Origin: a virus | Virus record (IMG/VR): IMGVR_UViG_3300045988_077901 | Location: 1 to 32,345 of that record | DNA length: 32,345 nt | Strand: one strand, 5' to 3' | In this document: positions 1-32,345 of the stretch, piece after piece | Layout of the letters: every line of letters begins with the position of its first letter | Position numbering within the stretch: position 1 is the first letter of the stretch | The notes under the pieces: model-generated | Told to the model about the DNA's origin: nothing | The model's input: the letters and a program-made list of their open reading frames with translations, nothing else | Databases searched by the model: none | Program-made: the position numbers and the translations under genes

Positions 1-99
1 CATTTGACTACTACGGTAATGACTTCACACCGCCCAAATATAGACACGAACTATTCTCTAATGAGAATAGTTCGTGTAATTCTCCTATGGTGGAGCCTA
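1..99. repeat. Terminal direct repeat, identical to 32247..32345 (end overlap of a circular 32,246-bp genome)
   Basis: Read directly: catttgactactacggtaatgac...ctatggtggagccta is present at both window ends with a constant offset of 32246. Confidence 0.95.
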
Positions 100-200
100 A
101 GCGAAAGACTGCGAACGCGCATAAAATCACCCTCAAAAGTTGTTATGTGCAGGTTAGCCGCAATTGGTTTGTAATTGTCAGCAACTTAAAGAACACCTGA
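1..200 (+). CDS. Large serine recombinase, last ~65 codons plus TGA stop (continuation of 30890..32345 across the circular junction)
   Basis: Frame of the 30890 ORF maps onto codon starts 99,102..; translation ...EPKRKTANAHKITLKSCYVQVSRNWFVIVSNLKNT then TGA at 198-200; no earlier in-frame stop. Confidence 0.8.
   Translation, partial: FDYYGNDFTPPKYRHELFSNENSSCNSPMVEPKRKTANAHKITLKSCYVQVSRNWFVIVSNLKNT
44..77. repeat. Perfect inverted repeat ACACGAACTATTCTC-TAAT-GAGAATAGTTCGTGT (same bases also at 32290..32323); candidate serine-recombinase attP core
   Basis: 15-bp arms are exact reverse complements, 4-bp spacer; lies inside the 3' end of the recombinase ORF in a locally AT-richer stretch. Confidence 0.9.
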
Positions 201-233
201 TGGGCGGCTCAATATAAGCCCGTATAAGACACG

Positions 234-268
234 AAAACGGGGCACCCCTTGTTAGGGTGCCCCGTTTT
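234..268. terminator. Bidirectional rho-independent terminator between recombinase (+) and endolysin (-)
   Basis: AAAACGGGGCACCC-cttgtta-GGGTGCCCCGTTTT: 14-bp stem (10-bp GC core) with A4 and T4 at its outer ends, between two convergent stop codons (198-200 and 272-274). Confidence 0.75.
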
Positions 269-271
269 AAG

Positions 272-1318
272 CTAGATTTTCAAGACTTGCCCCGGATAAA
301 TAACATTCGGGTTTGCAATGCCGTTTTTCGCCGCTAACGTCTGGTAGGTGGTGCCGTATTTCGCGGCAATTCCTGAAAGCGTGTCACCTGATTTCACGGT
401 GTAGGTTTGGCCGTTGGAAACGTTGCCGTTAACAATCGCCATAACTTCATTGTAGCGGCTCGCAAGAATCGCTTTGCGTTCTGAACCGTTGCGGTACTTG
501 CCCGCCCATGTTTCCTTCGCCAACTCTTCAGCAGACGCGCCGGCAATATGATTCACCATCTGTTGTACTTCGGTGAAGCGCGAACCAAGCGCCGTAGCGC
601 GTGCAGAACCGTTGCCGTAATCGCCATTAAACACACCGGCTACAAGGTCTAGCAAGTCCATGTTTTCAACGCCGGTTGCCGGTTCGGTCGGTTGCGGTGC
701 CGGCTGAACGTTTCCGCCAGCAGCGGCCATGCGCTGCCATCCGCTCGCATCCATATAGGCTTTGTTCAAGTCTAGGTTTCCGCCCCAACCGTCAAGCCGG
801 CCAGCGCTCGAATACTGGCGAACGTCGCACGTATAGGCACCTTCATTCCATGGGTTGGCCTGAATCCCCGTTTGGTTCATGTTCGCGTATTGTGCAACCC
901 ATGTTGGGCAACCGTGCTTCTTTGCAATATCCCATGGAAACACGCTTTGGCTTGAATAGATCATTGGCGCAACGCCGGTGATCTCTTTTACCTTAGCGGT
1001 AAGGGCATCGAGATAGCCGACGTTGCCCCAAGCGCTGTTCTGCTCGCTTTCCCAGTCAAGCGCAATAATGCCCTTGCCCAAGTAACCTTTGATGCTATCG
1101 GCGAAATGCCTAGCTTCAGCATCAACGCCAGCGCCGTTAATGTAATGGTAAACGCCGAAGCAAAGGCCGCGTTTAATGGCCTGTTGCACTTGCCTGTCAC
1201 AATCGGGCGAAACATAGCTTGCGCCCTGCGTCGCCTTGCAAATCACAAAATCAATTGGCAGAACATCAAGATTGATGCCCTTTTGCCAATTGCTAACGTC
1301 AATTCCTTGCATTGCCAT
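272..1318 (-). CDS. Endolysin: GH25 muramidase + two CW_7 (Cpl-7-type) repeats + C-terminal LysM
   Basis: [23 protein letters not shown] (GH25); [25 protein letters not shown] and [25 protein letters not shown] (CW_7-like); [30 protein letters not shown] (LysM); GGGAGGT RBS before ATG 1318. Confidence 0.9.
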
Positions 1319-2006
1319 AATTACCTCCCGAAATGCAGACGAAATAGAATAGATCTGATTGCTTCAGTTCTTCCAGTGTGAAAGACCGCGCCGAATTGCC
1401 GGCGCTTGCCGGGTCGCGCACCCAATATCCGCCGTCATCGTGCCGCCAGACCATGACAACATGGCTGTTGTATTTGGCATCGCCGAAAGCGCCATGCACG
1501 CCGGCGAACGCAAGCGCCCCCGAATCAACCATTGCAAGCGCTTCATCAAGGCTGTAAAGCTTACCTGTGCATGAAATGCCATAGCTTGGGTAAGCTGCTT
1601 CAATCCATTGCGCGAACTTTTCAGGATCGTTTACCCCGTCCGTCAAGCAGGAATCGCCGACAACGCCGGCAAGGTCGCGCGGCGTTACGTCCTGCGTTGT
1701 TAGGTACTTGACGGCCATTGCGGCGCACACAAGCCCGCATCCGCTATCAGCAATGGTTCCGCCGGCATAAGGTACGTTTGCCCACTGAACTTCAGTTTGC
1801 AGGTACAGCGGCATATACGTGCCGGCGGGAATGGGCTTTTGCGGGCGCTCGACAACAACAAGCGGTTCTTGCTGCTCCTGCTCTTCATGCTCCCAAGCGT
1901 TGCTTGCGACAACAAGCAGGAACAACGCAATAACCAATGCTGCAAGCGCACCGCAAAGGAACGTCAACACCTCGCGCAACGGCGGGTGCTGGCTATGCGC
2001 TCGCAT
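1299..2006 (-). CDS. Membrane-anchored papain-like cysteine peptidase (peptidase C39-like), probable second lysin
   Basis: N-terminal [22 protein letters not shown], then [17 protein letters not shown] Cys motif and HVVMVW..GYWVRDP; track start 2078 is a TTG inside the holin gene, so ATG 2006 is preferred. Confidence 0.55.
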
Positions 2007-2274
2007 GGTCGTTTCTCGGCTCGGTGTAGGCCATAACTTGCTTGGTGTCGCCAACGCCTTTTGTGGTCGGGTCAACAACTACGCCAATGACAATGAGGAC
2101 ACCAAATACCGCATCAACTACGGCAAGCAATTGCGCTTGCAACCCCTGCAAATCAAGTTGAAATCCGAACAACGCCGCAATTGCCTGAACAGCGAGAAGA
2201 ACGGCGGGAATGAACGCCATCCAAAACAGCTTGTTCTTTGCCCTAACAATAAGATTGATCTTCAAGTTTTCCAT
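1993..2274 (-). CDS. Holin (phi LC3 / Phage_holin_1-like)
   Basis: KNKLFWMAFIPAVLLAVQ..VIGVVVDPTTKGVGDTKQVMAY matches the family signature DPTTKG; two TM segments; AGGGGGA RBS. Confidence 0.85.
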   Translation of the reverse strand: MENLKINLIVRAKNKLFWMAFIPAVLLAVQAIAALFGFQLDLQGLQAQLLAVVDAVFGVLIVIGVVVDPTTKGVGDTKQVMAYTEPRNDHASA

Positions 2275-2282
2275 GATTCCCC

Positions 2283-2606
2283 CTAATCAACGACAAGATA
2301 CGGTTTCTTTTTCGCCCGTATCTCTTCCATGTACTTTTTTGCGGTGCCGTTGCCGCCAAGAACCAAATAGGCTTCAAACTCGCGTTCCAGTTCGTCATAG
2401 CGCGAAATCGTCATGTGCTTGCCGCGCACAATGTAATCTTCGTAAGCGTCGAAAATGTCACGTCGCGCCGTGCATTTGTCAATCTCAATTCGCGCCTTGT
2501 CCAGCTTTGTTAGGTGTTTAAGCTGCGCCACAAGGAACCCAAGAACGCCGGCAACAGCCATTCCGACAATGGTTGTCAAAGCTTCGTTCGCCATCAAGTG
2601 AGCCAT
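2283..2606 (-). CDS. Small N-terminally membrane-anchored protein, possible holin-associated factor
   Basis: MAHLMANEALTTIVGMAVAGVLGFLVAQL TM then charged helical tail; ATG 2606 overlaps the upstream TAA (TAATG); sits directly upstream of the holin. Confidence 0.4.
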   Translation of the reverse strand: MAHLMANEALTTIVGMAVAGVLGFLVAQLKHLTKLDKARIEIDKCTARRDIFDAYEDYIVRGKHMTISRYDELEREFEAYLVLGGNGTAKKYMEEIRAKKKPYLVVD

Positions 2607-3046
2607 TACGCCGCCACCTCTTGCCAAACGCTCGCGGTGTCGGCAGAACCGGGCTTCCACACGTTGTTGTCAACAAGCGAAACCCACTTTTTGCCATCGT
2701 GCATGACAACGGCACCGGCTGCGTATCCGTTCGTTGAATCGGGCTGCACCCATTCCGGCACCTCTTCAGCGCCCGGGCTGTCGGCGGCTGCAAGGTTTCG
2801 CGCCCAAAGGCTGTGCGCCGCCTCTGGTGTCCAGTCAGGTTGCGACGTGTGCGCAAGCAAGCACACGTAAAGCACGCCGCCATAAAGCACGCGTTCGCCC
2901 TCGGTGTAGTAGTGGGCTGCTCCCGTCCATTCGGCGTAAAGCGCGGGCGCGATTTCCGCCAAGTCATCTGAAAGCCCCGGCGCTTGCGTCTGGTAGATCG
3001 CAATAATTCCGCGCAACGCGGCTTCCTCTTCTGCTGTAAATGCCAT
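2606..3046 (-). CDS. Protein with two CBM5/12-like aromatic carbohydrate-binding repeats
   Basis: YTEGERVLYGGVLYVCLLAHTSQPDWTPEAAHSLW and YAAGAVVMHDGKKWVSLVDNNVWKPG..SVW resemble the CBM5/12 pattern; AGGGAG RBS before ATG 3046. Confidence 0.45.
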   Translation of the reverse strand: MAFTAEEEAALRGIIAIYQTQAPGLSDDLAEIAPALYAEWTGAAHYYTEGERVLYGGVLYVCLLAHTSQPDWTPEAAHSLWARNLAAADSPGAEEVPEWVQPDSTNGYAAGAVVMHDGKKWVSLVDNNVWKPGSADTASVWQEVAA

Positions 3047-3067
3047 GTTTGCTCCCTAACAATAGGA

Positions 3068-3087
3068 AAGCCCGCAAAAGCGGGCTT
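3068..3087 (-). terminator. Hairpin after the RT gene (AAGCCCGC-TTTT-GCGGGCTT on the minus strand)
   Basis: 8-bp GC stem and 4-nt loop, followed on the minus strand by TCCTATTGTT; lies between the RT stop (3116) and the next start (3046). Confidence 0.5.
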
Positions 3088-3115
3088 GTGGCCTGTAATC
3101 AGTTGTGTGTATGGT

Positions 3116-4312
3116 TCATCCGAAAAGCTGCGAAAACAGCGCGTCCATAGCCCTAACGGTTCTCCTTGCGTCAAGCTTCAGCATCGAACCGCGCCAAGAT
3201 TGATAGCTTTGCAACGCCTGTTCCCTCGTCATTTCGCCGCGCTCCACGAATGCGGCAAGCTTCTTCAGCTTGCGGCGCTGGCGCGTTACGGCGGAACGGC
3301 AAGGCCGCACAATAACTTTTCCTGTCTCTCCATAGTTGAACCTCTTCTTTAGATAGGTGAACCCGCGCGAAAGCTTAACGATGCGGGTTTTCTTGTCGTT
3401 AATGACTATGCCCAACTTTTCGCATTCCGCCCGAATGTCCGATAGCACGCCGTGAAGGTCTGCTTTGTCAAGGGCAATGCAATAAAGGTCATCCATGTAA
3501 CGCCCGCTGTGAAGAACGCACGGCGTGCGCAACAAAAGGTGGTCTATAGGGCTTGGCAACGCTACTGCTAATATCTGGTTCGGCTCGCTGCCAAGCCCAA
3601 GGCCACGGGTGCCGTGGGAATCAATTTGCGCATACACAAGTTCTTTGATTCGGTCATCGATGATTGACCTGTCAACAAGGCGCTTGCAAGCGTCATGGTC
3701 AATGTTGCCGAAGTAGCTTGAAAAGTCCACCAGCAGCACGTAACCTTCGCTGCCGTGCTTCTGGTAGTGCTTTGCAAGCTGCTGCTTGAGCCTGTCAACC
3801 GCGTAAGATGTGCCGCGCCCCTTAATGTTTGCCGTGCAACCGGCGGTAAGGGTCGGCCAGATCGCGGGCGCAAGCGCATATCGGTTCAATGCCTTGTGTA
3901 TAACGCGCTCCGAATAGTGTACGGACGTTATGTGCCGAAGCTTCCCGCGCTCGCGAATATCGAACTCAACGAAACCGCGCCTTATGTCCTTTCCCGAAAG
4001 CAAATCTTCACGGGCTTTGCAGACGTTGGGCAAGCAACGCGCCAAATAGCGTTGAACTGCCGATTTCCAACCCACGCCATGGGCGCAAGCCTGTGCGCAT
4101 CTGTAAAGGTTGTCAACGTCTGCAACCTGTTCAATGGTGCATCGTTCAAGGCGCTTTTCTCGGTTCGCCGCGCGTTTCGCATCGCGGCGGGCACGTCGTG
4201 CAGCCCGCCGCTCTTCGGATTTCACGGGCACCCCGCACGGCTTGCAATCGGCATTCCGTAGCCGCTTAGGCACCAACAATGAAACGCAAGCAAATGCCGA
4301 AACCTGCGCCAT
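3116..4312 (-). CDS. DGR reverse transcriptase
   Basis: RT motifs LLVDFSSYFGNIDH, GLGLGSEPNQILAVALPSPIDH, GRYMDDLYCIA, NDKKTRIV; immediately downstream of TR and avd. Confidence 0.9.
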   Translation of the reverse strand: MAQVSAFACVSLLVPKRLRNADCKPCGVPVKSEERRAARRARRDAKRAANREKRLERCTIEQVADVDNLYRCAQACAHGVGWKSAVQRYLARCLPNVCKAREDLLSGKDIRRGFVEFDIRERGKLRHITSVHYSERVIHKALNRYALAPAIWPTLTAGCTANIKGRGTSYAVDRLKQQLAKHYQKHGSEGYVLLVDFSSYFGNIDHDACKRLVDRSIIDDRIKELVYAQIDSHGTRGLGLGSEPNQILAVALPSPIDHLLLRTPCVLHSGRYMDDLYCIALDKADLHGVLSDIRAECEKLGIVINDKKTRIVKLSRGFTYLKKRFNYGETGKVIVRPCRSAVTRQRRKLKKLAAFVERGEMTREQALQSYQSWRGSMLKLDARRTVRAMDALFSQLFG

Positions 4313-4430
4313 GCAAGCAGCGGTCTGCGGTACCCACGGGGTGCATATTTACGGCCATATGGCCGAACGTCGCACCTTCCTTCCTCTTCTGCACGGATTG
4401 CGGACGCATCCGCAATGGCTGGCATTTTCA

Positions 4431-4560
4431 AGGAATCACGGGCGCGGGCGCACCCACTCATTAGTGGCCGAATTGTTGTTGCAGTTGCCGTTGCTGTTGA
4501 CATTGCACACGTTGGACGCGGAACCGCCCATGACGGAACGCAACCACCAATTGACGCGCT
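4431..4560 (-). repeat. DGR template repeat (TR)
   Basis: 130 bp aligning base for base with 5071..5200 (offset 640); 116/130 identical; rich in AAY codons when read in the target frame. Confidence 0.9.
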
Positions 4561-4585
4561 AAACAAGATGCGACGTATGGTTATT

Positions 4586-4993
4586 CTACCCTTGCCCAAT
4601 CAATTTCACACCCTTTCTTGCGCCCTTGATTAGCTTTATCGCCGTTTCAACATCTTCTGCCATCCGCTCGCACCTGCTCACCTTCACAATGCCAAGTTCG
4701 ATAAGGCATTGCAGGTCTTGCATGATCTGCTCGCAGTCCGCAACGGCAAGCGTCATGTAATGCCGCCGCTGGCAAACGTTGTGTTCGGTGTTGGGGTAGA
4801 ACGCGTTTGCGGTCACAAGGTTGTGAACGATGCTTCGCGCTGTTTCCGCCATCGGGACGGCAAACACGAATCGGTATGACTTCGGCAACGCCGAAGAAGT
4901 AACAAGCGCCGTGATCTCTTTTCTGATTCTAACGGCGGTTGTGAAATACTCGTAATTGCTCAAATCGCGATAGCGGGCTAGAACTGTACTCAA
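4586..4993 (-). CDS. avd: Accessory variability determinant (Avd-like, four-helix-bundle type)
   Basis: 135-aa helical basic protein between target and TR, the canonical Avd position; TTG start with GAAAGG RBS. Confidence 0.7.
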   Translation of the reverse strand: MSTVLARYRDLSNYEYFTTAVRIRKEITALVTSSALPKSYRFVFAVPMAETARSIVHNLVTANAFYPNTEHNVCQRRHYMTLAVADCEQIMQDLQCLIELGIVKVSRCERMAEDVETAIKLIKGARKGVKLIGQG

Positions 4994-5014
4994 AGCAAGC
5001 CTTTCTTGTATCTA

Positions 5015-5035
5015 GCGCCCGCGCAAGGCGGGCGC
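5015..5035 (-). promoter_or_regulatory. GC-rich hairpin downstream of VR (candidate DGR target-recognition hairpin/cruciform)
   Basis: GCGCCCGC-gcaag-GCGGGCGC, 8-bp all-GC stem; 26 nt past the target stop codon, 36 nt past the VR end. Confidence 0.5.
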
Positions 5036-5060
5036 GGTTAAAGCGCACGGCATCGGCTTA

Positions 5061-5969
5061 TCAGTCTATTAGGAAGCACGGGCGCGGGCGCACCCAGTCA
5101 TTAGCGGCCGAATGGTTGCTGCAGTGGCCGTAGCTGCGGACAATGCACACGTGGGACGCGGAACCGCCCACGACGGAACGCAACCACCAAAAGACGCGCT
5201 CGCCCATCAAGCGGCTTGCCGCGCTGTCGAATATGGGGAAGTGGCAATCCATACCAACAGAATAACCCTTGCTGCCCCAAACAGCGCACCCGTAAACTTC
5301 CATTTCGGACAAAGACCAGACCTTGCCTAGGTCTGCCCATCCCCAGCCGCTAGCTTCAGTAAGCCCACCTGAAGAACCGTAGCGCTGTTCTGCCAACGAA
5401 CGGTGGTTCATAAGAACGTTGCGCAATGCCGCTGGCAAAGCCGGCAAATAATCGCTTATCTCCCAGCCGTGAAGCTTGCTGATTAGGTAGGGTTCTTTCG
5501 TGGTCGCGTTGCCGTTGTTGGTCGCTGTGTCGTTCCACTTGATATAGCTACCGTTTGAAGCCTTAGACCCGCCGACAAGGACGGGTGCCGATGGGACGAA
5601 CGCGATATGGTGCCCCATTGGCGAATCTGAACACTGGTAATAGGGATCAATTGCGCCGATCATGTAACGCACGGTCTGCGCCGGAACGTTCGTGCCGGCT
5701 GTGATTGGAACGTCCATGTAATCGCCGATGCGCAAGCCGGTGAAGTCTCCATCCTGCGCCCGCGATTTCAACCAGGCGTAAATATCGCCGCCAGCAGCGG
5801 CAATCTCCGAAGCGAAAGTGGTTGCAAGCGAACGCCCCTTGAATTGCGCAATGCCCTTTTGGCGGTCGAACTCTTCCTGAACGGTTACGGCGCTGGCAGA
5901 ATCACGCGCCGTTGTGTCTGCGTTCATGTATGTAGTGCCATTTACGTTGAAGCCCTTTAAGTCTGACAT
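5061..5969 (-). CDS. DGR target protein: tail-module receptor-binding candidate with C-type-lectin-like variable C-terminus
   Basis: C-terminus ..VWSLSEMEVYG..FPIF..RVFWWLRSVVGGSASHVCIVRSYGHCSNHSAANDWVRPRPCFLID holds the VR; AGGGGG RBS before ATG 5969 (the track start 5987 is less likely). Confidence 0.85.
   Translation of the reverse strand: MSDLKGFNVNGTTYMNADTTARDSASAVTVQEEFDRQKGIAQFKGRSLATTFASEIAAAGGDIYAWLKSRAQDGDFTGLRIGDYMDVPITAGTNVPAQTVRYMIGAIDPYYQCSDSPMGHHIAFVPSAPVLVGGSKASNGSYIKWNDTATNNGNATTKEPYLISKLHGWEISDYLPALPAALRNVLMNHRSLAEQRYGSSGGLTEASGWGWADLGKVWSLSEMEVYGCAVWGSKGYSVGMDCHFPIFDSAASRLMGERVFWWLRSVVGGSASHVCIVRSYGHCSNHSAANDWVRPRPCFLID
5071..5200 (-). repeat. DGR variable repeat (VR)
   Basis: Differs from TR at 14 positions, 13 of which are A in the TR coding strand; ends 8 nt before the target stop codon. 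Confidence 0.9.
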
Positions 5970-5979
5970 TTTCAGCCCC

Positions 5980-7071
5980 CTAAACAAGTGTGATTATGTT
6001 GTCTGCGAAGGTCGCGCCTGGAATGGAAAGCACGCCGTTTTCTACGGTTGCGCCACGGCTTGCCGGAACGTAGCAAATGCCGTCAATGATTATGTAATCG
6101 TCCGTGGCATCGCAAAGCGCACGCGCAAGCGTCGCATTGTCCCTTTTCAATTGGTCAATATCGGCGCTGCTGGCACCGCCGCCTGAACCGCCGCCGCCAG
6201 AACCAATGACGTTCAAGGCACGCTTCGTTGCGTCCCTCGCATCTTCGGCGGCGCTGTGCGCGTCAGCCGCCGCAATGTCGGCGTTCGCCTTTGCCGTGTT
6301 GGCCGCGCTTGCGGCATCGTTCGCCGCCGTTGCCGCGCTATTGGCGCTCTCAATCGCGGTTTCTACGCGCTCCGCCGCCGCGTTCGCCGCCGTTGCCGCG
6401 CTATTGGCGCTGGCCGCTGCGCTGTTCGCCGAAGATGCGGCGCTTGTTGCGCTGCTTGCAGCGCTGTTGGCAGAAGATGCGGCGCTTGTGGCAGACTGTG
6501 CCGCCGCATTCGCTGCGCTCGCGGCGCTGTTGGCCGCCGTTGTGGCCGCTTCGGCGTTCGTCACGGCTGTTTCGACGCGTGCCACCCCCGCATTCGCTGC
6601 ACTTGCGGCGCTGTTTGCGCTTGCCGCTGCGCTGTTGGCCGAACTTACGGCGGCGTTTCCGCGCTTGATTAAGTTGTCTATTGCGTCATCCCAGCTTTGC
6701 GCCGGTTGCTGTCCGGCTGTGGCGCATTTCAGAATCTCGATTGCGAAGCGCTCCGTTGAGTAGCGCACGCCGTTTTTCTCGAACGCGAAATAGGCTTCGT
6801 CCGTGTAGCCCGGAATGCTGCAAAGCTTGCTTTCGTCAACGGTGACGGTTGCGGCGTTGCCTGAAATGGTGGCCGCTGCGCGGTAGTAGTTCGCCTTGTT
6901 TGGCAACAGCACTTCAAGGTATCCCGTGAAGTCAGTTAGCGCCGCTTCCGCGCCGCCGTCGTAGATAAGCGCCTTGATGGTGGTTCCGTGCTTGTCGCCC
7001 TGACCGACGCGGACAAGGCCAGCGCCCAAGCCGTCCTTGCTAAGGTCTAGTTCAAGCGTGTGCGTGTTCAT
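5980..7071 (-). CDS. Tail fibre / baseplate upper protein (BppU-like N-terminus, Ala/Ser heptad stalk, Gly linker, C-terminal head)
   Basis: N-terminus MNTHTLELDLSKD..VRVGQGDKHGTTIKALIYDGG (BppU_N-like); ~140 aa of SAASSAN-type heptads; GSGGGGSGGG linker. Confidence 0.65.
   Translation of the reverse strand: MNTHTLELDLSKDGLGAGLVRVGQGDKHGTTIKALIYDGGAEAALTDFTGYLEVLLPNKANYYRAAATISGNAATVTVDESKLCSIPGYTDEAYFAFEKNGVRYSTERFAIEILKCATAGQQPAQSWDDAIDNLIKRGNAAVSSANSAAASANSAASAANAGVARVETAVTNAEAATTAANSAASAANAAAQSATSAASSANSAASSATSAASSANSAAASANSAATAANAAAERVETAIESANSAATAANDAASAANTAKANADIAAADAHSAAEDARDATKRALNVIGSGGGGSGGGASSADIDQLKRDNATLARALCDATDDYIIIDGICYVPASRGATVENGVLSIPGATFADNIITLV
6230..6660. repeat. 21-nt periodic GC-rich coding repeats (heptad stalk), including a perfect 31-bp direct repeat at 6318..6348 and 6381..6411
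   Basis: cgttcgccgccgttgccgcgctattggcgct occurs twice 63 bp apart; the surrounding sequence is variations of gccgc(n)ttggc units. Confidence 0.7.
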
Positions 7072-7469
7072 CGGCTCTCACCCGCCTTGGTGATCTCGCG
7101 CAGGGCGGCAAGCTTCGCGCTGAACGTCTCTACCGGGTCGCGCACCTGCGCCGGTGGGTCATCGTCTGCCGCCGCGAGCGCCGCCGCTTCGGGAAGCATG
7201 AGCGTTTGCAGCGCGTCGAACACGTCAACCACTGCTTGCATTCGCTCGTCAACATAGACGGGCTGCACAAGCTGCAAAGAACCTTCGGTGCCCTTTTGCG
7301 GCTTGACTTCCGAAATATCCGCAATGCGCCTGTTGCCGTGGGCATCGACGGCCACGAACACCACGCCTTGCGATGCAGCCGCATTGAGCAATGCGGGGTC
7401 AAACTCTGTCACTTGCGCTTCGGTGTTGCTCAACGGGTCGTGAGCCATGTAGATAACTGTTTCGCCCAT
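7068..7469 (-). CDS. Hypothetical tail-module protein
   Basis: MGETVIYMAHDPL.. with AAGGGGGA RBS just after the Tal stop; the track N-terminal extension overlaps the Tal gene. Confidence 0.5.
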   Translation of the reverse strand: MGETVIYMAHDPLSNTEAQVTEFDPALLNAAASQGVVFVAVDAHGNRRIADISEVKPQKGTEGSLQLVQPVYVDERMQAVVDVFDALQTLMLPEAAALAAADDDPPAQVRDPVETFSAKLAALREITKAGESR

Positions 7470-7479
7470 ATCGTCCCCC

Positions 7480-9420
7480 TTATCCTGTTCCAACCGTGCC
7501 GTATGTGGTGCATAGCCCGTCAATATGCGAAATCTTGAAAGTTCCGTAATGCCAGCCAACGCAACCGTTGCCGTTGTCGTGCAGTTCGGAAATGATGGGC
7601 TGTGAAATGGTGCCTGTCTGGCATATAGTCGCAACCGTGCTTATGTCGCTGCTCGCCGCCACCGATATTTGCGGGCTTGAAATCCTCGTGCCGTGCTGTG
7701 CTTGAAGCTGCAAGCCTTGGTACAGTTCGCCGGTCTGCACGTTTCGGAAGTGAGCCGAGAAGTCAATAACGCCGATCTGCACGCCGTTTTCGCTTCCCCG
7801 AATCTCCCCGGAAATCAGTTGCAGCAGGTTAGACGCAAGGCCGCATGAGAACTGGCCGTTTGCGGTGATGTTGTTTGCTTTCATGTAATTTGTGGTCAAC
7901 GTCCCGTTGGTCAAATTCCACGTGTTGCGCCCCCTGTCATCGGTCAGCAGCCCCGCGCGTATGCGGTCGGCTCGCATCGTTCCGGCGTTGATGCAATCGG
8001 CGGTCACGCTCGCGCCCGTTATGAACGTCTTCCAGTTCCATTGCCCGCTGCTCGTAAGGCTCGAAGCAAGGCGGATGCCGCGCCCGGAAATGTTCACGCA
8101 CCACATACCCGACACGCTTTTGAGCGGCAAGCCGGTTTCGGGGTTCAAGGGCACGTTGCTGTACAAGCTGCCAAGTTCAAAGGTTTCAACCTTGTAGGTT
8201 CCAACTGAATTGAACTGATCGTTAAGCGCGTCTTGAAGCTGCACCAGCCAGCTAACCGACGTGCCCGCCACCGCGTCATAGGTCGCCGCCGCGCGGCTGC
8301 TGTTCTTTAGGGTCTGGCTCACGCTCTGCCACATATCGGCCATGCTGTTAATGAGGTTGCCGAAAGTAACGGTAGCGTCGCCGCCCAGCAAGTCGCGTTC
8401 GATCTGCGACACGCGCCCGGTAAGCCTTATGCCCTCTTCGGTAAAGCCCTTGTCGATTATCGCCACGCGGTCACCAACCGCCGCGCCTTCCCAGCTTCGC
8501 CCGAACGCGTACAGGTCAAGCACGCTCGCTTCATAGCTAACCTTCGGTTCGCTGACCTCTGCAAGGTACGCTTTCGTTTCCTTTAGAAGCTGCGCGGCAT
8601 CCTCGCACTGCTCGTTCACGTAGCTTGTGCAAGCTGGCAGAGCGGTGCCGCTGGCGTTCGGATGCCCCCAAATCTTCGTTGCGGCGGCATCCTCGACGTA
8701 GGCTTTGCCGCCGTTGATTGATTCAAAGGTCAGCCGTCTGCCGTAAGCCCCCGAATCCGTCTCAACGCCCTTGCCGTAGCCGTAGACGCGCGTTTTCGGG
8801 TTGTCAGCCGCCACCGTGCGCGTGATGGTCTTAATGTCCTTCGTCCACGTGAAGCGCTTAGGGCTTGACTGGTTGCCGCGCAGCTTGCGCACGCCGACTT
8901 GGCGCGAAACCACCGAAGAACCATTGGTTGTAATGGTGGTTTCCAACTCGCCGCCCCACGCTTCCAAAATCTCGGCTATGGATTCGCGGGCGCTCTGGTG
9001 GTAGAGAACGACGCTTGCGCTTGCGGTCACGTCGCACGCGCCCACCGCCCAGCGCGTGCCGGTAAGCACGCGGGCAAGCGCCGTTGCAACCTGCCCCGAC
9101 GGCCTTACATCGTCCGTCCAATCGTCCCAAAGTTCGGCGATTGAGTTAACGCCCGTGAACTCGGTTTGCAAGGTTCCGTCTTCGCCGTGGGTTCGGCTCG
9201 CATCGTCAACAATGTGTTCATGGGTCTTGCCCTGCGCGTCAACCCAAACGATATAGTCACCCTTGTTCACGTCATCGGAACACGTCACCTTGATTTCGTC
9301 GGTGCCGTCCAGCGCTTCGGTGTGCGTCGCCGCCGTAACGTCCAGCCGCCCAAGGTTTACGCCCCAGCGCGAAAAGCGCGTGAAGCCAACTTTTCTGATT
9401 AAAGCCATCTTTCCCGCCAT
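7480..9420 (-). CDS. Tail-associated / tail tip protein (phage minor structural protein, Prophage_tail-like)
   Basis: 646 aa directly after Dit; N-terminal region typical of siphovirus Tal proteins; start may be ATG 9408. Confidence 0.75.
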   Translation of the reverse strand: MAGKMALIRKVGFTRFSRWGVNLGRLDVTAATHTEALDGTDEIKVTCSDDVNKGDYIVWVDAQGKTHEHIVDDASRTHGEDGTLQTEFTGVNSIAELWDDWTDDVRPSGQVATALARVLTGTRWAVGACDVTASASVVLYHQSARESIAEILEAWGGELETTITTNGSSVVSRQVGVRKLRGNQSSPKRFTWTKDIKTITRTVAADNPKTRVYGYGKGVETDSGAYGRRLTFESINGGKAYVEDAAATKIWGHPNASGTALPACTSYVNEQCEDAAQLLKETKAYLAEVSEPKVSYEASVLDLYAFGRSWEGAAVGDRVAIIDKGFTEEGIRLTGRVSQIERDLLGGDATVTFGNLINSMADMWQSVSQTLKNSSRAAATYDAVAGTSVSWLVQLQDALNDQFNSVGTYKVETFELGSLYSNVPLNPETGLPLKSVSGMWCVNISGRGIRLASSLTSSGQWNWKTFITGASVTADCINAGTMRADRIRAGLLTDDRGRNTWNLTNGTLTTNYMKANNITANGQFSCGLASNLLQLISGEIRGSENGVQIGVIDFSAHFRNVQTGELYQGLQLQAQHGTRISSPQISVAASSDISTVATICQTGTISQPIISELHDNGNGCVGWHYGTFKISHIDGLCTTYGTVGTG

Positions 9421-10124
9421 TCCAGCACCGCGCTGCCGCCGCTTAGTTGCAGGGTCGTGCGGCCATTGATCGTGAAGAAATCCGAATCAAGCGTGACGGC
9501 GGCGGCTTGGCTGTTGACGGTCGCCCGCTCTAGCGCCATGTCAACGCGCACGGTGCTTGTGCTTGTGACGCTCGACGCAAGCTTTACTTGCTCGCCCGTG
9601 TCAACGTTCCTGATATACCAAGCCGCGCTTGAAGACGGCTTAGCGGTGATTGCCAGATGCGCGGGGCGGTTGCCGCCCGCGTTCACCGTGAACGTTCCCG
9701 CCTTGACTTCAACGCGGCGCTTGTTGCCGTAATAGAACGGATCGCCAACATGGAACGTCACCGTTGTGCTTGGGCAAGCGTCCGTGATCTCGCCAAGGTC
9801 TGTTGACCCGCTCACGATTGCCAGAAGGTAGCGCGTGGGGTCATCGGGAAGCACCAGCGGCGCGGGTTCGTCGGTGCATAGCAGTTCCGCCAGTGCGTGG
9901 CGAACCGCCGCCGCGTCCCGCCTGTCATCGCTTCTTAGCCAAATGTCAACCGGCAGATCATAGCCCCCGAAGTAGGCCGATTTGAACAACTCGCCGTGGC
10001 GGCCTGAAACGCTCTCGAAGTTCGCGTTTACAGGTGCCATGATAGGCCGGTTGACCTTGCAGCTTACAAGGGCGCTTAGGTCGTGCCCGTTGAATATAAC
10101 GCGGTCGGTCTGCGCCCGCTTCAT
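9399..10124 (-). CDS. Distal tail protein (Dit, Sipho_tail-like)
   Basis: VIFNGHDLSALV..ESVSGRHGELF pattern; position between tape measure and Tal; ATG 10124 starts 1 nt after the TMP stop. Confidence 0.75.
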   Translation of the reverse strand: MKRAQTDRVIFNGHDLSALVSCKVNRPIMAPVNANFESVSGRHGELFKSAYFGGYDLPVDIWLRSDDRRDAAAVRHALAELLCTDEPAPLVLPDDPTRYLLAIVSGSTDLGEITDACPSTTVTFHVGDPFYYGNKRRVEVKAGTFTVNAGGNRPAHLAITAKPSSSAAWYIRNVDTGEQVKLASSVTSTSTVRVDMALERATVNSQAAAVTLDSDFFTINGRTTLQLSGGSAVLEWRERWL

Positions 10125-10125
10125 C

Positions 10126-12678
10126 TTACGTTGCAACGCTCACACCCCTTTGCTTTAGCTTGCTTGCAATCCCAAGGCCGATTTGCTGGCCTGTCTGGTA
10201 CGCGTCCGCATTGCCCGCAACCGTCGCGTTGACCTCGACGCTGACGGCGATTTGCTGCGCGGGCTGTCCGCCGTTGAACGCGTTGTTAACCGCGCGTTCG
10301 ATGAAGTCCCATAGCTGCTTTTCAGGCGCCACGTACTCGCCGCCCGCTTCGCCAACGCCGATGATCGAAGCTTTGTCGAAGTAGCCGCCGCGTGCGTACC
10401 AGTCAACGGACACGCTAGGCAGCTTGATTGGGCCAACGTCATTCCAAGAAACGTTGAAGTGCGGCATCTTGATTTTCGGCAACTCAATCTTGATGCCGCC
10501 GAAGATGCTCATAATCTTGCCCGGTATGTCCTTTATGAAGTTCCACGCGTTTTCAATGGGGTTCTTCATGAAGTCTCGAACGCTGTTGAACACGCCGTTT
10601 ACCTTCTCGCCCAAGCCCGGAAAGCCCAGCTTGTTGCCTATGGCATCGGCGACGCGCACGGCGTTTTGCTGCGCGTTGTCCATCTTCTGGCTGATGTTGT
10701 CCTTGATCGCGTTAAAGGCGTTGGCGGCTTCGGCCTTGGCGGTTGACCAGTCGCCGGAAAGGGCGGCTTGCAGGGCGCTGCCCGCGCTGCTGCCCACCTG
10801 CTCTGCCGTGTTCATGTCGTTTTGCACGGTGGAAGCAATTCCGCCGAAGTACGTTTGCGTGGCGGTCTGTAGGGTGTTCCACTTGTCGGAAACCCAATCA
10901 GCCGCGCCCTGTGCCTTTTCGGAAACGGTGCTTTTGATGTTCTCCCAAGCGTTGCTTGCGTCCTGCTTGAAGCCTTCCCATTTGCTCGCAACATCGCTTT
11001 TGAACTGCTCAACGCCGCTTGTAACGTCGTTCCAAACGCCGCCCCAGAACTCACCGGCACCGCTAAGGAAGTCACAAACGCCCTGCCACTTCTCCGAAAT
11101 CCAGCCGGTGAAGTCAGCCCACATCTGCTTGCCCGTCTCGGTCTGCGTGAAGAACCACGTAAGACCGGCCACCGCCGCGCTTACCGCTGCGATGCCAAGG
11201 CCGATAGGGTTAGCGGTGATAAGGCCGGTTAGGCTCTTCCATCCGCCGCCAAGACCGCCGAACTTCCCGCCCAGCCCGTCGGCCTTTCCGCCAAGGTCAA
11301 CGAAGCCGCCCGCAATGCTCTTGATCGCGCCGCCGATGGGCGCGGCGCTCTGCATGAACTTGCCAACGGCGGTAGTAACCCCGCCGAACGCCAGCACGCC
11401 TAGCCCAAGGTTCTTGACTAGTTCTTGCTGCTCCGGCGACAGCGATTTGAACCAATCCGAAGCGGCTTGAAGCGCCGGTGTCAGCTTGCCTAGAATCTCG
11501 CTGCCAATTTCGGTTACCATCTGCTTTACCGGCAAGGCCGCTTCGCCCATTTCGCGCATGGATGTTTCAAGTTCGTTTTGCGCGTCGCGGCTTGCCAACA
11601 AGTCTTTGTTGGTTTCCTGAAACGCCTTGCCAGCATCCCCGTAAACGCCCGCCAGCGCGTCCGTTACAAGGGTCGCGCGTTCCTGCTCGGTCTTGCACGC
11701 CGCCAGTGCTTCGTTAAAAGCGTCTTCCTTGGTCTGACCCTCTGCAATGGCCTTGTTGAAAGCTGCTTGTGCGGCAGAATTGCCGGAAAGGGCGTTGCTC
11801 CACTGCTCGGCGCTAGCCGTTGACCAGTTGAGCGCGTCGGCGAAACTGCCGGTTACCGCGCCGGTGTGCGCGGTTTCCTGCGCCGTTTCTGCCAAGTTCT
11901 CCAACGGCAGCGCGTCGCCGAATGTGGCATAGGCACCGGCTGCAATGTCAGTCCACTTCTTCAATTCCTCTTCGTCTTGCGTGAGCCTGATTAGGTTCTG
12001 GCTCGCTTCGGTGGCGGTGTCGCCGTCGCCCAAGATGCGGTAGAAGTTCGCATAGGTGGTCTGCGCTTGCTCAACGGTGCTTCCGGCGCTGGTGAAAGCG
12101 GTTTCAAGCTGGTTGTTCTTGGCTATGGCCTCTTCTTGGCTCTCCGCAAGGGCGGTCAGGCCGGTTGCCGCCGCCGTGATGCCGCCGGAAATAGCAAGCC
12201 CGCCGCGCTCAACGCCCTTGCCCGCCTTTTCCAGCTTGTCGGCGTTATCTTCGATGGTCTGGCCGAACTTGTATAGCTTGGTTTTCGACGCTTCGGCTTC
12301 GCGCGACGTTTCGGCAAGTTCCTTGCCGTACGATTCAAGCTGGTTTTCGCATTGCAAGATAGCGCGTTTAAGGCTGTCGTATTGCCGTTCCTCTTCGGCG
12401 GTCAGCCTAGCGCCGCTCTGCTGTTTCGCTTCAAGCTGCGCAAGCGCCTGTTTGTACGCGTCCAACTTCTGTTGCGTCTCGCCATAGGCGCTGTTTAGCG
12501 CCTTGACCTTCTGTTGCAGCAAGTCGGTATTGCCCGGATTGAACTTCAAAGACTTGTCAATTTCCTTCAAGTCCGCTTGGGTCTTCTTGGATTCGCTAGA
12601 AACCTTCTTCAAAGCCCCTTGAAGTTCGGTAGTGTCGCCGCCGAACTTGATAACAAGCCCTTTGTAGCTTACCGCCAT
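10126..12678 (-). CDS. Tape measure protein
   Basis: 850 aa, coiled-coil N-terminus, Gly-rich hydrophobic centre (GGKFGGLGGGWKSLTGLITANPIGLGIAAV), canonical position. Confidence 0.9.
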   Translation of the reverse strand: MAVSYKGLVIKFGGDTTELQGALKKVSSESKKTQADLKEIDKSLKFNPGNTDLLQQKVKALNSAYGETQQKLDAYKQALAQLEAKQQSGARLTAEEERQYDSLKRAILQCENQLESYGKELAETSREAEASKTKLYKFGQTIEDNADKLEKAGKGVERGGLAISGGITAAATGLTALAESQEEAIAKNNQLETAFTSAGSTVEQAQTTYANFYRILGDGDTATEASQNLIRLTQDEEELKKWTDIAAGAYATFGDALPLENLAETAQETAHTGAVTGSFADALNWSTASAEQWSNALSGNSAAQAAFNKAIAEGQTKEDAFNEALAACKTEQERATLVTDALAGVYGDAGKAFQETNKDLLASRDAQNELETSMREMGEAALPVKQMVTEIGSEILGKLTPALQAASDWFKSLSPEQQELVKNLGLGVLAFGGVTTAVGKFMQSAAPIGGAIKSIAGGFVDLGGKADGLGGKFGGLGGGWKSLTGLITANPIGLGIAAVSAAVAGLTWFFTQTETGKQMWADFTGWISEKWQGVCDFLSGAGEFWGGVWNDVTSGVEQFKSDVASKWEGFKQDASNAWENIKSTVSEKAQGAADWVSDKWNTLQTATQTYFGGIASTVQNDMNTAEQVGSSAGSALQAALSGDWSTAKAEAANAFNAIKDNISQKMDNAQQNAVRVADAIGNKLGFPGLGEKVNGVFNSVRDFMKNPIENAWNFIKDIPGKIMSIFGGIKIELPKIKMPHFNVSWNDVGPIKLPSVSVDWYARGGYFDKASIIGVGEAGGEYVAPEKQLWDFIERAVNNAFNGGQPAQQIAVSVEVNATVAGNADAYQTGQQIGLGIASKLKQRGVSVAT

Positions 12679-12762
12679 GCCGGTTCACCTTCTTTCAATT
12701 CTCAAAGTGCATGAGCGCTTCAAACACCGCGCCCGCGCGGGTGCGGTGCCGTGAAACGTTCA

Positions 12763-13041
12763 CTAGCCCCAAAATGCCGCTTCGGCCTTGCGTGCCTTTT
12801 CGTCGTCTTCGTAGTTGGCGACGGCATCGGCGTAGAACGCGTGAATCTCCAACAGGTCTTTGACCTGCCGGAAGCTAAGTTGCTGCAAATCGGTGATGGA
12901 AAGCCCGCATTGCTGGCAGTTGTACAGATAACGCGCGTCGCACGCGTCTGACAGGTTGCTAGGCAGTGGCGGCGCTGGCTGCTTCGGCGGGCGCGGCTTC
13001 CACTCCATCGGGCGTTGAAGGAAAAAAGTTATCCTCGACAA
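12763..13041 (-). CDS. Tail assembly chaperone T-extension (expressed as a G-T fusion by frameshift)
   Basis: Overlaps the 3' end of the G ORF in another frame and ends just before the tape measure gene. Confidence 0.55.
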   Translation of the reverse strand: MSRITFFLQRPMEWKPRPPKQPAPPLPSNLSDACDARYLYNCQQCGLSITDLQQLSFRQVKDLLEIHAFYADAVANYEDDEKARKAEAAFWG

Positions 13042-13366
13042 TGCCCATCACGTCAGCCGCCCAACCGTCCCCCTTCTGTAGGTCGAACGCGGCGGGCGGA
13101 AGCGATTTCACCCACTTGTCAAAGCCAAGCCCCCAACGCGGCTTCGCGGTCTTGATGCACGCATAGGCGATTTCAAGAAGCGCCGTCATCGACGGCATAC
13201 CGCAAGACTTCATCGTTTCAACGATCATGCCCACGTCTTCGTTAATGTCCTTGGGGCGCGTCGCGCCGTTGGGCTTCTCAACGCTGAACGTGCGCGAAAA
13301 CACAATGGGCGTGAAGCCATTGAAGGTGGCTTCAAACTCCATCCCGTCGCCGAAGTCGATAACCAT
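12959..13366 (-). CDS. Tail assembly chaperone (gpG-like)
   Basis: 135-aa acidic protein between the major tail and tape measure genes. Confidence 0.65.
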   Translation of the reverse strand: MVIDFGDGMEFEATFNGFTPIVFSRTFSVEKPNGATRPKDINEDVGMIVETMKSCGMPSMTALLEIAYACIKTAKPRWGLGFDKWVKSLPPAAFDLQKGDGWAADVMGIVEDNFFPSTPDGVEAAPAEAASAATA

Positions 13367-14004
13367 TACTCGCCCCCGTTCTCGGCGGGCGTGCCGGTGT
13401 CTTCCGCTTCGGCCTTGCGCTCTAGCAGCCCGTCAGTTTTGACGGCATCGAAGAACGTTTCATAGTCAGGCAGACCCGTGAAGCTGTCATAGCCGCTCGT
13501 GCGGTCATCGGCTGTGCCGCCGGGGGGAACAACGGGCTTCCACGTAAAGGGATAGTCAAGCTGCGTGATCTCCGGCGTGTCGCTGTTGGTGGTGAGGGTC
13601 TGCGACGGCTTGGCAAGCTGGCACATCAGCAGACAGCGGCGGCGGCCTGTGACGTGTCCGGGCTGCTCGCACATGAAAGCGAACTTCTTTGGCTTCTTGT
13701 TGGCTTTCAGGTTGGTGCGTCCGTCTGCCGTGATCTCGTAGCCCACCAGATCAGCGATAAGCTGCCGAAGTTCCGGGGTGCCCTCGGTATCGTAGAAACT
13801 CATGGTGCCGCTGCCGCCGTTGTCTTGCTGCTCTTCCAACCAAACTTCGTTGTCCGCGTGGCTGGTGCCCGTCTCAACGCTCGGCTCCATGCCGATTTCA
13901 ACGGTACCGGCAACATGCACCGGCTTTTCGTAGGTAAGCTCGTCTTCGTCAAGGACGATCGCGAAATGAGAATTGCGAACGCCGAAAAAACCATTGCGTG
14001 CCAT
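13366..14004 (-). CDS. Major tail protein
   Basis: MARNGFFGVRNSHFAIV.. N-terminus typical of phi13-type major tail proteins; AGGAG RBS 8 nt before ATG 14004. Confidence 0.75.
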   Translation of the reverse strand: MARNGFFGVRNSHFAIVLDEDELTYEKPVHVAGTVEIGMEPSVETGTSHADNEVWLEEQQDNGGSGTMSFYDTEGTPELRQLIADLVGYEITADGRTNLKANKKPKKFAFMCEQPGHVTGRRRCLLMCQLAKPSQTLTTNSDTPEITQLDYPFTWKPVVPPGGTADDRTSGYDSFTGLPDYETFFDAVKTDGLLERKAEAEDTGTPAENGGE

Positions 14005-14019
14005 TTTCAAGGCTCCTAT

Positions 14020-14346
14020 CTACTCGGTTACGTTGACGGTGAACGACGCTTCAATGAGCCGTTCGCCGTCTAGGTGTGTTATTGCTTTCTCGAATGCGCA
14101 GCCGGACGCGTCCAGCGCGTCGGCAATCTTGCTTTCAAGGTCATATGAGCGCTGCGCGGTGTAAAGCAAGATTTCGTAGGGCATCCAACGCGCCCAAGCG
14201 GCATTGTCGGCATAGGCCGTTTCGCCAAAGCCCGCTTCAAGGCTCATGTAGGGCGGGGCGGGCTTGTCATCGTCTGAAAAGCCCTCGTTAGCCCAAGGGA
14301 TGCCCAGACCGTCAAGCACGCCGCAAAGCTGGTCAAGCGTTATCAC
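14020..14346 (-). CDS. Tail terminator / head-tail joining protein (by position)
   Basis: 108 aa, GTG start overlapping the upstream stop (GTGA), immediately upstream of the major tail gene. Confidence 0.5.
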   Translation of the reverse strand: MITLDQLCGVLDGLGIPWANEGFSDDDKPAPPYMSLEAGFGETAYADNAAWARWMPYEILLYTAQRSYDLESKIADALDASGCAFEKAITHLDGERLIEASFTVNVTE

Positions 14347-14723
14347 GTCGCATCACCGCCCGCCGCGAACTCGCGCCCCACCTCTTCGGCCACGGCTGCA
14401 ATAACGCCGTCACCCGGCGCAACACCGTAGGTCTTGCCGGTCTGGTTCTTGACCTTGTGGCCTTTTTCAAGCAGGTGCGTTAGCTGGTATTGTTTGTTAT
14501 GCACCGTCACTTCAACGCCCTGTTCCAAGCTTGCGTGGTCTACGGTGCTAGTCCAGCCCTTCGCGTACTTGCCGGAACGCTTGCGGCTCTCGGCTTTCAG
14601 GCGCTTCACTGCTTCTTTGCCAGCGGCGGCGGCGCTCTGCTCCAACACCGCTTCGTTTTCGCCTATGCAGTCGCGCATGGCGGCGGCAATCTCGCGTTCA
14701 ATGTCGTTGCTAACCCTGCTCAC
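14343..14723 (-). CDS. HK97 gp10-family tail component
   Basis: KRSGKYAKGWTS..YQLTHLLEKGH pattern; probable GTG start 14723 after a GAGAGGGTGGG RBS. Confidence 0.65.
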   Translation of the reverse strand: MSRVSNDIEREIAAAMRDCIGENEAVLEQSAAAAGKEAVKRLKAESRKRSGKYAKGWTSTVDHASLEQGVEVTVHNKQYQLTHLLEKGHKVKNQTGKTYGVAPGDGVIAAVAEEVGREFAAGGDAT

Positions 14724-15024
14724 GGTCGCCCACCCTCTCAACAAGCGTTAGCCGCACGTTGTCCGGCGAACGCTCCGCACGCTCAACGGCAAGCAACGCG
14801 CCGTTGAACTTCACCAGCGTTTCGCCGCGATAGGAGCACGCCCTCAACTCGATTACCGCTTGCGGCTTGATGCCCGCCGCGCTGGCGGCGTAGTAAGCTG
14901 CCGCGCTGATGCTGTAGACGTTGCAAGGAACGTCCCGGAACGCAAGCGAAGTGGACACAACGCCGCGCTTGTCGCGCGTCTGCGTCTCGGTGGCAAGCTG
15001 GCACGTGCCAGCCCACATACTCAT
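14710..15024 (-). CDS. Head closure / head-tail adaptor (SPP1 gp16-like)
   Basis: ~100-aa beta-rich protein; ATG 15024 overlaps the upstream stop (ATGA); canonical order. Confidence 0.65.
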   Translation of the reverse strand: MSMWAGTCQLATETQTRDKRGVVSTSLAFRDVPCNVYSISAAAYYAASAAGIKPQAVIELRACSYRGETLVKFNGALLAVERAERSPDNVRLTLVERVGDREQG

Positions 15025-15344
15025 TGCGCGCCCGCTTCTGGCTTGCCGCCATGCTCGGTGCTTCCGGCCATGCGGCAAAGCATTTCGCCGAATGAGCGCA
15101 TGAGCCTGTCAGCGTCCGGGTTGTCCATGCCGAAGTTAGCCTTGACGTAGGTTTTCACGGCGACGCGCACGCTTGCGTCATCGTCGCTGTTGGCCTTAGC
15201 GTCGGAAACGCCGCCCGCAACCAGTGCGGAACGGGCGGCGCTCACAAGGTCGGCTATCTCTTCGTCATAGCCGGTGTAATCGGCAGGGATGCGCAGGGCG
15301 CTACGGCAAGCCGCCAGAAGGTCGGCTTTGTTTTCGTCTGCCAT
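15021..15344 (-). CDS. Head-tail connector (gp6-like)
   Basis: LLAACRSALRIPADYTGYDEEIADLVSAARSAL resembles the gp6-like connector signature; AAGGGGGTG RBS before ATG 15344. Confidence 0.65.
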   Translation of the reverse strand: MADENKADLLAACRSALRIPADYTGYDEEIADLVSAARSALVAGGVSDAKANSDDDASVRVAVKTYVKANFGMDNPDADRLMRSFGEMLCRMAGSTEHGGKPEAGAQ

Positions 15345-15366
15345 CGGTGGCACCCCCTTAGATCAC

Positions 15367-16602
15367 TTAGACGGATGCGCCGCCGATGGTAAGCTGCGCG
15401 AAAGACTGCGGGACGGCAAGGCCGCAATCATAGAGCAAGTAGCCGTCGAAGCAATGGTTCTGCGAACCGTCGGTTGCGACGTAGCCCGTAACGTCCACGC
15501 CGTCAAAGGCGTTGCCCTTGATAAGGTCGGGATAGCCAACCTTGATAATGCCATCGCCGCAAGCATCGTCCTGCTTGACGATGCGCCCGAAGATGCGGCC
15601 TTGCACGGCGGGGTCATCGCTCTTTTCGTCCACAAAGTAGCTGCGCTTGTTAGCGTCCTCAACCATGGCAATGTAGTTCCAAATGGTGTTGTTGTTCGCG
15701 TAGATAATGCAGCCCTTCGGCGCGGGGTTCGCAAAGGTCTTCAACAGCCCAAGGGTCTTCACAATGTCGGCCTTGGTGAGCGTTCCGGCCTTTGCAACGG
15801 TCAGCTTGTTATCAACCGCCATGCCCAACTTGGCATCGTCAAGGCGCGTATGGACGAAAGCGTTTGCCGCAACGGCGATGCGGGCGGCAACCTCGGAAAT
15901 TAGCCAGTTCTCGAAGCCGTCAATGGACTGAACGGCCATCTTGCGGGACAGCTTAACGGTCTTCTTGATCTCCACGCCAACAAGCCCGATGGTGTCAAAC
16001 TCGTTCTTCTCGTCGGTGGGTGCCTTGCCCTCGTCGGTCTGCTCGGCATCGCCCTGCGCAATGCCGGTGTGGCGCACCAACTCGAATTGGTGCTTAAAGG
16101 TTGAGCGGCTCACATCGCCGAACAGCACCGCCGAATTGTCAACAAGGCTGATGATCTGGCCTTGAATCTCCTTCGGGATAACGGCATCTGTGTTGGTGGT
16201 AAGCGCGGTGAACGCCGCACGCTCCTGCGTGGTCATCTCGTTGCCGCCGCCAAGCTGAACGCCCGCGCGGGTCGCAATGTCTTTGAGCCAACCGCGCTTC
16301 GCTGCGGCTTCGTAGTCGGTAGTGTCGCGCACGACGGCACCGGCAGCGCTCGCGCTGCGTGCCAGCGGCACGGTGGAAACCTTCGGCGCGGCTCCGCTCT
16401 CGATAGCGGAACGGGCGGCGGCGACAGCGGCGGCGCGGGTCTTGCGCTGCCCGGCCTGCTCGGTGGTCTTGCGCTCGATCTCCGCCGTAAGTTCGGCCAT
16501 GCGCTCTTCGTCCTGCTTGGCCTCTTCCTCGGTCACTCCCTCGGGGGTTCCCTCGGCGTACTTGTCAATCAGCGCTTGCAGTTCCTTCAACAGTTCATCC
16601 AT
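15367..16602 (-). CDS. Major capsid protein, HK97 family (with N-terminal delta domain)
   Basis: Coiled-coil N-terminus MDELLKELQALIDKY.. followed by an HK97-like body; follows the prohead protease. Confidence 0.9.
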   Translation of the reverse strand: MDELLKELQALIDKYAEGTPEGVTEEEAKQDEERMAELTAEIERKTTEQAGQRKTRAAAVAAARSAIESGAAPKVSTVPLARSASAAGAVVRDTTDYEAAAKRGWLKDIATRAGVQLGGGNEMTTQERAAFTALTTNTDAVIPKEIQGQIISLVDNSAVLFGDVSRSTFKHQFELVRHTGIAQGDAEQTDEGKAPTDEKNEFDTIGLVGVEIKKTVKLSRKMAVQSIDGFENWLISEVAARIAVAANAFVHTRLDDAKLGMAVDNKLTVAKAGTLTKADIVKTLGLLKTFANPAPKGCIIYANNNTIWNYIAMVEDANKRSYFVDEKSDDPAVQGRIFGRIVKQDDACGDGIIKVGYPDLIKGNAFDGVDVTGYVATDGSQNHCFDGYLLYDCGLAVPQSFAQLTIGGASV

Positions 16603-16606
16603 GGTT

Positions 16607-17257
16607 CTAGCCTTTCTTTCTTGCGTTTGCAATTGCCATTACGGCGCACGCTCTCGCGTGCGTCATGCGCCGCCGCGCAAACTCCTTGCGCGTCTGCTCA
16701 ATCTCTCCGTTAAGCAAGTTGCGTGCGCTAATCTCGGTGTTGGGGTCAGCCGGAAGGCTCACCGCCGACACGTCGAAAACCTTTTTGACCCGCGTAATAG
16801 TGCTAGTGCGGGTTTCCCTGTCGAACTCGTCAGCGGCCACGGTGAACGCCCATGACATACGCGTGATAAGTCCGGCGGCTATCTCTTCGTAAAGCTCGCG
16901 CGATGCTTGGCTGCGCGACAGGTCGGCGGCGATGAACAAGCCGTGTTCGTCCGGCTCGATAAGCAGCGTGCCGTTACTCGTGCGGGCGTACACGCGCCCT
17001 TCGTGGTCGTACTGCAAAATCACGTCCGACATATCGGCTTCGCGGAAAGCATCGGGGCTGATGATCTCCAAATACTCGTTGCCCGCGAAGTCGCAATAGA
17101 TGGGGTAGGGGTCATTGAACGTGCTTGCGTAGCCCTCGACGTAGTAATCACTGTCAAAGCGCTTCTTCGGCTCTTCGCCGCCCTCGTCTGCGCGTTTGAG
17201 CGGCGCGAGCGTGGCGGTCAATGTTCGGTACTGTCTTTCATTCGGCTTGCTTGGCAT
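16607..17257 (-). CDS. Prohead protease, HK97 family (S78/U35)
   Basis: YYVEGYASTFN..DHEGRVYARTSNGTL..RMSWAF..DVSAVSLPADP. Confidence 0.9.
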   Translation of the reverse strand: MPSKPNERQYRTLTATLAPLKRADEGGEEPKKRFDSDYYVEGYASTFNDPYPIYCDFAGNEYLEIISPDAFREADMSDVILQYDHEGRVYARTSNGTLLIEPDEHGLFIAADLSRSQASRELYEEIAAGLITRMSWAFTVAADEFDRETRTSTITRVKKVFDVSAVSLPADPNTEISARNLLNGEIEQTRKEFARRRMTHARACAVMAIANARKKG

Positions 17258-18518
17258 CGTTGCCCCCTTGTCCCTTGTCCTTTGGTGCGCCTATCTGCTC
17301 TGAAAGCGCAATGTTGGCGTTGGTCTGCGCGGCGCTCGCGGCTTGCTCTGCCGTATGCTCGCTAATCAACCCAAGGTCGATATACTCGCCACGGATTACG
17401 TGGCGCTCGCCGCCCTCGTAGTGCGGCGATTGGAACACGTCGGCAACTTGGTTGCCGTTCCAGATTCCACGGTCGAAAAGCGCCGTTGAAACGGCAAGCT
17501 TCGTGGTGTTGCTGGCGAACTCCAAGCGGTTTGCCGAAAACATGATTTCGTTTCCGTGGGCAATCTCGTTCCTGCTGTAGGTCATCGCGGTTAGCACGTA
17601 GCCAAGCTGAACGGCGAACGTCTCAATGTTCCCTTCATAGAACGCGTTATAGGCGTCCTCGTTCGCCTTGTTCAGCACCACATCTTCGTTGGTACCGAAG
17701 AACCTATAGGCGCTCTTCTCGATGCGCTCCATCTGCGCCGCGTCAACCGTGTAGCTTGACGGCGTAATCTGCTTCACATCGTCAAAGATACGGTCATACA
17801 CGGCGATGCCGCCCGCGTTAGACGGGTCAAGCTGCTTGTTGAAGTCCTTTGCGGCCTGTTCCCTGTCCTTGTCGTTGCGGTTCTGGCTCAACTTGCCTAT
17901 AAAGCGGATGAAAGCGCCTTGCTTAATGGCGTTCATTTCCCCTTCGGTCTGCGCGTGCATCAGTTCTAGCGTTGGATTAAGCACGTTGGTGCCGTCGCCG
18001 AAAAGATCACTTCGGTACTGGTGGCGCGTCATAACGCCGACGCGTGACCATTCCACGTACACGCTTTCAGAAGTCGGAAAGTCCAGCTTCAACCAAAGTT
18101 CGCCGCCCACGTCATAGGCCGTGCATTTGCTCGGCAACACCGGGTAATAGCCAACGTGCGTTGTGTTGTCATCGGCGAACAGCGGAATAATCAACGCCGT
18201 GTCGTTCACCTGCAACATGGTGTAAATGCGCTTGATGAACTGCGGCGTTGTCATCCACGGGTTGGGCTGGTAGGCCAGCGAAGCCGTGGCGTGGCTCTGC
18301 GCGGTGCCGCTCACCTCTGGTTTCAGCTTGCTTGCGTGGTTCGCGCCGCTCTCGATGATTGAGCGCGTCAACTCCGCTTCGTAAATGCCGCCCGTCCAAG
18401 TGGTGAAGCTTGGTTGGTAGGCCGTGAACGTTGAGAAGTAGCCGTTTACGGCTTGCATCTGCTTGCCGTGAAACACGGAATCGAACATTGAGCGCAAGCG
18501 CGGTTTCAGTCTTGCCAA
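17238..18518 (-). CDS. Portal protein (HK97-type)
   Basis: 426 aa between TerL and the protease; TTG start with AGGGGG RBS. Confidence 0.9.
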   Translation of the reverse strand: MARLKPRLRSMFDSVFHGKQMQAVNGYFSTFTAYQPSFTTWTGGIYEAELTRSIIESGANHASKLKPEVSGTAQSHATASLAYQPNPWMTTPQFIKRIYTMLQVNDTALIIPLFADDNTTHVGYYPVLPSKCTAYDVGGELWLKLDFPTSESVYVEWSRVGVMTRHQYRSDLFGDGTNVLNPTLELMHAQTEGEMNAIKQGAFIRFIGKLSQNRNDKDREQAAKDFNKQLDPSNAGGIAVYDRIFDDVKQITPSSYTVDAAQMERIEKSAYRFFGTNEDVVLNKANEDAYNAFYEGNIETFAVQLGYVLTAMTYSRNEIAHGNEIMFSANRLEFASNTTKLAVSTALFDRGIWNGNQVADVFQSPHYEGGERHVIRGEYIDLGLISEHTAEQAASAAQTNANIALSEQIGAPKDKGQGGNDAKQAE

Positions 18519-18522
18519 GGTT

Positions 18523-20241
18523 TCAGCCCCCTATCATTGATTGGTATTCGTCGGCCATGTCTTTAAGGACTACGAACGCGTCACACTCCGCCGCCCATGC
18601 GTCAATGCGGTTGCGCGGGTCTTGGTTCTTCTTGTCCGGCGCAATGTTGCCGTTCGCGTCCGATCTGACGGCCACGTTTGAGCGGCACCACTCCGCAATT
18701 GGGTTGGCGTTGTCAACTATTCGGTTCTCCCGGTAAAGCGCCCGCAGTTCCTTCATGGGCATTGACAGGGTTTGCGCACCCTGCACGACGCGCCGGAAGT
18801 AGTCAGCGCCAAAGTACCCTTCGTAAGCTTCCACGGTCGGCACGTCGCGCATATGCCACGGGTCATAGCCGCAAGCAACGGCATAGATGCCGTATTTCTG
18901 CTGAATCTCGGCCACCCAATCAAGCACCGTGCGTTTGTCGATAATCGGCGTTGGGCACGTGCGCAAGTAGCCGTTGGCAATCCACGCATCATAGGGCACG
19001 CCGTCGCGCCCGCCGCGCCGTCCCTCGCGCTCCGCTTGCTCTAGCGCACGTTGCGGAATCCACGCCATGTGCAGCGCGTATATGTTCGGGTCGTTTGGGC
19101 GCTGCATGAGCAGACACGCCGCCGTAAGGTCGGTAGTGTCCGAAGCGTCAACGCCCAGAATCGCATATGTGAAGCCGTCCGACGGGTCAAATGTCGCGTC
19201 GTTGTGAATCTCTGACCATGTAAGCCAAGCTTGGCTTTGGTTCTCAATCAGGTTGAAATCCTTAACAAGCAGCGTCGGCAGAAACGTAGGGTCGTTCTTG
19301 GCCTTGCTCACGTTCTTGCGAAGCGCTGGCAGTGATTTGATAGTGCCTAAGCCCGGATTCGCCTTGACCCAAGCCGGTTCATGCTCCCATTCCTCGCGTT
19401 CGTCCAATTCGTAGATGAACGCAATGAAGCGTTCCGCGTCCGTGCCGGTTGCCTGACCGTCAAGCCACTTCGCGGCGTACTGGTATTGAGCATCGAAGAT
19501 GCCAGCGCGAACAAAACCGTTGGTTGTGATCTCCAAAACCAGCGGTTGCCTACGCGCCGACGTGCCTTGTATGGTCAGGTCGTACAAGTCGCGGTTTCGC
19601 ATGGCCGCCAACTCGTCGATGATCGCGCCCGACACGTCCAAGCCGTCAAGGTGGTTCGTGTTTGCGCTAAGCGCCTTGATGGTGCCCATGTTCAAATCGC
19701 AATATAGGTCGCTCACGCGCTTGCGAATGTGCTTTGACAGCGCCGGTGACGTTTTAATCATGCGCCAAGCGTTGTTGAAGCCCTTAGCCGCCTGATCGTG
19801 GGCGGTTGCGACGTTGTAGACCTCTGGTGCGCCCTCGTCATCGTTCACCTGCAAGTCAATTTCGATTGCGGACGCAAGCGCGGTCTTTCCGTTCTTCCTG
19901 CCCATGACCCAAAGCACTTCGCGGTACTGCCGCAAGCCCTCTGCGTCAACGAAGCCGAAAATCACGGACAGAATGGCAAGTTGAAACAATTCCAGCTTGA
20001 AAGCGTGCCCAAGCTTGCCGGATGGTAGGCGGCAAAAGCGTTCAATGAAGTTAACGTGCTTCTGTGCGTACTCTTCGCGGAAATGGTACGGATAAAGCGG
20101 GTCTTTGTTGTCCATGTCGCGCATAATCTTTGCAGCTACCTGCTTGATCTTGCGACAGGCCGTTATAGACCCGTCCAGCACGCCGCCGAAGTATTCACGT
20201 ATAGCTTTCTCGCACCGCCCAGCCTTAGCGGCCTTAGTCAT
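18523..20241 (-). CDS. terL: Terminase large subunit
   Basis: 572 aa; FKLELFQLAILSVIFGFVD..VLWVMGRKNGKT (Walker A-like) and a nuclease half; ATG overlaps the TerS stop. Confidence 0.9.
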   Translation of the reverse strand: MTKAAKAGRCEKAIREYFGGVLDGSITACRKIKQVAAKIMRDMDNKDPLYPYHFREEYAQKHVNFIERFCRLPSGKLGHAFKLELFQLAILSVIFGFVDAEGLRQYREVLWVMGRKNGKTALASAIEIDLQVNDDEGAPEVYNVATAHDQAAKGFNNAWRMIKTSPALSKHIRKRVSDLYCDLNMGTIKALSANTNHLDGLDVSGAIIDELAAMRNRDLYDLTIQGTSARRQPLVLEITTNGFVRAGIFDAQYQYAAKWLDGQATGTDAERFIAFIYELDEREEWEHEPAWVKANPGLGTIKSLPALRKNVSKAKNDPTFLPTLLVKDFNLIENQSQAWLTWSEIHNDATFDPSDGFTYAILGVDASDTTDLTAACLLMQRPNDPNIYALHMAWIPQRALEQAEREGRRGGRDGVPYDAWIANGYLRTCPTPIIDKRTVLDWVAEIQQKYGIYAVACGYDPWHMRDVPTVEAYEGYFGADYFRRVVQGAQTLSMPMKELRALYRENRIVDNANPIAEWCRSNVAVRSDANGNIAPDKKNQDPRNRIDAWAAECDAFVVLKDMADEYQSMIGG

Positions 20242-20659
20242 AGCGCGTTTCAGCTAGGTAGTCCGTGAGCGCATCAGCAGCCGCCGCGCCGGTCGGCATC
20301 ATGTCGCAAAGCTGCTTGATGCCGCGCTGAAACGTAGTGAAAAGTTTGTTGTATGCCTGAAAGCCGGGATGCTCGCGCAAGCCCGATTGCCCGCCGCCGT
20401 TGTCATACTCGGTGTAGATGCTTTCATAAAGCAAATCTTTGCGGGCTTCGTCCAACTTGTACTTCATGAACGCAAGGTTGGGAAGCATCCCAAGCACAAC
20501 GTTGCGCTTGTCCTCTGGTATCGCGTCTTTGGTAAGGCGTTGAAGCTTGCGCAACTCGCTGTCAACCCTCGCTTGCGGGGTGGCGGGCTTGCGCTTCGGC
20601 TTACTCTCGGCAACTTTGCCCGAAACTTGCGAACTATCGCATACTTTTTCTTTCTTCAC
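20234..20659 (-). CDS. terS: Terminase small subunit (P27-like)
   Basis: Position and size; probable GTG start 20659 after an AAAGGGGGGTGG RBS (the track start 20722 lacks an RBS). Confidence 0.65.
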   Translation of the reverse strand: MKKEKVCDSSQVSGKVAESKPKRKPATPQARVDSELRKLQRLTKDAIPEDKRNVVLGMLPNLAFMKYKLDEARKDLLYESIYTEYDNGGGQSGLREHPGFQAYNKLFTTFQRGIKQLCDMMPTGAAAADALTDYLAETRYD

Positions 20660-20824
20660 AAGACCACCCCCCTTTGAAAAGTCGGCGCACGAATAAAATT
20701 GACTCCCGGCGTTGGTGCCCAAGGCTTTTTGTGCAGTTTCGGAACCGGGGGGCTTGCCCGCCGTTCTGACCTGCTGTTTTAGTTTTGCTTGTGTTTTGGT
20801 TTGTTGTTTTTCCTTTGCTTGCCG

Positions 20825-21142
20825 TCATTCGTGCAAGCAAATCAAATTGCCGTCGCTGTCAAACGCAAGCCCTTGCCGGGTCGCTCCACCGCGTGCCCAG
20901 CCGTGCGTTATCTTGTGGCATCGGTCGCATAGGCTGACCAGATTATCAAGGCCGCACGTTATGTTCGGGTCGTTAATGTTGGCCGGTGTCAGTTCCTCTT
21001 TGTGGTGAACCATGGTTGCCGGCGTGATCTCGCCAGCAGCCAAGCAGCGCTGGCACAAGTGGTTGTCGCGTATCAGCGCCGCTTCTCTGGCGTTAGCCCA
21101 AGCGGTGGAATGGTAGAAGCCATAGCTGAAAGCCTTTGCCAT
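20825..21142 (-). CDS. HNH endonuclease
   Basis: CQRC..VHHKEEL..NLVSLCDRCHKITH; adjacent to the terminase genes as in HK97-like cos phages. Confidence 0.85.
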   Translation of the reverse strand: MAKAFSYGFYHSTAWANAREAALIRDNHLCQRCLAAGEITPATMVHHKEELTPANINDPNITCGLDNLVSLCDRCHKITHGWARGGATRQGLAFDSDGNLICLHE

Positions 21143-21255
21143 AATGCACCGCCCAAAAGAAAAGGGACGCGGCTTGCGCCGTGTCCCTTCATGTAAACCT
21201 ATGTCACCGTATCGAACTTTAGCATAAGTGGGGAAGTGAAGGGAAGTACCTTTTT

Positions 21256-21702
21256 TCAAGCGGCACGAACCTTCGCAAATCCCATAGCGTCAATGAACGC
21301 GAATGCCGCCGCCGACAACTCGCGGCACCACTTGGGCGAACAGCGCATCACTTCCGCAACTTCCTTCCACGGCATCGCCTGAAGGTACGCCATGCAAAGC
21401 ACGTCGGCGTATCGGTTGCCCTTCAGCTTCGCCAAGCCGCCGTGGTCATCCTCGCCGTACAGAAGCAACGTTGCTTCGTCCAGCATTCCCGACGCTTCGG
21501 CAATGCGGCGGCTCAATCGCTCCTGAAATTCCATGCGCCTATTGATCGTGTCTATAGCGTCGCCGGCACCGCCGCTTGTGTGCGGCTCATAGCTTATAGC
21601 CCCCACGCCCTCTTTAGCCATCATTGCCGCAAGCATTTCTTTTGAGCGCTCTATTTCGTTAACGGTTTCGCGTATCTGCTCGAAATACTCTTGTGCCAGC
21701 AT
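21256..21702 (-). CDS. Putative late-gene transcriptional regulator (sigma-70 region-4-like HTH)
   Basis: C-terminal ADVLCMAYLQAMPWKEVAEVMRCSPKWCRELSAAAF resembles region 4; last gene before the packaging module. Confidence 0.4.
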   Translation of the reverse strand: MLAQEYFEQIRETVNEIERSKEMLAAMMAKEGVGAISYEPHTSGGAGDAIDTINRRMEFQERLSRRIAEASGMLDEATLLLYGEDDHGGLAKLKGNRYADVLCMAYLQAMPWKEVAEVMRCSPKWCRELSAAAFAFIDAMGFAKVRAA

Positions 21703-21707
21703 GGTTG

Positions 21708-22145
21708 CTACCTTACGCCCGTGCTTCCAAAACCAGCGGTTCCGCGCTCGGTTTCGCTCAACTCTTCAACCGGCACAAGTTCGCAAGGAACAAAGGGCAT
21801 GACAACCAGTTGACAAACGCGGGTGCCGGCATCAAGCGTGATCGTTTCATCAGACGTGTTAATCAGGCTTGCGCCAATCTCTCCACGGTATCCCGAATCA
21901 ATCACCCCAACGCTATTTGAAAGCGTGATGCCGAACTTGCTTGCAAGACCGCTGCGCGGGAACACCAGACCAACACAACCGCTAGGGATTTCAACGGCAA
22001 CGCCGGTGCCGACGTTAACGCGCTGGCTAGGCTCCAACGTCACATCGTGCTTAATGCGAAGGTCTAAGCCCGCGTCACCTTCATGCGCATAGGCCGGCAC
22101 TTCCACGCCATCCGAAATGCGCACGTTTAGTTTTCTTCCTTGCAT
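21708..22145 (-). CDS. dut: dUTP diphosphatase
   Basis: GDAGLDLR, PRSGLA, GVIDSGYRGEI, RGTAGFGSTG motifs. Confidence 0.95.
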   Translation of the reverse strand: MQGRKLNVRISDGVEVPAYAHEGDAGLDLRIKHDVTLEPSQRVNVGTGVAVEIPSGCVGLVFPRSGLASKFGITLSNSVGVIDSGYRGEIGASLINTSDETITLDAGTRVCQLVVMPFVPCELVPVEELSETERGTAGFGSTGVR

Positions 22146-22537
22146 TGCTCTTCCTTCCTATTAGCCTTGCGCTCTTTTCTCCATGTGCGCAGAAGTTCAA
22201 ACAGTCCCATTGATTCAAGGTTCGCTAAAGCCGGGTTTGCAAGCTTCAGCGATTCGCCGTCAATCGAAGCCGCAACAACATGAGTGCCCAACATATCGCT
22301 TAGGATTCCGCCGGCTTCGTCAACAAGCACATGATTAAGAAGCGGTGCGCCCACCAACATTTCGCGGCTTCTGTAGCAAATCGGCGGCGGCACTGGCTTT
22401 CCAATCCTCATTGCGTCGCGTTCAATTTGTTTTGCCATGGCTTCTGATCGTGTGACAATCGGAAAGCCTGTTTCATGCGATAGGTTGATAAGGTGGCGTG
22501 TTTTCCCTGATCTCCTACCGCCTACATAAACTTGCAT
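22127..22537 (-). CDS. Small P-loop NTPase-like protein
   Basis: GGRRSGKT (Walker A-like) and VLVDEAG (Walker B-like). Confidence 0.45.
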   Translation of the reverse strand: MQVYVGGRRSGKTRHLINLSHETGFPIVTRSEAMAKQIERDAMRIGKPVPPPICYRSREMLVGAPLLNHVLVDEAGGILSDMLGTHVVAASIDGESLKLANPALANLESMGLFELLRTWRKERKANRKEEQCKEEN

Positions 22538-22548
22538 TTCGGCACCCC

Positions 22549-22956
22549 CTAAAACGGTATGTCATCGTCGTATATCGACGCGGCTTGCACGGGTGCAGGT
22601 GCCGGCGTACCTTCTGGCTGCTGCGCTTCGCGGCGGGCGTTCATCAACTCCACTTCATCCACGATGATTTCAACGCGGCTATAGGTGCGCCCGTCCTTTT
22701 CGTATTTGTTTTGGTTCAGGTGCCCGGTTAACGAAAGCTTGGTGCCGCGTCGCAAGTAAGGTTCGATGCCCTGCGCCCTCGCGCCGAACATGACGCAATC
22801 AAACCAACTTGTTTTGTCTTGATAGGTTCCGTCTTGCTGGCGGCGGCGTTCGTTCACCGCAATTGAGAAGGTAAGCACGGCGGTTCCCGTTGCGGTCATG
22901 CGCAATTCGGAATCCTTGCCCAGATTGCCCGAAAGCGTAACTTGGTTCAAACTCAT
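22549..22956 (-). CDS. ssb: Single-stranded DNA-binding protein
   Basis: OB-fold pattern VTLSGNLGKDSELR..; acidic tail ending DDDIPF. Confidence 0.9.
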   Translation of the reverse strand: MSLNQVTLSGNLGKDSELRMTATGTAVLTFSIAVNERRRQQDGTYQDKTSWFDCVMFGARAQGIEPYLRRGTKLSLTGHLNQNKYEKDGRTYSRVEIIVDEVELMNARREAQQPEGTPAPAPVQAASIYDDDIPF

Positions 22957-23279
22957 TCCGTCACCCCGTCCAGCTTTTCAATGAGCGCTTGGGCTTGGTT
23001 CACGCCAAGACCGCCAACGCGCTTGTTCTCTGCAATCTTCAGTGACTTCATAAGCGCTTGCGTGCGCTTGAATCCGTACCCCGGCAAAGCGTTGATAACC
23101 TGCTTCACCCTCATGCCCTTTGCCGCCTTGTCTCCACGCTCTGCAAGGTTGATAACGTCGGTCACGGTCATTACGCCGCTGTTAAGTTCTGCACGCAATG
23201 CGGCACGCTCTTTGCGAAGCTTCATTGCCTTTTCAAGGTTTGCTTGCCGCTGCTCTTTCGTCAGTTCTGGTGCTGTCAT
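22953..23279 (-). CDS. Actinobacterial-type integration host factor (mIHF) homologue
   Basis: MTAPELTKEQRQANLEKAMKLRKERAALRAEL..MRVKQVINALPGYGFKRTQALMKSLKIAENKRVGGLGVNQAQALIEKL parallels mycobacterial mIHF; AAAGGGG RBS before ATG 23279. Confidence 0.8.
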   Translation of the reverse strand: MTAPELTKEQRQANLEKAMKLRKERAALRAELNSGVMTVTDVINLAERGDKAAKGMRVKQVINALPGYGFKRTQALMKSLKIAENKRVGGLGVNQAQALIEKLDGVTE

Positions 23280-23417
23280 TTCAGCCCCTTTCTTCCTATG
23301 TGCCTGATAATTACTTCTTATTTGGCAGTTGCCCATGTTCGGGCAAAGCCTTTTGCATGGCGCACCTGCGAATCTATGGCGGTGCGTCGCATGGCTCGAA
23401 ACAAGGCCATTGCAACA

Positions 23418-24617
23418 TCATTGCAACAACTCCTTCAACTCAACGTGCGCCGCTTCAGCCGCTTGCTCAAAGACGATTGCAGCGCGTTTCCCGCTTCCCG
23501 GCATTCGGTGCGCGTATGTCTTGACGGTGATTGCTTCGTCGGCGTGCCCTAAGCGATTGGAAACGGTCTTAACGTCTACGCCGTTGACCAGAAGCCATGT
23601 TGCGTGCGTGTGCCGCAATCCGTGGTAGGTAAGCCCTTTCGGCATACCCGCTTTTGCCGCAATGCCGGAAAACGCACGCGATATGGTGGACGGTCTGCAA
23701 TAGCTGCCGTCTATCGTGATTAGCGGTGCATCTGCTGGCAGATCGCCGCAAAACCTCTTTCGCAGTTCCAAGAAATCGGCGATAACCTGCAAATCAGATT
23801 CGGCAATCTCAATCGTTCGATTGCGACGGCCTTTTGTGACGTTGCGCCTGTATGGCCTTTTGCCCTTTTGCTCAATTACCGTGCCGGCAATGTGTATCGT
23901 CTTTGCTGCTTCCGAAATCTCGTTAGGCCACAACGCGCACACCTCGCCGCACCTCATGCCTGTTCTAAGCGCGAACCAAGCGGCAAACGCGTTCAAAACG
24001 CGCCTATACGTAACCTTGTTCAAAACCTCTGGTTTAAGAATCGCTTTTAGCTGCTCGTCCAGCTTTGCGAAATCCACGGTTGCAAGTGAAATTGCTTCGT
24101 GTGTCTCCAAGCGCGGCTTGTTAACTGCAATGAGCGGGTTAATCTGGCAAATGTTTTCTTCCACGAACCACGAATAGGCACCGCGCAAGAAATCGTGTAC
24201 GTTGCGCACGGTGTTTTGCGATAGTTCAAAGCCCTTTTTGCTCTTCGGTCGGCGCAAGGCAATTTCAAACTTCGTGAAGTTGTGCGTTTGAAGGTCGCAC
24301 GCGTTGACGGCTCCGAAGTACCTAACGGCATACTTCGTGAACAGCCGATAGCTTCTAACGGTGTTTGGCGAAAAGCCCGCCAGTTCGCAATACTCTGTGT
24401 AATCGTCCAGCAGATCGCCAAGCAACGCGCTAAGCACCAGCCCATTAGCCGACAGCTTGGAAGCCCACGCGTCGGCCATTTCCTGCGCTTGCTCTTCGTC
24501 TTGCGCCGTTGGAAACTCGCGGTAGGGCTGAATCGCCTTGCCTTCAGCCGTGCGCCCAAGATACGGGCGGGCAAACCACACTTCACGCTTAGTGTCCCAT
24601 TTCACCTTGCAGCGCAT
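23418..24617 (-). CDS. Tyrosine recombinase / phage integrase family
   Basis: ALRTGMRCGE, HGLRHTHATWLL, LGHADEAITVKTYAH catalytic signature; ATG 24617 follows the upstream stop with a GAGG RBS. Confidence 0.9.
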   Translation of the reverse strand: MRCKVKWDTKREVWFARPYLGRTAEGKAIQPYREFPTAQDEEQAQEMADAWASKLSANGLVLSALLGDLLDDYTEYCELAGFSPNTVRSYRLFTKYAVRYFGAVNACDLQTHNFTKFEIALRRPKSKKGFELSQNTVRNVHDFLRGAYSWFVEENICQINPLIAVNKPRLETHEAISLATVDFAKLDEQLKAILKPEVLNKVTYRRVLNAFAAWFALRTGMRCGEVCALWPNEISEAAKTIHIAGTVIEQKGKRPYRRNVTKGRRNRTIEIAESDLQVIADFLELRKRFCGDLPADAPLITIDGSYCRPSTISRAFSGIAAKAGMPKGLTYHGLRHTHATWLLVNGVDVKTVSNRLGHADEAITVKTYAHRMPGSGKRAAIVFEQAAEAAHVELKELLQ

Positions 24618-24619
24618 GG

Positions 24620-24955
24620 CTATTCGACCTCGGTTTGCTCTACGTTGCCTAACGGGCATTCGTTGCGCATCACGAAGCCAAGATGCTTGCTTGCTTCTGT
24701 TCTTTTAGGAAATTGGCAGCAATCTTCAAAACTGTTCCAATAGGCGCACTGGTCATCTACTGTTTCGGTGCCGCTGCATTGCTCTAACTCTTCCGGAAGA
24801 ATGCGCCAAAAAAACGGCACAATGCAATACCCGACAAGAAACACCCGACCGCACTTGAAGCACTCTACTTCATATTCAATGCCTGGTTCTTGCTCGCAGT
24901 ATTCGGAACCATCAAAAGCAGCGCCGCAATATGGGCACGTATATTCAGCATTCAT
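24620..24955 (-). CDS. Zinc-ribbon hypothetical protein
   Basis: CPYC..(26 aa)..CFKC; GGAGGG RBS. Confidence 0.5.
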   Translation of the reverse strand: MNAEYTCPYCGAAFDGSEYCEQEPGIEYEVECFKCGRVFLVGYCIVPFFWRILPEELEQCSGTETVDDQCAYWNSFEDCCQFPKRTEASKHLGFVMRNECPLGNVEQTEVE

Positions 24956-24957
24956 TG

Positions 24958-25230
24958 CTAGCCCTCCAACTCTGCAATCAGAAAATCAATGCACTGTTTG
25001 CACTTCTCCAAGTCCTGAACGCCGTTCTTTCGCGTCCAGCGCCATAGGTACTTGAAAGCGCACGCCCACCAGTAGAACGCCAGCGGATGAAGGTTCTTTG
25101 CCTTGCCGTCGTTCGCGCAAGGCTGCAAGCAATATCCTGTGCCCATCATCGCCGCCATAGCGTCTTTGCATTCGATGCCGCCGCCGGTATAGTGCGAAGG
25201 ATGCGAAACGGCGTTTTGCTGATCGCTCAC
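24958..25230 (-). CDS. DUF3310-like protein
   Basis: SHPSHYTGGGIEC..FKYLWRWTRKNGVQDLEKCKQCIDFL resembles the DUF3310 pattern. Confidence 0.6.
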   Translation of the reverse strand: MSDQQNAVSHPSHYTGGGIECKDAMAAMMGTGYCLQPCANDGKAKNLHPLAFYWWACAFKYLWRWTRKNGVQDLEKCKQCIDFLIAELEG

Positions 25231-25598
25231 AAGACCACCCCCAGCGCTTCAAGGCGCGTTTTGTAGCGCTCTAGGTCGCCCGGTAACTCCATGCACCAGT
25301 TCTTGTTAAGAACTCCATCAATCCACGCGAACATATCAGTTGCCACGTTCTCCAACGTGTCTGCATCTGCGTTGTTTTTCGGATAACTTGCGGCATCGCA
25401 CACAATATGGCCGCGTGTAATTTCTACCGTTGGCACTTCGTCAAAACGAAAGTTCGCCGTTACGGTCAAGCCAGTTAGCAAGCTTGGATATTCGCCAAGG
25501 ATATTTTCGGCGTGTTCTTCGATATATCGCCCTGCGTGCTTTATGGCTTCGATAAAGCCGCCGCGCGTGGCTAGGTTGCATTCAATCGGGTATGCCAT
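25227..25598 (-). CDS. Hypothetical early protein
   Basis: ATG with AGGTGA RBS; translationally coupled neighbours. Confidence 0.45.
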   Translation of the reverse strand: MAYPIECNLATRGGFIEAIKHAGRYIEEHAENILGEYPSLLTGLTVTANFRFDEVPTVEITRGHIVCDAASYPKNNADADTLENVATDMFAWIDGVLNKNWCMELPGDLERYKTRLEALGVVL

Positions 25599-25601
25599 GC
25601 T

Positions 25602-25850
25602 TCACCTGCTTTCTTCAGCGGCCATAATTTCGCCGCATTCGCCGTTCTCGTGGCCGCTGTGGCCTGCTTCCGTGTCCTTGTGGGTATTTGTGCCACTTTT
25701 GCCGGTTTCGTCGGTTACGCGCCGTTTCTGTGGCTCTTCAGTACGTGGATGCCTAACAACTAGATTTGCTTCAGGCGTTAGCCTGTGTTCGCTGCATCTA
25801 GGGCACCTGAAGCGTTCAGGTTTCTTGTAGCTTCTGTTTGCCGCCATCAT
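25602..25850 (-). CDS. Hypothetical early protein (CxxC, basic)
   Basis: 82-aa ORF in an operon context, CPRC motif. Confidence 0.4.
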   Translation of the reverse strand: MMAANRSYKKPERFRCPRCSEHRLTPEANLVVRHPRTEEPQKRRVTDETGKSGTNTHKDTEAGHSGHENGECGEIMAAEESR

Positions 25851-26425
25851 TCACCACCGCCCGTTTGGCCGGCGTTATCTTCATCGACAGCAAACACGCC
25901 CCCGCGCTTGTAAAATGGCTTTTCGCCTTGCTTGTGTGCGCAACTCTCCAAGAACTCGACAACGCGGGCTTGCGTCCAACGCCCCGTCCATTCGGGCACG
26001 CGCTGTTTCATTTCATCAATCAGCTTGCGGCGGTATTCGCGCATTTGCCCTTCGCTGACCTTTTGCAGATCGTCAAGCTTCAGTTGAAGCGTGGTAGCGT
26101 GCGAACGTGAGCGTTTAAGGTTATCTTCAAGCCGTTCAATTTCGCGTCGCAATTCGTCGTTTTTCGATTCGGCCTTTTTGCGCTCTGTTTCGCTCTGGCG
26201 TGAAAAGGTTTCAGAAGCCCTAAGCTTCGTTGCCGTATCTTCAAGAACCTTGATTCGCTTGTTTGCATCTTCAAGCTGTCTTTCAAGGTCTAGTTTCTCT
26301 TCGTAGACCGAAAAAACCATCTGTTCAAGTTCGCCCGGTTTCACTTGCGGCGGCTCAAACAGCACCGGCGCAACGTCAACGGCTGGTTGAAGTTCATTGC
26401 TCTTGTTTCGTTTGAAAAATCCCAT
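25847..26425 (-). CDS. Coiled-coil hypothetical protein
   Basis: Long charged heptad-like region; ATG 26425 after an AGGCGGTG RBS. Confidence 0.45.
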   Translation of the reverse strand: MGFFKRNKSNELQPAVDVAPVLFEPPQVKPGELEQMVFSVYEEKLDLERQLEDANKRIKVLEDTATKLRASETFSRQSETERKKAESKNDELRREIERLEDNLKRSRSHATTLQLKLDDLQKVSEGQMREYRRKLIDEMKQRVPEWTGRWTQARVVEFLESCAHKQGEKPFYKRGGVFAVDEDNAGQTGGGE

Positions 26426-26435
26426 AACACACCGC

Positions 26436-26885
26436 CTAACACGCAAGCGCGGCTATCGGCTGCAATGGATAAGCGCCGCGCACTATCTCTGTTCCAAAGG
26501 TCTTTTCGTCCATCCATGATTTGAAAGCCCTATAGAACGGCTGAACGTTCTTTGAATCTGACCAACCGGCAAAGCCTATAAAGCCGTCATCGTTGAAGCT
26601 GATTGCTTCGCGGTCGGTGAAATACATCCCATCAACCCGAATGAAAGCGCTGTGCATTCCTTCGCCATCTTCAGCCATGTTGTATTCAAAGCCGCATGGT
26701 TGGCCGCATCCGCGCGGCCATTCCAAAACACCATTACCGGCTAGGTTGTGAATTGCGCATTCGCGCATCACATAGCAAGTTAGGCGCTGAATGTCGTTGC
26801 AAGTGATCTGCGCATAGCTGAAGCGCTTTGCAAACTCGTTGCGCAGATAATCTCCAGTCAAGTTAGCCGATGAGGTCATCACCAT
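26436..26885 (-). CDS. Hypothetical early protein
   Basis: 149-aa ORF, AGGGGGTGA RBS (the start may be ATG 26879). Confidence 0.45.
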   Translation of the reverse strand: MVMTSSANLTGDYLRNEFAKRFSYAQITCNDIQRLTCYVMRECAIHNLAGNGVLEWPRGCGQPCGFEYNMAEDGEGMHSAFIRVDGMYFTDREAISFNDDGFIGFAGWSDSKNVQPFYRAFKSWMDEKTFGTEIVRGAYPLQPIAALAC

Positions 26886-27153
26886 TCACCCCCTGAAAGT
26901 CCGTTGAGCCTATAAGGTCATTGCCCAAAAGCCGCGTTGGGTCTGTCAGCGTGGCAATGCGCTTGATGCCACGGCACCGCCAGCAAGCAACGTACTTGCG
27001 ATAGCGGATAGTGCGCAGAACGTGGCCTGTGCGCTTGTCCCTGATTTCGTGCTTCAACTCTTTGCCGAACCAATCAAGCGGGCGTGAAGTCCCGCAAAAC
27101 GGGCAAACGCGTTCAGGAACGTTGTTTTGAAAATACGGGTTGTAAGTCCCCAT
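26863..27153 (-). CDS. Small zinc-ribbon protein
   Basis: MGTYNPYFQNNVPERVCPFCG..CWRC; GGAAGGG RBS before ATG 27153; the longer track ORF (to 27600) reads through noncoding repeats. Confidence 0.5.
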   Translation of the reverse strand: MGTYNPYFQNNVPERVCPFCGTSRPLDWFGKELKHEIRDKRTGHVLRTIRYRKYVACWRCRGIKRIATLTDPTRLLGNDLIGSTDFQGVNGDDLIG

Positions 27154-27173
27154 GTTTCGCCCTTCCTTTCCTT

Positions 27174-27261
27174 GCAAAACCGTAGTTGTGCAAAACTTTG
27201 TTGAAAACTTGTGCAAAACCGTAGTTGTGCAAAACTTTGTTGAAAACTTGTGCAAAACCGT
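27174..27261. repeat. 39-bp tandem repeat x2.25 (five GTGCAAAAC boxes), iteron/operator-like
   Basis: gcaaaaccgtagttgtgcaaaactttgttgaaaacttgt at 27174..27212 and 27213..27251, partial third copy to 27261; box starts spaced 16/23/16/23 bp. Confidence 0.9.
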
Positions 27262-27357
27262 TTTCGATGGATTGCGAAACGCGCGAAATTCGATTGCGCT
27301 AAGAAAGAAGAACCAAGAAAGAAAACCTTGCTTGATGCAATACCTAACAAGCGGGGT

Positions 27358-27401
27358 GGTGGGTTTTTGAATTCGAATCGCAGGCGATTCAAAAACCCAC
27401 C
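27358..27401 (+). terminator. Strong hairpin with plus-strand T-tract (orphan terminator or ori structure)
   Basis: GGTGGGTTTTTGAAT-14 nt-ATTCAAAAACCCACC (perfect 15-bp stem) followed by CTTTTTGTTTTG on the plus strand only. Confidence 0.5.
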
Positions 27402-27511
27402 CTTTTTGTTTTGTATTGTATTGTATTAGGCTTAGGCCACTTTTTGCGGGTGGGTTAGCCGTCGGTTTGCGGGTGGGTTTTTCTTCCGTGGCAATCATGG
27501 GCGCTATTCGC

Positions 27512-27946
27512 TCATTCATCAGCGGTTTTGCCGTTCTTCTTAGGCCGTCCGCCTTTGCGCCCGTTTGCACGCTGCTTCCCGAAATACATTGAGTTTTCAA
27601 CCATTCTTTCGCTGAAAAGGTCGCCGTTTTCGTCTTGCTGCAAAAGGCCGATTTCTAATAAACCATCCACAAAAGCGGTGGTTTCCTCAATGGTTATGTA
27701 CTCTTTAAATTCGTTGAGGTTGTAGCCCAGAACGTCGCCCAAAATTAGCTTGTCCTCTTCGGTCTTGAACGGCACCGAATGCCCTTTGGTCGCCGCCATG
27801 TGTTCGCACAGCCGCCACCAACGCCCGTAGCCGTCATAGCCCCTGCGTCTTATTAGCCGCTGGCACTTAATATCAGCCGACGCGTTGGAATCGTGCGGAA
27901 AGTACATCATGGGTTCGGCGGCAAGTTCTGTCACCGAATTAGCCAT
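27512..27946 (-). CDS. DUF4373 (Lin1244/Lin1753-like) replication initiation/organizer-like protein
   Basis: MYFPHDSNASADIKCQRLIRRRGYDGYGRWWRLCEHM matches the DUF4373 N-terminal signature; basic C-terminal tail. Confidence 0.7.
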   Translation of the reverse strand: MANSVTELAAEPMMYFPHDSNASADIKCQRLIRRRGYDGYGRWWRLCEHMAATKGHSVPFKTEEDKLILGDVLGYNLNEFKEYITIEETTAFVDGLLEIGLLQQDENGDLFSERMVENSMYFGKQRANGRKGGRPKKNGKTADE

Positions 27947-28238
27947 GTTGCACCACGTCCGATTCTTCGCCGCGTGCCAACGTCTCTTCAAGGTAGACTT
28001 TGCCGGCAACGCACATTGCAGCGCCTACCTGTTCCGGCAACGCTTCATGCGGATTCGTGCCCCTCACAATCGAAGCGGCGGCAACGATGCCGGCAATGAA
28101 ACCGGCCTTGATCGCGGCGGGGTCTGGTTTCATGCTCTCGTGCGTCTCGCCGTTGACCAACTCCAAGCAGCATTCGCAGTCATAGGCGAAGCCGTGAAGC
28201 TGCTGCAATTCCTCAATTACCTTGTTTTTGCCAAACAT
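27939..28238 (-). CDS. Hypothetical early protein
   Basis: 99-aa ORF with ATG start, overlapping coupling at both ends. Confidence 0.4.
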   Translation of the reverse strand: MFGKNKVIEELQQLHGFAYDCECCLELVNGETHESMKPDPAAIKAGFIAGIVAAASIVRGTNPHEALPEQVGAAMCVAGKVYLEETLARGEESDVVQHG

Positions 28239-28639
28239 TCTTCAATCTCCTTTTCTAGGTCATCGAACATTGACTTGCGCTTCTCTATGCGCATTTCCTG
28301 GTGAAGCGTGAGCAGCCAGCGCGCAAGCAGCGGCGTAACGGTGTTGTTGATGCTGTATTCGTTGCAGTCGCCGTGCTGGTCGATATAGGGCACCGGCACA
28401 AGTCGGCTGCGCCCCTCGTACCGCTGGCGCTCAATTAGGTACTTGGTTGACACCTTCAGGCCGCGTGCGTTGATCGCAAGCGCTATGCACTCCATTTCCC
28501 GCGCCGCTTTCGGGTTCGCCTGAAGCCATGCCGTGAAAAGTTCCACATAGCTTCTGGCTTTCAGCGGCACCGGGTAGATTGCCGCGCGTTCCTGCGCAAC
28601 GACGGCTTCAACGGGTTGCGTGTAATCGTCAACGTCCAT
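28217..28639 (-). CDS. Hypothetical early protein
   Basis: MDVDDYTQPVEAV..; ATG 28639 overlaps the upstream stop; the track N-terminal extension overlaps the neighbouring gene. Confidence 0.45.
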   Translation of the reverse strand: MDVDDYTQPVEAVVAQERAAIYPVPLKARSYVELFTAWLQANPKAAREMECIALAINARGLKVSTKYLIERQRYEGRSRLVPVPYIDQHGDCNEYSINNTVTPLLARWLLTLHQEMRIEKRKSMFDDLEKEIEECLAKTR

Positions 28640-28814
28640 GCTTGCCGCCCATCCTTTCCAGTCGCGCCAGCAAGCAATCGAAAGCCAACCGCGCTTGCTC
28701 TTCGGTCGCCGTGAATGGGACGGGCAGGGGATGCCGGACGCGCACGCCGCCGCCCTGCTCAATGTAGGCCGTCCAGAAGCCGTTTGCGTCGCGCTCGAAG
28801 CTTGCTTTAGGCAT
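28629..28814 (-). CDS. Small hypothetical protein
   Basis: MPKASFERDANGFWTAYIEQGG..; ATG 28814 just before the upstream stop. Confidence 0.4.
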   Translation of the reverse strand: MPKASFERDANGFWTAYIEQGGGVRVRHPLPVPFTATEEQARLAFDCLLARLERMGGKHGR

Positions 28815-29202
28815 GGCGCACCATCCAGTAAATAAAGGCCGCGTCAGCGCCCATGCAAGCCAAGAAAGCCAAGATGCCGTAAACGTCCGTAAGCCAGATT
28901 TGCAGGGCTGCAAGCGCCATGGGAAGAATGCCGGACATGGTAAGAACCGCGACGGCGTAAAAGGCAACGCGCTTGGGCGTTGACCACCGCGCTATAATGG
29001 TTTCGTCAGATCGCGTGGCGCGTTTTTGACGTGCAACCGTGCGGGTTCCAGCCGTGCGGTTGCTTCTTTCTTGCGGCATTTCAAACGGGTTGCAAGGCTT
29101 TGACAGAAAAGCGCTTGCGCTTCGTCCCTGCTTTCGCGGGGTCGGCTTACGGTGTACGTTATAACCATTGGTTAAACCTCTGGTTTGCGTTGCGGTTTTC
29201 AT
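28807..29202 (-). CDS. Membrane protein (basic N-terminus, two C-terminal TM segments)
   Basis: VAFYAVAVLTMSGILPMALAALQIW and GILAFLACMGADAAFIYWMV; ATGA coupling. Confidence 0.45.
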   Translation of the reverse strand: MKTATQTRGLTNGYNVHRKPTPRKQGRSASAFLSKPCNPFEMPQERSNRTAGTRTVARQKRATRSDETIIARWSTPKRVAFYAVAVLTMSGILPMALAALQIWLTDVYGILAFLACMGADAAFIYWMVRHA

Positions 29203-29393
29203 TCCGCATCACCCGCGCTGTACCCATAGCAAGCAATTTCGCCGTTGTCGCGCTGGTTAAGGTTCGGACAGAACAACGCCCCGCGTTCGTAGTTGTAGTG
29301 CTTGCAGTTGCGTTGGCAGTCCCGGTGTTCAATCTGCGTTGCCGCCAAGCGCACAAGTTCGGCTGCGCCAAGTGACAAGTTCATTTTTCCCAT
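29199..29393 (-). CDS. Small Cys-containing hypothetical protein
   Basis: 64 aa, AAAGGAG RBS. Confidence 0.4.
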   Translation of the reverse strand: MGKMNLSLGAAELVRLAATQIEHRDCQRNCKHYNYERGALFCPNLNQRDNGEIACYGYSAGDAE

Positions 29394-29423
29394 TGCCTTT
29401 GCTCCTTTCTGTAACCGTTGGTT

Positions 29424-29609
29424 CTAGCTGTGGTTGTTGCGGTGGTTCTCATGTTGTTCATCTGGTCTGCGCATGAAGCGCCTACCTGCGCAGTAGCCGA
29501 GAATCGCAACGCCGGCAATCCACACGACAACGGCGCTTGCTGATACGTGGCTAAGTCCCGCAACAAGCACGCACACCAAGCCGGCAATAGGTGCCGCACT
29601 CCTTTTCAT
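29424..29609 (-). CDS. Small two-TM membrane protein
   Basis: MKRSAAPIAGLVCVLVAGL..VVVWIAGVAILGYC; AAGGAGGT RBS 7 nt before ATG 29609. Confidence 0.45.
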   Translation of the reverse strand: MKRSAAPIAGLVCVLVAGLSHVSASAVVVWIAGVAILGYCAGRRFMRRPDEQHENHRNNHS

Positions 29610-29611
29610 TC

Positions 29612-29839
29612 CTAAACCTCCTTCATTGCATCGAAAGCGCAAAGATCGTTTGGCGTGCAGCCAAGCGCCGCCGCCAGCTTGTACGTGGTTTCAAGCGTCG
29701 GCACCATTTCGCCGCGCAGGTACTTGCGCACCGAATCGACCGAAACGCCCGCCTTGCACGCAAGCTTCGCGGGGTTCATGTCGGCTTCGGCCATGAGAAC
29801 GCGCAAACGCTTGCTAACAACCTTCATTAGGTCTGTCAT
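29612..29839 (-). CDS. Cro-like XRE-family HTH regulator (first gene of the early operon)
   Basis: VSKRLRVLMAEADMNPAKLACKAGVSVDSVRKYLRGE HTH; AAGGTGGTG RBS; divergent from the CI-like gene. Confidence 0.8.
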   Translation of the reverse strand: MTDLMKVVSKRLRVLMAEADMNPAKLACKAGVSVDSVRKYLRGEMVPTLETTYKLAAALGCTPNDLCAFDAMKEV

Positions 29840-29987
29840 TCGTGTTCACCACCTTTCAAAAGTACGAAATCCGTATCACGTTGTTTAGATTAGGTACGAA
29901 TTTGGAATCTGTCAATATAAAAGTACGAATTTTGTAGATTTAAGTATTCGTAATTGGTAGAATTGGCCTTACAAGGAGGTGCCCAAA
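29840..29987. promoter_or_regulatory. Divergent promoter/operator region of the genetic switch
   Basis: GTACGAAWT boxes at 29861-29870, 29893-29903 and 29922-29934, plus an inverted ATTCGTA at 29946-29952; perfect minus-strand TTGACA (29915..29910) with TAATCT 17 nt on; plus-strand TGgTAGAAT (29955-29963); AAGGAGGT RBS 29973-29980. Confidence 0.6.
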
Positions 29988-30362
29988 ATGCAATACGAAC
30001 TAAAAATGCAGCAGATACGCACTAAAAGTGGGCTGACCCAAGAACAACTTGCAGAATGAATAGGGGAAACAAAACGCGTTGTAGGTGCTTGGGAACGTGG
30101 AGAAACCGCTATACCTTTGGGAGCGGCGTTCAAAATCTGCGTTGCGCTTGGCTGCACTCCTAACGATCTATGTGGCTGGCCGGAAGGGAAGAACGAGGGG
30201 CGCACGTTCAATGACGCGTTCGAACGGGAACTATTGGAATGCTACCGGTCTTGCACCCCGCGCCGGCAAGACCGAATACTAGACACCGCCCGCGATGCAG
30301 CGGGAATGTCTAAAGAAGCAACCGAACGTGCTTCATCTGAACCCAAGCAATTTGCTTGCTAG
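29988..30362 (+). pseudogene. CI-like XRE-family repressor interrupted by an in-frame TGA at codon 24
   Basis: ATG 29988 after AAGGAGGT; MQYELKMQQIRTKSGLTQEQLAE-TGA(30057-30059)-IGETKRVVGAWERGETAIPLGAAFKICVALGCTPNDLC.. continues in the same frame to TAG 30360-30362; the stop splits the HTH. Confidence 0.7.
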
Positions 30363-30400
30363 AAGCACCAGTAATCTAGCGAAAAGGAGGTGAAACGACG

Positions 30401-30808
30401 ATGCAGGAAGCGTTATTGGCGTTGTTTCAATGGCTAAATCCTCAATGGGTTGCAGATCAGCTATACAACGGCGATGGCTTGCCATTCGTCCTGTGGTCGC
30501 TCATTGTGTTTTCATTCGGTTTTGCCGCTGGTGCTGTCTATGAATACCGCAAGCAAAAAAGGGTTTCAAAACGAAAGATAGCAAAAGGGTTTTCAAGAAA
30601 GGTAAAGGAAGCCGCAAAGAACGCCTTGGAGTCAGACGGCGAAATAGTCCTTGGCGATTATTGGGAATCTGTTATAGCTTTCTCGCGAGAATGCCCCGGC
30701 GTTTTCGTGTTTAGCTACGAATTAAACGAAGTGCGCGACACGGACACATACCAGTTAAGCCCCGTTTGGCGCGGTTATCTCAATAGGCACCGCCGATACT
30801 TGGAATAG
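30401..30808 (+). CDS. Lysogeny-module membrane protein (candidate superinfection exclusion / moron)
   Basis: AAAGGAGGTGA RBS; TM LPFVLWSLIVFSFGFAAGAVY then a basic stretch; visibly AT-richer than the rest of the genome. Confidence 0.6.
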   Translation: MQEALLALFQWLNPQWVADQLYNGDGLPFVLWSLIVFSFGFAAGAVYEYRKQKRVSKRKIAKGFSRKVKEAAKNALESDGEIVLGDYWESVIAFSRECPGVFVFSYELNEVRDTDTYQLSPVWRGYLNRHRRYLE

Positions 30809-30818
30809 ATAGAAAAAT

Positions 30819-30848
30819 GCCCTGCAACGGGCACAACCATTGCAGGGC
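30819..30848 (+). terminator. Hairpin terminator after the membrane-protein gene
   Basis: GCCCTGCAA-12 nt-TTGCAGGGC followed by TGTTTGT. Confidence 0.5.
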
Positions 30849-30889
30849 TGTTTGTCCGCTACCAACGAACAAAGCAAGGTGATTTTAAC

Positions 30890-32345
30890 ATGGAAAAGAA
30901 ACGCGCCGCTATATACGCCCGCTTTTCGTCGCACAATCAACGTTCCGAATCGATAGAAATCCAAGTTGAGAACTCAACGCGCTATTGCCAAGAAAACGGC
31001 CTTGACGTTGTGCGCATCTATACAGACTACGCAAAGACCGGGCGCAACACTGACCGCGCCGAATTTCAACGGATGATGGACGATGCCCGCTTGGGTCTGT
31101 TTGATTTCGTCGTGATCTACAAGGTAACGCGCATTATGCGCAATCGCGACGAAATGGCGCTTGCACGCATCATGCTTCGCAAGTCAGGCGTTGAAATACT
31201 CTATGCCGGTGAGGAAATCGCCAGCGGTTCAAGCGGCGTGCTGCAACTTGGAATGCTCGAAGTGCTGGCGGAATGGGAAAGCGCCATAGACAGCGAGCGA
31301 ATCAGGGATGGAATACAGAAGAACGCCCAACGCTGCATGGCCAATGGCCGCACGCTTTACGGTTGGGACATAGTGGAAGGACGCTACCGCGTCAATGATC
31401 GTGAAGCCGCTTGGCTGAGAAAAATGAAGAACAAGTTGTTTAGCGGCGCAACCATGGCCGAAGTGGTGCGAAGCGTGGACGCAATGCGCACCCGCCAAGG
31501 AAAGAAGGTTAACCAAGACACCGCAACAAAGCTGCTGTTGCGTCCCCAGAACGGCGGCACTTATTGCTATGCCGGCGTTGTTGTTGAAGGTGGGATGCCG
31601 GCGCTTTGGCCGAAGCACGAACAAGACATGATAATTTCAATGCTGAAAAGCCGCCACAAGCCGCATAGGCGCGTTGATACCGCCGAAGAATGGCCGTTGT
31701 CCGGCAAGCTATGGTGCGCTTGCTGTGACAGCACCTTAACCGGCACAAGCGGCACAAGCGCCACTGGCAAGACCTATGCTTATTACAAGTGCAACAAGTG
31801 CGGGCGCACCTTCAGGCGCGACGTTTTGGAAGATGCCATAGTGGACGTTGTTTGCGAAGCTGTGAAGCGCCCCGAAATACGGGGCAATATAGCCGCCCTT
31901 ATGGCTGATTGGTCTAAGGATAATGCGGAAGAAACACCGCTAGAAAGTGAGCGCATCAAAGGTGAGATTAGGCGCATTGATGCGGCATTTGAAAACATCT
32001 GGCAAGCCATCGAATCGGGCATAGCGCCGCCGGGTGGCAAAGATCGCGTTCAGGAATTGACCGAACGCAAAAACGAACTTGAAGCCGAATACCACATGGC
32101 TAAAGCGCATGAAAGCTTAGAACCAGACTATGAAGAAATAAGGCAATGGCTTGACGAAATAGCGCAGAATCTAATGCCGCAAGAAATATTGAAAATGTTC
32201 ATTCGAGCGGCTGAAATTGAAGGTGACGTTGTGAAGCTATTCTTTGCATTTGACTACTACGGTAATGACTTCACACCGCCCAAATATAGACACGAACTAT
32301 TCTCTAATGAGAATAGTTCGTGTAATTCTCCTATGGTGGAGCCTA
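30890..32345 (+). CDS. Large serine recombinase (integrase); runs off the window end and finishes at 198-200 (518 aa in total)
   Basis: My own translation, not in the ORF track: MEKKRAAIYARFSSHNQ (catalytic Ser motif), resolvase-like core, recombinase domain, zinc ribbon CACCDS..YYKCNKCG, then coiled coil; no stop in 485 codons. Confidence 0.9.
   Translation, partial: MEKKRAAIYARFSSHNQRSESIEIQVENSTRYCQENGLDVVRIYTDYAKTGRNTDRAEFQRMMDDARLGLFDFVVIYKVTRIMRNRDEMALARIMLRKSGVEILYAGEEIASGSSGVLQLGMLEVLAEWESAIDSERIRDGIQKNAQRCMANGRTLYGWDIVEGRYRVNDREAAWLRKMKNKLFSGATMAEVVRSVDAMRTRQGKKVNQDTATKLLLRPQNGGTYCYAGVVVEGGMPALWPKHEQDMIISMLKSRHKPHRRVDTAEEWPLSGKLWCACCDSTLTGTSGTSATGKTYAYYKCNKCGRTFRRDVLEDAIVDVVCEAVKRPEIRGNIAALMADWSKDNAEETPLESERIKGEIRRIDAAFENIWQAIESGIAPPGGKDRVQELTERKNELEAEYHMAKAHESLEPDYEEIRQWLDEIAQNLMPQEILKMFIRAAEIEGDVVKLFFAFDYYGNDFTPPKYRHELFSNENSSCNSPMVEP
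32247..32345. repeat. Terminal direct repeat, identical to 1..99
   Basis: See the 1..99 feature. Confidence 0.95.

Follow-up and report, generated by a model that had tools for sequence, protein, structure and literature searches.

A perfect palindrome inside the 3′ end of a phage integrase gene raises the question of whether it is a recombination site, an RNA structure or a binding site for a regulator. This question is posed by the virus record IMGVR_UViG_3300045988_077901, which represents a temperate phage of gut Coriobacteriia in its excised, circular state and which was analysed over its whole length of 32,345 nucleotides (the window). The genome comprises 32,246 bp, as window positions 1–99 are identical to 32247–32345 (an exact 99-bp terminal overlap), and because this overlap stems from the assembly of a circle, the palindrome appears twice in the window, at 44–77 and at 32290–32323. 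The recombinase ORF of 518 amino acids accordingly wraps around the window (30890–32246, then 1–200): it continues at window positions 100–200, since 32247–32345 repeats 1–99. Resolvase (PF00239) and zinc-ribbon (PF13408) domains identify the int product as a large serine recombinase. The initial annotation had described a perfect 15-bp inverted repeat in a locally AT-richer stretch, about 120 nt before the recombinase stop, and had proposed it as the core of attP with a crossover at its central AA (60/61), or alternatively as a stable mRNA hairpin or a site for a dimeric regulator. The description itself is accurate. The arms are 100% complementary and enclose a 4-nt TAAT spacer, the G+C content is 35% in the palindrome versus 56% in the genome, and 121 nt lie between the end of the palindrome and the stop codon. 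When the entire genome was scanned for perfect hairpins (arms of at least 10 nt, loops of at most 10 nt), just two were returned, at 44–77 and 234–268, and only the former has 15-bp arms; by chance, perfect 15-nt arms with such loops are expected about 3e-4 times (32,246 × 11 / 4^15). The stem has 40% G+C and is perfect on either strand in the window, and the minus strand of 28–95 folds with −27.8 kcal/mol (z = −6.19), with none of 200 shuffles being as stable. A site of the telomere-resolvase type was considered and rejected, given the circular assembly of the genome and a TAAT centre that lacks self-complementarity. The features of the locus are listed in Table 1.

Table 1. Positions in the window of the features discussed in the text.
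Feature	Position	Strand	Remarks
Large serine recombinase gene (int), 5′ part	30890..32345	+	Resolvase 5.3e-27, Zn_ribbon_recom 2e-08
Large serine recombinase gene (int), 3′ end	1..200	+	codons 453–518, stop at 198–200
U-rich tail after stem	34..43	−	CTATATTTGG in the window, 5/10 T, passes the scan rule
Hairpin	44..77	−	intrinsic-terminator-type stem-loop, antisense to int codons 467–478 (RHELFSNENSSC)
Arms of the palindrome	44–58 and 63–77		ACACGAACTATTCTC and GAGAATAGTTCGTGT; loop 59–62
Inferred attP	~66..120		centre ~93; based on conservation and dyad symmetry
GTTCG	70..74		invariant motif; also in the right arm of the palindrome
Spacer between hairpin and core	78..87		10 nt, length constant in all relatives; inner attP left half-site (ctAATt.Tcc.a)
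Int tail, excised form only	96..197	+	codons 485–518; three predicted beta strands
CGAAC	112..116		invariant mirror motif, attP right half-site
Strong G+C-rich hairpin terminator	234..268		14-bp arms; between the convergent int and endolysin genes
Endolysin gene	272..1318	−	GH25 + CW_7 + LysM; last gene at the other prophage end
Reverse transcriptase ORF (RVT_1)	3116–4312	−	part of a diversity-generating retroelement
Template repeat (TR)	4431–4560		130-nt repeat pair with VR, 89% identity
Variable repeat (VR)	5071–5200		in ORF 5061–5987 (−)

The position of the crossover follows from prophage junctions and from empty target sites. Contig L001 encodes an Int with 99% identity, and its Int-side junction reads ...GTGTAATTCTCCTA / TGGTGGAG / GCGCGGAGAATCGAAC (host part GCGCGGAGAATCGAACTCCGG), and ARAGORN assigns a tmRNA gene on the opposite strand that ends exactly at this junction, with smpB nearby. 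The endolysin gene served as bait for contigs that hold the far prophage junction, and the endolysin-side junction of L007 and L009 reads host GCGGCCGC-CCCGAAGA-GCGGCCGC-GAAAAGCT / TGGTGGAG / CCTAAGCG, that is, host ...GCGGCCGCCCCGAAGAGCGGCCGCGAAAAGCT TGGTGGAG CCTAAGCGAAAG, running on as window position 96 onward. The empty attB reconstructed from both junctions was found in 19 human-gut metagenome contigs, and in L174, L177 and L179 it showed 120/120 identity on both flanks, with the tmRNA 3′ end lying exactly on the core. Both junctions together with the empty sites thus establish TGGTGGAG at 88–95 as the common core, which is present in attP, in attB and in both prophage junctions, and which reads CTCCACCA on the opposite strand, as the 3′ terminus of tmRNA/tRNA-Ala; these are the final 8 bp of the tmRNA gene of the host. 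Variant cores confine the exchange further to 89–94, namely those of relatives with GGGTGGAG and of tRNA-Lys relatives that have only TGGTGGA. The element restores its target gene: attB extends over the RNA gene's 3′ end, and the identical segment (CTCCACCA) is carried by the phage. The junctions therefore lie elsewhere than in the palindrome, which is whole inside the prophage, and in the copies examined, the postulated exchange at 60/61 is thereby ruled out. The true junction is just 11 bp away from the right end of the palindrome, and the crossover occurs about 30 bp to the right of the palindrome, inside int.

In the broader sense that the serine recombinase gene holds attP in its 3′ end, the annotation was correct, as the core 88–95 lies within the int ORF. 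In a comparison of 27 unique free forms, dyad symmetry is greatest about window position 93.0 (match fraction 0.494, versus at most 0.40 for other axes), and the attP consensus of these 27 distinct sequences is GTTCG.ctAATt.Tcc.a TGGTGGAG C.Ta.ga.AAa.a..GCGAAC. The CGAAC motif is found at +17..+21 after the core in all free forms; its counterpart in integrated copies, contributed by the T-loop of the targeted RNA gene, always lies at +12..+16, 5 bp nearer. In large serine integrases, the outer motif is about 5 bp nearer to the centre in attB-type than in attP-type half-sites (PMC11722253). The 5-bp offset and the symmetric consensus therefore make GTTCG at 70–74 the most likely candidate for the outer motif recognised in the left half-site of attP, presumably by DBD2/zinc-ribbon. 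The right arm of the palindrome thus probably forms part of the outer region of this half-site. No clear motif was seen in the other attB half-site, on the side of the host terminator. In conclusion, the region of about 66–120 has what is expected in silico of an attP: the junctions lie inside it, an empty attB exists, the cognate recombinase is encoded and the site is quasi-dyad symmetric; the palindrome 44–77 does not qualify, as the junctions are not at its centre.

The hosts of this integrase family are Coriobacteriia (Collinsella, Olsenella, Eggerthellaceae, Gordonibacter and others). Among 141 loci, the target was the tmRNA gene in 26, tRNA-Ala(CGC) in 20, tRNA-Ala(GGC) in 16 and tRNA-Ala(TGC) in 3, and a further 33 loci were free forms. 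The recognised feature would be the near-universal T-loop/acceptor end of tmRNA and tRNA-Ala, which would explain how close relatives hop between genes. Two Eggerthella MAG loci (L147 and L148) contain insertions at the 3′ end of tRNA-Lys(CTT) with the core TGGTGGA only, and the family is thus not strictly limited to tRNA-Ala-like acceptor ends. The IMG/VR loci L080–L086 carry GGGTGGAG in place of TGGTGGAG, and with this core the tRNA-Ala gene of a lysogen would end CTCCACCC, without an encoded CCA.

If the palindrome is not the crossover site, its conservation must be explained otherwise, and relatives of the phage are informative in this respect. The hairpin is at the same place in all lineages, with differing sequences. 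In an alignment of 30 distinct minus-strand sequences over the 15-pair helix, 97.8% of the helix cells are paired, and changes on both sides are seen in 10 of the 15 pairs; the covariation score is 0.463 versus 0.143 in shuffles, with none of 500 shuffles scoring as high, and in shifted-register controls at most 49% of the cells pair. The only invariant part of the stem is the CGAAC/GTTCG at its base; the other bases vary while pairing is kept. The hairpin is therefore maintained by compensatory changes, as is characteristic of the stable stem of an intrinsic terminator. The strand on which it acts is indicated by the wobble pairs, since there are 34 G·U cells on the minus strand and not a single A·C cell, which would be G·U if the plus strand were read. 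Of 49 sequences, 45 fold more stably as minus strand, the mean difference being 6 kcal/mol, and the 10 nt after the stem contain a mean of 7.0 T on the minus strand versus 3.7 on the plus strand in relatives; at the position of the window's U-rich tail, most of them carry TTTTTTTG or TTTTTCT. The minus-strand T's of this tail are Lys codons (AAA/AAG) in int. In a terminator scan, the hairpin is called for the minus strand (77→44) and not for the plus strand. The geometry varies among relatives, with loops of 4–17 nt and stems of about 11 to 15 bp. Wobble asymmetry, fold stability and the T-run together characterize the hairpin as an RNA structure that resembles an intrinsic terminator and is antisense to int. 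Of the alternatives offered initially, the stable mRNA hairpin thus comes closest, except that the structure forms on the strand complementary to the int mRNA.

What could such a structure terminate? In all relatives, core and hairpin are separated by exactly 10 nt, and in lysogens the hairpin is consequently found 10 nt past the CCA end of tmRNA or tRNA-Ala, on the strand of the RNA gene. At the empty tmRNA site, the native host terminator begins 8 nt after the CCA (GCGGCCGC-TCTTCGGG-GCGGCCGC-TTTTCTCT), and upon integration this terminator ends up 32 kb away, on the other side of the prophage. As expected of a terminator, the hairpin is at the end of a transcription unit in both states, after the RNA gene in lysogens and downstream of the late operon in the free form. 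Covariation, wobble asymmetry, T-run and fixed position lead us to read the palindrome as a minus-strand intrinsic terminator that is written antisense in a disordered linker of Int, directly abutting attP, and that would serve as a surrogate for the host terminator. To this reading we assign a probability of about 0.6. In the proposed mechanism, the serine recombinase would recombine attP (at about 93) with the final 8 bp of the tmRNA gene of the host, or of tRNA-Ala in relatives, by which the hairpin would come to occupy the site of the displaced host terminator. There, it most likely terminates or stabilises the tmRNA or tRNA-Ala transcript, and it would also keep strong transcription of the RNA gene from entering int and the prophage in antisense direction. 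Its coding in a variable, disordered linker would permit such an antisense element inside int, with the right arm doubling as the presumed outer motif of attP. Termination as well as protein contacts are deduced from the sequences, and we are much more confident about the position of the junction and the hairpin at RNA level than about the role as terminator. Counterpoints are the poor U tract in the lineage of the window (CUAUAUUUGG) and the G+C content of the stem, which reaches only 40%, and the constant spacing of 10 nt could be a by-product of GTTCG needing a fixed distance from the crossover. In the IMG/VR locus L035, a tRNA-Ile(GAT) gene lies immediately before the tRNA-Ala(TGC) target, so that the terminator brought in by the phage would close a unit of several tRNAs.

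The alternative that survives best also regards the hairpin as a terminator. The late genes are on the minus strand, and the late operon ends with the endolysin gene at 272, so that read-through would reach 77→44; the hairpin could thus mainly be a second terminator behind the late operon of the free phage that shields int from antisense read-through, with its position at the tRNA end being incidental. The clade L050–L055 fits this idea, as it lacks a strong hairpin in the stretch from the int stop to the following gene and as its int-embedded terminator (GGGGTTCGCC-TTTTTTTG) is the best of its kind; the scan of this stretch is of qualitative use only, since its rule (at least 5 T in 9 nt) called none and missed even the obvious terminator of the window. 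However, the window already has a strong terminator, called at 268→234 directly after the endolysin gene, and hairpin and core keep an exact distance of 10 nt in all lineages, which mimics the position of the displaced native terminator. We therefore consider it unlikely that this is the main function, and the two roles are not mutually exclusive. The hairpin at 234–268 is flanked by A and T runs and looks like a bidirectional terminator. An Rfam search of window 1–400 returned no family at the palindrome hairpin, and the sole match was below threshold and corresponded to the ordinary terminator (217–274).

A quite different alternative is a dyad that is bound by protein, either as an accessory site of the recombinase or as the operator of a dimeric regulator, the latter having been among the initial proposals. 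Its appeal lies in the invariance of CGAAC/GTTCG in both arms, a motif that also marks the right attP half-site and the T-loop of the target. But the distance between the motifs ranges from about 10 to about 40 nt in relatives, with the variable loops described above, which is incompatible with a dimer of fixed geometry, and such variation of loops and stems argues against a dimer that binds the duplex. Apart from the CGAAC/GTTCG core, the stem bases vary freely with pairing kept, and the G·U to A·C ratio of 34:0 indicates pairing of single-stranded RNA, not recognition of a duplex. Furthermore, the motifs are 9.5–13.5 bp away from the dyad centre of the palindrome, versus 14–18 bp in attB and 19–23 bp in attP. 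A protein-binding dyad is thus very improbable. Marginally less credit still can be given to a hairpin that acts in the int mRNA, for example by slowing ribosomes or by protecting the message: it lies within the int ORF and the window's stem is perfect on either strand, but the plus-strand version has C·A mismatches in relatives where the minus strand has G·U, the plus-strand fold is the weaker one by the 6 kcal/mol given above, and there is no plus-strand T-run. The palindrome as attP core with strand exchange at 60/61, for which dyad symmetry, the non-palindromic centre and the vicinity of int had spoken, has practically no chance, as the junctions at 88–95 leave it intact in the lysogen and the 541-aa prophage Int still encodes RHELFSNENSSCNSPMVE before it diverges.

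The location of attP has consequences for the integrase itself. Homologues of the recombinase fall into two classes. Those of the first class have about 515–525 amino acids, match the query from end to end and are mostly encoded on contigs of about 31–33 kb. Those of the second class vary in length (541, 502, 499, 572 amino acids, and others), are collinear up to ...SSCNSPMVE (E484, window 93–95) and then diverge into tails such as ARRIELRS... or PRGIEPLTS..., which are the translated reverse complement of a tRNA-like 3′ end. Free and integrated forms thus do encode different C-termini, as had been predicted, with 518 residues in the free form versus 541, 502, 499 or 572 residues in integrated ones. 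The predicted replacement of C-terminal codons also takes place; its extent had been estimated at about 45 codons, and it is actually the last 34 that are replaced. In the lineage of the window, these 34 codons are exchanged for 57 host-derived codons, which results in the protein of 541 amino acids that is 99% identical up to the junction, and the codons of the original tail end up at the opposite prophage end, detached from int.

The tail of the free form is conserved at protein level. Its pattern ..I/V-x-V-S-x-N-W-F-x-I/V-I/V.. is kept through synonymous changes, including Ser AGC↔TCG, and pN/pS is 0.45 in the int frame versus 1.18 and 1.57 in the other frames. In the AlphaFold2 model of Int (mean pLDDT 74.7), residues 466–491, which correspond to the codons of hairpin, spacer and core and whose sequence is highly variable among relatives, have a pLDDT below 50, and the tail strands 493–496, 500–504 and 509–513 are predicted with a pLDDT of about 70–76. 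The tail is thus under purifying selection and predicted to be folded, so that the excised form encodes a conserved, probably folded tail of 34 residues that is removed by integration. As a conserved tail of the free form is swapped upon integration, the initial idea of state-dependent C-termini was correct in substance. Whether the DNA state thereby sets two Int isoforms, with the tail as a switch of directionality or stability and a linker that also carries the antisense terminator by which the essential host RNA gene would remain functional, is a tentative proposal that we consider less probable than its opposite. If it holds, the tail might, for example, be a requirement of attP × attB synapsis, or of Int stability, that excision can do without, and this would be an integration-dependent switch in the large serine integrase class, for which no precedent was found in the literature searched. 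The Int ORFs of some relatives (loci L100, L108, L137 and L140; proteins P0042, P0053, P0058 and P0064) continue after MVE/MV into sequence other than tRNA or tmRNA, and this set includes fusions with domains of the Bac_transf, Band_7 and NlpC/P60 types; such continuations may represent secondary or off-target integration sites, or other target preferences.

Comparison with known systems shows which aspects are familiar. Like known Rho-independent terminators, among them phage-borne sequence that upon 3′-end integration takes over from what had followed a tRNA/tmRNA gene, the element consists of a stem-loop with a U-rich tract directly downstream of an RNA gene and on the same strand, with compensatory pairing and at the position of the displaced terminator. 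It differs in being antisense inside an integrase ORF, so that every stem base belongs to a codon of int as well, in the overlap of the minus-strand 5′ arm with the presumed outer motif of the recombinase, and in a U tract that is weak in this lineage; termination is a prediction. The enzyme conforms to the LI/A118, SPbeta, Bxb1 and phiC31 paradigm with respect to the Resolvase and zinc-ribbon domains, the quasi-dyad attP of about 50 bp and the 5-bp attB-type offset, but here attP lies in the ORF of the recombinase itself, the common core has 8 bp, and the target is the T-loop/acceptor end of tmRNA or tRNA-Ala instead of a protein-coding gene. BPs-type mycobacteriophages exhibit integration-dependent immunity, with attP in the repressor gene and a tyrosine integrase. 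Also in that case, attP is inside a gene whose product differs in its C-terminus between free and integrated state; there it is the repressor that is swapped, whereas here it is the tail of the recombinase, with a functional effect that is only proposed. A similar arrangement is that of Myxococcus phage Mx8, whose Int is a tyrosine recombinase and whose target is a tRNA gene. According to a review that cites Tojo 1996 and Magrini 1999, attP of Mx8 (IntP/IntX) is inside int, and integration generates a new int 3′ end (PMC6070905). The location of attP within the int ORF and the different C-termini of free phage and prophage are shared with our phage, which differs by its large serine recombinase with a short, simple attP and by a swapped 34-residue tail of predicted beta strands behind a disordered linker. 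Membership in the Mx8 family was rejected despite the alike arrangement, as the enzyme here is a serine recombinase. A literature search of incomplete coverage returned no serine integrase with attP in its own ORF, and none aimed at tmRNA/tRNA-Ala 3′ ends. Among GenBank phages, there was no close relative at DNA level, Int is at most 32% identical to phage integrases in GenBank (Faecalibacterium and Roseburia phages), and matches of Int in a PDB search were confined to the catalytic domain (e.g., TP901-1).

With these data, attP, attB and the crossover region are located for an uncharacterised family of large serine integrases that is common in human-gut Coriobacteriia (Collinsella, Olsenella, Eggerthellaceae) and that belongs to an enzyme class wanted for genome engineering. 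About 75 bp appear to be used in three ways, as codons of a disordered Int linker, as a putative antisense terminator for a host RNA gene, and as the left half plus core of attP. The conserved tail that is found only in the excised form makes a contribution to serine integrase directionality testable, by use of the 518-, 484- and 541-aa forms.

Two further features of the genome deserve mention. A second recombinase gene in the early region (23418–24659, minus strand) encodes a tyrosine recombinase of 413 amino acids (Phage_integrase, 1e-21), for which dimer resolution, an alternative route of integration or excision, or inversion are possibilities. Furthermore, a diversity-generating retroelement is present at window positions 3116–5987; 13 of the 14 mismatches between TR and VR are at adenines of the template copy, and VR is located at the 3′ end of a DUF6273 gene of the tail region.

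Follow-up and report, generated by a model that had tools for sequence, protein, structure and literature searches.

A BPP-1-type DGR, probably complete and functional, in a temperate siphovirus-type phage of the Eggerthellaceae

The viral DNA analysed here (IMG/VR record IMGVR_UViG_3300045988_077901, 32,345 nucleotides, hereafter the window) carries, between its tail genes and its lysis module, a compact set of genes and repeats with the organization of a DGR. All the parts listed in the original prediction were recovered on the minus strand at the positions assigned to them, and the proposed BPP-1-like order also held, with TMP, Dit, Tal, one ORF, a BppU-like fibre, the target, avd, the template repeat (TR) and the reverse transcriptase (RT) followed by the lysis genes. 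The target had further been placed directly after Dit, Tal and the fibre; it does lie directly behind the BppU-like fibre, but an extra ORF separates Tal from the fibre gene. The features of the locus are given below, from the tail side to the RT:

7068-7634: extra ORF separating Tal from the fibre gene (called as 144 aa in a sister contig)
5980..7071, minus strand: BppU-like fibre protein of 363 aa, immediately upstream of the target
5061..5969, minus strand: DGR target gene (302 aa, stop included in the coordinates), coding for a DUF6273 protein and lying right behind the BppU-like fibre gene
5071..5200, minus strand: variable repeat (VR), target codons 257-300 of 302
5071..5091, minus strand: IMH-like 3' end of the VR, a GC-rich run GCGCCCGCGCCCG and then TGCTTCCT
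5015..5035, minus strand: GC hairpin with an 8-bp stem GCGCCCGC/GCGGGCGC and the loop CTTGC, 35 nt past the VR homology
4586..4993, minus strand: avd, 135 aa, accessory four-helix-bundle protein
4565..4576, minus strand: 5' strand of a long-range duplex (ACGTCGCATCTT) that pairs with 4367-4378 over 12 bp and brackets the TR
4431..4560, minus strand: TR, non-coding, 130 nt, between avd and the RT
4208..4417, minus strand: structured spacer RNA, Rfam RT-2 (RF03077), identified with cmscan
4397-4416, minus strand: spacer stem-loop ATTGCGGA-TGCG-TCCGCAAT with a tetraloop, just after the TR
4367-4378, minus strand: 3' strand of the long-range duplex, within the spacer RNA
4352-4365, minus strand: spacer stem-loop, then A-rich TAAATATG
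minus strand, in the spacer: helix GCACCCCG/CGGGGTGC, spanning the Shine-Dalgarno region of the RT
3116..4225, minus strand: DGR RT with a YMDD motif, 369 aa from the probable start GTG 4225, the ORF being open to ATG 4312 (398 aa)

The TR and the VR form an ungapped repeat of 130 nt with 89% identity and 14 mismatches, 13 of which fall at TR adenines, the remaining one being a G->C change (binomial P 9.3e-9 for at least 13 of 14 mismatches at A). Both the adenine-specific TR/VR pair and the position of the VR at the 3' end of the 302-aa target, as originally proposed, were borne out. The VR is altered at 13 of the 26 A found in the TR. Read in the frame of the VR, these adenines occupy codon position 1 in 13 cases, position 2 in 12 and position 3 in a single case, with ten AAY codons, and those that are mismatched lie at positions 1 and 2 in nearly all cases. 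No further TR-like copy or second VR was found on either strand of the window.

The YMDD reverse transcriptase expected in the ORF at 3116-4312 was confirmed, and its membership of the DGR class is supported by several lines of evidence. The protein matched Pfam RVT_1 (E 1e-11) and PHROG 1423 (E 6e-66), and its best match among solved structures was the Bordetella bRT (8ub7, E 8e-16), compared with 2e-4 for group II intron RTs. DGR RTs are characterized by a domain-4 motif [I/V/L]GxxxSQ rather than QGxxxSP. Here the motif reads LGSEPNQ and is invariant across 25 aligned homologues, with N in place of S, NQ being an accepted DGR variant of SQ (PMC3521204). An RT of another class (group II intron, retron or Abi/DRT), accompanied by a TR/VR repeat that arose from an unconnected duplication or from faulty assembly, might be suspected from the best NCBIfam match, a group II intron RT model (E 5e-15), and from the many PADLOC DRT models matching at 1e-8 to 1e-12, but both are explained by generic RT-domain similarity. 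Scores stayed far under the cut-offs for TIGR04416 (group II, 55.5 vs 300 bits), retron_St85 (21.7 vs 235) and Drt2/3a/4 (20-26 vs 200-450 bits). Neither group II intron RNA nor retron ncRNA was found with Rfam over 2500-7000, and a group II, retron or DRT identity was rejected on these scores and on the absence of cognate RNAs from that interval. With the mismatches so strongly confined to adenines, and with the same DGR architecture on more than 60 independent contigs, the chance that another RT class is involved appears vanishingly small.

The start of the RT had to be revised. It had been placed at ATG 4312, giving a protein of 398 aa and a TR-RT spacer of 118 nt, but this codon sits within an invariant block of the conserved RNA motif and most homologues begin at the equivalent of V30. 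Comparison with these homologues indicates that translation probably begins at GTG 4225, and the spacer is therefore about 205 nt in length.

The identity of Avd, for which a profile search had been suggested, was confirmed at the level of both profile and fold. The TTG start of the gene is consistent with homologues of 135-136 aa. The product matched PHROG 3206, 'Avd protein of DGR' (E 6.8e-7), as well as Pfam 23S_rRNA_IVP at 20.3 bits, under the gathering score of 33.8, and it aligned with the annotated Avd of Roseburia phage Shimadzu with a probability of 98.2% (hhalign). Its AF2 model (pLDDT 92.4) is a four-helix bundle that superposes on the BPP-1 protein, Foldseek matches including 2gsc and 2rld (TM ~0.9), BPP-1 Avd itself (4dwl_D, TM 0.84, rmsd 2.0 A) and 8ubb_D (TM 0.77). 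Single-sequence and profile searches of the PDB with Avd gave no sequence-level match, only chance ones.

Two candidate homing elements were found at and beyond the end of the target gene. At base 5076, near the 3' end of the VR, the VR reads TGC and the TR reads TGA. All related loci examined are fixed for this A/C difference, which thus does not result from random mutagenesis, and the GC-rich end is likewise shared by all relatives; Cys298 is present in 16/16 homologues. Further downstream, the GC hairpin anticipated between target and avd was recovered as GCGCCCGC-cttgc-GCGGGCGC. Hairpins of such a class are needed for BPP-1 retrohoming, and those published for DGRs have a 7-10 bp stem and a 4-nt GRNA loop and lie 4-34 bp downstream of the VR (PMC3240598). 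The 5-nt loop CTTGC departs from GRNA and the distance of 35 nt is slightly beyond the published range. The hairpin is kept in relatives with compensatory changes (GTGCCCGCC-GAAA-GGCGGGCGC in locus L008 and GGCCGCCGC-GTCAT-GCGGCGGCC in locus L013). When the region was folded as a single sequence, the result did not differ significantly from shuffles (z -1.4), and trust in this structure therefore comes from covariation and not from folding energy.

Related loci, in which TR/VR pairs were located by ungapped scans, offer natural evidence of activity in the form of identical TRs combined with different VRs in sister genomes. The sister contig L095 has a TR identical at 130/130 positions and a backbone that is 96% identical, while its VR differs at adenine positions only, and a single TR was found with three different VRs in another set of relatives (L002/L009, L003/L004 and L010). 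Among close homologues of the target (n=15-16, 91-95% identity), all 14 adenine-bearing codons between 260 and 291 are variable, with 2-9 residue types each, and 23/27 adenine-free codons are invariant. Adenine-only TR/VR pairs occur upstream of the RT in 66/71 related RT loci. The view that the system is intact and active is upheld by this diversification among sister genomes, from which activity in this exact genome may be extrapolated. A recently inactivated relic, with its anatomy intact and its diversification ended, could account for the single non-adenine mismatch in the VR and for the non-consensus loop of the hairpin. However, no ORF is disrupted, the RT retains YMDD along with the motifs invariant in its family, the RNA scaffold matches RT-2 fully, the VR differs at half of the TR adenines, and a sister phage has the very same TR with a VR that differs at adenine positions only. 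Such a relic is thus highly improbable, and a functional DGR is the preferred reading.

[quoted passage not shown] RT-2 was also detected between TR and RT in 10/11 other loci tested, including Roseburia phage Shimadzu. The literature retrieved on RT-2 RNA was limited to the Rfam release paper. Across 26 distinct spacers, RNAalifold predicted 48 pairs, 30 of them with compensatory changes. For the long-range duplex, 92% of the cells were paired in 22 distinct loci and 8/12 pairs changed on both sides; none of 500 shuffles reached the observed value, and slid controls remained at or below 58%. Since folding of the single spacer sequence was not significant against shuffles (z -0.8), trust in these structures again derives from covariation rather than energy. 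The resulting RNA architecture fits the elements of the BPP-1 RNP (bioRxiv 10.1101/2023.10.23.563531).

Considered jointly, these data tip the balance slightly towards RT-2, so far an orphan family, acting as the spacer scaffold RNA in gut-phage DGRs that make up a large clade found in both Actinomycetota and Bacillota. RT-2, an Rfam family other than the RT-10 of BPP-1, would have the same architecture and a closing helix over the RT Shine-Dalgarno. This clade would include Eggerthellaceae and Collinsella phages (Actinomycetota) and Roseburia phage Shimadzu (Bacillota). Several details of the scaffold can be mentioned here. An apparently single-stranded GGAAGG-N tract of RT-2 pairs with the sequence just 5' of the TR in a cPRT-Stop-like arrangement, and the tetraloop stem-loop after the TR, which may be likened to an Avd-binding element, is followed by a stem-loop and an A-rich tract. 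The closing helix CCCC/GGGG spans the Shine-Dalgarno of the RT, so that RNA folding or RT-Avd binding could gate RT translation. If correct, this assignment gives orphan RT-2 a definite function at the DGR template and could guide the reconstitution or engineering of Gram-positive DGRs.

The target gene, whose ATG at 5969 is consistent with homologues of 300-302 aa, encodes a protein with a Pfam DUF6273 match over residues 152-301 (36.7 bits vs a gathering score of 23.5), and PF19789 is found in all listed homologues except one. Single-sequence and profile searches of the PDB returned chance matches only, such as nitrile hydratase and cytochrome oxidase. With the AF2 model of the target (pLDDT 85.4), Foldseek retrieved phage DUF6273, 'Receptor Binding Protein' and tail-fibre models. 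In the PDB, it gave one meaningful match, the DUF6273 domain of an IgA peptidase (9qa6), and no convincing link to C-type lectins or Mtd, the best lectin matches having E values of 0.4-3; the IgA-peptidase paper holds no information on a ligand for DUF6273. The neighbouring fibre protein belongs to PHROG minor tail and tail fibre families and has a weak Pfam BppU_N match (17.2 bits, under the gathering score).

Based on synteny and on the annotations of relatives, the DUF6273 protein is probably a receptor-binding module, which supports the role originally proposed for it. A genuine DGR might nonetheless diversify something other than the primary receptor-binding protein, either an accessory adhesin of the virion (directed, for example, at mucus, glycans or secondary receptors) or a protein not involved in adsorption, as two other candidate binding proteins lie nearby (the fibre at 5980-7071 and a CBM_5_12 protein at 2606-3046) and DUF6273 is also a non-phage domain in the bacterial IgA peptidase. 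This alternative is unlikely given the position of the target gene directly behind the BppU-like fibre and the occurrence of BppU_N + DUF6273 fusions in relatives (P0085 and P0100). Moreover, the homologue in Roseburia phage Shimadzu (orf22, 39% identical) is annotated 'tail fibre protein' and follows baseplate J and P2_I genes, the structural neighbours of the target are phage RBP and tail-fibre models, and DUF6273 DGR targets are treated as RBPs in the literature (PMC10743442, PMC11792537). In practical terms, the probable receptor-binding role flags the DUF6273 gene as a host-range determinant for this phage group.

A mechanism can be proposed on these grounds, in which cis-priming, the contacts between proteins and RNA, the steps of homing and the binding to a receptor are all inferred. 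A transcript running from the 3'-terminal part of avd through the TR and the ~205-nt spacer would fold into a conserved scaffold composed of the TR-bracketing 12-bp duplex, the tetraloop stem-loop, the stem-loop with its A-rich stretch and the other RT-2 helices. On this RNA, an RT-Avd complex would reverse-transcribe the TR with misincorporation opposite adenines, and the cDNA would replace the VR in the 3'-terminal part of the DUF6273 gene, with the GC-rich, IMH-like VR terminus and the GC hairpin beyond it steering its homing. The randomised positions would comprise the ten AAY codons plus several further codons that contain adenine, allowing ~1e14 possible protein variants, and the scaffold codons would remain unaltered. 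The varied protein would most likely be a receptor-binding tip on the BppU-like fibre or the baseplate, and the phage could therefore change its adsorption specificity.

Overall, we estimate at about 0.93 the probability that the locus is a complete, functional BPP-1-type DGR (target-avd-TR-RT) in a complete ~32.2-kb temperate siphovirus-type phage of the Eggerthellaceae. The anatomy, the adenine-specific TR/VR divergence, the natural diversification of the VR with a constant TR, the family membership of RT and Avd, and the RNA covariation were all demonstrated in this analysis. The suggested link to Actinomycetota was sustained, relatives being found in genomes of Adlercreutzia and other Eggerthellaceae, and the predicted host belongs to this family (Adlercreutzia) in the gut. 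A megablast search of INPHARED phages with region 3000-12000 gave no match, relatives there being recognizable at the protein level only. This DGR is of an already well-known sort, with published equivalents in Eggerthella lenta prophages and an annotated one in Roseburia phage Shimadzu, and the RT-2 assignment is its only mildly new point. The cassette leaves knowledge of DGRs in general unchanged and represents a clean, complete case of a phage that would reprogram its own host-recognition tip in little-studied gut hosts (Adlercreutzia, Eggerthellaceae).

The DGR of BPP-1 (mtd-avd-TR-brt) shares with the present cassette its gene order, a VR located 3'-terminally in a gene associated with the tail fibre, adenine-specific TR-to-VR changes, a GC-rich IMH-like VR end with a differing TR counterpart, and a GC hairpin after the VR. 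The likeness extends to the four-helix bundle of Avd (TM 0.84 to 4dwl), to bRT as the best PDB match of the RT (8ub7), and to a structured spacer RNA with a TR-bracketing duplex ('cPRT Stop'-like) and, shortly past the TR, a stem-loop with a tetraloop. In contrast to BPP-1, the target is a DUF6273 protein and not Mtd, to which no sequence or Foldseek link was detected, and the spacer RNA is RT-2, whereas that of BPP-1 was reported as RT-10, for which no match was obtained here at E<=1. Further differences concern IMH and IMH*, distinguished here by one fixed base (C vs A, TGC -> TGA), the hairpin loop (CTTGC vs GAAA), the RT motif (NQ vs SQ) and the Gram-positive actinomycetotal host.

A second known group is formed by the prophage DGRs of Eggerthella lenta (ert-avd-TR-mtd), in which a TR of 130 bp precedes the RT and target and TR are separated by an avd-like gene, and one of which was experimentally shown to diversify (PMC8778435). 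By their published description, they resemble the present system in host family (Eggerthellaceae), temperate lifestyle and architecture (PMC8778435), but they belong to another host genus and phage lineage, the nearest relatives here being in Adlercreutzia. The closest deposited phage genome is that of Roseburia phage Shimadzu (LR596903.1), in which the same DGR layout is annotated (orf22-24). Similarity covers the target (39% identity over 86% of its length), the RT (47% identity), Avd (98% in hhalign), an RT-2 RNA between Avd and RT (144.9 bits) and the lysis genes that come next, whereas Shimadzu differs in its myovirus-type, P2-like baseplate, its Bacillota host and its longer target (431 aa). 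DUF6273 DGR targets are also known from other gut phages, including the Faecalibacterium phages Lelie, Roos and Pioen and the 'tentaclins' of nd4 and nd12. Tentaclins carry the DUF6273 domain at the N-terminus together with added Ig-like domains, whereas the target described here is a single 302-aa module beside a separate fibre gene.

The minus-strand element of the window, listed below, resembles a BPP-1-type diversity-generating retroelement (DGR) in how it works and can be classed as one. Its core is an ungapped direct repeat of 130 nt, with 89% identity between the template repeat (TR) and the variable repeat (VR), recovered by a repeat search of the window.

Features of the DGR cassette (window coordinates, minus strand, unless another locus is named)
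5071-5200, minus: VR, codons 257-300 of the 302-aa target ORF (5061-5969)
5015-5035, minus: GC hairpin with an 8-bp stem and a CTTGC loop, 35 nt from the VR
4431-4560, minus: TR, from the repeat search against the VR
4565-4576 (immediately 5' of the TR) with 4367-4378, minus: long-range duplex of 12 bp
4397-4416, minus: stem-loop ATTGCGGA-TGCG-TCCGCAAT, 14 nt after the TR
4352-4365, minus: stem-loop, then TAAATATG
4208-4417, minus: RT-2 RNA (Rfam RF03077), full-length match, 87.8 bits (gathering threshold 40)
4228-4235 and 4337-4344, minus: conserved RT-2 helix GCACCCCG/CGGGGTGC
RT-2 RNA in related DGR loci on other contigs: L096 5391-5614; L013 5477-5708; L094 2762-2985

Read in gene orientation, TR and VR differ at 14 positions, 13 of which replace a TR adenine by another base, the last being a G-to-C change. 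With 26 adenines in the 130-nt TR, at least 13 of 14 mismatches would fall on adenines by chance with a probability of 9.3e-9. The repeat pair proposed in the original prediction was reproduced. In the VR frame, TR adenines occupy the first (13), second (12) and third (1) codon positions and contribute to 10 AAY codons. No further TR-like copy was found on either strand of the window. The accompanying ORFs, an Avd candidate (4586-4993) and a YMDD-containing reverse transcriptase (RT) ORF (3116-4312), were present as described.

Comparison with natural relatives revealed where the target varies. Among 15 target homologues (91-95% identity), differences from the window protein mainly involved residues 260-291, with all 14 adenine-bearing codons variable (up to 9 residue types) and 23 of the 27 adenine-free VR codons invariant. 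The sister contig L095 (ENA ERZ27272577) has a backbone 96% identical to that of the window and an identical TR (130/130); its VR has 11 substitutions, all of them at adenine positions and in a pattern unlike that of the window. Since L095 shares the TR and is unchanged at the codon-291 site, the lone non-adenine difference (5097, minus strand, codon 291, GAG to GAC, E to D) is assigned to the VR of the window; it arose by point mutation or through a rare misincorporation at a base other than adenine. Elsewhere, one TR was found with three different VRs (L002/L009, L003/L004 and L010), L009 being a related prophage in Adlercreutzia muris DSM 29508. A near-identical Eggerthellaceae-type prophage region also occurs in an Oscillibacter-binned MAG (L012, CAVCDZ010000059.1, labelled Oscillibacter sp.), a label that may reflect mis-binning; its repeats (4792-4906 / 5428-5542) display 38 TR/VR mismatches overall, and the first ca. 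45 nt of the VR, which give no ungapped alignment, suggest an indel.

The RT ORF matched Pfam RVT_1 and PHROG 1423 "Reverse transcriptase" (6e-66). Its closest solved structure is 8ub7 (E 8e-16, residues 56-381), from the same series as PDB 8ubb, entitled [quoted passage not shown], whereas group II intron RT structures reached 2e-4 at best, in agreement with the predicted DGR-type enzyme. Group II, retron and DRT models from NCBIfam and PADLOC showed no more than the similarity shared by RT domains in general, with scores far short of the model cut-offs, and these assignments were rejected. The domain-4 signature is [I/V/L]GxxxSQ in DGR RTs, as opposed to QGxxxSP in other RTs (PMC7826257); here it reads LGSEPNQ, unchanged across 25 aligned homologues, NQ being a minor variant known from DGRs in which adenine exchanges persist (PMC3521204). 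Two residues of the BPP-1 enzyme that favour mutagenesis at adenines, R74 and I181 (PMC7826257), align with R and L. Among 71 IMG/VR loci encoding RT relatives (50-92% identity), 66 carry a TR a short way upstream of the RT and a VR 640-760 nt further upstream, with 5-19 adenine mismatches and no more than 1-2 non-adenine mismatches per 90 nt.

Most RT homologues, ca. 369 aa long, start where the window ORF has V30, with the residues MKSEERR or MNSEERR; extensions upstream of this point are variable and unconserved. ATG 4312 falls within CTTGCATGGC, a block whose DNA sequence does not change even in loci where the RT is only ca. 50% identical. As judged from these homologue starts and this invariant block, the RT probably starts at GTG 4225, which would give a TR-RT spacer of ca. 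205 nt. The predicted ORF and its YMDD motif stand; the ATG 4312 start and the 118-bp spacer are to be replaced by these favoured values.

Taken alone, sequence evidence for Avd was weak, with a match to PHROG "Avd protein of DGR" at 6.8e-7, a below-threshold match to Pfam 23S_rRNA_IVP and no PDB match by sequence. The AF2 model is a helical bundle (pLDDT 92.4) that resembles the 23S-rRNA-IVP-family structures 2gsc and 2rld (TM about 0.9), BPP-1 Avd 4dwl_D (TM 0.84, rmsd 2.0 A) and the 8ubb Avd chain (TM 0.77). The family profile aligned from end to end with the protein annotated as Avd in Roseburia phage Shimadzu (98.2% probability), and the PHROG, 4dwl_D and Shimadzu matches together uphold an Avd-like gene.

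RNA motifs RT-1 to RT-19 were described near RT genes by Weinberg et al., who assigned RT-10 alone, the BPP-1 TR-brt spacer, to a DGR and speculated that other RT motifs also serve DGRs (PMC5737381). RT-10 had no match here. RT-2, an orphan Rfam family, occupies the TR-RT interval of the window and of 10 out of 11 additional loci, Shimadzu included, a distribution that spans Eggerthellaceae, Collinsella-type and Roseburia phage DGRs. RNAalifold predicted 48 pairs from 26 distinct spacers, 30 of them with compensatory changes. In L064 (IMGVR_UViG_3300029728_000110, 2706-2949), the TR is much nearer the RT and there is no RT-2 match, which may represent a variant architecture inside the same RT family.

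Cryo-EM of the BPP-1 RNP identified three conserved RNA elements: a tetraloop stem-loop that binds Avd just after the TR, the "cPRT Stop" duplex, formed between sequences on either side of the TR, and a neighbouring stem-loop with adenosines after it (bioRxiv 10.1101/2023.10.23.563531). The window has counterparts to all three. Across 22 distinct loci, 92% of cells in the 12-bp duplex were paired, a count biased by the choice of register for maximal pairing at each locus, as compared with at most 58% in slid-register controls. Both sides change in 8 of the 12 pairs, the covariation score was 0.518 versus 0.236 for shuffles (0 of 500 reaching 0.518), and the partner occupies the same place in every locus, directly upstream of the TR. 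The 3' strand (4367-4378) lies within a stretch left unpaired in the Rfam RT-2 consensus structure. The helix GCACCCCG/CGGGGTGC covers the likely RT Shine-Dalgarno, including the GGGG that would serve GTG 4225; RT translation may in this way depend on how the RNA folds or the RNP assembles, a regulatory role that we infer. The link between RT-2 and DGR template RNA, TR-bracketing duplex included, is the one mildly new point.

On the target side, the VR ends with a GC-rich GCGCCCGCGCCCG, then TGCTTCCT. A TGA in the TR (4436) faces a TGC in the VR (5076) in every related locus examined, and the corresponding Cys298 is kept in all target homologues, on which grounds we read the change as a fixed difference of the IMH/IMH* (homing-signal) type, not as mutagenesis. 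Being fixed, TR base 4436 is evidently not transferred to the VR, and the in-frame TGA implies that the TR copy can never be translated through. The predicted GC hairpin is present and conserved; L013/L014 keep it with an entirely different stem sequence, and in L008 its loop reads GAAA. In the window, the CTTGC loop and 35-nt spacing differ from known DGR hairpins, which have 4-nt GRNA loops 4-34 bp downstream (PMC3240598).

Target residues 152-301 matched Pfam DUF6273 above threshold, a domain described in published work as a C-lectin-like DGR target of gut phages (PMC10743442, PMC11792537). Among PDB structures, the AF2 model (pLDDT 85.4) has one significant neighbour, the IgA peptidase of T. 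ramosa (9qa6), which carries DUF6273 as its N-terminal domain; true C-type lectins appeared at E 0.4-3 only, and Mtd was absent. In BFVD, numerous phage proteins with DUF6273 were matched, along with models bearing the names of receptor-binding or tail-collar fibre proteins. BppU_N-DUF6273 fusions among relatives (P0085 and P0100) support attachment of the target to the baseplate or fibre. The BppU-like fibre gene (5980-7071) contains internal 150-nt direct repeats (73% identity; 6293-6652, minus strand) encoding Ala/Ser/Asn-rich "SANSAAS"-type repeats.

An exact 99-nt terminal direct repeat (1-99 and 32247-32345) indicates that the window is a complete genome, circular or terminally redundant, of ca. 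32,246 bp. On the minus strand, the integrase (23418-24659) is followed by TerS and TerL, portal, capsid, major tail protein, tape measure, Dit, Tal, a small ORF, the fibre and the DGR cassette, then by a CBM_5_12 protein, a small membrane protein, a holin, a C39-like protein and a GH25-CW_7-LysM endolysin. The target had been placed directly after Dit, Tal and the fibre, an order that holds except for the small ORF between Tal and the fibre. No tRNA genes were found in the window. The conserved 146-aa CBM_5_12 carbohydrate-binding protein (2606-3046, minus strand), between the RT and the lysis genes, is shared with L095 and carries no VR; it may act as a second component that binds the host or the cell wall. 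The 259-aa Peptidase_C39-like ORF (1299-2078, minus strand), between the holin (1993-2274) and the endolysin (272-1318), is an unusual lysis-cassette member.

Prophage relatives occur in Adlercreutzia muris, A. caecimuris and other Eggerthellaceae, with more distant ones in Collinsella and Olsenella. Equivalent cassettes with a 130-bp TR occur in Eggerthella lenta prophages, one of which had its DGR diversification shown in a chemostat (PMC8778435), and in Roseburia phage Shimadzu the annotated genes for tail fibre, Avd and RT follow the order of the window. The cassette type is therefore already known, and the window adds another example.

Follow-up and report, generated by a model that had tools for sequence, protein, structure and literature searches.

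The viral DNA analysed here, hereafter the window, is a stretch of 32,345 nucleotides that carries, in its tail module, a cassette on the minus strand, in the order DUF6273 target gene with a C-terminal variable repeat (VR), accessory variability determinant gene (avd), template repeat (TR), structured spacer RNA and reverse transcriptase (RT) gene. The target gene (5061..5969) runs from an ATG at 5969-5967 to a TGA stop codon at 5063-5061 and encodes a 302-aa tail/receptor-binding protein. The avd gene (4586..4993) encodes 135 aa from a TTG start codon, which is ATG in some relatives, and the RT occupies a 398-aa ORF (3116..4312) with a YMDD motif at residue 272. A terminator-like hairpin with a T-rich tail, found by consensus scan after the RT stop codon (3068..3087, minus strand), likely marks where the cassette transcript ends. 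A further minus-strand ORF of 125 aa (4222-4599) that overlaps the TR had no family matches and was treated as spurious.

The target gene directly follows Dit, Tal and BppU-like tail genes. Its product matched Pfam DUF6273 above the gathering score (E=5.2e-9) and had 604 homologues, the close ones all being 302 aa in length. An AF2 model of the protein (pLDDT 85.8, pTM 0.84) gave 28 Foldseek matches at E<=1e-3, comprising phage DUF6273, receptor-binding and tail-fibre proteins. Mtd was not among the Foldseek matches, C-type lectins appeared only at non-significant E-values, and a sequence search against the PDB returned noise only. Earlier work described DUF6273 as a DGR target that resembles C-type lectins and carries the VR C-terminally; in the window, the VR falls in the last 45 codons of the gene and encodes residues 258-299 of 302. 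The analysis identifies this protein as the receptor-binding protein of a Coriobacteriia phage, with approximately 14 residues setting host specificity.

The avd product matched PHROG 3206, annotated as the Avd protein of DGRs (E=6.8e-7), and, below the gathering score, the Pfam family 23S_rRNA_IVP (E=6.6e-4). Sequence searches against the PDB gave noise only, and comparing a shallow Avd profile with BPP-1 Avd by hhalign gave no match (probability 0.1%). The AF2 model (pLDDT 79.7) is a four-helix bundle, for which Foldseek returned 2gsc (TM 0.78/0.91), 8ub7_B and 2rld, as well as BPP-1 Avd (4dwl_D; TM 0.67/0.83, the latter target-normalised; rmsd 2.2 A; prob 1.00). Judging by this modelled fold, the protein encoded at 4586-4993, between the VR and the TR, is Avd.

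Two minus-strand hairpins lie downstream of the VR. The larger, GC-rich hairpin (5015..5035) comprises an 8-bp stem (GCGCCCGC/GCGGGCGC) and a 5-nt CTTGC loop, is located 35 nt downstream of the VR, past the target stop codon and ahead of the ribosome-binding site of avd, and is a candidate target-recognition hairpin or cruciform. By single-stranded DNA fold prediction, it formed in 7/7 distinct family sequences, with a GC-rich stem of 7-10 bp across clades, a wholly different stem sequence in the distant clade (GGGGACC/GGTCCCC), and loops of CTTGC (window), TTT, CTTGT, GCAA or GAAA. In a MAFFT alignment of the sequences following the VR, which misaligned the distant clade, RNAalifold found no compensatory pairs; folding each sequence separately placed the hairpin in both clades. 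Published DGR target hairpins have a 7-10 bp stem and a 4-nt GRNA loop and lie 4-34 bp from the VR, so that the window hairpin, with its 5-nt CTTGC loop and 35-nt distance, falls just outside these criteria. A possible reading, albeit not the one that we favour, is that this hairpin attenuates transcription, or acts on RNA stability, at the passage from the abundantly expressed tail gene to the DGR genes, rather than serving as a DNA cruciform for target recognition. The hairpin follows the target stop codon and immediately precedes the ribosome-binding site of avd, which would suit such a role; its loop is off the GRNA consensus and differs within the family, and only 34% of DGRs have an inverted GC-rich repeat after the VR. 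However, the hairpin has no T-run and was not flagged by the terminator scan, its GC-rich stem is kept in structure and not in sequence across clades, as published for DGR target hairpins, and the TR has no hairpin counterpart at the same distance downstream. We retain the 5015..5035 hairpin as a candidate target-recognition element. The smaller, proximal hairpin (5055..5066) has a 4-bp stem and a GAUA tetraloop and includes the target stop codon. It reads GGCT-GAYA-AGCC in three related loci (L001, L002 and L005) and CTGC-GTAA-GCAG in the distant clade, and has 3-nt loops (AAA/AGG/AAG) in L006, L007 and L009; in the window, where 5065 bears a private G>A change (G302D), the stem reads GACT and is weakened.

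A repeat search showed the TR (4431..4560) and VR (5071..5200), both on the minus strand, to be a two-copy direct repeat of 130 nt, spaced 640 nt apart with 89% identity and with homology ending abruptly at both borders. Base-by-base comparison gave a gapless alignment with 14 mismatches (4436, 4457, 4465, 4474, 4479, 4486, 4492, 4497, 4498, 4503, 4513, 4531, 4551 and 4552), exactly reproducing the offset of 640 and the positions listed in an earlier sequence-only reading of this DNA. As that reading had also claimed, every difference except 4457 was a plus-strand T, that is, 13/14 mismatches were an A on the minus coding strand of the RT-side copy; the sole non-adenine mismatch of the pair, at 4457, was C versus G. 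Given the 26 adenines in the 130-nt TR, the hypergeometric probability of at least 13/14 mismatches falling on adenine was 5.0e-10.

Read in the target frame, where it is bounded by the stop codons TAG (4561-4559) and TGA (4438-4436), the TR contains ten AAY codons, of which eight are changed in the VR; a recount matched the codon changes listed previously, and the additional ATG>GTG, ACT>GCT, GAG>GAC and TGA>TGC changes were likewise found. Twenty of the 26 TR adenines sit in the ten AAY codons, and 25/26 occupy codon positions 1 or 2 (13 at position 1 and 12 at position 2), the one at position 3 being the fixed A of IMH*. Because 4436 is a fixed IMH*/IMH marker, we did not count it as mutagenesis, which leaves 12/25 adenines (48%) changed in the window. 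The corresponding VR positions span 5192 to 5105, and the changes comprise four each of A>C, A>G and A>T. The proposal that about half of the adenines had changed through at least one round of homing is reasonable, given that approximately 50% of TR adenines are substituted per cDNA in BPP-1, with 0-0.5% at other bases. A second VR was not found in the window in searches with the full TR (<=45 mismatches) or with 40-nt pieces of it (<=10 mismatches).

The 3' ends of the two repeats share a GC-rich string, GGGTGCGCCCGCGCCCGTG, which is identical in the TR (4437-4455) and VR (5077-5095) and includes a 13-nt IMH core, GCGCCCGCGCCCG (5079-5091 in the VR). IMH (5071..5095, minus strand) consists of this stretch followed by CTTCCT, with a fixed C at 5076; IMH* (4431..4455, minus strand) has the same stretch followed by ATTCCT, with a fixed A at 4436. 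The sequence-only reading had attributed two mismatches, TGA versus TGC at 4436 and GAG versus GAC at 4457, to differences between IMH* and IMH. The first attribution was right: 4436/5076 was A in the TR and C in the VR in all 17 TR/VR pairs, in all other pairs examined and in the sister contigs described below, and Cys298, whose codon contains 5076, was invariant among homologues. The second was unsupported, since GAG stands in TR and VR alike in the nearest relatives. Moreover, adenine mutagenesis in L009 extends 3' of the 4457-equivalent position, up to the GC stretch, and none of 15 close homologues (0/15) has Asp at the residue templated by 4457. By these comparisons, the change at 4457 is a private non-adenine substitution inside the mutagenised zone. 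Nor do the two positions lie within the GC-rich string, as had been thought; both flank GGGTGCGCCCGCGCCCGTG, 4436 by 1 nt on its 3' side and 4457 by 2 nt on its 5' side.

Related loci were gathered by protein-seeded locus searches and not by an exact-pattern scan; they include prophages in Adlercreutzia muris DSM 29508 (L027) and Olsenella sp. Marseille-P4559 (L026). A scan of IMG/VR with the TR/VR consensus, bearing N at adenines, gave 0 hits, because the relatives differ at a few non-adenine bases, and megablast of positions 3000-7100 against 50,697 GenBank phages gave no match. Amongst 16 more distant relatives, 228/230 TR/VR mismatches fell on adenine. Over all gapless pairs, the window included, 205/406 adenines were changed (50.5%) and only three non-adenine changes were seen, one of them being that of the window. 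TR adenines across the family were replaced by G (144), C (55) or T (50). The family rates match those of BPP-1 at both adenines and other bases.

Four sister metagenome contigs (L029, L030, L031 and L032), which share approximately 96% identity with the window over 4.1 kb, permitted a closer comparison. The TRs of L029, L030 and L032 were identical to the window TR over 130 nt, and that of L031 differed only at the last repeat base. Each contig nonetheless had its own VR, so that five phages, including that of the window, carry five VRs. Mismatches between TR and VR in the four sister contigs were again almost confined to adenine (54/55), and 22/24 variable columns among the five VRs were at TR adenines. 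The same pattern was evident in the protein: among homologues 91-95% identical, 14/14 codons with a templating adenine at position 1 or 2 were hypervariable, and mean entropy was 2.15 bits at these 14 adenine-templated codons, as compared with 0.10 at other VR codons and 0.06 outside the VR. The population evidence for DGR diversification is decisive. Substitutions on all four TR bases, or variation beyond adenine positions, were looked for and the outcome does not refute the proposed TR/VR relationship. The core claim of the sequence-only reading, namely adenine-specific homing from a DGR TR into AAY codons of the VR at the 3' end of the target gene, agrees with the neighbouring genes, the 16 relatives, the sister VRs and the protein hypervariability.

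The stretch that separates the TR from the RT gene corresponds to a structured RNA. By cmscan, positions 4208..4417 (minus strand) matched Rfam RF03077 (RT-2 RNA) over the full model (positions 1-222 of 222) at 87.8 bits (E=5.5e-19; gathering score 40). The match extends from 14 nt past the TR to approximately 105 nt inside the RT ORF, and a conserved block within it, GCUGCUUGCAUGG (4309-4321), holds the putative RT start codon. RF03077 was present at the same position in 12/12 related loci scanned, at 86-126 bits in the relatives, and no match to RF03022 (Phage_DGR RNA) was obtained at the gathering threshold in the window or in 12 relatives; BPP-1 has RF03022 in the equivalent place (104.7 bits). 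At the level of sequence, RT-2 appears to have no homology to this BPP-1 spacer. The RT-2 match has as its first helix a stem-loop of 8 bp with a UNCG-type tetraloop (AUUGCGGA-UGCG-UCCGCAAU; 4397..4416, minus strand). This element lies 14 nt downstream of the TR, was predicted in the alignment fold and has UACG and CACG as loop variants in relatives. Avd-binding stem-loops have been reported downstream of the TR in 207 DGRs and, by analogy, the 4397-4416 stem-loop is a candidate Avd-binding element.

Farther downstream, complementarity and folding single out the purine-rich segment GAGGAAGGAAGGUGCGACGU (4367..4386, minus strand) as both a candidate primer strand and the 3' arm of a long-range duplex. 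The segment shows complementarity in its 5' half to UUCCUU (4430-4435) at the 3' end of the TR, and its A/G-rich block is conserved yet unpaired in the RT-2 consensus. Its 3' half (4367-4378) pairs over 12 bp with ACGUCGCAUCUU (4565..4576, minus strand), which lies 4 nt upstream of the TR. Amongst relatives, 93.5% of cells in this duplex were paired versus 33-57% in slid controls, 5/12 pairs were changed on both sides, and 0/500 shuffles reached its covariation score. The duplex may be regarded as the analogue of the BPP-1 cPRT Stop duplex. As a Shine-Dalgarno sequence for the RT, the purine-rich block was discounted, the ATG being 63 nt farther downstream and the short reading frame after the block running for only 9 codons.

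The RT matched Pfam RVT_1 (E=1e-11) and PHROG 1423 (E=6e-66) and aligned by BLASTP with BPP-1 Brt at 26% identity over 337 aa (E=5e-21). Translation of the RT starts no farther downstream than residue 56, and the length predicted by gene callers in relatives is 309 aa. Catalytic and fidelity residues are kept in the window protein, R74, G182 and Q187 of Brt being conserved, with Leu in place of I181 and Asn in place of S186. The DGR RT signature is [I/L/V]GxxxSQ (IGxxxSQ); the window motif LGSEPNQ keeps the Leu, Gly and Gln of this signature without its Ser. The NQ motif was found in 27/27 RTs of the family to which the window RT belongs and, because this NQ-bearing family shows adenine-specific TR/VR differences, we treated LGxxxNQ as a clade variant and not as a ground for exclusion from DGRs.

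Whether the window carries a decayed or inactive DGR, from a lineage that diversified in the past and in a copy that no longer homes, deserves consideration. The non-adenine VR change at 4457/5097, which was found in no relative, and the private G302D change with its weakened proximal hairpin are in keeping with this, and time may have passed since the last homing event. Even so, we consider loss of activity unlikely: none of the three ORFs (RT, with its YMDD intact, Avd and target) is truncated, the window TR is identical to that of sister phages with independently diversified VRs, the spacer RNA matches RF03077 from end to end with its long-range duplex intact, and the rate of non-adenine change, approximately 0.2%, is within the range of active DGRs. 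The DGR is apparently complete and working, and we infer that the window copy is presently active.

Assignment of the RT to another class (group II intron, retron or defence RT), with the adenine bias arising by deamination or editing, is very improbable. No DGR-specific NCBIfam model fired, and the generic RT matches that did appear, to group II maturase, Drt2, Drt3a, Drt4 and retron RT, were weak and reflect the shared RT fold; their scores were far under the cut-offs (55 bits versus 300 for group II, and 20-26 versus 200-450 for Drt and retron models). The best PDB match was instead 8ub7_A, the RT of a DGR RNP (E=8e-16), with group II maturase at 2e-4, which makes Brt the closest relative in structure, with an E-value margin of 12 orders of magnitude. 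In addition, Rfam identified no group II intron or retron RNA in the window, only RT-2, and deamination predicts A>G changes alone, contrary to the substitution spectra of both the window and the family. Least credible of all, to the point of being practically negligible, is an ordinary segmental duplication of the 3' end of the tail gene to a site 640 nt downstream, followed by neutral divergence and with the RT unrelated: duplication is in principle a possible origin for a 130-nt direct repeat of 89% identity, but neutral divergence would touch all four bases and not one base of one copy, the same asymmetry recurs in the relatives, the non-coding copy is nearly invariant across phages whose coding copies all differ, and a Brt homologue and an Avd gene accompany the pair, the latter between the two copies.

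Taken together, the data indicate that 4431-4560 and 5071-5200 are almost certainly the TR and VR of a canonical BPP-1-type DGR on the minus strand of a temperate, siphovirus-type Coriobacteriia phage. By analogy with BPP-1, a transcript that runs from the 3' end of avd through the TR and the spacer would fold around an RT-Avd complex, with the 4565-4576/4367-4378 duplex and the 4397-4416 stem-loop helping to organise the RNA fold. The purine-rich spacer segment would then pair with the UUCCUU at the TR 3' end and prime cDNA synthesis in cis, and the RT would copy the TR faithfully save opposite adenines, about half of which would receive a random base. The priming nucleotide is predicted to fall within 4375-4386, and the first templated base at or adjacent to 4436-4437. 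The resulting cDNA would replace the VR, probably with assistance from the GC-rich hairpin downstream; a 3' junction within the GC-rich IMH would account for 5076 keeping its C. With codon positions 1 or 2 holding 25/26 TR adenines, of which 20 belong to AAY codons, each round could recode about 14 surface receptor-binding residues, and mutagenised AAY codons would create no stop codons. Such recoding may let the phage alter its host-receptor specificity.

DGRs are well known, tens of thousands having been catalogued in gut viromes, and the element itself is therefore unsurprising. For annotation, the reading fixes a function for approximately 3 kb of the window. The five sister phages, with the same TR (save one last-base difference) and five VRs, constitute a clean natural experiment on adenine-restricted diversification, and their comparison separates the fixed IMH*/IMH marker from mutagenic changes.

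The closest parallel is the BPP-1 DGR (mtd-avd-TR-brt), with which the window shares gene order and strand logic, i.e., a target with a 3' VR, avd, TR, spacer and RT. The two systems have repeats of similar length (130 nt in the window and 134 nt in BPP-1), a GC-rich IMH with a non-identical IMH*, substitution of approximately 50% of adenines, and RTs homologous over their full length in which R74, G182, Q187 and YMDD are kept. They also have in common the four-helix-bundle fold predicted for Avd, a hairpin downstream of the VR, and a duplex that joins sequences upstream and downstream of the TR. In contrast, the window target is a DUF6273 protein and not Mtd, its spacer is RF03077 rather than RF03022, its Avd has no recognisable sequence similarity to that of BPP-1, and its RT has Asn for Ser186, Leu for Ile181 and an arginine-rich N-terminal extension of approximately 50 aa. 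The hairpin loop is CTTGC in the window and GAAA in BPP-1, and the window phage is a siphovirus of a Gram-positive actinobacterium. IMH and IMH* differ in the window at a single fixed position in 6-7 nt of post-GC homology; in BPP-1, they differ at several positions over 21 nt.

DGRs with DUF6273 targets are also found in gut phages, namely the Faecalibacterium prophages Lelie, CP11, Roos and Pioen and the 'tentaclin' phages nd4 and nd12. These resemble the window in having a DUF6273 target whose VR ends that domain C-terminally, in their tail/receptor-binding context and in their gut hosts, and the fold of the window target matches many phage DUF6273 proteins. They differ in that the window host belongs to the Coriobacteriia and not to Faecalibacterium, and in that the window has a single 302-aa target consisting of DUF6273 only, without Ig-like or Fn3 domains.

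As for RF03077, an Rfam motif associated with RTs that had no assigned function, the window RNA conforms to RT-2 in its full-length match and in lying directly upstream of, and overlapping, the start of the RT gene. The paper that described the RT motifs only speculated that those other than RT-10 act in DGRs. The present data go beyond that report in placing RT-2 directly after the TR in the window and at 12/12 scanned loci; this position, and the adenine-specific TR/VR pairs at 16 related loci, indicate that RT-2 is functionally the DGR spacer, and place it as the DGR spacer RNA of the whole clade. We consider it reasonably probable that RT-2 is the cis-priming spacer of a distinct class of phage DGRs, characterized by LGxxxNQ RTs, DUF6273 targets and Gram-positive gut hosts, which rebuilds a BPP-1-type RNP. 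Its architecture would comprise an Avd-binding tetraloop hairpin after the TR, a purine-rich primer strand and a covarying 'stop' duplex across the TR. If this is true, RT-2 provides a second, independent RNA family for testing the cis-priming and termination model. The covariation supports a BPP-1-like duplex between upstream and downstream sequences and, together with the placement of RT-2, favours the published view that distant DGRs have kept a common cis-priming RNP architecture.

The intervals 4431-4560 and 5071-5200 are, with very little doubt, the template repeat (TR) and the variable repeat (VR), respectively, of a diversity-generating retroelement (DGR). A repeat search of the window returned them as a 130-nt direct repeat in two copies, with a spacing of 640 and 89% identity, the homology ending abruptly at both borders. 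A search for a second VR across the window found none. By base-by-base comparison, the two copies differ at 14 positions, 13 of which carry a plus-strand T (i.e., a minus-strand A) in the 4431-4560 copy, the remaining mismatch being C vs G at 4457. Adenine accounts for 26 of the 130 nt of the TR copy; were mismatches placed at random, 13 or more of the 14 would land on adenine with a hypergeometric probability of P = 5.0e-10. Read in the frame of the target, the minus-strand ORF that holds 5071-5200, TR adenines occupy codon position 1 in 13/26 cases and position 2 in 12/26, and eight of the ten AAY codons are changed in VR. All 14 mismatch positions, the AAY codon counts and the individual codon changes reported in the sequence-only reading were reproduced exactly. 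The mismatches at 4436 and 4457, which that reading had placed inside the GC-rich string, were instead found to flank it (4437-4455 in TR, 5077-5095 in VR).

A protein-seeded scan of IMG/VR yielded 21 loci with RTs 44-92% identical to that of the window. In 16 of these, TR and VR are arranged as in the window, with 228/230 mismatches on TR adenines, and related loci L014-L017 combine a single common TR with four different VRs. Among 604 target homologues, 15 clusters were 91-95% identical to the window protein, and the differences among them concentrate at 14 codons with a TR adenine at position 1 or 2. Mean entropy was 2.15 bits at these 14 adenine-templated VR codons, 0.10 bits at the 27 VR codons lacking a TR adenine, and 0.06 bits outside VR. 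Contigs for four target variants (L029-L032), from separate samples and matching the window at ~96% identity over 4.1 kb, were also retrieved. The TRs of L029, L030 and L032 equal that of the window at 130/130 positions, and that of L031 differs solely at the last repeat base. Each of the four has a different VR, with 11/11, 16/16, 13/14 and 14/14 TR/VR mismatches on adenine; across these VRs and that of the window, 22 of the 24 variable columns lie at TR adenines. This comparison of sister contigs, the nearest equivalent of a read pile-up, supports the DGR reading. It is unlikely, in our estimation, that the DGR copy in the window is now inactive. In gapless pairs including the window, 205/406 adenines were changed (50.5%), with three non-adenine differences. 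These rates match those of Bordetella phage BPP-1, the prototype DGR (mtd-avd-TR-brt), in which ~50% of adenines and 0-0.5% of other bases are substituted.

In some relatives, VR is longer than TR, i.e., by an 18-nt tandem duplication in L002 (3105-3250), a 33-nt insert in L003 (890-1065) and an insert of about 25 nt in L023 (3075-3250). In L003 and L023, the added sequence resembles further copies of part of TR that were mutagenised independently, a pattern suggestive of template slippage or jumping in the course of homing.

Two of the mismatches had been proposed as differences between IMH, the GC-rich 3' segment of VR, and its TR counterpart IMH*. The proposal held for the 3'-most one (TGA vs TGC; A at 4436, C at 5076): all TR/VR pairs examined show A>C here, including those of a clade with only 44% RT identity, and Cys298, encoded at the 5076 codon, is invariant among target homologues. 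Judged from these alignments, 4436/5076 is a fixed difference that tells IMH* from IMH, rather than an outcome of random mutagenesis; setting it aside as such gives a mutagenic count of 12/25 adenines (48%). The GAG/GAC difference at 4457 was rejected as an IMH*/IMH marker. At the equivalent codon, the closest relatives have GAG in TR and VR alike, residue 291 is Asp in 0/15 close homologues (Glu or Gly instead), and adenine mutagenesis in relatives occurs 3' of this site, right up to the GC stretch (locus L009). By the same comparison, 4457/5097, where the VR base yields Asp291, is a substitution private to the VR of the window. With 4436 and 4457 so corrected, the initial interpretation of the repeats as a DGR pair was upheld, and the locus displays DGR architecture, adenine- and VR-restricted variation, an invariant TR and a fixed IMH marker.

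The genes around TR/VR all lie on the minus strand. In transcription order, tape measure (10126-12678) comes first, followed by Dit (9399-10136), Tal/prophage tail endopeptidase (7480-9420), an unassigned ORF (7068-7634), a BppU_N-like minor tail protein (5980-7071) and the target (5061-5969), a DUF6273 protein of 302 aa in which the 5071-5200 repeat falls within the last 45 codons. Next are a 135-aa Avd (accessory variability determinant) candidate (4586-4993; PHROG 'Avd protein of DGR', 6.8e-7), the non-coding TR with in-frame stops at both bounds, a 118-nt spacer, and a 398-aa RT ORF with a YMDD motif (3116-4312). Downstream of the RT lie a terminator-like hairpin (3068-3087, minus strand), then a 146-aa CBM5/12 carbohydrate-binding module protein (2606-3046), whose position is kept in L029, L030 and L032, and an endolysin gene. 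The ORF at 5980-7071 contains imperfect 150-nt direct repeats (6293-6442 and 6503-6652, 73% identity) and several shorter GC-rich repeat families. These encode an Ala-rich repetitive segment of this minor tail protein, which immediately precedes the DGR target and probably forms a fibrous stalk.

Farther along the window are terminase, portal, protease, major capsid, major tail and integrase genes, the last of the tyrosine-integrase family (23418-24659, minus strand; PHROG 1, E=3e-48); the window yielded no tRNA gene. The structural genes and integrase indicate a temperate siphovirus-type phage. Adlercreutzia, Olsenella and Eggerthellaceae genomes carry RT relatives with 83-85% identity, which points to Coriobacteriia as hosts. 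The prophage relative L023 (CAVCDZ010000059.1) comes from a MAG that carries the label Oscillibacter sp., all other hosts being Coriobacteriia; this label may reflect misbinning or a broader range of hosts.

Homology or fold was established for RT, Avd and target. The RT shares 26% identity with the BPP-1 RT (Brt) over 337 residues (E=5e-21), and its best solved relative is the DGR ribonucleoprotein RT 8ub7_A (E=8e-16; group II maturase, 2e-4). It keeps R74, G182, Q187 and YMDD of Brt, with I181 replaced by Leu and S186 by Asn, and thus reads LGSEPNQ (residues about 235-245) where Brt has IGSLTSQ. All 27 RTs of the RT-2-associated family of the window share the NQ variant, and all show adenine-specific mutagenesis. 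Where the RT begins is ambiguous. The ATG at 4312 falls in the conserved RT-2 block GCUGCUUGCAUGG and lacks an obvious Shine-Dalgarno; in L029, L030 and L032 (4425-5354), gene callers predict a product of 309 aa, yet the alignment with Brt extends from residue 56 of the 398-aa ORF, preceded by an arginine-rich stretch (residues 30-55). For the Avd candidate, no sequence-profile similarity to BPP-1 Avd was detected and the Pfam 23S_rRNA_IVP match was sub-threshold. Its AlphaFold model is a four-helix bundle (pLDDT 79.7) that superposes on BPP-1 Avd 4dwl_D (TM 0.67/0.83, rmsd 2.2 A, probability 1.00), on 8ub7_B, and on 2gsc (TM 0.78/0.91) and 2rld, both of the 23S-rRNA-IVP family. Among solved structures, the target model had a single significant match, 9qa6 (E=2.6e-5), the DUF6273 N-terminal domain of Thomasclavelia ramosa IgA peptidase, so that the scaffold diversified by the DGR is shared with a bacterial IgA protease.

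A full-length Rfam match to RF03077 (RT-2 RNA), a motif with no assigned function, was obtained at 4208-4417 on the minus strand (87.8 bits, E=5.5e-19), beginning 14 nt past TR and including the RT start codon, and RF03077 was found at the equivalent place in 12/12 related loci scanned. In BPP-1 this place is taken by RF03022; in the paper first describing the RT-n motifs, only RT-10 was tied to the BPP-1 DGR, with a role of the others in other DGRs raised as speculation. Analogues of RNA elements were sought under guidance of the BPP-1 RNP model. By this analogy, the minus-strand stem-loop AUUGCGGA-UGCG-UCCGCAAU (4397-4416) is a candidate Avd-binding hairpin, and a purine-rich minus-strand segment (4375-4386) with complementarity to UUCCUU at the 3' end of TR (4430-4435) is a candidate primer strand. 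A 12-bp long-range minus-strand duplex joins 4565-4576, just upstream of TR, to 4367-4378 in the spacer, and resembles the 'cPRT Stop' duplex of BPP-1. Its cells are paired in 93.5% of cases vs 33-57% in slid controls, with both sides changed in 5/12 pairs and compensatory changes across the family. Its covariation score was reached by 0/500 shuffles, for a structure derived from the same sequences and with the register for the distant clade chosen by the analyst. We consider it reasonably probable that RT-2 is a second structural class of DGR cis-priming RNA, converging on the BPP-1 RNP architecture; if true, this would be of modest interest.

Downstream of VR, the clades share a GC-rich hairpin with an 8-bp stem (5015-5035) whose structure, but not sequence, is conserved; it has no T-run. 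Against the published DGR target hairpin (a stem, a 4-nt GRNA loop and a distance of 4-34 bp), its stem fits, its loop is not a 4-nt GRNA, and its distance of 35 nt is just beyond the range. A smaller 4-bp hairpin at 5055-5066 contains the target stop codon and has a GAYA/GUAA tetraloop in some clades and a 3-nt loop in others. By analogy, either or neither may serve in target recognition. A G>A change at 5065, private to this genome, weakens the smaller hairpin and converts residue 302 to Asp from the Gly of the 15 closest homologues.

Taken together, the cassette is a DGR of the BPP-1 type whose target is a DUF6273 protein, and gut phages with this combination have been described before. If it operates as in BPP-1, a transcript spanning the avd 3' end, TR and spacer would assemble with RT-Avd, the spacer would cis-prime cDNA synthesis close to the TR 3' end, adenines would be miscopied about half the time, and the cDNA would replace VR, with its 3' junction within the GC stretch. 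The outcome would be new receptor-binding variants whose AAY codons yield no stops, because TR adenines lie at codon positions 1 and 2. The cassette differs from BPP-1 in its spacer RNA family (RF03077 vs RF03022), the NQ motif of its RT, the sequence divergence of its Avd, a minimal IMH/IMH* difference limited to one position, and the loop of the hairpin downstream of VR.
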